Positions 1-64,000 of a stretch of DNA of 64,000 nt are shown in pieces. The position numbers and the translations under genes were made by a program. The notes below the pieces were generated by a model. It ran no database searches and was not told where the DNA came from. It saw nothing but the letters and a program-made list of their open reading frames with translations. Each line of letters starts with the position of its first letter. Position 1 is the first letter of the stretch. Where the stretch lies: assembly GCF_039654945.1 (NCBI RefSeq), contig NW_027361968.1:1984001-2048000 (forward strand). The letters are read 5' to 3'. The DNA comes from Dendrobates tinctorius. Lineage: Eukaryota.

Positions 1-44
1 TGGTGGTCAAGTGTGTGGACCTCACTTCCTTTCTTCCCACTCAG

Positions 45-3000
45 GGATGCACGTTGTGAAGATTGGGGGTCCCGTCTATAGGATTGGGGTAGGCGGTGGT
101 GCCGCATCTTCCATTCAAGTAAGTAATGATTCTAAAATGTATCGTATGCATTACAGACATTGTTTCAGATCGATACTTAGTTCTTGGGGGGTGATCAGGT
201 TCAGGGGGACAACGCCAGTGAACTGGACTTTGGGGCAGTGCAGCGAGGGGACGCGGAGATGGAGCAGAAAATGAACCGAGCTGTCCGCGCCTGTGTGGAG
301 CGAGGCGAGAGGAATCCAATCTGTAGCATTCACGACCAGGGGGCCGGTGGGAATGGTGAGCAATGGATGACTGCATTGTCACTTCTGCCCCTGTGAATCC
401 TTCTCTGGTTTTTGCCTCTGTCTTGACTTGTAGACTTCTCATCTTTGCAGGAAATGTCCTGAAGGAGCTGAGTGAGCCGCAAGGAGCCGTCATCTACACC
501 AAGAACTTTCAGGTAGGAAACCTGTGGATCTTCTGGGTGCAGGATCTCCTGGATCAGTAACGGCTCTCTGATCATCTGTCTTCCTCCAGTTAGGTGATCC
601 CACTCTGAGCGTCCTGGAGATTTGGGGGGCCGAATACCAGGAATCTAACGCTTTGCTCATCCGTCCAGAGGATGCAGAATTCCTGCAGTCCGTGTGTCGT
701 AGGGAGAGGTCTCCAGTGGATTTTGTGGGTAGAATCTCAGGAGATGGCCGGGTGAGAACCTACATCCCCCTTGAGTCAAGGATGGAGCTCCATTATATAC
801 GGAGTCGGATAATATCCCCCTAAATTAGACCAGACCTTTGTTGTCCTCATGTGCAATACTTCTGTTTTCTTGATCTTGAGGTCTTCATTGATGAGATCTA
901 TAATCTTTCTCCTGTATAGATCGTCTTAGTAAATGGGAGTGAGAACGATCCTGTGCCGGATCGCAGTGATCGTAACTGTATCCCGGTGGACCTGGAGCTG
1001 GAGTGGGTCCTGGGGAAGATGCCTCAGAAGGTAGAGAGCCTAATTCGTGTCTGGTTCCTCCAGACATGGCGACCTTGTTGTGACACTCTGGTCTTTTATT
1101 TCTCCTTTTCTATAGGAGTTTGAGCTGAGTCGCGTTCCCCCCACACTATTATCACTGACCCTCCCTGAAAATCTGAGTGTCCAGCACGCACTGGAGCGTG
1201 TCCTGAAACTGCCGTCTGTGGCTAGCAAACGATACCTGACCAACAAGGTGGATTTCATGTCCATGCTGGCACTTGTGGTGACTTCATAGCTATCCACAGT
1301 CACCTGGTAACTTCTCTCTGTCTGCAGGTGGATCGCTCGGTCACCGGTCTTGTGGCCCAGCAGCAATGTGTGGGGCCACTTCACACCCCCTTGGCAGATG
1401 TAGCTGTCATCTCGCTGTCGTACACGGACACTGTAGGTGGCGCCACAGCAATTGGGGAGCAGCCAATTAAAGGCCTCCTGGACCCGGCCGCAGGGGCCCG
1501 CATGGCGGTGGGCGAGGCTCTTACAAATCTGGTGTTTGCCTTAGTGACTGACCTAAAGGTAATTTTCCTGTGAACTTCAGGGGATTCTGGTGGTGTCATC
1601 GGTGCAGGATGTACACCGCTTTGTGTGGAGGTCTGCCATGTGTCTCAATTAAAGGGGAACCTCGGCCGTTGACCCCTGTGGTAGTGCCCGTTTTTCCAGT
1701 CTCTTGTCGGCCACCCCTCCGTACAGTCGCTCATCTCTTATTATTTTTGCAGGATGTGAAGTGTAGCGGTAACTGGATGTGGGCAGCCAAACTCCCGGGA
1801 GAAGGTGCCGCGCTGTACGATGCATGTGTGGCCATGTGTGATGTCATGGCGCATGTCGGGATCGCGGTGGATGGAGGAAAAGACTCTCTCAGTATGGCCG
1901 CCAGAGTGGGACCAGAGACTGTGAAGGCTCCAGGTGACCCATGGCCCTGTGTCCTCCCAAGGGTCCTGTCTCCATCCTCCCGGTCTCATATTGTCTCTGC
2001 TTTCTAGGGTCTCTGGTCATCTCTGTCTATGCCGTGTGCCCCGATATCTCTGCCACCGTCACACCAGACCTGAAGAACCCCGGGCAGAAGGGTAAGTGCC
2101 CCCAGTGGTCTGGCACCATGGGGCTACATACAGCAGAGGACCAGGAATAATTCTGGCCTCTTCTCTCTGCACCCCAGGCGTCCTCCTCTACGTCCCCGTC
2201 AATCCCGGGAAGCATCGTCTGGGTGGCAGCGCCCTGGCTCAGTGCTATTTACAGCTGGGAGAGCACCCGCCGGACCTGGACGACCCCCAGACCTTGGTCT
2301 CCTGCTTTAAGGTCACACAAGATCTCATCAAAGGTAAGACCATTCTGATTCACATCCAGAGCTGCGCTCTCCATTCTGCTGATTTGCTGTTGGCTCTCAG
2401 GTTGCCGGAGGCGCATGGGTTTTATTACTTGGTGACCACACACTATGGTGTAATGTGGGAGATGACCACAACTGCTACAGTCTACAGCAGAGCAAAATCT
2501 GGGCTGATGGCAGAGCGCCGGATGTAGAGCGCAGAAGTCAAGATCGCTGTGTCATCAGCAGCACAGCAGCCACCAAGATAGCAAACCTTCCTCCAGTGTG
2601 ATGTAGTGAGCTTTGTCACCTAGGTCACTCCCTGTGCGAAGACCAGCAGCCGAGATAGCAAACCTTCCACTGTGATGTAGGAGCTTTGTCACCTAGGTCA
2701 CTGCCTGTGCGAAGACCAGCAGCCGAGATAGCAAACCTTCCTCCAGTGTGATGTAGTGAGCTTTGTCATCTAGGTCACTGCCTGTGCGAAGATCAGCAGC
2801 CGAGATAGCAAACCTTCCTCCAGTGTGATGTAGTGAGCTTTGTCATCTAGGTCACTGCCTGTGCGAAGATCAGCAGCTGAGATAGCAAACCTTCCTCCAG
2901 TGTGATGTAGTGAGCTTTGTCATCCAGGTCACTGCCTGTGCGAAGATCAGCAGCCGAGATAGCAAACCTTCCAGTGTGATGTAGTGAGCTTTGTCATCTA

Positions 3001-6000
3001 GGTCACTGCCTGTGCGAAGATCAGCAGCTGAGATAGCAAACCTTCCAGTGTGATGTAGTGAGCTTTGTCACCTAGGTCACTGCCTGTGCGAAGATCAGCA
3101 GCCGAGATAGCAAACCTTCCAGTGTGATGTATTGAGCTTTGTCATCCAGGTCACTGCCTGTGCGAAGACCAGCAGCTGAGATAGCAAACCTTCCAGTGTG
3201 ATGTAGGAGCTTTGTCATCCAGGTCACTGCCTGTGCGAAGATCAGCAGCCGAGATAGCAAACCTTCCAGTGTGAGGTAGTGAGCTTTGTCATCCAGGTCA
3301 CTGCCTATGCGAAGATCAGCAGCCGACAGCAAACATTCCAGTGTGATGTAGGAGCTTTGTCATCTAGGTCACTGCCTGTGCGAAGATCAGCAGCCGACAT
3401 AGCAAACCTTCCAGTGTGATGTAGTGAGCTTTGTCATCTAGGTCACTGCCTGTACGAAGATCAGCAGCCGACATAGCAAACCTTCCAGTGTGATGTAGTG
3501 AGCTTTGTCATCTAGGTCACTGCCTGTGCGAAGATCAGCAGCCGAGATAGCAAACCTTCCAGTGTGATGTAGGAGCTTTGTCATCTAGGTCACTGCCTGT
3601 GTGAAGATCAGCAGCCGAGATAGCAAACCTTCCAGTGTGATGTAGGAGCTTTGTCATCTAGGTCACTGCCTGTGCGAAGATCAGCAGCTGAGATAGCAAA
3701 CCTTCCAGTGTGATGTAGTGAGCTTTGTCATCTAGGTCACTGCCTGTGCGAAGATCAGCAGCCGACATAGCAAACCTTCCAGTGTGATGTAGTGAGCTTT
3801 GTCATCTAGGTCACTGCCTGTGCGAAGATCAGCAGCCGAGATAGCAAACCTTCCACTGTGATGTAGTGAGCTTTGTCACCTAGGTCACTGCCTGTGCGAA
3901 GATCAGCAGCTGAGATAGCAAACCTTCCACTGCGATGTAGTGAGCTTTGTCACCTAGGTCACTGCCTGTGTGAAGATCAGCAGCCGAGATAGCAAACCTT
4001 CCAGTGTGATGTAGGAGCTTTGTCATCTAGGTCACTGCCTGTGCGAAGATCAGCAGCTGAGATAGCAAACCTTCCAGTGTGATGTAGTGAGCTTTGTCAT
4101 CCAGGTCACTGCCTGTGCGAAGATCAGCAGCCGAGATAGCAAACCTTCCAGTGTGATGTAGTGAGCTTTGTCATCCAGGTCACTGCCTGTGCGAAGACCA
4201 GCAGCTGAGATAGCAAACCTTCCAGTGTGATGTAGGAGCTTTGTCATCTAGGTCACTGCCTGTGAGAAGATCAGCAGCCGAGATAGCAAACCTTCCAGTG
4301 TGATGTAGGAGCTTTGTCATCTAGGTCACTGCCTGTGCGAAGATCAGCAGCCGAGATAGCAAACCTTCCACTGTGATGTAGTGAGCTTTGTCACCTAGGT
4401 CACTGCCTGTGCGAAGATCAGCAGCCGACATAGCAAACCTTCCAGTGTGATGTAGTGAGCTTTGTCATCTAGGTCACTGCCTGTGCGAAGATCAGCAGCT
4501 GAGATAGCAAACCTTCCAGTGTGATGTAGTGAGCTTTGTCATCTAGGTCACTGCCTGTGCGAAGATCAGCAGCCGACATAGCAAACCTTCCAGTGTGATG
4601 TAGGAGCTTTGTCATCTAGGTCACTGCCTGTGCGAAGATCAGCAGCCGACATAGCAAACCTTCCAGTGTGATGTAGGAGCTTTGTCATCTAGGTCACTGC
4701 CTGTGCGAAGATCAGCAGCTGAGATAGCAAACCTTCCAGTGTGATGTAGTGAGCTTTGTCATCTAGGTCACTGCCTGTGCGAAGATCAGCAGCCGAGATA
4801 GCAAACCTTCCAGTGTGATGTAGTGACTTTTGTCATCCAGGTCACTGCCTGTGTGAAGATCAGCAGCCGAGATAGCAAACCTTCCAATGTGATGTAGTGA
4901 GCTTTGCCTGTGCGAAGATCAGCAGCTGAAGATGAGCTGCTCACGACTGCTGCACTCTGCATAGGCAGCCGTCTAGCTGTCCAGTGCTGCACTGCTCTCT
5001 TCTACCACTCCACATCTCTTCACTCACTCTTTCTTATAAGTTGACCTTTTTCTAAGTTTTTACATATTTTTCTTAACCCTGAGGGCCAGGGCTACAGCTA
5101 GGGACCGTGTGAGCTTTAGGGATAGGGGGAGGTTTAGGGATAGGGGAGGTTTGGGGCTGGAGTTATAAAATGGTTACATAAAGTCTGTAACAATGTATCA
5201 ATTCATTTTTGACACTTTATAGGTAACAACCGCGGAATGCGGGGAGGGCAGGACTACTGCACACTACATCTCCCACATTACACAGCCGCAGAACATGGGC
5301 CGGCGCTGAACCTGCAGGATGTCTGATGGTCTCGGTGCCTTTTCTGTGTTTCGGTACTTTGCACGCTATTTTAACCCTTCCTCTGCCTCCTCTCATCCGC
5401 AGAGCGTGCGCTGAGCGCGGGGCACGACGTCAGTGATGGCGGCCTGATTACGTGCCTCCTGGAGATGGTGTTCGCTGGTAACTGCGGGCTGGACGTGGAG
5501 TTCTCCGCCCCAGACGTCAGCGGTGAGTCTCTGCGCAGCTTCTCGCGGATGATGGTCGGCGTCTGGATGTCTTAACGCCTCCTTCCTCTTCCTCAGCTCT
5601 GGACCTGCTCTTCTCGGAGGAGCTGGGGATTGTTCTGGAGGTCTCGGAGGCGGCACATGAGCGAGTCATCCAGCAGTACCGAGCTGCGGGGCTGCAGTGC
5701 GTGACGCTGGGACGGACGCAGGGAAGGGGCCCGAGCTCTCCGGTATGTCCCATCATGGGTAACATGAACCCTGAAGTTATAAAAGGTACAGGACGTGCGC
5801 TGGAGACGCCTGTGCTCACCCGTGTCCCCTGTGCTCACCCGTGTCCCCTGTGCTCACCCGTGTCCCCTGTGCTCACCCGTGTCCCCTGTGCTGCTGTTTA
5901 TGTATTTGCATTAATTTGCATTTCTCCTTCCATTGTCCCCGCCTCTTAAAGGAGACCTTTTCTTTTTAAATCTCTAGGTCAGAGTCTGTGTCAATGGGGA

Positions 6001-9000
6001 GGAGGTCCTGTGCGATGACGTGGGGACGCTGCGGGCGCGGTGGGAGGAGACAAGTTTCCAGTTGGAGCGATTGCAGGCGAACCCCGGTTGTGTGACCCAG
6101 GAGGAGGCAGGGCTTCTTAAGAGGGAGGGGCCAAACTACCAGCTGACGTTCGATCCATCACAGAAGCCGGCTGTGATAGGTGCAGTAGTGATGGATGGTG
6201 GTGGTGATACGGGAGGGTGTGGGGTGACTGTGTAACTGGGCACGTCTCTCGCCCTCGCAGGTTCGGCTCAGCCGTGTGTCGCTGTTGTACGTGAAGAGGG
6301 CAGTAACGGCGACAGAGAGATGGCGGCCGCGCTGCTGATGGCCGGGTTTGAGGTAATGCATTGTACTGTACGTCCATAATATTACATTATTACATGCCCT
6401 ATGGCGTTACTCCAGTCACATCACAAGCTGCAGAACAAGCTCTACTGACTCTCAGGATCTTCTCATTCCCCTCCATTGTACGGCCACCACTTCTCCCATC
6501 AGACTCTCTGCTTCTCATCAGGTCTGGGATGTCACCATGGAAGATCTTCTGTCCGGAGGAGCAACGCTGGATATTTTTAGGGGTCTGATATTTGTTGGAG
6601 GATTCAGCTATGCAGATGTTCTAGGGTCTGCGAAAGGCAAGTGACCAACGGGATGTAGAAACCTACACAGTGAGAGTAGTACTGACAAAATACTGCCCCC
6701 TACAGACCGGAGCTAATATTATGTATAAGGGCAGTATTATAAAAGTTATATTCTTGTACATAGGGGCAGTATTATAATAGTTATATTCTTGTACATAGGG
6801 GCAGTATTATAATAGTTATATTCTTGTACATAGGGTCAGTATTATAGTAGATATATTATTGTACACAGGAGCAGTATTATAGTAGTTATATTCTTGTACA
6901 TAGGGAGCAGTAGTATAGTAGTTATATTCTTGTACATAGGGGGCAGTATTATAATAGTTATATTCTTGTACATAGGGGCAGTATTATAGTAGTTATATTC
7001 TTGTACATAGGGGGCAGTATTATAATAGTTATATTCTTGTACATAGGGGCAGTATTATAGTAGTTGTATTCTTGTACATAGGAGCAGTATTATATTAGTT
7101 ATATTCTTATACATAGGGGCAGTATTATAGTAGTTATATTCTTGTACATAGGGAGCAGTAGTATAGTAGTTATATTCTTGTACATAGGAGCAGTATTATA
7201 GTAGTTATATTCTTGTACACAGGAGCAGTATTATAGTCGTTATATTCTTGTACATAGGAGCAGTATTATAGTAGTTATATTCTTGTACATAGGGGCAGTA
7301 TTATAGTAGTTATATTCTTGTACATAGGGGCAGTATTATAGTAGTTATATTCTTGTACATAGGGGCAGTATTATAGTAGCTATATTCTTGTACATAGGGG
7401 CAGTATTATAGTAGTTATATTCTTGTACATAGGGGCAGTATTATAGTAGTTATATTCTTGTACATAGGGGCAGTATTATAGTAGTTATATTCTTGTACAT
7501 AGGGGCAGTATTATAGTAATTATATTCTTGTACATAGGGGCAGTATTATAGTAGTTATATTCTTGTACATAGGGGGCAGTATTATAATAGTTATATTCTT
7601 GTACATAGGGGCAGTATTATAGTAGTTATATTCTTATACATAGGGAGCAGTATTATAGTAATTATATTCTTGTACATAGGGGCAGTATTATAGTAGTTAT
7701 ATTCTTGTACATAGGGGGCAGTATTATAATAGTTATATTCTTGTACATAGGGGCAGTATTATAGTAGTTGTATTCTTGTACATAGGAGCAGTATTATATT
7801 AGTTATATTCTTATACATAGGGGCAGTATTATAGTAGTTATATTCTTGTACATAGGGAGCAGTAGTATAGTAGTTATATTCTTGTACATAGGAGCAGTAT
7901 TATAGTAGTTATATTCTTGTACACAGGAGCAGTATTATAGTCGTTATATTCTTGTACATAGGAGCAGTATTATAGTAGTTATATTCTTGTACATAGGGGC
8001 AGTATTATAGTAGTTATATTCTTGTACATAGGGGCAGTATTATAGTAGTTATATTCTTGTACATAGAGGCAGTATTATAGTAGTTATATTCTTGTACATA
8101 GGGGCAGTATTATAGTAGCTATATTCTTGTACATAGGGGCAGTATTATAGTAGTTATATTCTTGTACATAGGGGCAGTATTATAGTAGTTATATTCTTGT
8201 ACATAGGGGCAGTATTATAGTAGTTATATTCTTGTACATAGGGGCAGTATTATAGTAGTTATATTCTTGTACATAGGGGCAGTATTATAGTAGTTATATT
8301 CTTGTACATAGGGGCAGTATTATAGTAGTTATATTCTTGTACTTAGGGGCAGTATTATAGTAGTTATATTCTTGTACATAGGGGCAGTATTATAGTAGTT
8401 ATATTCTTATACATAGGGGCAGTATTATAGTAGTTATATTCTTATACATAGGGGCAGTATTATAGTAGTTATATTCTTGTATATAAGGAGCAGTATTATA
8501 GTAGTTATATTCTTGTACATAGGAGCAGTATTATAGTAGTTACATTCCTGTACATAAGGGGCAGTATTATAGTAGTTATATTCTTATACATAGGGGCAGT
8601 ATTATAGTAGTTATATTCTTGTATATAAGGAGCAGTATTATAGTAGTTATATTCTTGTACATAGGAGCAGTATTATAGTAGTCATATTATTGTACATAGG
8701 GGCAGTATTATAGTAGTTATATTCTTGTACATAGGGAGCAGTAGTATAGTAGTTATATTCTTGTACATAGGAGCAGTATTATAGTAGTTATATTCTTGTA
8801 TATAGGAGCAGTATTATAGTAGTTATATTCTTGCACACAGGAGCAGTATTATATGAGTTATATTCTTGTACATCGGGGGCAGTATTATAGTAATTATATT
8901 CTTGTACATAGGAGCAGTATTATAGTAGTTATATTCTTGGACATAGGGGCAGTATTATAGTAGTTATATTCTTGTACATAGGAGCAGTATTATAGTAGTT

Positions 9001-12000
9001 ATATTCTTGTACATAGGGGCAGTATTATAGTAATTATATTCTTGTACATAGGAGCAGTATTATAGTAATTATATTCTTGCACATAGGGGGCAGTATTATA
9101 GTAGTTATATTCTTGTACATAGGAGCAGTATTATAGTAGTTATATTCTTGTACATAGGGGCAGTATTATAGTAGTCATATTCTTGCGCATAGGGGCAGTA
9201 TTATAGTAGTTATATTCTTGTACATAGGAGGCAGTATTATAGTAGTTATATTCTTGTACATAGAAGCAGTATTATATGAGTTATATTCTTGTACATCGGG
9301 GGCAGTATTATAGTAATTATATTCTTGTACATAGGAGCAGTATTATAGTAGTTATATTCTTGGACATAGGGGCAGTATTATAGTAGTTATATTCTTGTAC
9401 ATAGGAGCAGTATTATAGTAGTTATATTCTTGTACATCGGGGGCAGTATTATAGTAATTATATTCTTGTACATAGGAGCAGTATTATAGTAGTTATATTC
9501 TTGCACATAGGGGGCAGTATTATAGTAGTTATATTCTTGTACATAGGAGCAGTATTATAGTAGTTATATTCTTGTACATAGGGGCAGTATTATAGTAGTC
9601 ATATTCTTGCGCATAGGGGCAGTATTATAGTAGTTATATTCTTGTACATAGGAGGCAGTATTATAGTAGTTATATTCTTGTATATAAGGAGCAGTATTAT
9701 AGTAGTTATATTCTTGTACATAGGAGCAGTATTATAGTAGTTATATTCTTGTATATAGGGGCAGTATTATAGTAGTTATATTCTTGTACATAGGAGCAGT
9801 ATTATAGTAGTTATATTCATGTACATAGGAGCAGTATTATAGTAGTTATATTCTTGTATATAGGGGCAGTATTATAGTAGTTATATTCTTGTATATAGGG
9901 GCAGTATTATAGTAGTTATATTCTTGTATATAGGGGCAGTATTATAGTAGTTATATTCTTGTACATAGGAGCAGTATTATAGTAGTTATATTCTTGTATA
10001 TAGGGGCAGTATTATAGTAGTTATATTCTTGTACATAGGAGCACTATTATAGTAGTTATATTCTTGTACATAGGAGGCAGTATTATAGTAGTTATATTCT
10101 TGCACACAGGAGGCAGTATTATAGTAGTTATATTCTTGTACATATGGGCAGTATTATAGTAGTTATATTCTTGTACATGGGGGGCAGTATTATAGTAGTT
10201 ATATTGTTGTACATAGGAGCAGTATTATAGTAGTTATATTCTTGTACATAGGGGCAGTATTATACTAGTTATATTCTTGTACATACGGGCAGTATTATAG
10301 TAGTTATATTCTTGTACATAGGAGCAGTATTATAGTAGTTATATTCTTGTACATAGGGGCAGTATTATAGTAGTTATATTCTTGCACACAGGAGGCAGTA
10401 TTATAGTAGTTATATTCTTGTACATATGGGCAGTATTATAGTAGTTATATTCTTGTACATAGGGGCAGTATTATAGTAGTTATATTCTTGTACATAGGGG
10501 CAGCATTATAGTAGTTATATTCTTGTACATAGGGGCAGTATTATACTAGTTATATTCTTGTACATAGGGGGCGGTATTATAGTAGTTATATTCTTGTACA
10601 AAGGGGGCAGTATTATACTAGTTATATTCTTGTACATACGGGCAGTATTATAGTAGTTATATTCTTGTACATAGGAGCAGTATTATAGTAGTTATATTCT
10701 TGTACATAGGGGCAGTATTATAGTAGTTATATTCTTGTACATAGGGGCAGCATTATAGTAGTTATATTCTTGTACATAGGGGCAGTATTATAGTAGTTAT
10801 ATTCGTGTACATAGGAGCAGTATTATAGTAGTTATATTCTTGTACATAGGGGCAGTATTATAGTAGTTATATTCTTGTACATAGGGGCAGTATTATAGTA
10901 GTTATATTCTTCTACATGGGGGGCAGTATTATAGTAGTTATATTCTTGTACATAGGGGCAGTATTATAGTAGTTATATTCTTGTACATAGGGGCAGTATT
11001 ATAGTAGTTATATTCTTGTACATAGGGGCAATTTTTATTGTAAAAACAAAACAAATACAAATAACATTCCTCCAATAATACAAAACTGAATTCACTAGGA
11101 TTGTACATACATTCATTACATATCCAGTTTATACATATCAAATTAACTTAGAGTCCATACTCCTAGTTTGAGGAGAGAAAAAAAAAAAACAAAAAAAAAA
11201 ACTTGCAAACAGAGCTCATCATGTTCCTACCCAGTGACTCATCTTTCCATATCTTAACATTTCCTAATTTCTCCTAATGATTTTCCTATCTGAGTTTGGA
11301 CATTATCTGGTTGACAGCGTCACAGATCTGAGTCGGAGTTATTCTGTTCACCACCGGTCTCCATCTCAGACTCTACCCGAGTGCCCTCAGGTAAGGGCTT
11401 CCGCTTTGGCGGAGGACAGTCCTCTACGTCCCTATCACACTCTGCGTCAATTCTGTTAAGGTCATCTTCAAATTCGCCGTCAGACTCAGACAGAACATCA
11501 AACCTGTTAGATACGACCATTACACCTGCAGAGCTCTGGAATTTCTTCCCGGCTCCTTGGCCAGTGTCATACCCCTCAGGTTTACGGGAGGCCTTGTCCT
11601 TTTTCTTCCTTTTCTGATTATTGCTATACTCGTCAGACACGGATGGTAGCACTGAAGTAATGCCTTCCTGTGACCGCTGCCCCTGAGGTACAACCTCCAT
11701 ACTCCCCTGTTCTCTCTCTGAACCCTGCTGCTCTGGTGTTAGCTGAGTAGACCCCTGGTGGACCTCTGGTCTGGTCAGTATTTCCCCTGACAGTAAAGCT
11801 GCCTCCTCCAGAATCTCTGCCCCTGCCACCAAGTCCTCGTCAGGAAAGTCCTTACAGATATTGTGCCAGGCGTCTGGACAGTCCCTGTGAGGGTGACCGA
11901 TCTTCCCACAGAGGTTGCACCTGATGTTCTGGCAGTCTGCAGCTAGATGGCCGACCTCCCCACACAGGCTGCACTTCACCACAGTACAGGTATTCAGGTG

Positions 12001-15000
12001 ACCTGCCTTGCCACATTTAAAGCACTTACGAGGCTGCCCAGGATAGAAACACACACCCCTCTCCCTCCCAATAAAGAAGGAGTTGGGTAAATGGGCAGTG
12101 ATGTTATTGCATTGGCGCAGTTTCACCAAAACCCGCCACCCTCCCGTCCAGATCCCATCACTGTCTCTGCTTTTGGTGAGGTCAGAGACCAGGTCACAAT
12201 GCCTCCGGAGCCACACCACAATGTCCTGCGGGGGAACAGCCTCATTCCAGAAGATGACATTTACAGTGACAGTATCTGGCTTAGAGATAGGAATAAAGCT
12301 GAACTTACTCCAGCCCTCCGAGTCTCTAAACTTGGGGAAACTAGACCAGAATCTGTCCAGGTCAGGCATGAGCTTAAAGCTGACATCATAGCCCTGCCTG
12401 TCTGGAAGATTAATCACTGCCAGGATGCTGACTGGCACAAACCCCATCTGGTGGCACAAGAGCTCCCTGACGACAAACCTCCTGTCCGGCAGATCCTCCT
12501 TGGCACCTCTGTGCCGGAAACGCACAACGTTTCTCCGTTTAAACGCCTGGCCTGTATAATTGGAACCAGAGGTAAAGGACGGAGCACCACGACTCCAGGC
12601 ATTACTGGGGGGACCTTGCGGGGTCACATTGGGTTGACTGACGGGGTGAAGGTCTGCAGCAGGAGGGGCAGCCACACCTTGTGTTCTTGAAATTAAAGGT
12701 GGGAAATCACAGACATTATCATGCACATTGTTATCATCAGCATCAATGTCATTATCAGACTGTGCAGCGTCCACCAAATATACTGTGCTCCCCCAAGCCC
12801 CCGACCCCCCAGATACAGTGCGGTTATCCCCAGCATCAGAGCCCTGCTGGGCACCATCAGTAATGACCGGCACATGTCCACTGCCCAACTGTTGTGCTTG
12901 GCATTCTGAGACTTGTAGTCCCTCTGCTGGAAAGTGCAGTCCATGCTGCTGCTTGGAATCTGCTGCAGGCTGCTGTGCTGGGCATTCTGAGACTTGTGGT
13001 ACACCTGCTGGAATCTGCATAACATGCTGCTGCTTGGGGTCTGCCGCAGACTGCTGCGGCTGCAGTATTTGACCCTTTTGGAAGCAGAAACTTGCTGGCT
13101 GCAGCACTGGCCGCACCGGCTTCTGGGGCCCACCTGGGACAATGTCTGTGCTGGAACCTGCAGAGTCCTGCTTGTGTGACATAAACAGTTCCTGGTTCCT
13201 ATAAGTCTCTGCCAGGGGCCCCATCTTCTCTAGGACACAGTCCATGTCCGTCACCACTTTTGCCAGCTGTATACCAAGCATGTTCAGAGTCTGATCACAA
13301 AAGGTGTGATCCCCACCAGGATTAGCAGCCTTTACCTTATAGCCCATGTCTATCTGTTTCTGCAGCAAGTCTTTGTGCTGCTGTAACTCACCGAGCCTCT
13401 TGACCAGTCCTGGGATCTCCTCTGCGACCTGAAGCTCAGGTGCACATGGCGTCTCCTCCTGGGATCCTGCCTTCAGCAATGTCCCTGGATGCTTGAAACC
13501 AGACGTCTCCTTAACTTTCACCACCGCTGGTTTCGTGGTTCCAGGCTCCACAGCACTTTTACTGCTGCCACCTGACTGCGACCTTGTGCGCCCAGAGCTC
13601 GCCATGCTGGCCACCACATGCTTCTGCTGCAGGTTCTCCTGGAGCGTCTGTCTCTCCAGTGAGGTTCTCCTCTGTCTGCTGGGAGTCAGCTGCACACCTG
13701 AAGATGGTGATGGCACCTCCTGAGCTGCAGGCTGCTTTCCTCCATTCAGCTTCTCACCAGTAGATTTCTTCTGGATTTCTCCTAGTTGTCCTTCACTCTG
13801 TTTGCCTTGGCTGGCCGACTGCTTAACTGGAACTTTCTTACCCACAGCCATGGCTTTTCCTTGTTCCGTTACTTTTTGCACTTTCACAGCTTCATTATTC
13901 CTGCTGCTGCTGCTACTTCCATTCTGAGCTTTCTTTCCCTCAGAAACAACTTTGGGACTTGCATCCGCCTTAGACACAACTTGAGTGTTACGTCCAAGTG
14001 TAGGCCTGGAAGCCTGGGCCTTGCTTGGGGAGTTACCCCGCCCAGGGTGGCCTCCCCCTGGGCTTGATCCAGACATCAGGAGAGCTACAAACACACAACC
14101 TCACAGCTAGGAGGCAGTATTATAGTAGTTATATTCTTGTATATAGGAGCAGTATTATAGAAGTTATATTCTTGTATATAGGAACAGTATTATAGTAGTT
14201 ATATTCTTGTATATAGGAACAGTATTATAGGAGTTATATTCTTGTACATAGGGGGCAGTATTATAGGAGTTATATTCTTGTACATAGGAGGCAGTATTAT
14301 AGTAGTTATATTCTTGTACATAGGGGCAGTATTATAGTAATTTATATTCTTGTACATAGGGGCAGTATTATAGTAGTTATATTCTTGTACATAGGGGCAG
14401 TATTATAGTAGTTATATTCTTGTACATAGGGGGCAGTATTATAGTAGTTATATTCTTGTACATAGGAGGCAGTATTATAGTAGTTATATTCTTGTACATA
14501 GGAGGCAGTATTATAGTAGTTATATTCTTGTACATAGGGACAGTTTTATAGTAGTTATATTCTTGTACATAGGGGTAGTATTATAGTAGTTATATTCTTG
14601 TACATAGGGGGCAGTATTATAGTAGTTGTATTCCTGTATATAGGGACAGTATTATAGTAGTTATATTCTTGTACATAGGGGCAATATTATAGTAGTTATA
14701 TTCTTGTACATAGGAGGCAGTATTATAGTAGTTATATTCTTGTACATAGGGGCAGTATTATAGTAGTTATATTCTTGTACATAGGGGCAGTATTATATTA
14801 GTTATATTCTTGTACATAGGGGGCGGTATTATAGTAGTTATATTCTTGTACATAGGGACAGTATTATAGTAGTTATATTCTTGTACATAGGGGCAGTGTT
14901 ATAGTAGTTATATTCTTGTACATAGGGGCAGTATTATATTAGTTATATTCTTGTACATAGGGGGCAGTATTATAGTAGTTATATTCTTGTACATAGGGAC

Positions 15001-16630
15001 AGTATTATAGTAGTTATATTCTTGTACATAGGGACAGTATTATAGTAGTTATATTCTTGTACATAGGGGCAGTGTTATAGTAGTTATATTCTTGTACATA
15101 GGGGGCAGTATTATAGTAGTTATATTCTTGTACATAGGGGCAGTATTATAGTAGTTATATTCTTGTACATAGGGGCAGTATTATATTAGTTATATTCTTG
15201 TACATAGGGGGCAGTATTATAGTAGTTATATTCTTGTACATAGGGGCAGTATTATAGTAGTTGTATTCCTGTATATAGGGGCAGTATTATAGTAGTTATA
15301 TTCTTGTACATAGGGGCAATATTATAGTAGTTATATTCTTGTACATAGGAGGCAGTATTATAGTAGTTATATTCTTGTACATAGGAGGCAGTATTATAGT
15401 AGTTATATTCTTGTACATAGGGACAGTATTATAGTAGTTATATTCTTGTACATAGGGGCAGTATTATAGTAGTTATATTCTTGTACATAGGGGGCAGTAT
15501 TATAGTAGTTATATTCTTGTACATAGGGGGCAGTATTATAGTAGTTATATCCTTGTACATAGGGGCAGTATTATAGTAGTTATTTTCTTGTATATAGGAG
15601 CAGTATTATAGTAGTTATATTCTTGTACGTAGGGGCAGTATTATAGTAGTTATATTCTTGTACATAGGGGGCGGTATTATAGTAGTTATATTCTTGCACA
15701 TAGGGGCGGTATTATAGTAGTTATATTCTTGCACATAGGGGCGGTATTATAGTAGTTATATCCTGGTCTTTCTTATGTCTCTGTGCTTCCTATCTGCTGT
15801 AGGTTGGGCGGCATCTGTCATGTATAACTCTGGTGTCCGGGATCAGTTTGATGCTTTCCGCCTTCGTTCTGACACATTCAGTCTAGGTATCTGTAATGGC
15901 TGCCAGCTGATGGCGCTGCTGGGTTGGGTAGGAGCGGAGGCCCCGGTTGGTCCAGGTTAGTGACCCGCACATTTTTTTTTTTGTGGGGGGGGCTTTTGTA
16001 TGTTCTTCTCTTCTCACTTTTTGTCCTTCTGACAGGGGAGCGTTCCACACTGGGCGTCCTGCTGAGCCACAACCTGTCCGGAAGGTTTGAGTCTCGCTTT
16101 GTGACTGTTAAGATTGAAGAGAGTCCCTGTGTCCTGCTGCAGGGGATGGCGGGGTCATCGATCGGGGTTTGGGTGGCACATGGAGAAGGTAAGTGTCTCC
16201 TGGTGACTTCTGACCTTCGTAGAGGTGAAGTCTATGAAGAAAGGATCTGCCGGTTGTCGGGGTTTTGTATTGGTTGTCACCCGGTTTGACCGTTCACCTC
16301 CGTCCTCCAGGTCTTATGAGATTCCGGTCTGAGAAGGTTCGCGACCACTTGACCTCTCATCATTTGGCTCCTCTGCGCTACGTGAATGACCAGAATGTCG
16401 CCACGGAGGAGTACCCCATGAATCCTAACGGCTCCCCGCTCGGGATCGCCGGCCTCTGCTCGGAGGATGGACGCCACCTGGCGATGATGCCGCACCCTGA
16501 GCGCTGCGTCCTGAAGTGGCAGTGGCCCTGGATGCCGGAGGACTGGAGGACGACACTGGACGCCTCTCCCTGGATGCGCCTCTTCCATAATGGTTACAGC
16601 TGGTGCCTGAAGAGCACGATGGAGGACTGA
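45..16630 (+). CDS. PFAS: Phosphoribosylformylglycinamidine synthase (FGAM synthase), 3' 18 coding exons; 5' part lies upstream of the window
   Basis: Exons 45-118, 199-355, 451-512, 590-751, 920-1030, 1116-1247, 1328-1558, 1753-1933, 2008-2091, 2178-2333, 5403-5522, 5597-5742, 5978-6179, 6261-6352, 6522-6636, 15803-15955, 16036-16188 and 16311-16630 join in consistent phase. PurL motifs present: [73 protein letters not shown], glutaminase GICNGCQL and MMPHPER. Confidence 0.97.
2566..4928. repeat. Tandem repeat, ~74-bp unit (73-77), ~32 copies, in a PFAS intron
   Basis: Unit CAGCAGCCGAGATAGCAAACCTTCCAGTGTGATGTAGTGAGCTTTGTCATCTAGGTCACTGCCTGTGCGAAGAT. Confidence 0.95.
5809..5893. repeat. Short 19-bp minisatellite, ~4 copies
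   Basis: CCTGTGCTCACCCGTGTCC repeated. Confidence 0.85.
6716..11030. repeat. 35/36-bp satellite, left block, in the PFAS GC-AG intron
   Basis: Unit GGGGCAGTATTATAGTAGTTATATTCTTGTACATA, ~120 copies. Confidence 0.97.
11031..14107 (-). mobile_element. ORF1-only non-LTR retroelement (L1/Tx1-clade-derived, HAL1-like architecture) or ZCCHC3-like retrocopy, ~3.08 kb
   Basis: Sharp boundaries with the 35-bp satellite on both sides. ~30-nt 5' leader, one long ORF, then a ~290-nt T-rich 3' UTR ending in AATAAA (plus-strand TTTATT at 11034-11039). No endonuclease or RT ORF. Confidence 0.75.
11320..14076 (-). CDS. ZCCHC3-like / Tx1-type ORF1 protein, 918 aa from the first ATG (14076): low-complexity N-terminus, coiled coil, RRM-like region, three CCHC zinc knuckles, acidic/basic tail
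   Basis: Uninterrupted intronless ORF. Motifs [57 protein letters not shown]. Knuckles [41 protein letters not shown]. Confidence 0.85.
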   Translation of the reverse strand: MSGSSPGGGHPGRGNSPSKAQASRPTLGRNTQVVSKADASPKVVSEGKKAQNGSSSSSRNNEAVKVQKVTEQGKAMAVGKKVPVKQSASQGKQSEGQLGEIQKKSTGEKLNGGKQPAAQEVPSPSSGVQLTPSRQRRTSLERQTLQENLQQKHVVASMASSGRTRSQSGGSSKSAVEPGTTKPAVVKVKETSGFKHPGTLLKAGSQEETPCAPELQVAEEIPGLVKRLGELQQHKDLLQKQIDMGYKVKAANPGGDHTFCDQTLNMLGIQLAKVVTDMDCVLEKMGPLAETYRNQELFMSHKQDSAGSSTDIVPGGPQKPVRPVLQPASFCFQKGQILQPQQSAADPKQQHVMQIPAGVPQVSECPAQQPAADSKQQHGLHFPAEGLQVSECQAQQLGSGHVPVITDGAQQGSDAGDNRTVSGGSGAWGSTVYLVDAAQSDNDIDADDNNVHDNVCDFPPLISRTQGVAAPPAADLHPVSQPNVTPQGPPSNAWSRGAPSFTSGSNYTGQAFKRRNVVRFRHRGAKEDLPDRRFVVRELLCHQMGFVPVSILAVINLPDRQGYDVSFKLMPDLDRFWSSFPKFRDSEGWSKFSFIPISKPDTVTVNVIFWNEAVPPQDIVVWLRRHCDLVSDLTKSRDSDGIWTGGWRVLVKLRQCNNITAHLPNSFFIGRERGVCFYPGQPRKCFKCGKAGHLNTCTVVKCSLCGEVGHLAADCQNIRCNLCGKIGHPHRDCPDAWHNICKDFPDEDLVAGAEILEEAALLSGEILTRPEVHQGSTQLTPEQQGSEREQGSMEVVPQGQRSQEGITSVLPSVSDEYSNNQKRKKKDKASRKPEGYDTGQGAGKKFQSSAGVMVVSNRFDVLSESDGEFEDDLNRIDAECDRDVEDCPPPKRKPLPEGTRVESEMETGGEQNNSDSDL
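14108..15762. repeat. 35/36-bp satellite, right block
   Basis: Same unit and orientation as 6716-11030; ends ~40 nt before the PFAS acceptor at 15802. Confidence 0.97.
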
Positions 16631-16739
16631 CGAGGAGGACAAGTGCGATCCGCAGCTCGGGATGGAAGCGTCTCCACAGCGGAGATCTCAGATGTGACGT
16701 TTATTGCTTATATTAAGCCTTAACTGCATGAGAACGGAG

Positions 16740-16745
16740 AATAAA
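16740..16745 (+). promoter_or_regulatory. Probable PFAS polyadenylation signal
   Basis: AATAAA 110 nt after the PFAS stop and ~100 nt before the 86-bp satellite. Confidence 0.6.
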
Positions 16746-16837
16746 TGTCAGCAGTCATCGCTCAATGCCAGGAGCATTCATTAAAGCCACAACACCGTGC
16801 CTACATGTCTTTCTCCTGGGTTCCACTGTCATGAAAT

Positions 16838-19800
16838 ATACTCCAGAGCTGCACTCACTATTCTGCTGGTGCAGTCACCATGTACATACATTACATTACT
16901 GATCCTGAGTTACATCCTGTATTATTCTCCAGAGCTGCACTCACTATTCTGCTGGTGCAGTCACTGTGTACACACATTACATTACTGATCCTGAGTTACA
17001 TCCTGTATTATACCCCAGAGCTGCACTCACTATTCTGCTGGTGCAGTCACTGTGTACATACATTACTGATCCTGAGTTACATCCTGTACTATACCCCAGA
17101 GCTGCACTCACTATTCTGCTGGTGCAGTCACTGTGTACATACATTACATTACTGATCCTGAGTTACATCTTGTATTATACTCCAGAGCTGCACTCACTAT
17201 TCTGTTGGTGCGGTCACTGTGTACATACATTACATTACTGATCCTGAGTTACATCCTGTATTATACTCCAGAGCTGCACTCACTATTCTGTTGGTGCGGT
17301 CACTGTGTACATACATTACATTACTGATCCTGAGTTACATCCTGTATTATACCCCAGAGCTGCACTCACTATTCTGCTGGTGCAGTCACTGTGTACATAC
17401 ATTACATTACTGATCCTGAGTTACATCCTGTATTATACTCCAGAGCTGCACTCACTATTCTGCTGGTACAGTCACTGTGTACATTACGTTACTGATCCTG
17501 AGTTACATCCTGTATTATACTCCAGAGCTGCACTCACTATTCTGCTGGTGCAGTCACTGTGTACATACATTACATAACTGATCCTGAGTTACATCTTGTA
17601 TTATACTCCAGAGCTGCACTCACTATTCTGTTGGTGCGGTCACTGTGTACATACATTACATTACTGATCCTGAGTTACATCCTGTATTATACTCCAGAGC
17701 TGCACTCACTATTCTGCTGGTACAGTCACTGTGTACATACATTACATTACTGATCCTGATTTACCTCCTGTATTATACTCCAGAGCTGCTCTCACTATTC
17801 TGCTGGTACAGTCACTGTGTACATACATTACTGATCCTGAGTTACCTCCTGTATTATACCCCAGAGCTGCACTCACTATTCTGCTGGTGCAGTCACTGTG
17901 TACATACATTACATTACTGAGCCTGAGTTACATCCTGTATTATACCCCAGAGCTGCACTCGCTATTCTGCTGGTGCAGTCACTGTGTACATACATTACAT
18001 TACTGATCCTGAGTTACCTCCTGTATTATACTCCAGAGCTGCTCTCACTATTCTGCTGGTACAGTCACTGTGTACATACATTACTGATCCTGAGTTACCT
18101 CCTGTATTATACCCCAGAGCTGCACTCACTATTCTGCTGGTGCAGTCACTGTGTACATACATTACATTACTGATTCATCCTGAGTTACCTCCTGTATTAT
18201 ACCCCAGAGCTGCACTCACTATTCTGCTGGTGCAGTCACTGTATACATACATTACTGATCCTGAGTTACATCCTGTATTATACTCCAGAGCTGCGCTCAC
18301 TATTCTGCTGGTGCAGTCACTGTGTACATACATTACATTACTGATACATCCTGAGTTACATCCTGTATTATACTCTAGAGCTGCACTCACTATTCTGCTG
18401 GTGCAGTCACTGTGTACATACATTACATTACTGATCCTGAGTTACCTCCTGTATTATACCCCAGAGCTGCACTCACTATTCTGCTGGTGCAGTCACTGTG
18501 TACATACATTACATTACTGATCCTGAGTTACCTCCTGTATTATACCCCAGAGCTGCACTCACTATTCTGCTGGTGCAGTCACTGTATACATACATTACTG
18601 ATCCTGAGTTACATCCTGTATTATACTCCAGAGCTGCGCTCACTATTCTGCTGGTGCAGTCACTGTGTACATACATTACATTACTGATACATCCTGAGTT
18701 ACATCCTGTATTATACTCTAGAGCTGCACTCACTATTCTGCTGGTGCAGTCACTGTGTACATACATTACATTACTGATCCTGAGTTACCTCCTGTATTAT
18801 ACCCCAGAGCTGCACTCACTATTCTGCTGGTGCAGTCACTGTGTACATACATTACATTACTGAGCCTGAGTTACATTCTGTATTATACCCCAGAGCTGCA
18901 CTCGCTATTCTGCTGATGCAGTCACTGTGTACATACATTACATTACTGATCCTGAGTTACCTCCTGTATTATACTCCAGAGCTGCTCTCACTATTCTGCT
19001 GGTACAGTCACTGTGTACATACATTACATTACTGATCCTGAGTTACATCCTGTATTATACTCCAGAGCTGCGCTCACTATTCTGCTGATGCATCACTGTG
19101 TACATACATTACATTACTGATCCATCCTGAGTTACCTCCTGTATTATACCCCAGAGCTGCACTCACTATTCTGCTGATGCAGTCACTGTGTACATACATT
19201 ACATTACTGATACATCCTGAGTTACATCCTGTATTATACTCTAGAGCTGCACTCACTATTCTGCTGGTGCAGTCACTGTGTACATACATTACATTACTGA
19301 TCCTGAGTTACATCCTGTATTATACTCCAGAGCTGCACTCACTATTCTGCTGGTGCAGTCACTGTATACATACATTACATTACTGATCCTGAGTTACATC
19401 CTGTATTATACTCCAGAGCTGCACTCACTATTCTGCTGGTGCGGTCACTGTGTACATACATTACATTACTGATCCTGAGTTACCTCCTGTATTATAGTCC
19501 AGAGCTGCACTCACTATTCTGCTGGTGCAGTCACTGTGTACATACATTACATTACTGATCCTGAGTTACATCCTCTATTATACCCCAGAGCTGCACTCAC
19601 TATTCTGCTGGTGCAGTCACTGTGTACATACATTACATTACTGATCCTGAGTTACATCCTGTATTATACCCCAGAGCTGCACTCACTATTCTGCTGGTGC
19701 AGTCACTGTGTACATACATTACATTACTGATCCTGAGTTACATCCTGTATTATACTCCAGAGCTGCAGTCACTATTCTGCTGGTGCAGTCACTGTGTACA

Positions 19801-20571
19801 TACATTACATTACTGATCCTGAGTTACATCCTGTATTATACTCCAGAGCTGCACTCACTATTCTGCTGGTGCAGTCACTGTGTACATACATTACTGATCC
19901 TGAGTTACATCCTGTATTATACTCCAGAGCTGCAGTCACTATTCTGCTGGTGCAGTCACTGTGTACATACATTACATTACTGATCCTGAGTTACATCCTG
20001 TATTATACTCCAGAGCTGCAGTCACTATTCTGCTGGTGCAGTCACTGTGTACATACATTACATTACTGATCCTGAATTACATCCTGTATTATACTCCAGA
20101 GCTGCACTCACTATTCTGCTGGTGCAGTCACTGTGTACATACATTACATTACTGATCCTGAGTTACATCCTGTATTATACTCCAGAGCTGCAGTCACTAT
20201 TCTGCTGGTTCAGTCACTGTGTACATACATTACATTACTGATCCTGAATTACATCCTGTATTATACTCCAGAGCTGCACTCACTATTCTGCTGGTGCAGT
20301 CACTGTGTACATACATTACATTACTGATCCTGAGTTACATCCTGTATTATACTCCAGAGCTGCACTCACTATTCTGCTGGTTCAGTCACTGTGTACATAC
20401 ATTACATTACTGATCCTGAATTACATCCTGTATTATACTCCAGAGCTGCAGTCACTATTCTGCTGGTGCAGTCACTGTGTACATACATTACATTACTGAT
20501 CCTGAATTACATCCTGTATTATACTCCAGAGCTGCACTCACTATTCTGCTGGTGCAGTCACTGTGTACATA
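16838..20571. repeat. 86-bp satellite (81/86/90-bp variants), ~43 copies; a partial unit resumes at 22194-22245
   Basis: Unit CCAGAGCTGCACTCACTATTCTGCTGGTGCAGTCACTGTGTACATACATTACATTACTGATCCTGAGTTACATCCTGTATTATACT. Confidence 0.97.
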
Positions 20572-22193
20572 CAGTGCCTTGTGAAAGTATTCAACCCCCT
20601 AGAACTTTTCAGCCTTTTCCCACATATCATGCTTCACACATAAAGATACCAAATATAAATTTTTGGTGAAGAATCAACCACAAGTGGGACACAATTGTGA
20701 AGTTGAGTGAAATTTATTGGTTATTTTAAATTTTTGTGGAAATTCAAAAACTGAAAAGTGGAGCGTGCAATATTATTCAGCCCCTTTACTTTCAGTGCAG
20801 CAAACTCACTCCAGAAGTTCATTGTGGATCTGTGAATGATCTAATATTGTCCTAAATGACTAATGATGATAAATATAATCCACCTGTGTGTAATCAAGTC
20901 TCCGTATAAATGCCCCTGCTCAGTGATAGTCTCAGGGTTCTGTCTCATGCACAGAGATCATCATGAAGACCAAGGAACACAACAGGCAGGTCCGTGATAC
21001 CGTTGTGGAGAAGTTTAAAGCCGGATTTGGATACAAAATGATTTCCAAAACTTTAAACATCCCAAGGAGCACTGTGCAAGCGATCATATTGAAATGGAAG
21101 GAGAATCATACCACTGCAAATCTACCAAGACCCGGCCGTCCCTCTAAACTTTCATCTCAAACAAGGAGAAGACTGATCAGAGATGCAGCCAAGAGGCCCA
21201 TGATCACTCTGGATGAACTGCAGAGATCTACAGCTGAGGTGGGACAGTCTGTCCATAGGACAACAATCAGTCGTACACTGCACAAATCTGGCCTTTATGG
21301 AAGAGTGGCGAGAAGAAAGCCACTTATCAAAGATATCCATAAAAAGTGTCGTTTAAAGTTTGCAACAAGCCACCTGGGAGACACCAAACATGTGGGAGAA
21401 GGTGCTCTGGTCAGACGAAACCAAAATCAAACTTTTTGGCAACAATGCCAAACGATATGTTTGACGTAAAGGCGACACAGCTCATCACCCTGAACACACC
21501 ATCCCCACTGTCAGACATGGTGGTGGCAGCATCATGGTTTGGGCCTGCTTTTCTTCAGCAGGGACAGGGAAGATGGATAAAATTGATGGGAAGATGGATG
21601 GAGCCAAATACAGGACCATTCTAGAAGAAAACCTGTTGGAGTCTGCAAAAGACCGGAGACTGGGACGGAGATTTGTCTTCCAACAAGACAATGATCCCAA
21701 ACATAAAGCAAAATCTACAATGGAATGGTTCACAAATAAACGTCACCAGGTGTTAGAATGGCCAAGTCACAGTCCAGACCTGAATCCAACCGAGAATCTG
21801 TGGAAAGAGCTGAAAACTGCTGTTCACAAACGATCTCCATCCAACCTCACTGAGCGCGAGCTGTTTGCCAAGGAAGAATGGGCGAGAATTTCAGTCTCTC
21901 GATGTACAAAACAGATAGAGACATACCCCAAGAGACTGCAGCTGTAATCGCAGCAAAAGGAGGCGCAACAAAGTATTAAAGGGGCTGAATAATATTGCAC
22001 GCCCCACTTTTCAATGTTTGAATTTCCACAAAGATGTAAAATAACCAATAAATTTCCTCCAACTTCACAATTGTGTCCCACTTGTTGTTGATTCTTCACC
22101 AAAAATTTACATTTGGTATCTTTATGTTTGAAGCATGATATGTGGGAAAAGGCTGAAAAGTTCCAAGGGGATGAATACTTTTGCAAGTCCCTG
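20572..22193 (+). mobile_element. Full-length Tc1-family DNA transposon with ~200-bp TIRs; transposase (20963-~21977) frameshifted
   Basis: Ends TA|CAGTGCCTTGTGAAAGTATTC ... GAATACTTTTGCAAGTCCCTG|TA. Paired-like HTH with GRP motif, LWSDETK, FQQDNDPKH, WPSHSPDLNPTENLW. Frameshift near 21385 and an in-frame TGA near 21463. Confidence 0.95.
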
Positions 22194-22949
22194 TACATTA
22201 CTGATCCTGAGTTGCCTCCTGCAGTGTGCTCCAGAGCTGCACTCATTGAGGCTTGTTTTCTGGGAGCAGCGCTCGCTCCCCCAGGCTCTGCACTGTCTGG
22301 TGTGTCAGGTTGCTCTGTATAATCTCGGCATTATGGTCGGGGAGGGAGTTCCTTGCTGTTTCCCTCCCTCTGTTGTGTAATGTTGCTGCTCAGGGATTAC
22401 AGAGTCATTGTGAGAGTCCAGGGTGACACTGCTGGGACCAGAGGGCGAGAAGGCACCGGGCGGAGAGCAGCGGCCTGCCCAGGTGAGAGCGGAGGACTAC
22501 CTGGTCCCAGATTACAGGATAAAGCCTTGAACTTAGAAAATGGGTGAAACCGCGTGGAAATGAATGAAGTCTGTTATTCTCTGTTATCAGCTGCTCTTTT
22601 GCTTTATTTTCTCACACGGGGTGCGGTGCGGTCCGGAGATGCAGTGCGGTCCGGATGCACAGCGTCCGGCAGCTGCTCTAAGGCAGAGATTTTTTGTAAT
22701 GGTAATGATCACGTACAGATAATCTCCACCAGGAAAGGATGTCAGACATTGTGTGCACAGGTCCAGACTTGTGAGTTTAGGGCTGCGCAGCGCTCGTTCC
22801 TCTCCTGTCGGTGTAGTCATTCAGCAATCTCCATTCACTTCACACAAACTTCACAAGATAAACCACAGGAATAATGTCATGCCGATGAGCGAACCCCTCC
22901 TGGTGTATCGGAGGAGGCGATGTAAGAAATATGGGTGATATACCTGGAT

Positions 22950-24370
22950 ACAATGTGTTTACACTCGGTGGATCCCTTGCGTTTATATTCAATGGATCTG
23001 TTGCGTGTTTGCACTCGGTGGATACATTACGTGTTTACATTCGGTGGATCTGTTGCGTGTTTTCACTGGGTGGATCTGTTGCGTGTTTTCAGTGGGTGGA
23101 TCTGTTGCGTGTTTTCACTGGGTGGATCTGTTGCGTGTTTTCACTGGGTGGATCTGTTGCGTGTTTTCACTGGGTGGATCTGTTGCGTGTTAGCACTCGG
23201 TGGATACATTACGTGTTTACATTCGGTTGATCTGTTGCGTGTTTTCCCTCGGTGGTATGTTGTGTTTGCCCTCGGTGGATCCATTGCGTGTTTTCCCTTG
23301 GTGGATATGTTGTGTTTGCCCTCGGTGGATCCGTTGCGTGTTTTCCCTTGGTGGATATGTTGTGTTTGCCTTCGGTGGATCTGTTGCGTGTTAGCACTCG
23401 GTGGATCCGTTGCGTGTTTGCACTCGGTGGATACATTACGTGTTTACATTCGGTTGATCTGTTGTGTGTTTTCCCTCGGTGGTATGTTGTGTTTGCCCTC
23501 GGTGGATCCGTTGCGTGTTTTCCCTTGGTGGATATGTTGTGTTTGCCCTTGGTGGATCCGTTGCGTGTTTTCCCTTGGTGGATATGTTGTGTTTGCCTTC
23601 GGTGGATATGTTGCGTGTTAGCACTCGGTGGATCCGTTGCGTGTTAGCACTCGGTGGATACATTACGTGTTTACATTCGGTTGATCTGTTGTGTGTTTTC
23701 CCTCGGTGGTATGTTGTGTTTGCCCACGGTGGATCCGTTGCGTGTTTTCCCTTGGTGGATATGTTGTGTTTGCCCTCGGTGGATCCGTTGCGTGTTTTCC
23801 CTTGGTGGATATGTTGTGTTTGCCCTCGGTGGATCCGTTGCGTGTTTTCCCTTGGTGGATATGTTGTGTTTGCCTTCGGTGGATCTGTTGCGTGTTAGCA
23901 CTCGGTGGATCCGTTGCGTGTTAGCACTCGGTGGATACATTACGTGTTTACATTCGGTTGATCTGTTGTGTGTTTTCCCTCGGTGGTATGCTGTGTTTGC
24001 CCTCGGTGGATCCGTTGCGTGTTTTCCCTTGGTGGATATGTTGTGTTTGCCCTCGGTGGATCCGTTGCGTGTTTTCCCTTGGTGGATATGTTGTGTTTGC
24101 CTTCGGTGGATATGTTGCGTGTTAGCACTTGGTGGATCCGTTGCGTGTTTTCCCTTGGTGGATATGTTGTGTTTGCCTTCGGTGGATATGTTGCGTGTTA
24201 GCACTTGGTGGATCCGTTGCGTGTTTGCTTTCGGTGGATCCGTTGCGTGTTTGCCCTCGGTGGATATGTTGCGTGTTAGCACTTGGTGAATACATTACGT
24301 GTTTACATTCGGTGGATATGTTGCGTGCTTATACTCGGTGGTTCCATTGCGTGTTTACACTCGGTGAGTA
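22950..24370. repeat. Complex minisatellite of 25-27-bp related units with a 227-bp higher-order period
   Basis: CGGTGGATC(C/T)GTTGCGTGTTT variants; blocks recur 227 bp apart (23209, 23436, 23663). Confidence 0.9.
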
Positions 24371-24558
24371 CAATGAAGCAGTTGGTGACCTCGGTCAGTT
24401 TTTGGGAATCTGCAGATGATTTGGGTCTCGTCAACCGCTCACTCTTTCCGTCATCACGGCTGCAGCACCAATGTGATCGTATATGATTTTCCCCGTAGTG
24501 ATCGGTGGGATTCTTGTGTTCGGTGACCTCCACATATTTCGTCTTTCAGGTCTGCAGG

Positions 24559-27500
24559 ATGGGATCCACATGGCAGGCAGCACAAGATTTCTACTTGTGG
24601 GCTCTAGAGAATGGAGGTAAAAAAAAACAACAACCCTCTCCCAATGCCGGGCAACGAGCGCCAAGGTTTGGAACTCCTCCTTTTGTGGGATGGCCATAGA
24701 CCCTTCCACTCTAGGATGGTGCCCAATAGTCACAGATGGCTCCTTGCTGTTTGTGGTGGCCTGCTGGTCCTGACCAGTACATATTTCTTTTTCCTGTTAT
24801 TTACAGACAGCCGCACGGACCCTTGGCTCCTCGTCTACTCGCCCGTCCCTGTCACCCTGATATTTGCCATCTACCTTATTCTTGTGGCCCTGGGCCCTAA
24901 AATAATGGAAGGACGGGAACCGTTTACCCTGCGCTCCGTCCTCCTGGTCTATAACCTGGCACTGGTGGGACTGTCAGCCTATATGTTCTATGAGGTGAGA
25001 CCAGACTGAGAATATAAACGGACCCCCCACCCCGTACCGTGCAGTCTATATACTCCACCCTGACCTACACGGACCCTCCACCCCGTACCATGCAGTCTAT
25101 ATGCTCTACCCTGACCTACACGGACCCTCCACCCCGTACCATGCAGTCTATATCCTCCACACTGACCTACACGGACCCTCCACCCCGTACCATGCAGTCT
25201 TTATACTCCACACTGACCTGCACTGACCCATCACCCCGTACCGTGCAGTCTATATACTCCATCCTGAGCTACACGGACCCCCCACCCCGTATCGTGCAGT
25301 CTATATACTCCACCCTGATCTACACGGACCCTCCACCCCGTACCGTGCAGTCTATATACTCCACCCTGACCTACACAGACCCTCCACCCTGTACCGTGCA
25401 GTCTCTATACTCCACCCTGATCTACACGGACCCTCCACCCCGTACCGTGCAGTCTCTATACTCCACCCTGATCTACACGGACCCTCCACCCCGTACCGTG
25501 CAGTCTATATACTCCACCCTGACCTACACAGACCCTCCACCCTGTACCGTGCAGTCTCTATACTCCACCCTGACCTACACAGACCCTCCACCCTGTACCG
25601 TGCAGTCTCTATACTCCACCCTGACCTACACAGACCCTCCACCCTGTACCGTGCAGTCTCTATACTCCACCCTGACCTACACAGACCCTCCACCCTGTAC
25701 CGTGCAGTCTCTATACTCCACCCTGACCTACACGGACCCTCCACCCTGTACCGTGCAGTCTCTATACTCCACCCTGACCTACACAGACCCTCCACCCTGT
25801 ACCGTGCAGTCTCTATACTCCACCCTGACCTACACGGACCCTCCACCCCGTACCATGCAGTCTATATACTCCACACTGACCTACATGGACCCTCCACCCC
25901 ATACCATGCAGTCTATATACTCCACACTGACCTGCACTGACCCATCACCCCGTACCGTGCAGTCTATATACTCCACACTGACCTACACGGACCCTCCACC
26001 CCGTACCGTGCAGTCTATATACTCCATCCTGAGCTACACGGACCCCCCACCCCGTATCGTGCAGTCTATATACTCCACCCTGACCTATACGGACCCTCCA
26101 CCCCGTACCATGCAGTCTATATACTCCACACTGACCTACACGGACCCTCCACCCCGTACCATGCAGTCTATATACTCCACCCTGACCTACACGGACCCTC
26201 CACCCCGTACCATGCAGTCTATATACTCCACACTGACCTACACAAACCCTCCACCCCGTACCGTGCAGTCTATATACTCCACCCTGACCTGCACTGACCC
26301 ATCACCCCGTACCGTGCAGTCTATATACTCCATCCTGAGCTACACGGACCCCCCACCCCGTATCGTGCAGTCTATATACTCCACCCTGACCTACACGGAC
26401 CCTCCACCCCGTACCATGCAGTCTATATACTCCACACTGACCTGCACTGACCCATCACCCCGTACCGTGCAGTCTATATACTCCATCCTGAGCTACACGG
26501 ACCCCCCACCCCGTATTGTGCAGTCTATATACTCCACCCTGACCTACACAGACCCTCCACCCTGTACCGTGCAGTCTCTATACTCCACCCTGACCTACAC
26601 GGACCCTCCACCCAGTGCCGTGCAGTCTTTATACTCCACTCTGACCTACATGGACCCTCCACCCCGTACCGTGCAGTCTATATACTCCATCCTGAGCTAC
26701 ACGGACCCCCCACCCCGTATTGTGCAGTCTATATACTCCACCCTGACCTACACAGACCCTCCACCCTGTACCGTGCAGTCTCTATACTCCACCCTGACCT
26801 ACACGGACCCTCCACCCAGTGCCGTGCAGTCTTTATACTCCACTCTGACCTACATGGACCCTCCACCCCGTACCGTGCAGTCTATATACTCCACCCTGAT
26901 CTACACGGACCCTCCACCCCGTACCGTGATCTCTACATTCTTAGATTTGCTTTCCGCACATTCTCTGATTTTTTTTCCTGATTCCTTGTGCTTCTTCTCA
27001 GTTCCTCGTGACATCGGTGCTGGCGGGGTACAGCTACTTCTGTCAGCCGGTGGACTACAGTAACAGTAAGCTTGGCCTACGGGTGAGTATAACACAAGTT
27101 GCATGTGGTGTCATCGCTGGTCAGTGATCCGCTGGTTAGTGGTTCGCTGGTCAGTGGTTTGCTCGTCAGTGGTCTGCTGGGTCGGAGTACTGTGTTCGGG
27201 GTGATGAGTCTTCCCCATGATTCTGTCTCATAGATGGCGAGGGTCTGCTGGTGGTTCTTCTTCTCAAAAGTGATTGAACTTCTTGACACGGTGAGGATGG
27301 CGGCCGCGTCGGTCACTTCTCTCTCCATTTTCCTCTTTCTTTATCTCTCATTCACTGTACAAAATTAAGGAATTAAGGATCTTCAATATCTAAAGATGTA
27401 TGGAGGTGTCCTAACTTACCCCGGCTGTAGGTGTTGGAGAAAAGAAGATTGGACATGTTGGGGTTCACAAGGAATAGATGAAACTGGTGGAGGACAGAGG

Positions 27501-30500
27501 GGTCTGGAGGAGGAGGGCAGAGGGGTCTGGAAGAGGAGAGCAGAGGAGTCTGGAGGAGGAGGACAGAGGGGTTTGGATGAAGAGGGCAGAGGAGCCTGAG
27601 AAGGAGGAGGACAGAGGGGTCAGGATGATGAGGAGGCAGGGGATTTAGGGGTCTGGAGGAGGGGAATAAAATAGGACAGGGGAGTGTGGAGGGGGAGAAC
27701 AGAAGAGTCGAGGAGGGCAGATGGGTCCAGAGGAGGACAGAGAGATCTGGATTAGGAGGACAGAGGGATCCGGAGGAAGAGGATAAAGGGGTCAGGAGGA
27801 GGACAAGGGGTATGGAGGAGGAGGAGGTTAACAGAGGAGTGTGGAGGAGGAGAGGGACAGAGGAATCTGGAGGAGGGAGATTATATAGTGCAGTGTATCA
27901 GGCACCTGCTTGATCTCTGTTATCTTCTCTGCACCCCCTATAAATAGAACACCACAACGCAGACGGCGACAACCCTGGCACACGGTGCAAACACGTTTCC
28001 TGCAGCGGTGCTCCAGGTGCGCCGAACGTCTGTGGAGAAAATCCAATCTACACGAAGATTTCATCCATTTTAAGTTTATGCTTAGAACATACAACACTGC
28101 CCTTCACCTCTCCAAACAAACCTATTTCAACATCCTCATCATCTCACTGTCCAATAACCCGAAACGTCTCTTTGACACTTTTCATTCTCTACTCAATCCA
28201 AGAGTACAGGCCCCAACCACGGAGCTCCGAGCTGACGATCTGGCCAATTACTTCAAAGAAAAAATTGACCAGATCCGACAGGAAATTATCTCCAAATCCC
28301 CTCATACCATGCACTGTCCTCCCTCCCCCACTGCATCTAACTCACTCTCTGATTTTGAACCAGTCACAGAAGAAGAAGTAAGCAGGCTCCTTGCATCTTC
28401 TCGCCCAACTACTTGCACCAGTGACCCATTTCCGTCACATCTCCTCCAGTCCCTTTCCCCTGCTGTCACCCCTCACCTAACTAAAATATTTAACCTCTCT
28501 CTCTCTTCTGGTATTTTTCCCTCCTCATTTAAGCATGCCATCATACATCCACTACTTAAAAAACCAACCCTCGACCAAAACTGTGCCGCTAACTATAGAC
28601 CTGTCTCTAATCTTCTCTTCATCTCTAAACTCCTGGAACGCCTGGTCCACTCCCGTCTTATCCGCTATCTCTCAGAAAACTCTGTTCTCGACCCTCTCCA
28701 ATCCGGTTTCCGCTCTTTACACTCCACTGAAACTGCCCTCACTAAAGTCTCTAATGATCTGCTAACAGCTAAATCAAATGGTCATTACTCCATGCTAATT
28801 CTCTTGGATCTCTCTGCAGCATTCGACACTGTGGATCATCAGCTCCTCCTCACTATGCTCCATTCCATTGGCCTCAAGGACACCGTTCTCTCCTGGTTCT
28901 CCTCCTATCTCTCCGACCGCTCCTTTACTGTTTCTTTTGCCGGTTCCTCCTCCTCCCATCTTCCCCTTACTGTTGGGGTTCCTCAAGGATCGGTTCTAGG
29001 CCCCCTCCTCTTCTCCTTGTACACTGCCCCTATTGGTCAAACAATCAGTAGATTTGGTTTCCAGTACCATCTCTATGCTGATGACACCCAATTATACGCT
29101 TCTTCTCCTGACATCACGCCTGCCTTTCTAGAAAACACTGGCGATTGTCTAAACGCTGTGTCTAATATCATGTCCTCACTATATCTGAAACTGAACCTGT
29201 CAAAGACTGAACTCCTGGTGTTTCCTCCCGCTACTAATGCACCTATACCCGACATTGCCATTTCTGTCTGTGGTTCCACTATTACTCCCCAGCAACATGC
29301 CCACTGTCTTGGGGTCATACTTGATTCCGAGCTTTCCTTTGCCCCCCACATTCGATCACTGGCTCGCTCTTGTCATCTGCACCTCAAAAACATTTCTAGA
29401 ATTCGACCTTTTCTTACTTTTGACTCTGCAAAAACTCTTACTGTTTCTCTTATTCATTCTCGTCTCAACTATTGTAACTCTCTTCTAATCGGTCTCCCTC
29501 TTACCAAACTCTCCCCTCTCCAATCTGTCTTGAATGCTGCAGCCAGGATCATATTCCTCACCAATCGTTACACCGATGCCTCTACCTTGTGCCAGTCATT
29601 ACACTGGCTACCCATCCACTCCAGAATTCAGTATAAACTTATTACCCTCACCCACAAAGCCCTCCATGGCTCAGCACCACCCTACATCTCCTCCCTTGTT
29701 TCAGTATACTACCCTACCCGCGCCCTCCGTTCTGCTGATGACCTGAGGTTAGTATCCTCAATAGTCAGAACCTCCCACTCCCGTCTCCAAGACTTTACAC
29801 GTGCCGCGCCAATTCTTTGGAATGCACTTCCCAGGTCAATACGATTAGTCCCCAATCCCCACAATTTTAAGCGTGTCCTGAAAACGCATTTATTCAGACT
29901 GGCCTATCGCCTCAACACATTAACCTAATCTATCCCTGTGTGGCACAGCCAAAAGTTTTACCATAACCAGGTTCCCAGCATCATGTTCCCACATGCTTTA
30001 TGCATCCATTAGCCCTCTGTGTCTGTACTGTTACACACTTAACACTATGGCTGGTCCATACAATCAGGGCAACTGTTACCACCCACCTTTCGTGTCTCCC
30101 TCTTTCCTCATAGACTGTAAGCTTGCGAGCAGGGCCCTCATTCCTCTTGGTATTTGTTATAATCTATGTGATTATTGTTATGCTGTAATGTCTATTGTCT
30201 GTACAAATCCCCTCTGAAATGTAAAGTGCTGCGGAATATGTCAGCGCTATAAAAATAAAATTTATTATTATTATTATTATTATTCTCTCTGCAGATTTTC
30301 TTCATTATGAGAAAGAAGTTCAATCAGATCTCGTTCCTCCACGTTTATCACCACGGCACCATGATCTTCAACTGGTGGGCGGGGGTGAAGTACGTGGCCG
30401 GTGGTCAGGGTGAGTGTGTACCCCAGTATCTTGCTGGCCTGACCCCACATTCCCAACTTTAACTCTTTGTGAGAGTCATACTGAATAACCCTCGGTCTTG

Positions 30501-33500
30501 GCTGCATCGCTTTCATGTGTCTATGGGGCAGAGATGTAGAGGTCTCTGTGCTGGGAGAATTGCACTTTTCTGCCACCAAACAAGGAGCTTCTCACAACAT
30601 TAGAATATCATCAAAAAGTGAATTTATTTCAGTTCTCCAATACAGACAGTGACTCTCCTCTATTCTATAGAGTCATTACACACAGAGTGATCTATGTCAC
30701 GGGTTTATTTCTGGTAATGTTGATGATTATGGCTTACAGCCAATGAAAACTCAAAAGTCATTATCTCAGGAAATTAGAATACTTTATAACACCAGCTTGA
30801 AAAATGATTGTAAAATCTGAAATGTCGGCCTACTGAAATCTATGATCAGTAAATGTATTCAGTACTTGGTCAGGCTCCTTCTGCATCAATTACTGCATCA
30901 ATGCGGCGTGGCATGGAGGCGATCAGCCTGTGGCACTGCTGAGGGGTTATGGAAGCCCAGGTCGCTTTGATAGCAGCCTTCAGCTCGTCTGCATTGTTGG
31001 GTCTGGTGTCTCTCATCTTCCTCTTGACAATACTCCATAGATTCTCTATGGGGTTAAGGTCAGGCGAGTTTGCTGCCAATCAAGCCCAGTGATACTGTTG
31101 TGTGTACACCAGGTGTTGGTACTTTTGGCTGTGTGGACAGGGGCCGAGTCCTGCTGGAGAATGACATTTCCATATCCATAAAGCTTGTCGGCAGAGGGAA
31201 GAATGAAGAGTTCTAAAATGTCCTGGTAGACTTTGGTCTTGATAAAACACAGTGGACCTACACCAGCAGATGACATGGCTCCCCAAACCATCACTGATTG
31301 TGGAGACTTCACACTAGACCTCCAGCAGCTTGGATTGTGGCCTCTCCACTGTTCCTCCAGACTCTGGGACCACTGACAACAGTCCGGTTCTTCTTCTCCT
31401 CGGCCCAGTTAAGACGCTTCTGGCGTTGTCTATTGGTCATGAGTGGCTGACACAAGGAATGTGACACTTGTAGCCCATGTCCTGGAGACGTCTGTGTGTG
31501 GTGTGAAGCAATGACTCCAGCAGCAGTCCGCTCCTTGTGAATCTCCCCCACATTACTGAATGGCCTTTCCTTAACAATCCTTTCCAGGCAGCGTTTATCC
31601 CAGTGAATTGTGCACCTTTTTCTACCACACTTTTTCCTTCCACTCCACTTCCCATTAATATTCTTGGATCCAGCACTCTGTGAACAGCCGGCTTCTTTAC
31701 CAATGACCTTTTGTGGCTTCCCCTCCTTGTGGAGGGTGTCAGTGACTGCCTTCTGGACATCTGTCAGGTCAGCAGTCTTCCCCATGATTGTGGAGCTACT
31801 GAAACAGACTAAGGGACCTTTATAAATGCTTAGGAGCCTTTACAGGGGTTTATTGTTAATTATTCTAATTTCCTGAGATAATGACTTTTGGGTTTTCATT
31901 GGCTGTAAGCCATAATTATCAACATCACCAGAAATAAACCCGTGACATAGATCCCTCTGTGTGTAATGACTCTATAGAATAGAAGAGAGTCACTTTATGT
32001 ATTGAAGAACTGAAATAAATTCACTTTTCAGTGATATTCTAATTTAGTGAGAAGCACCTGTACAAACAGTAGAATCCAGAAGTTTCCATCCACTATATAT
32101 AAAGACACATTTCATGTTTTTCTCAATATCTGACGTGAAATCAGAATAAACCTTTCCCGTTTTAGGATAATTAGGATTACCACAGTTATTAGTATTTACC
32201 AAATGTCAGAATAATATGCGAGAGACAGAGAATGTTTTAAGGCATTTTTATTACTGCAAAGTCTGAAGCTTCCATAAACTAAGATTACTAAGCCTTTACA
32301 CTATTCTGGACTGCCCACATGATGATGTCAGGTGTTTTGAAGCCTCTAATAGGTTTTTTTACAACATCAGGGTTAATTAGATACACACCTGTGGATGTAT
32401 TTTAATGCACACCTGAAACACACTGCTTCTTTGTGTAGTATCATGGGAAAGTCTCAACAAATCAGCCAAGATATCAGGCAGAGAATTGTGGACTTGCACA
32501 AGTCTGGCTCATGCTTGGGTACAATTTCAGGATACCTGAAGGCGCCTCGTTCATCTGTACAAACAAGATGGGAACGTCCAACCATCATACCGCTCAGGAA
32601 GGAGATGGGTTCTGTGTCCCAGAGATGAACGTGCTTTGGTCCGACATGTGCATATCAACCCAAGGACAAAAGCAAAATACCTTGTGAAGATGATGACGGA
32701 AGCTGGTAAGATTGTGTCAATATCCACAGTGAAACGAGGACTGTATCAACATGGACTGAAAGGCCTCTCTGCCAGGAAGAAGCCATTACTCCAAAAGAAA
32801 AATAAAAATCCAGATTAATGTTTGCAAATGCACACAGGAACAAAGACCTAAATTGTTGGAGACGTTTCCTGTGGTCTGATGAATCTAATTTTTAGGGCAT
32901 AGTGACCATCGTTACATTTGGAGGAAAAAGGGAGAAGCTTAGAAGCCTAAGAATACCATCCCAACTGTGAAACACAGGGGAGGCAGCATCATGCTGTGTG
33001 GTTGTTTTGCTGCAGGAGGGACTGGTGCACTTCACAAAATATATGGCATCATGAGAGAAGAAGATTATGTGGCAATACTGAAGAAACAGCTCAAGACATC
33101 AGCCAGGAAGTAAAAGCTTTGGCGAAAAAGGTTCTTCCAAATGGACAATGACCTGAAGCATAGTGCCAAAATGGTAACCAAGTGGCTGAAGGATAACAAA
33201 GTCAACATTCTGGAGCGGCCATCACAAAGTCCTGATCTCAATCTTATGGAAAAAAGCAGAAAAGGCTGGTGCGAGCTACGTGACATACAAACCTGGATCA
33301 ATTACACCAGTGTTGTCAGGAGGAACGGGCCCAAATTCCGTCCAACTATTGTGAGAAGCTTGTGGAAGGAGAACCCAAACATCTAACCCAAGTCACTCAG
33401 TGTAAGGGCAATGGCACCAAATACTAATGAAATGGATGGAAACCAGGCTGTGCAGTAAGTAATAAAAATGGCTTAAAACATTCTCTCTCTCCTTATTCTG

Positions 33501-34206
33501 GCACTTGCCAAATATTAATAATTATGGTAATTCTAATTGTCCTAAAAGGGGAACATTTTATTCTGATTTCATGTCAGGTATTGAGAAAAACATGAAAAGT
33601 GTCTTTATATATAGTGGATGGAACCTTCTGGTGTCAGCCGTACATGTAACTTCCCTCTCTTGTCTCCTCAGCCTTTTTCATCGGGATGCTGAACTCCTTT
33701 GTCCACACCTTCATGTACCTGTATTACGCTCTCTCTGTCCTGGGGCCATCGGTGCAGAAATATCTGTGGTGGAAGCGACACCTGACGATGCTCCAGCTGG
33801 TAACACGAGGACTCGGCCAGAAATGGCGCCGATACGAGCAGCGTTCCATCACTATGACACGTCCTGTTATGACGTCGTCCTTGGTCACACGGTTATAATG
33901 ACATTGTCGTTTATTATATCACATTGGGATCATGGAACTTATGAGAATGTCATGTCACTATATTACACGTCGTGCCGCCCCCGCAGCCCACGATAATCAC
34001 CGGTATAATGACGTGCTCGTGTCTTTTTCCCGTAGACGCAGTTTGCTGCCATCGCTCTTCACTCCGGGTACAACCTCTTCACAGACTGTCCGTTCCCGGA
34101 CGGCTTTAATTTGGCCGTCTTCACCTACATCGTCACCCTCATCATCCTCTTCCTTAACTTCTACTACCAGACCTACCTCCGCCGCCCCCACAAGAAGAAG
34201 CTCTGA
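24559..34206 (+). CDS. elovl8: Very-long-chain fatty acid elongase, ELOVL8-type (often annotated ELOVL4-like), 265 aa, 7 coding exons
   Basis: Exons 24559-24616, 24807-24994, 27002-27082, 27234-27290, 30295-30409, 33672-33799 and 34036-34206 total 798 nt, in frame. ELO motifs [35 protein letters not shown] and a C-terminal KKKL ER-retrieval signal. [18 protein letters not shown] and [19 protein letters not shown] match elovl8 as I recall it. ELOVL family is certain; the paralog call is less so. Confidence 0.88.
25016..26928. repeat. 51-bp tandem repeat, ~37 copies, filling elovl8 coding intron 2
   Basis: Unit ACGGACCCTCCACCCCGTACCGTGCAGTCTATATACTCCACCCTGACCTAC; gives a 17-aa periodic spurious ORF. 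Confidence 0.95.
27470..27880. repeat. GA-rich low-complexity / degenerate repeat
   Basis: Recurrent GGAGGAGGACAGAGGGGTCT-like units. Confidence 0.8.
27925..30283 (+). mobile_element. 5'-truncated L2-clade (CR1/L2 group) LINE with an uninterrupted RT ORF (to 29928) and a (TTA)n tail
   Basis: RT motifs [50 protein letters not shown]2-type C-terminus LHWLP..RI.YK, WNALP, FK..LKTHLF. 3' UTR ends AATAAAA-(TTA)n. Confidence 0.95.
30581..32060 (-). mobile_element. Degenerate Tc1-family transposon with long TIRs
   Basis: TIRs GCTTCTCAC..ATTAGAATATCA / TGATATTCTAATTTAGTGAGAAGCACCTG|TA. Minus-strand transposase fragments MGKTADLT.., [28 protein letters not shown]. Confidence 0.92.
32076..33630 (+). 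mobile_element. Degenerate Tc1-family transposon (different family), adjacent to the previous one
   Basis: TIRs CCAGAAGTTTCCATCCACTATATATAAAGACAC / GTGTCTTTATATATAGTGGATGGAACCTTCTGG. Fragments [36 protein letters not shown]. Confidence 0.9.
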
Positions 34207-34416
34207 GCCCTCAGGGGCCACAATTTACTGACTGGAGGCATGTGGGAAGAAAGTGCGTTATCAGGGGCCCCAGCGCAAGGGCCACAGCTCCTCCAATAAC
34301 CCGGGGTTCAGTGTCATTCCTGCCCATGTCATAGGATGATATCTGCAAATATCGTAGTGTCTGCAGATCATGTGACTGAGGAGCCGAGGCCCCGCCCCCG
34401 AGGAGATCACTACATC

Positions 34417-34422
34417 AATAAA
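34417..34422 (+). promoter_or_regulatory. Probable elovl8 polyadenylation signal
   Basis: AATAAA ~210 nt after the stop codon. Confidence 0.6.
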
Positions 34423-35056
34423 TGCTTTTTTATGTATCACGTGTGCTCTGATGACTTGGTGTGTATCGTACAGGCTCGATATGTCACAAAAACTCCAGCT
34501 GATGGAGCATATTAATGCAAAGATCAGGTGATCGAGGTCGATCACCGCCTCTGGGGATCATACAGCTACTTCTATCCAGTTATTAACCATCTCTAGACTA
34601 GTGATGCATCATTACATGTAATATCGGTGATAACTCGGGTATGTGCCTCTTATATAACAGCACGGCCACCGGAGGTCACAGGACAAGGTCTCCAGGAGGC
34701 CACGGGTCGCCGCTGACCTCACCAGCACTCTGATCGGAATAATACATCATCTTGTGTAACGATGATAATGACGTCTCCTCTCTGCTGTATTTACTACAGG
34801 CCATAAAGCAAAGCGAGCTGGACTGTAGAAGACAAACTTACGGCTCAAAGGTTATTAAAGGAGCAATATTAACCGGTTCACTGTCTCAGACGTCATGAAG
34901 TTATATTCTGTGTCTTACCTTGTGCTGCAAGATGAGGAAATTGACGTGATGTGATCGCTGGGCAACCCGGGATCAACTAGTAATCATTGTCACAGCGCCC
35001 CCAAATGGTGAAGCCACAACCTATCACAGTCTACTCAGCGTGTTATCCAAAGTATG

Positions 35057-37160
35057 TGCATCCTGTATTATACCCCAGAGCTGCACTCACTATTCTGCTG
35101 GTGTAGTCACTGTGTACATACATTACATTACTGATCCTGAGTTACCTCCTGTATTATACTCCAGAGCTGCACTCACTATTCTGCTGGTGCAGTCACTGTG
35201 TACATATATTACATTACTGATCCTGAGTTACCTCCTGTATTATACTCCAGAGCTGCACTCACTATTCTGCTGGTGCAGTCACTGTGTATATACATTACAT
35301 TACTGATCCTGAGTTACCTCCTGTATTATACTCCAGAGCTGCACTCACTATTCTGCTGGTACAGTCACTGTGTACATACATTACATTACTGATCCTGAGT
35401 TACCTCCTGTATTATACTCCAGAGCTGCACTCACTATTCTGCTGGTGCAGTCACTGTGTATATACATTACATTACTGATCCTGAGTTACCTCCTGTATTA
35501 TACTCCAGAGCTGCACTCACTATTCTGCTGGTACAGTCACTGTGTACATACATTACATTACTGATCCTGAGTTACCTCCTGTATTATACTCCAGAGCTGC
35601 ACTCACTATTCTGCTGGTGCAGTCACTGTGTACATATATTACATTACTGATCCTGAGTTACATCCTGTATTATACTCCAGAGCTGCACTCACTATTCTGC
35701 TGGTGCAGTCACTGTGTATATACATTACATTACTGATCCTGAGTTACATCCTGTATTATACTCCAGAGCTGCACTCACTATTCTGCTGGTGCAGTCACTG
35801 TGTACATACATTACTGATCCTGAGTTACATCCTGTATTATACCCCAGAGCTGGACTCACTATTCTGCTGGTGTAGTCACTGTGTACATACATTACATTAC
35901 TGATCCTGAGTTACCTCCTGTATTATACTCCAGAGCTGCTCTCAATATTCTGCTGGTGCAGTCACTGTGTACATACATTACATTACTGATCCTGAGTTAC
36001 CTCCTGTATAATACTCCAGAGCTGCACTCACTATTCTGCTGGTGCAGTCACTGTGTATATACATTACATTACTGATCCTGAGTTACCTCCTGTATTATAC
36101 TCCAGAGCTGCACTCACTATTCTGCTGGTACAGTCACTGTGTACATACATTACATTACTGATCCTGAGTTACCTCCTGTATTATACTCCAGAGCTGCACT
36201 CACTATTCTGCTGGTGTAGTCACTGTGTACATACATTACATTACTGATCCTGAGTTACCTCCTGTATTATACTCCAGAGCTGCACTCTCTATTCTGCTGG
36301 TGCAGTCACTGTGTACATACATTACTGATCCTGAGTTACATCCTGTATTATACCCCAGAGCTGCACTCACTATTCTGCTGGGGCAGTCACTGTGTAGATA
36401 CATTACTGATCCTGAGTAACATCCTGTATTATACTCCAGAGCTGCACTCACTATTCTGCTGGTACAGTCACTGTGTACATACATTACATTACTGATCCTG
36501 AGTTACATCCTGTATTATACTCCAGAGCTGCACTCTCTATTCTGCTGGTGCAGTCACTGTGTACATACATTACTGATCCTGAGTAACATCCTGTATTATA
36601 CTCCAGAGCTGCACTCACTATTCTGCTGGTGCAGTCACTGTGTACATACATTACATTACTGATCCTGAGTTACATCCTGTATTATACTCCAGAGCTGCAC
36701 TCACTATTCTGCTGGTACAGTCACTGTGTACATACATTACATTACTGATCCTGAGTTACATCCTGTATTGTACTCCAGAGCTGCACTCACTATTCTGCTG
36801 GTGCAGTCACTGTGTACATACATTACATTACTGATCCTGAGTTACATCCTGTATTATACTCCAGAGCTGCACTCACTATTCTGCTGGTGCAGTCACTGTG
36901 TACATACATTACTGATCCTGAGTTACCTCCTGTATTATACACCAGAGCTGCACTCACTATTCTGCTGGTGCAGTCACTGTGTACATACATTACATTACTG
37001 ATCCTGAGTTACATCCTGTATTATACTCAAGAGCTGTTCTCACTATTCTGCTGGTGCAGTCACTGTGTACATACATTACATTACTGATCCTGAGTTACAT
37101 CCTGTATTATACCCCAGAGCTGCACTCACTATTCTGCTGGTGCAGACACTGTGTACATAC
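35057..37160. repeat. Second array of the 86-bp satellite, ~25 copies, same orientation as 16838-20571
   Basis: Same consensus unit. Confidence 0.97.
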
Positions 37161-37194
37161 TGAGTATAATACAGGATGTAACTCAGGATCAGTA

Positions 37195-37935
37195 CTTTGT
37201 CCTACTGTTCAGAGACACCTGCACAAATATGGCTTTCATGGGAGAGTCATCAGAAGAAAACCTCTCCTGTGCCCTCACCATAAAATTCAGCATCAGAGGT
37301 ATTCAGAAGAACATGTAAACAAGCCTGGTGCATTTTAGAAACAACTCCTGTTGACCGAAGGTATGTGTAGAGATAAAAGGGCAAAAAATTTCAGGAGAGA
37401 ACATCTCACCAACCATTAAGCATAGTGGTGGATCAGTCATGCTTTGGGGCTGTGTTGCAATCAATGGCACGGGGAACATTTCACGGGTATAAGGAAGAAT
37501 GGATTCAATGAAACTTCAACAAATTCTTGATGCAAACATAACCCCATCTGTAAAAACCTGAAGGTGGAAAGAGGAAGAGGATGGCTGCTACACATGGAGA
37601 ATGATCCTAAACACACGTCACAATCCACAATAGACGACCTCAAAAGGCACAAGATGAAGGTTTTTACAATGGCCCTCACAGTCCCCTGATCTGAATATCA
37701 TTGAAAATCTGTGGCTAAACCTCAAAACAGCAGAGGAAGCGAGACGGCCCAGGAATCTCACAGAACTGGAGGAATTCGCCAAGGAAGAACAGAGGAAAAT
37801 CCCTCAAACCAGAATAAGAAGACTCTTGTCTGACTCCAAAAAGCGTTTACAAGCTGTGATACTTTTAAAAAGGGGGAGATACTCGGTACTAACCATGCAG
37901 GGTGCACAAACTTTTAAATAGGCCCATTTTCCTTT
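37195..37935 (+). mobile_element. 5'-truncated Tc1-family transposon fragment
   Basis: [55 protein letters not shown] in shifting frames. Confidence 0.85.
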
Positions 37936-39474
37936 CAGTAAATTTTTTTTATTACAATATAAGGGAAATGTGTCTTCTGTATCTGGTGGGATGGAAGGAG
38001 ATCTCCATGTCTTCCACGCGATGGACTTAGATCAACCTTAACCCTGTGAGACTGATCCCAATCTTCCGCTAATTGATTCTGCTTCGGTATTATAAGGTAA
38101 CAGGTAAAACATGAACGCGACCCACCGGCCACACACTCCCTTCAGTCTCCACGTCGATGATATAGTAGTAAACGTAAGAACTCTTGAGCAATCGTCTTGT
38201 CTCCATATTGGTCGTGCCATGAGAAGCTGGAGACAAGATGTCACCATGGGACGGTGGTGCCAGCACTGGCCTTGAGATGTTTGAGGGCAAAAATCGGGCA
38301 GCCATGCAGATGTTTACCTTTCTGATTACGGCACCACTCATCCATTCGCCCTTTGGCCCCAACACTGGTTTTTCCACAATAAACCGGTAACTCTGCTAAT
38401 GATATCTTCAACACAAAAGCAAGAATTACTAATTATCTCCCACCAGGCTCCCTCTCTAAAACAATTTTTATGTCACGTACGCTCCTGCCATGAGGAGTGG
38501 ATTTTACTTATCATGTCCACAGACAGGACAACCTCCCAGGCCCCACTCCGCAAGATAAGAGTCATTGTAATGTGCTGGTCTGTAGGGTATTTTGCTCCTT
38601 TATGGAGGTAGTTTCACCTCTCACTTGGTGAGATCTCATCTAGATGTTGATTCTGGAAAGACCTGAAGTTTCTTAGGATTTTGTTTTCCATTAGACACAA
38701 GATTCTTGCCCTAAAATTCACCAATGATATCATATTATCACCCCAACATCAACAACCATGAGAGCAAGGAACCATGAGCTGAGATATGGCTTGTGTATGA
38801 CGACTGGTAACTACTCACCATACTCGGCAGAGCCATATTAGAACGGCTGGTGTCCAGACGATCCATCTTCTGTCTACGTCCAACTTGGCTTCTGAGGGTC
38901 ATCGTGATGTTGTATTCGTGTTCATCACAGAAAAGGAGATATTGGTTGTGTTGTCTATATATATATTTGTTCACGAGAGTAGGGATGTCAGAGGAGACAT
39001 CAACTCTTCAGATGATCCATCTTCTTCTTCCACATTGGGACTTACAAACTCTTCCACAATTAACGTTCCCAAGCACAATGGAGATTTCTTCTTTCGTCTT
39101 CCCAGTGATTGTGTCCTCCATACACCATAATGTTCAGGAGGATAAAGCTGGTGGAGTATTAAGTCTTCTATGGACAATGGAGATATCATTTTCTTCTTCA
39201 CAGAGTTAGAGATATTGTGTCTTTCATCCATGACAAGTCCTAAGCGCTCAGCTTATATTGTGTTAGCCACATGGACAGTGAAGCGTGTGTTCTTCTTGCT
39301 TGTCGAGGGCAATGGGGTCACTGTCCGCTCTTATTCTAGCACAGATTTTATGTGAAGTCACATATAATTAGTCTATCAGCGATTTACAGTATCAGAGAAA
39401 AGTCTCCCGTCCATTTCCCGACTCCTCACAGGGCTGACATACTCAAACCACATCGAGCTGGGAATAGACTCCAA

Positions 39475-39505
39475 GGGTTAGGGTTAGGGTTAGGGTTAGG
39501 GTTAG
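39475..39505 (+). repeat. Interstitial telomere-like repeat (GGGTTA)5
   Basis: GGGTTAGGGTTAGGGTTAGGGTTAGGGTTAG. Confidence 0.85.
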
Positions 39506-39983
39506 CACTTTCTCCACCATCCATAGATAGAAGAGGTGATGGACAGTGGATGATTGGAAGATGTGGAGCAGACCAGAGAGCAGTAATTGTGTAGCAGAAG
39601 AGTAATGAAGCATCTGGAGGCACCAAGGCCCTAGTGGAATCCAACCCCCGCGCCCCTTATAGTTACACCCCTCCACATGGTGCATTAGATGTAGGTTTAA
39701 CTATTGGTCGTGAGTCTGAACCCATCCTCTCTGTACTGTGCAGAGACACGTGGAGACTACACAAGCCCTGATCCTGCAGCTCTGGACCCGTATAGCTGGT
39801 CAGGCAACGCACGACTGCAGACATCTGCTCCTCCGGGGCGGGTAAGATTGCATGCTCGCCCTCCAGGACCCCGGTGGATAAACTGGTATCAAACTGCTCG
39901 GCTCCTCCGGTCCCAGGACAATCAGTGGGAAAGCAAATCGGCAATCAGCTGAACCAAGTACTAGGGTGGTGGACTTCTCTTCC

Positions 39984-42270
<2,287 letters not shown>

Positions 42271-42343
42271 ACTCCTACGTAGCATCACAGGTAGTGTGAC
42301 AGTTGTCATCTGCAGTCTTCAGTAACATCCCAGGCAATGCGAA

Positions 42344-43623
42344 TGGAGCGCCCCACCAGGGCCTAGCGGAATACTCGGTACCGGGCCCGTTGATCTCAAT
42401 GGGAGTTGTCACGGAAGCTGTGACCCGGCCCGTGGCCCTGGGGCTCCATGGCAAGAAGGGGATGTATGAACAATGAAATAAAGTTTATGAATAGTTCGTG
42501 ACGCCACCTGTGGTGTTCGGCAAGTGAGGTGTTAGGCGGACGCTGCATGCAGATCCTCTGGGGCTGGTGGTGTGTTGCAGCCACGATGGTGAAGCTCCCC
42601 ACAGGTGGAGCTGTAGTCTCAGGGCAGTGTGGATGTAGGGGAAGAGGAGAGGCACAGGCGGTGTAGAGGCCGGTGCCCAGATGTAGTAGTGCGGGAATAA
42701 GTGGAGGACACCAGGGCTTGTAGTTCCAAAGCTTTACTCACAGTCTGTAGTACACACAGGTGCCTGCCTCCGTGCTGTGTCCTCCGGGTCAGAGACTCAG
42801 TCGACCTCCAGGTCAGATGGAATGCTCCCTTCCAACACTCTGCCAACATGTGCCTTTCTGAACGTCTCCTCTATAGCGCCTTTAAGTGTGAAGATCTCCT
42901 AGTACTGAGTTACACTGGAGTGCCTCCTGACAGATGTTCCCTAGAACTCTACTTGTACGGCAGACAGCTGTAGCCTGCTTCGGGGACTCCTTACTCCTGA
43001 GTCCCGGCTCACTATTCACGTTACTGTTGTGCCCCCAAGTCTTAGATGGGAGTAGTGCATTTACAGCCCACTACTCCACCGGTGTCTGCTGCAGAACCAT
43101 TAGTGTCCAAACAACCTCGGGGACCGGTCCCCGGCCTTGCGCTTAGAACTTCTAGGCAGGGTTCTTCCTCTAACCCACGTCCTCTGTTCCCTTTTACTCC
43201 TTCGTTTCGTACTAATCCCTCTCTCTCATAGAAGGTCAGGTTTCAGTTCAATGTCTTTCTCCTTCTTTCCTTTCCCATGCCGGCTGGCTCAGATCACTGA
43301 GGCAGCTGCAGCACTCCTTCCTCCATGCCTCTTCCAGGGATCCTCACTCCTCTCTGAGTGACTCTCTCTCTCGCACTCACTGACAGACTGACTGCCTGAC
43401 TGAACCTTCCCGCTCTTTACGTATTCTAAACTCCACCCACCTCCCAACACGTTTCATGTTCCAAGCAGGGAGCCGCAATGTGGCTTTGCTACACTACTTT
43501 GTGGTGTGGGGTGCAGGTGTTGGAGCGTGGTTAGGAGTTTCCACCTTACCTGGATGGTGGGGCACCACACCTCAGGAGGAGATGCAGTACCTCTGTGGCG
43601 ACTGAAGCCTCAGGGGTGCCACA
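42344..43623 (-). mobile_element. Probable solo LTR (Gypsy-like), ~1.28 kb
   Basis: On the minus strand begins TGTGGCACCCC and ends GGGGCGCTCCA (TG...CA with short imperfect terminal inverted repeats). GC-rich, non-coding, interrupts the degenerate 42-bp repeat. No clean target-site duplication (TSD) seen. Confidence 0.55.
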
Positions 43624-44123
43624 CATATATCATACCTGCAGTCCTATGTAGTATCATAAAGTAGTAGATGTTCCCCACAGTCCTACGTAAAATTGTACTT
43701 AATTTGTGAGGTGTCACCTGCAGTCCTATGTAGCATCACAGTTAGTGCACTGTATCTACAGTCCTAGTCAACATCACGGGCAATGAAGTAGCGGCTTCCT
43801 GCAGTCCCATGTAAGATTACAAGTAATGTGGCAGGTGTTTCCTGCAGCGCTGTTGATGTAGCAGAGCTGGATCTGTCACTTTACGTCACATTACCATATG
43901 TCTGAGTTCTATGTCCAGTAGGTAGAGCAGGGACCCATCCTGGCCATGGCTGCTGATGGGGGCAGGTGACATTGTCCTCTTTCAGTCCTCAGGATACTTT
44001 GTCTTAGAGTTACAGCGAAAGTTCCTTCAGGATCTTGTAGGGATGGAGATGACCCTCGCCCCCGCTTTCATTTAGGAGATTCATGAGGACCCCACTATAG
44101 TCAAGTTATTTATGAAGACCTCC

Positions 44124-44156
44124 TTGTTGTTCCTGGCCACTCCACCAGGGGGCAGC
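44124..44156 (+). promoter_or_regulatory. Candidate single CTCF site between elovl8 and the protease cluster
   Basis: Core CCACCAGGGGGCAG at 44142-44155, with TTGTTGTTCC (upstream-module-like) 8 bp upstream. Confidence 0.6.
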
Positions 44157-44269
44157 CTCTGCTCGGTTTACACCCACCTGCTGGTGAGACCCCCAAAGAT
44201 GGTGAAGTCTGAACGTCACCAAAGAATTCTCAGTAAATTAAAATTACTATTAATTAGGCAGTAAGAAAG

Positions 44270-45180
44270 TGAAGCCAAAGACAACAGAAAATCACCCAAA
44301 GCAAAACTCAAACTGTGACACATCATAAAAAAAAATCACAAAATAATACGAAACACAACACATAATAAAGCCCATAAAAAACAACTCCAATAAAAATACA
44401 AAACAAAAAGTGCAACGATATAACTCAAAATATATAACACAAAAGATGAATCAAAACTTTATAAAATCACAAAGTAAACAAAATACAGCGCAACATAGAA
44501 GACAAAACAGCAACAAAAACAAAAAGCTCAAACCTGACAAGAAACACTAAACATCCTGAAAAAAAATCCAGCAAGAAGCAGCACGCAAAATACAGCAAGC
44601 AAAAGACAAATCTGACAAAACCTAAACCACAAAATACAACACAAATGACATGAAGGATAACATAAAAGAAAACCGAAAAATACAAGAGAAACATCAAGAA
44701 GTACAAGAAAATGCTAAATTTAAAACAAAAATGCAGCACAAAACACGAAAGACAAAACAGAATAAAACATAAAAGAACAAATCTAACAAAAAGTATAACA
44801 CAGAACGACCAAAATCACAATACAAATCAAAATAGAACACAAATCTGCAAAAATAAAGAAAAAAAAGATATGAAATACAAATCAAAACACACAAAATGCA
44901 GGAAAAACTATGGATAAAAGTATTATGAAACTCAACACAAACATAAAAATGCCATAAAATGCATCAAAACAACAAAACCCCAGAAAGAATACAATTCATC
45001 TTACAATCATTGAGTGCAACACAATGTAAAACAAATAAATAAATAAAACATAAAATACAAGACGGAAACATAAAATCAAACTAAAAATCCCGAAAAAAAA
45101 CTGCAAAAATATAACACAACATCATGAAATACATCACAAACGAACACACGTAACCAAACACAGCCCAAATCACAAGTCAT
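44270..45180. repeat. A-rich (A/C) aperiodic low-complexity tract
   Basis: ~900 bp dominated by A runs broken by single C or T; strong strand asymmetry. Confidence 0.85.
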
Positions 45181-45968
45181 AAAGGTGTAAAGTAGGAGAA
45201 GGGGAAAGGGGCGACATAGTTTAGAAAAAAACATTCCGTGCCCCCCCATGGACCCTCAATCTTGAACAGATCCAGTTTTGGGGGTCTGGGGTCTAGACCC
45301 CAACAAGTTGAACGGAGCCCGCACTGAGCCTCACAGAGACCTTACTGACCCCTGGGAAGGGGGGGGGGGTCTGGTCACACACAACATATTTGTTGCACTT
45401 TCTCTTTAAAAAATCCCCCCCAAAAAAGAAATGAAAAGTACAAAGATAAGAAGATCTCTCTCTACTCCTGCCGTCCAATCTAATGGGGCAGACAACGAGG
45501 ACCCCCACCCAGAGCCCAATCCTGGTGCCGTAAATCCACCACTTGTTGGGTTTTGGTTTTTATAAAACAATGAAGCGAACGTTTATCTAGAAAATGTGAA
45601 AACAACAAAAAAAAAGTAGAAATAAAATAATAAAATGGATAAAACCCTGGAAGCAATAACGGAGCCCGAGCGGCCGGAGGACGACCTGTGATCCGTGTTC
45701 TATTAATGTTTCATTTCTATATGAGAACATTAGACTTCTATGAATATTTTCGTAACAAGCAACTTTTTGTACATTTTGGAACTTTATACAATTGACTCCA
45801 AGCTCTCAATTTCAATCTATTCTCACGTGGGATGGAGAAAGTCATAAAACAATGGGCAGACAGACTGGCGGAGGTCTATCTTCTCCCTCCAGGGCATCGT
45901 TTGGTGCCTTCTGGACATCTTGGCTAAGTTGCTAATGACTAAGAACCAGTCGGGCAGCTCTAGGTCTC

Positions 45969-45975
45969 TATAAAA
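45969..45975 (+). promoter_or_regulatory. TATA box candidate for serine protease gene 1
   Basis: TATAAAA ~100 nt upstream of the ATG at 46073. Confidence 0.55.
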
Positions 45976-46072
45976 GTCATGTCCTCGGCCCAAGAAACTA
46001 CAAGGGACATCACTATACTCAAGGAATACCAAGAGATAACAGGAGGACAACCACAGCTACCAGCACGGCAAC

Positions 46073-50150
<4,078 letters not shown>

Positions 50151-50737
50151 TTACGTGATGAGTTCTGCAGCAGCTGTGAGATCGTCCAACGTTCTGTCCA
50201 CCAGAAGGTCGGGACGGCAATGATGGTCTTCATGTGTCCTGGCTGGACTCCTACACAAGCTCTACCCCTATCAGCCCTTGAACCTCTGCGATTTACAGCT
50301 TTCTAGAGCCAGTGAGATCTACACACCCACTTTATAGCTTCCATGCATAATTCACATCTAGCTTCTATTAATTGAATGCAAACCTGACAATTCACCCAAA
50401 TCCTGCACAAGACAAAACTGCCTATGTGGCACATACAAGACCAATATATTCAGTGGTCTTTTCCTTCTTCCTATGAATTCTGGCAGCACTATAGGTACAG
50501 AGACTTTCTTTCCCTCACTTCCCAGTATGCATTTCTCCTACCATTGCCAAATGATTTGCCTGCTCTGAACTGAAAGCCGAAGAGACAAACCATCTACCTC
50601 ATTCCTATAGAAAAAAAGACAATCATTTATTTCCTGAAGAGAACCCCCCACTTCCTGTGGAGAGACAAAGACCCACCACACCTTCCTTTGCAGTGACAAA
50701 TACCCGCCTCCACTTCATGAGGAGAGGAAAAGACCCG

Positions 50738-51148
50738 CCCCTGCTTCCGGTGGAGAGATGAAGACCCTCCCCTGCTTCCTGTGGAGCGATGAAGACCCGC
50801 CCCTGCTTCCTGTGGAGAGATGAAGACCCTCCCCTGCTTCCTGTGGAGAGATGAAGACCCTCCCCTGCTTCCTGTGGAGAAATGAAGACCCTCCCCTGCT
50901 TCCTGTGGAGAGATGAAGACCCTCCCCTGCTTCCTGTGGAGAGATGAAGACCCTCCCCTGCTTCCTGTGGAGAGATGAAGACCCTCCCCTGCTTCCTGTG
51001 GAGAGATGAAGACCCTCCCCTGCTTCCTGTGGAGAGATGAAGACCCTCCCCTGCTTCCTGTGGAGAGATGAAGACCCTCCCCTGCTTCCTGTGGAGAGAT
51101 GAAGACCCTCCCCTGCTTCCTGTGGAGAAATGAAGACCCTCCCCTGCT
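50738..51148. repeat. 31-bp minisatellite, ~13 near-identical copies, possibly within the protease 1 3' UTR
   Basis: Unit CCTCCCCTGCTTCCTGTGGAGAGATGAAGAC; an AATAAA cluster follows at ~51329. Confidence 0.93.
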
Positions 51149-52780
51149 TGTAATTGTTTCGTCATTGCATTGGCCATTGGATGAGGTGACTTCATTGAAG
51201 CGACCATATAGGTGTAATGACGTCATCTATACGCAGCAATCTGCTTTATATAATGTCTGCCCCTGTTACAAGAGTTTTCTGTTTCTGATCCAAAAAGACC
51301 CATTTTCCTCACCCCAATTCTTCATGAGAATAAATAATAAACTTGTATTTTTTTATGTTTCAGTGTCTTCTCTGTGTTGGTGACTTGTATCTTCCCGAAT
51401 GGCTCCTTTGAGGACACATTGTAGAACCTCTCCCTCTCTCTGAATGTTACCCCCCCCCCCATGCTATAGAGAGAAGGGGCCCGAGACGCCAGGAGGGGCC
51501 AAAAAACTAACTGTTTTCCATTACTGAAATATTTCCTTCTATCGATGCTCTTCCACAGCAAACACAATGGGGGGATTTACTGTGTGACCTGGGACAGAAT
51601 CCAGGAGAGATTGTGCTAAAAAACCGGCACAGAACAGAAACGGGAAAAACAAGTCACGATGAAGATCAGTAATAACGAAATGTATCTATGGCCTCAAAAG
51701 ACGACAAAACTCCAAATGATGGAAAGAGGAAATCTTCACTGATCCCACCATCGTCTGGGGCAGAGCGGGGGGCGTTCGCCTCATTAGGGGTTCGCTCTAG
51801 GCCACATTTTCACTGTACGCATCTTTGGGCTTTTTGTAACGTATATTTGATGTGGAAAGATTCCTCAGCGTTTCTCACTTGTCACATGTAATGTAAAGCT
51901 TTGGTGACAATCTGGAACTGAACGCAGAGGTCCTGATTACCACCGTATATGATGGATTATCTCTGGGGACATAGATCTGCCTGAGGACTGACGGCACAAC
52001 ACGCGGAGTCCTGTAAGGGCTACTATTCCTCAGAGCTCTATGACATTAATCCTTCGTATACAGTATCTCCATGTACCCATATATAACTAGTATACCTCAT
52101 TTTCATCCCTATGTAATCAGTAATTCTTCATATAGCAGTGATATACTATTAAATTATCTGTACACTTCCATATAACATCTATAAAACTCTAGCAAAACCA
52201 AAGAAATGAGCCAGATCATAACCTGGTGTAGGTACACATTCACACTGCGGCTCATTTCTTTGGTTTTGCTTTTGTTTTTTTGCACTTTCTTCATATGAAG
52301 GCATGGCTCCCCTTTTTGTCTGGGCATTTTGTCTATATAGCTTTCCACAGGCAGGTATCTGAACACTCGGGGCCCAAGTCCTGATCTGCCTCCATCTACT
52401 TTGACGTCTACTGACACATAGTGAGGTTAATTACAAGAGTTAGCGTTCGTCCCAATTGTTTACACCTTGTCGTGGTAGAATGGATTTTACGCTTTTTAAA
52501 AAAAATCAAAATAGTGTTAACTCAGTACCTATGTTATTAGCATGTACTGTTACAATTTATATATTACTGTAACTTACTACCCTATATATGTTCATTTTGT
52601 TTTTGTCAATATATTATTATTATTATGCTTTTGCTTAACCCTGTAAAACCAATACACCTCCACATAACCTCTCTCTATATATGTTGATATATTCATCTTC
52701 TCATTGTTGTTTTGATGCAACATTCATGTACTGATGCTGAGTATGGTGCTGTATTCAAGTACTGAAGATATTTCTGGTAA

Positions 52781-53535
52781 TGTATTCATGTACTGTTGAT
52801 GGTTCTTGTGCTGTGTTTATGTACTGTTGATGGTTCCTGTGCTGTATTTATGTACTGTTGATGGTTCTTGTGCTGTGTTTATGTACTGTTGATGGTTCCT
52901 GTGCTGTATTCATGTACTGTTGATGGTTCTTGTGCTGTATTCATGTACTGTTGATGGTTCCTGTGCTGTATTCATGTACTGTTGATGGTTCTTGTGCTGT
53001 ATTCATGTACTGTTGATGGTTCATGTGCTGTATTCATGTACTGTTGATGGTTCCTGTGCTGTATTCATGTACTGTTGATGGTTCCTGTGCTGTATTCATG
53101 TACTGTTGATGGTTCTTGTGCTGTGTTTATGTACTGTTGATGGTTCCTGTGCTGTATTTATGTACTGTTGATGGTTCTTGTGCTGTGTTTATGTACTGTT
53201 GATGGTTCCTGTGCTGTATTCATGTACTGTTGATGGTTCTTGTGCTGTATTCATGTACTGTTGATGGTTCCTGTGCTGTATTCATGTACTGTTGATGGTT
53301 CTTGTGCTGTATTCATGTACTGTTGATGGTTCATGTGCTGTATTCATGTACTGTTGATGGTTCCTGTGCTGTATTCATGTACTGTTGATGGTTCTTGTGC
53401 TGTATTCATGTACTGTTGATGGTTCCTGTGCTGTATTCATGTACTGTGATGCTTCTTGTGCTGTATTCATGTACTGTTGATGGTTCCTGTGCTGTATTCA
53501 TGTACTATTGGTGGTTCTTGTAATGTATTCATGAA
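52781..53535. repeat. 31-bp minisatellite, ~24 copies
   Basis: Unit GTACTGTTGATGGTTC(T/C)TGTGCTGTATTCAT. Confidence 0.93.
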
Positions 53536-54089
53536 CTGATGGTGGCTCTGGGGATGTGTTTATGTGCAGGTTCTGGTGATGTATTATTCGTGTTGTTTTG
53601 GTGATGTATTCAAGTACAGCTGGTGATGATGCTATAAAAATATTTTAACTGTTTCGCGTCTTTCTAAATCTGAAGTGGCTAAAAGAAGTTCAAAAGACTA
53701 AACATATCATCAGCAAGTTGTTTTTTACACTACGCTTCATGCGTTCATTCTTATTAGCGTTTATTTAGCACTTTTTCGGGCCCATTAAGGAGTGGATCCA
53801 CCTGAAATAGACAATATGTGCAAATATACCCTTAGTCTATCTTACCAATAGGGGGCATGAACACATCAAGTGCCTAAGGCAGCATGAGCGCCAAATACGG
53901 CCCTGGCTGCAGGACAGAACAGACACCTGCTCACCCAGGTCCATTGAGGTCACCGAGGAGGTGACATTAGTATCGCACAGCATGTCTAATATCCACAGAC
54001 AATTGGTTTATATCTACTATTTTCATGCCTGAATTTATCAATTTAGGTGCATTATTGAAGGAGAAGAGGCACTTCATATATTATCTTGA

Positions 54090-54512
54090 GTCCCTGCTAC
54101 CTCATATTCCTGTAATCTCATATATTGTCCTGTGCCCTGCTACGTCATGTTCCTGCTCCCTCATATATGGTCCTGTGCCCCTGCTGTTCTGTTTCCTGCT
54201 ACCTCATATTCCTGCTACCTCATATATGGTCCTGTGCCCCAGCTACATCATGTTCCTGCTCCCTCATATATGGTCCTGTGCCCTAGCTACCTCATATTCC
54301 TGCTAACTGATATATTGTCCCTTGCTCCTGCTACCTCTTATCCTGCTGCCTCATGTATGATTCTGTGTCCCTGCTACCTCATATATGGTCCTGTGCCCTA
54401 GCTACCTCATATTCCTGCTACCTCATATATGGTTCTGTGTCCTGCTACCTCATGTTCCTGCTACTTTATATAACATCCTGCGCCCCTGCTACCTCATATT
54501 CCTGCTACCTCA
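54090..54512. repeat. Degenerate minisatellite upstream of protease gene 2
   Basis: CCTGCTACCTCATAT(T/ATGGTCCTGTGC) variants. Confidence 0.8.
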
Positions 54513-54828
54513 GACGCTGATCATAGTTGTGTCTTCATAGAGCAAAGCTAAAAATACAGCCGAGCATCTGGTTAGAATGAACCTTAGGTGGTGGTTGACT
54601 TCATGGACGTTATTTGAGATCATCACCATGACTGTTTCCTCATCTGACGTACACCAAATAAATTGTCACCTTCTGTACCCAGGAGCTTCTGTCCCTCTGT
54701 GGACATGACGGTGCCAGAACCGGTCTGGCAGCTTCAATGCTCCTTAAAATCTCCTCATCACCGTGTCCGACTCATAGAGAGTGACCGATCTGTGAGCAGA
54801 TCCCCAAGAGGACATCACCACCAGCAAG

Positions 54829-63418
<8,590 letters not shown>

Positions 63419-64000
63419 GGTGGGGTCCACCCAGTGTGGTCAGAAGGTGGCACAATCCAGTAGGACCAGGACGGAGGGCACCCCTGATGGTGGAGATGCC
63501 TGGTCCATGGTCAATATCTTTATGATCCTCATTTGATCATTTCTAGCTCTGTGATTGGCCGATCCCCGCACTAGAGTCATCCAATGACGAAATTCTCCAC
63601 AAGTTTAGAAAAGCCTCGTCCTATAATCTGTCGCGTGAGTGACCTCAGACAGTCATCGTGTCTGTAGTTTGGGTTTCCTCCAAAAATAAAGCGTATGATG
63701 CATAGAATGAGCTTAAAGGGTTGGTCCTGTGTCTTCTTACAGGGGCTCTCCTGGACTGGGATCCTGATGACCATGAACGACCTCTACAAAGTGTTTATTG
63801 GGGGTCGTTCCGGGTCCACTCACCGTGATCTTCATTGTGTCCTCTGGATAAATGTATCGTCCTAAGACTCACACGTCAGTGACACACGGACCGCCCAGTA
63901 CCGGACCACTGGGTCTCCTCACCTGAGCTGCCTCTGTGGTCTGGACGGACACTGACCTAAGCGCGGTCAATGTTTCACACGCGTTAGGACACTGGCCCAA

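Follow-up and report, generated by a model that had tools for sequence, protein, structure and literature searches.

The window, a stretch of 64,000 nucleotides of Dendrobates tinctorius DNA, contains a retroelement copy on the minus strand that is embedded in a 35-bp satellite, which abuts it directly on both sides (Table 1). A preliminary description made from the sequence alone had proposed a unit of ~3.08 kb with a ~30-nt leader, a stop-free 918-aa ORF and a ~290-nt T-rich UTR, in close agreement with the measured 3,077 nt, 31 nt, 918 aa and 289 nt, and the AATAAA that it placed at the junction lies 3 nt from the satellite (11039..11034). Its remark that there is no room for an endonuclease or reverse transcriptase (RT) also stands, as the satellite flanks the unit directly and no endonuclease/RT coding sequence, and thus no ORF2, was found within or adjoining it. 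The 5' end of the unit, GCTGTGAGG, is that of the full-length LINE and is not truncated, and the same first bases are present in every ORF1-only and full-length relative with an intact 5' end.

By its Pfam matches, the ORF1 product belongs to the ZCCHC3 domain family and is a Type-I-like LINE ORF1p. The RRM-like regions and triple CCHC knuckles recognised earlier correspond to Pfam PF23057, PF23058 and zf-CCHC, an order of domains that is the architecture of the ZCCHC3 protein family, and the ESM Atlas clusters nearest to the window ORF1p include one named ZCCHC3; Transposase_22 gave no Pfam match in this protein. The predicted beta-alpha-beta-beta-alpha-beta fold of domain 1 resembles solved RRM domains (Z 7-8.6, rmsd 2-3.5 Å over 70-80 residues), the predicted fold of domain 2 matches RRMs and tandem-RRM proteins, and the knuckle Cys and His residues are invariant across 30 homologues. 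A coiled coil had been suggested for the N-terminal region, where AlphaFold2 confidently predicts a helical hairpin (helices at aa 214-251, 258-293 and 295-303, pLDDT 80-93) with predicted disorder on either side of it (aa 1-212 and 304-513). The 27-aa internal duplication, also reported previously, was recovered by TRF and self-BLAST as a tandem repeat in the disordered linker, and the Phyllobates and Dendrobates copies differ by an 81-nt in-frame indel.

The ORF had been called intact, which is correct in that its 918 aa are stop-free, but knuckle 1 of the window copy has a private in-frame deletion of one codon, between 11995 and 11994. The spacing is consequently CX2CX4HX3C as against CX2CX4HX4C in all eight other copies compared, and the extra codon is present at the place of 11994 in contigs of three public runs. 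Because its first knuckle is altered, the window copy is more likely a daughter than a master copy.

Table 1. Features of the window copy and its surroundings (window positions; strand in the third column).
Feature	Position	Strand	Details
Element copy	14107..11031	-	3,077 nt
5' UTR (leader)	14077..14107	-	31 nt, starts GCTGTGAGG
ORF1	11320..14076	-	ATG at 14076; 918 codons; TGA stop 11322..11320
First 30 codons	13987..14076	-	synonymous change suppressed (third-position identity)
Helical hairpin / coiled-coil segment	13168..13437	-	aa 214-303; AlphaFold2 prediction
81-bp tandem duplication	12881..13056	-	27 aa, 2.2 copies; TRF and self-BLAST
RNA-binding domain 1, RBD_ZCCHC3_1st	12301..12534	-	aa 515-592; Pfam PF23057, E 1e-22; RRM-like
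RNA-binding domain 2, RBD_ZCCHC3_2nd	12043..12258	-	aa 607-678; Pfam PF23058, E 3e-29; RRM-like
Three CCHC zinc knuckles	11878..12024	-	C685..C733; Pfam zf-CCHC
3' UTR	11031..11319	-	289 nt with T runs, ends AATAAAAAT
Terminal ~30 nt	11031..11060	-	ends (A)ATAAAAAT, contains AATAAA (11034-11039)
Junction nonamer TGCCTCCTA	14108..14116	-	directly upstream of element
35-bp satellite array, upstream of element	14108..15761	.	TRF: 47 copies, 94% matches
35-bp satellite array, downstream of element (element orientation)	6725..11030	.	TRF: 122 copies, 93% matches

Full-length relatives and the loss of ORF2

Full-length relatives have the same ORF1, with ZCCHC3-type RNA-binding domains and CCHC knuckles, followed immediately by an ORF2 (Exo_endo_phos, RVT_1 and zf-RVT) that encodes an APE-type endonuclease and an RT. 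The elements of Leptodactylus (L006) and Hyla (L007) have two intact ORFs; in the Phyllobates element (L004) a single stop interrupts ORF2, which in that of Rhinoderma (L003) is split among three frames, and both ORFs are broken in the Dendrobates full-length copy (L001, 14557-20919). An intact ORF2 was not found among the Dendrobates loci sampled, where the L001b and L011 copies are broken or truncated. The nearest matches to the ORF2 RT in a homology search are unnamed Xenopus tropicalis RT proteins (52-56% identity), and homology and Atlas searches with the RT returned unnamed RT proteins only, with no named Tx1 reference among the matches.

The 289-nt tail of the window unit is homologous to the last ~290 nt of the full-length elements (alignment with five 3' ends), and its 3' UTR is a relic of the last ~30 ORF2 codons together with the parental LINE 3' UTR. 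The ORF1 stop is followed at once by the deletion junction, TGA/(C)GCTGTCA (here and below a slash marks the junction), which the ORF1-only copies of Dendrobates and Phyllobates share without difference; it is the same in L001a and L002 as in the window, and the element can be aligned over its whole length with L009 and L010. These comparisons show that ORF2 was removed by a single internal deletion, which began at the ORF2 start codon (overlapping the ORF1 stop), left about the last 30 ORF2 codons and spared the LINE 5' end, the whole of ORF1 and the 3' end. An autonomous-type relative, of the kind envisaged earlier as a partner sharing the 3' UTR, exists, with the same 5' end and insertion site and a homologous 3' end. 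An independent ORF1-only form with different deletion breakpoints, disrupted at its 5' end, is found in Anomaloglossus (L005), and the ORF1-only state has evolved at least twice in this LINE, by the Dendrobatidae deletion and by the Anomaloglossus deletion.

Six further copies with the same tail and 3' end are located on separate contigs or chromosomes of Dendrobates tinctorius, Phyllobates terribilis and Ranitomeya imitator, all of them located via annotated proteins such that the sample is biased to intact ORFs. Five ORF1-only copies are complete (the window, L001a, L002, L009 and L010), with the exact deletion junction of the window copy common to the four others, and the Ranitomeya copy (L008) has the 3' half, tail and end and is interrupted. 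The window and L001a are distinct Dendrobates loci, and the three Phyllobates ORF1-only copies are on three contigs. No unique flanking sequence is common to the window and either L001 or L002, and for the five complete copies the flanking satellite is no closer from copy to copy than random in-phase satellite. Other copies with the same 3' end and no ORF2, which the preliminary description had proposed to look for, thus occur at unrelated loci with an identical deletion, which rules out a one-off deletion.

Within species the five complete copies show 98% identity, and between species 85%. The ORF1-only lineage (lineage A) forms a clade with support of 100/100, apart from two full-length lineages of the same species, and is common to three dendrobatid genera. 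Judged by these identities the lineage is old and the individual copies are young (98%), and the earlier proposal of a young non-autonomous family is right as to its non-autonomy and the age of its copies, but not as to the lineage, which spans three genera at ~85%.

Insertion site and element termini

In Dendrobates, Phyllobates, Rhinoderma, Leptodactylus and Hyla alike, full-length insertions occupy one and the same satellite position. Among the junctions inspected in seven species, all 11 intact 5' junctions and all 12 3' junctions fall at one position of the 35/36-bp unit, and they are alike in full-length and ORF1-only elements (5' ..AATAC TGCCTCCTA/GCTGTGAGG; 3' ..TAATAAAAAT/TGCCCCTAT). 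These junctions mark the 35-bp satellite as the specific target of the element. The nonamer TGCCTCCTA is present at the 5' junction of nine of 11 elements, the remaining two being 1 nt off, compared with only 3.1% of 1,529 satellite units (P about 1.5e-12), and in Hyla it is the sole sequence separating two head-to-tail elements. It reads as a target-site duplication, yet appears to travel with the element. Homogenisation or segmental spread in satellite DNA could mimic some signs of transposition.

Third-position identity in the first 30 codons of ORF1 is 0.84 (20-pair average), as against 0.42-0.76 in every other 30-codon block and 0.42-0.69 in the other well-covered blocks, and BLASTN keeps nt 1-116 and 1-210 aligned with relatives that have only about 52-54% ORF1 protein identity. 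The leader and first 30 codons together may act in cis at the nucleotide level, for example as an internal promoter or a 5' integration signal. At the other end, the terminal ~30 nt are near-invariant family-wide in a 10-sequence alignment of 3' ends, for which no conserved secondary structure is predicted, and are a candidate recognition and priming end for ORF2p.

Selection on ORF1 and rival explanations

The dN/dS analysis proposed at the outset was performed among copies and gives between-species values of 0.27-0.30 for ORF1 (P about 1e-22, with dS about 0.37), indicating purifying selection; the window ORF1 against the Phyllobates ORF1-only copies gives 0.30, the RBD-knuckle core 0.06-0.07 between species, and within-species comparisons of ORF1 0.41-0.60. 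The coding indels (11-13) are all multiples of three, and those in the UTR are of 1, 3, 7, 1, 1, 3, 15, 2 and 10 nt. Because the deletion junction is common to the copies, the ORF1 differences arose after the deletion, and the substitution pattern is a clear signature of ORF1 having been kept by purifying selection after ORF2 loss. Such selection on ORF1 is equally expected for a host-recruited gene. No public run containing the element sequence is recorded as RNA.

We consider it probable (about 0.8) that the window unit is a copy of a HAL1-like, ORF1-only non-autonomous derivative of a site-specific hyloid-frog LINE. A non-autonomous family that keeps ORF1 was the first alternative offered in the preliminary description, and it holds on every testable point, including the relatives, the shared deletion and the purifying selection. 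A distinctly unlikely alternative is a host gene family, in which a recruited ZCCHC3-like ORF1 gene acts in RNA sensing or LINE restriction and is copied only by DNA-level duplication in satellite arrays. Purifying selection on ORF1, the intact ORF in every complete copy sampled, the NCBI annotation of copies as protein-coding genes and the restriction of LINE-1 by mammalian ZCCHC3 (PMC10351740, PMC9580041) are all compatible with such a family, which does not, however, account for the complete LINE termini, exact LINE insertion site and junction nonamer of every complete copy, nor for the lack of a unique flank common to the window and L001 or L002 and the scatter of the Phyllobates copies over three contigs. 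Moreover, the copies cluster by species (98% within species that are 15% apart), which points to turnover rather than orthology, decayed copies exist (L008 is interrupted, and L005 has a disrupted 5' end), introns are absent, and the relaxed dN/dS within species (0.41-0.60) is as expected of transposon daughter copies. An orthologue of the ZCCHC3 host gene itself was also rejected, since the unit is multicopy, has LINE termini and the LINE target site, and clusters by species.

It is highly improbable that the unit is a dead deletion product with an ORF open by chance and a few copies made when satellite and insert were segmentally duplicated together. In favour are the amplification of satellites by unequal exchange, the ascertainment of the copies via intact ORFs and the damaged first knuckle of the window copy, but these points are countered by dN/dS of 0.27-0.30 over dS of about 0.37, by coding indels that all preserve the frame where UTR indels do not, by ORF1 differences that postdate the shared deletion junction, and by flanks without a shared duplication signal. 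More improbable still is that a spliced host ZCCHC3-like mRNA gave rise to the unit as a processed retrocopy landing in the satellite by chance, an origin that the preliminary description had itself weighed. The unit is intronless and has AATAAA near its 3' end, but it lacks a poly(A) tail, with the AATAAAAAT end directly at the satellite; it matches the full-length LINE exactly at both termini and in its insertion site, the tail holds the end of ORF2, and the same structure recurs at several loci. By analogy with ZCCHC3 and LINE-1, the ORF1-only lineage might go beyond parasitising its parent LINE and be a self-propagating ZCCHC3-like gene between transposon and host gene, with an ORF1p that competes with or represses autonomous elements at the shared satellite target, and an intermediate of the type from which ZCCHC3 was recruited; we regard this as rather unlikely.

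Proposed propagation and known systems

The deleted form spread to several loci, always at the same position of the 35-bp satellite unit, and was retained in three or more dendrobatid genera while purifying selection acted on ORF1. Under the proposed HAL1-like mode, transcription would start from the conserved 5' end or from the surrounding satellite, and the ORF1p, with its predicted disordered basic N-terminus, coiled coil, two RRM-like domains, three CCHC knuckles and acidic tail, would bind its own RNA in cis. Mobilisation is presumably in trans by the parent's ORF2p: supplied by a full-length relative, it would recognise the invariant ~30-nt 3' end, nick the satellite at AATAC/TGCC and copy the RNA by target-primed reverse transcription. 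As has been proposed for mammalian HAL1, propagation may then depend on ORF1p acting in cis, which would explain the selection on ORF1.

HAL1 encodes ORF1p only and arose several times in mammals (PMC5753468). Like the frog element, it is a non-autonomous LINE derivative that kept ORF1 and lost ORF2, with multiple origins and a presumed use of the parent's ORF2p in trans (PMC5753468, PMC4161310). Its parent, however, is mammalian L1 with a Transposase_22 ORF1p, whereas in the frog ORF1p two ZCCHC3-type RRM-like domains are followed by three CCHC knuckles, and the frog element is strictly satellite-specific, is without a poly(A) tail, and belongs to a lineage shown here with ORF1 selection across genera. 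HAL1 proper, of the mammalian L1 clade, was rejected as an identity for the unit, given the lack of Transposase_22, the ZCCHC3-type domains and the frog host.

Tx1-clade target-specific LINEs include Keno, Kibi and Tx1L, which inserts in Tx1D of Xenopus, and resemble the frog LINE in their APE-type endonuclease/RT ORF2, their large ORF1 with CCHC knuckles and their use of one exact repeated target, at which tandem insertions sandwich a short duplicated target (PMC4494074, PMC5203782). The frog target differs in being a 35-bp satellite, and the likeness is one of features. We know of no ORF1-only derivative of Tx1-clade target-specific LINEs, and a literature search found none. Vertebrate ZCCHC3, a cGAS/RIG-I co-sensor, is a single-copy host gene product of about 400 aa with the same domain set (PF23057, PF23058 and CCHC knuckles), whereas the frog ORF1p is multicopy, has 880-920 aa, a long N-terminal extension and a predicted coiled coil; the two are homologous, not orthologous. 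The eutherian host gene L1TD1 is likewise an ORF1-derived coding sequence without ORF2 (PMC4161310), but it is fixed, syntenic and Type II ORF1-derived, whereas the frog unit has transposon termini and turns over between species.

The frog LINE is direct evidence that intact autonomous LINEs have, as their ORF1p, the domain set that takes its name from the innate-immunity protein ZCCHC3; a literature search found no paper naming both ZCCHC3 and Tx1, and the link is not discussed there. ORF1-only half-LINEs are already known from mammalian L1 (PMC5753468), and the same solution is found here in a LINE that differs greatly from L1, its ORF1p combining RRM-like domains with zinc knuckles and its insertions being strictly targeted to a satellite. 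The frog case bears on why half-LINEs keep ORF1 and what ORF1p does in cis, and because all insertions are at one known 35-bp target, it would provide a clean assay for the ORF1p cis requirement, trans-mobilisation and endonuclease specificity.

Anatomy of the ORF1-only unit and its protein

The unit as first described, with a short leader, a 918-aa ORF, a T-rich UTR and an AATAAA at its end, is borne out by the sequence analysis, with the hexamer lying 3 nt short of the element end. Pfam places the CCHC knuckles C-terminal to both ZCCHC3-type domains, and the protein layout was predicted with AlphaFold2 using a 30-sequence alignment, in which the second disordered stretch is followed by two RNA-binding domains, three knuckles and an acidic disordered tail. 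When modelled singly, both RNA-binding domains adopt a beta-alpha-beta-beta-alpha-beta order and most closely resemble RRMs and tandem-RRM proteins of solved structure (Z 6.5-8.6; rmsd 2-3.5 A across 70-80 residues; Foldseek probability 0.99-1.0), whereas a search of the PDB by sequence matches the zinc knuckles alone, to retroviral NC and Air2. Pfam, AlphaFold2 and the structure matches therefore agree with the earlier recognition of RRM-like regions and three CCHC knuckles, and the internal duplication noted in the protein is present as a tandem repeat in the DNA. One codon of knuckle 1 is missing from the window copy only (11992-11997; HX3C rather than HX4C), and this codon is present in contigs of three public runs. 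An exact protein look-up did not return the window ORF1 as an annotated protein, and neither a second copy of the element elsewhere in the 64-kb window nor an Rfam match in the window was found.

Features of the ORF1-only unit, its protein and its insertion site
Feature	Position	Strand	Details
ORF1-only unit	14107..11031	minus	3,077 nt
Leader		minus	31 nt, starting GCTGTGAGG
ORF	ATG at 14076, TGA stop 11322..11320	minus	918 codons
3' UTR		minus	289 nt, T-rich, ending ..ACAATAAAAAT
35-bp satellite split by the unit	6725-11030 and 14108-15761		
TGCCTCCTA at the 5' junction	14108-14116		
Disordered region	aa 1-212		S/G/K-rich, net charge +19; AlphaFold2 layout
Helical hairpin	aa 214-303		confident; AlphaFold2
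Disordered region	aa 304-513		AlphaFold2 layout
81-bp (27-aa) tandem duplication	12881-13056		inside disordered aa 304-513
RBD_ZCCHC3_1st	aa 515-592		Pfam, E 1e-22
RBD_ZCCHC3_2nd	aa 607-678		Pfam, E 3e-29

Nine arrays of unrelated satellites are also present in the window (2576-4906, 16837-20573, 22955-24366, 25018-26928, 35059-37160, 41333-42269, 50651-51149, 52722-53549 and 57638-62886, with periods of 74, 86, 26/227, 51, 86, 42, 31, 31 and 61 bp respectively, the 86-bp satellite being present twice), and approximately 39% of the 64 kb consists of these and the 35-bp arrays. A long ORF at 25039-27063 was rejected as a gene, being only the 51-bp repeat read through. A 672-aa ORF with an RVT_1 domain (27910-29928, plus strand; E 3e-35) belongs to a separate retroelement unrelated to the ORF1-only unit, and a short interstitial telomere-like repeat, (AGGGTT)x5.3, lies at 39474-39505.

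Full-length relatives and the loss of ORF2

The closest protein to the window ORF1 is a 920-aa protein of Dendrobates tinctorius with 97% identity. It is encoded at locus L001, which contains two elements, an ORF1-only copy (L001a, 9970-13058) that is 97.6% identical to the window unit, and 1.5 kb downstream of it a 6.4-kb relative (L001b, 14557-20919). The relative has an ORF1 about 70% identical in DNA and then an ORF2 in which endonuclease and RT motifs are recognisable, but neither of its ORFs is intact. Further loci were fetched via annotated homologues. Intact full-length elements are present in Leptodactylus fuscus (L006; ORF1 1,029 aa, ORF2 1,135 aa) and Hyla sarda (L007; 961 and 1,130 aa), while that of Phyllobates terribilis (L004) has one stop in ORF2 and that of Rhinoderma darwinii (L003) has ORF2 in three frames. 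The ORF2s of these relatives contain Exo_endo_phos, RVT_1 and zf-RVT domains, and PF23057 and PF23058, which are named after ZCCHC3, correspond to the ORF1p of the intact autonomous LINEs L006 and L007. In the full-length copies the TGA of ORF1 and the ATG of ORF2 share bases in the tetranucleotide ATGA (L004 12229-12240; L006 13084-13092; L007 12688-12699), an arrangement suggesting that ORF2 may be translated by termination-reinitiation.

The 289-nt tail of the window unit aligns with the final ~30 ORF2 codons and the 3' UTR of the full-length elements, and the deletion junction is immediately 3' of the ORF1 stop; judged on this alignment, the unit is an internal-deletion derivative of a site-specific LINE, missing almost exactly ORF2. 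Splicing is not indicated as the source of the deletion, as by inspection there is no GT..AG at the inferred breakpoints. These relatives with their homologous tail are candidates of the kind sought as an autonomous partner sharing the 3' end, although no intact ORF2 partner was found in the Dendrobates loci sampled, where L001b is broken and L011 truncated. The final ~30 nt are nearly invariant across all ten 3' ends compared, and RNAalifold predicted no conserved base pairing over the final 150 nt.

The preliminary description proposed an ORF1-only family rather than a one-off deletion, and other copies lacking ORF2, with the same 3' end, are indeed present at other loci. The junction TGA|(C)GCTGTCA is common to the window unit, L001a and the Phyllobates copy L002, such that ORF2 loss preceded the divergence between the Dendrobates and Phyllobates copies. 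Two more Phyllobates copies (L009 and L010) align end to end with the window element, and the three copies in this genus are 2.96-2.98 kb long and on three different contigs/chromosomes. In Ranitomeya imitator one copy (L008) has 87% identity across the 3' two-thirds, with the tail and end in common, and its N-terminal part is interrupted by a ~1.7-kb insertion; no ORF2 adjoins it or the Phyllobates copies. The Anomaloglossus baeobatrachus element (L005, 9449-12601), whose 5' end is disrupted, lacks ORF2 via different breakpoints, retaining ~70 nt of the ORF2 start and rejoining ~170 nt before the 3' end. It also falls in another lineage of the ORF1 tree, and by breakpoints and phylogeny ORF1-only forms arose at least twice. 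Counted irrespective of ORF2, the 90%-identity protein cluster of L005 comprises 18 annotated members, which are spread over eight or more chromosome-scale contigs. Because the copies were found via annotated proteins, the sample is biased to intact ORFs.

Satellite target and mode of spread

Every element with an intact end occupies the same position of the same 35/36-bp satellite, with a 5' junction of ..AATAC TGCCTCCTA|GCTGTGAGG and a 3' junction of ..TAATAAAAAT|TGCCCCTAT. The satellite unit, TGCCCCTATGTACAAGAATATAACTACTATAATAC, is nearly constant in Dendrobates, Phyllobates, Ranitomeya, Anomaloglossus, Rhinoderma, Leptodactylus and Hyla, and in all seven genera it is the exact target of the LINE family. 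Satellites are not usually so well conserved between frog families, and this constancy may be linked to the life cycle of the element. In the Hyla locus (L007 16273-16310) a pair of full-length elements is arranged head to tail with TGCCTCCTA as the sole spacer, suggesting that insertion recurred at the target duplicate left by an earlier copy. Target specificity is a feature of Tx1-clade elements, and in such systems tandem insertions on either side of the duplicated target are known (PMC4494074).

TGCCTCCTA accounts for 3.1% of 1,529 satellite units, yet is present at 9/11 5' junctions (P about 1.5e-12), while the common TGCCCCTA is usually the unit that follows the 3' end of the element. 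This pattern suggests that the nonamer is passed on with the element and is not a simple copy of each target, as could happen, for instance, if upstream target sequence is co-transcribed. Third-position identity is 0.84 in the first 30 codons, against 0.42-0.76 in other blocks; this synonymous-site conservation suggests a nucleotide-level signal in the leader and first 30 codons (13987-14107), for which an internal promoter and a 5' integration signal are candidates.

The element has spread to several loci at one target position, and we considered whether the copies could instead have been carried there by segmental duplication. No unique flank is common to the window and L001 or L002. Across the five complete copies (window, L001a, L002, L009 and L010), satellite flanks of 350 nt are 0.92-0.96 identical, values that random in-phase satellite pairs also reach (mean 0.88, maximum 0.97) and that are no higher within species than between them; segmental duplication is thus unlikely to explain the copies. 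Identity among the five copies themselves is 98.0-98.2% for pairs from one species and 84.6-85.1% for pairs from different species. A maximum-likelihood tree built from 18 ORF1 proteins groups the Dendrobates and Phyllobates ORF1-only copies in a clade with 100/100 support, outside of which are two lineages each including full-length elements, both represented in Phyllobates and one in Dendrobates. The identity pattern and the tree together point to turnover within each species.

A plausible cycle for spread by retrotransposition is that the unit is transcribed and ORF1p would bind its own RNA in cis, with the conserved 3' end being recognised by ORF2p of a full-length relative, which would nick the satellite and initiate target-primed reverse transcription. 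As AATAAA is only 3 nt short of the end of the element, the transcript would be expected to be cleaved and polyadenylated inside the downstream satellite, giving an RNA with a target-matching tail. Among public reads, 20 runs from 9 studies contain parts of the element as contig pieces of 60-640 nt, the depth of which is not readable as copy number; none of the 20 is labelled as RNA. Joints in these data that skip ~3086 were rejected as an empty site, as they are satellite-to-satellite matches.

Constraint on ORF1 and comparison with known systems

The comparison of dN/dS among copies, put forward in the preliminary description, gave purifying selection, with values of 0.27-0.30 between species over the whole ORF1 (dS about 0.37, P about 1e-22) and 0.06-0.07 in the RBD-knuckle core, a level equal to that found between full-length elements (0.07-0.09). 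Within species the values are more relaxed (0.41-0.60), as expected for daughter copies. The 11-13 coding indels are all multiples of three, and those in the UTR are of 1, 3, 7, 1, 1, 3, 15, 2 and 10 nt.

HAL1 is a non-autonomous L1 derivative encoding ORF1p only, with several origins in mammals (PMC5753468), and L1 has been described as its likely means of mobilisation (PMC4161310). By analogy the window unit, likewise a half-LINE with ORF1 only, may work in the same way, but it is not a HAL1 member, having a different type of ORF1p and a frog as host. Amphibian and fish L1/Tx1 groups include ORF1 proteins with RRM and CCHC motifs (PMC5203782); the homology and Atlas searches returned no named Tx1 reference, and the nearest RT matches are Xenopus tropicalis RT proteins with 52-56% identity. 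ZCCHC3 restricts human LINE-1 (PMC10351740, PMC9580041), and the window unit belongs to the ZCCHC3 domain family, yet is not a ZCCHC3 gene; none of the papers searched names ZCCHC3 together with Tx1. The unit is a half-LINE comparable to HAL1, within a LINE family of ZCCHC3 type that is specific for a satellite, and the original reading of a non-autonomous HAL1-like family was correct. The lineage is an old one, in which ORF1 has remained constrained after the loss of ORF2 and has persisted across three genera.
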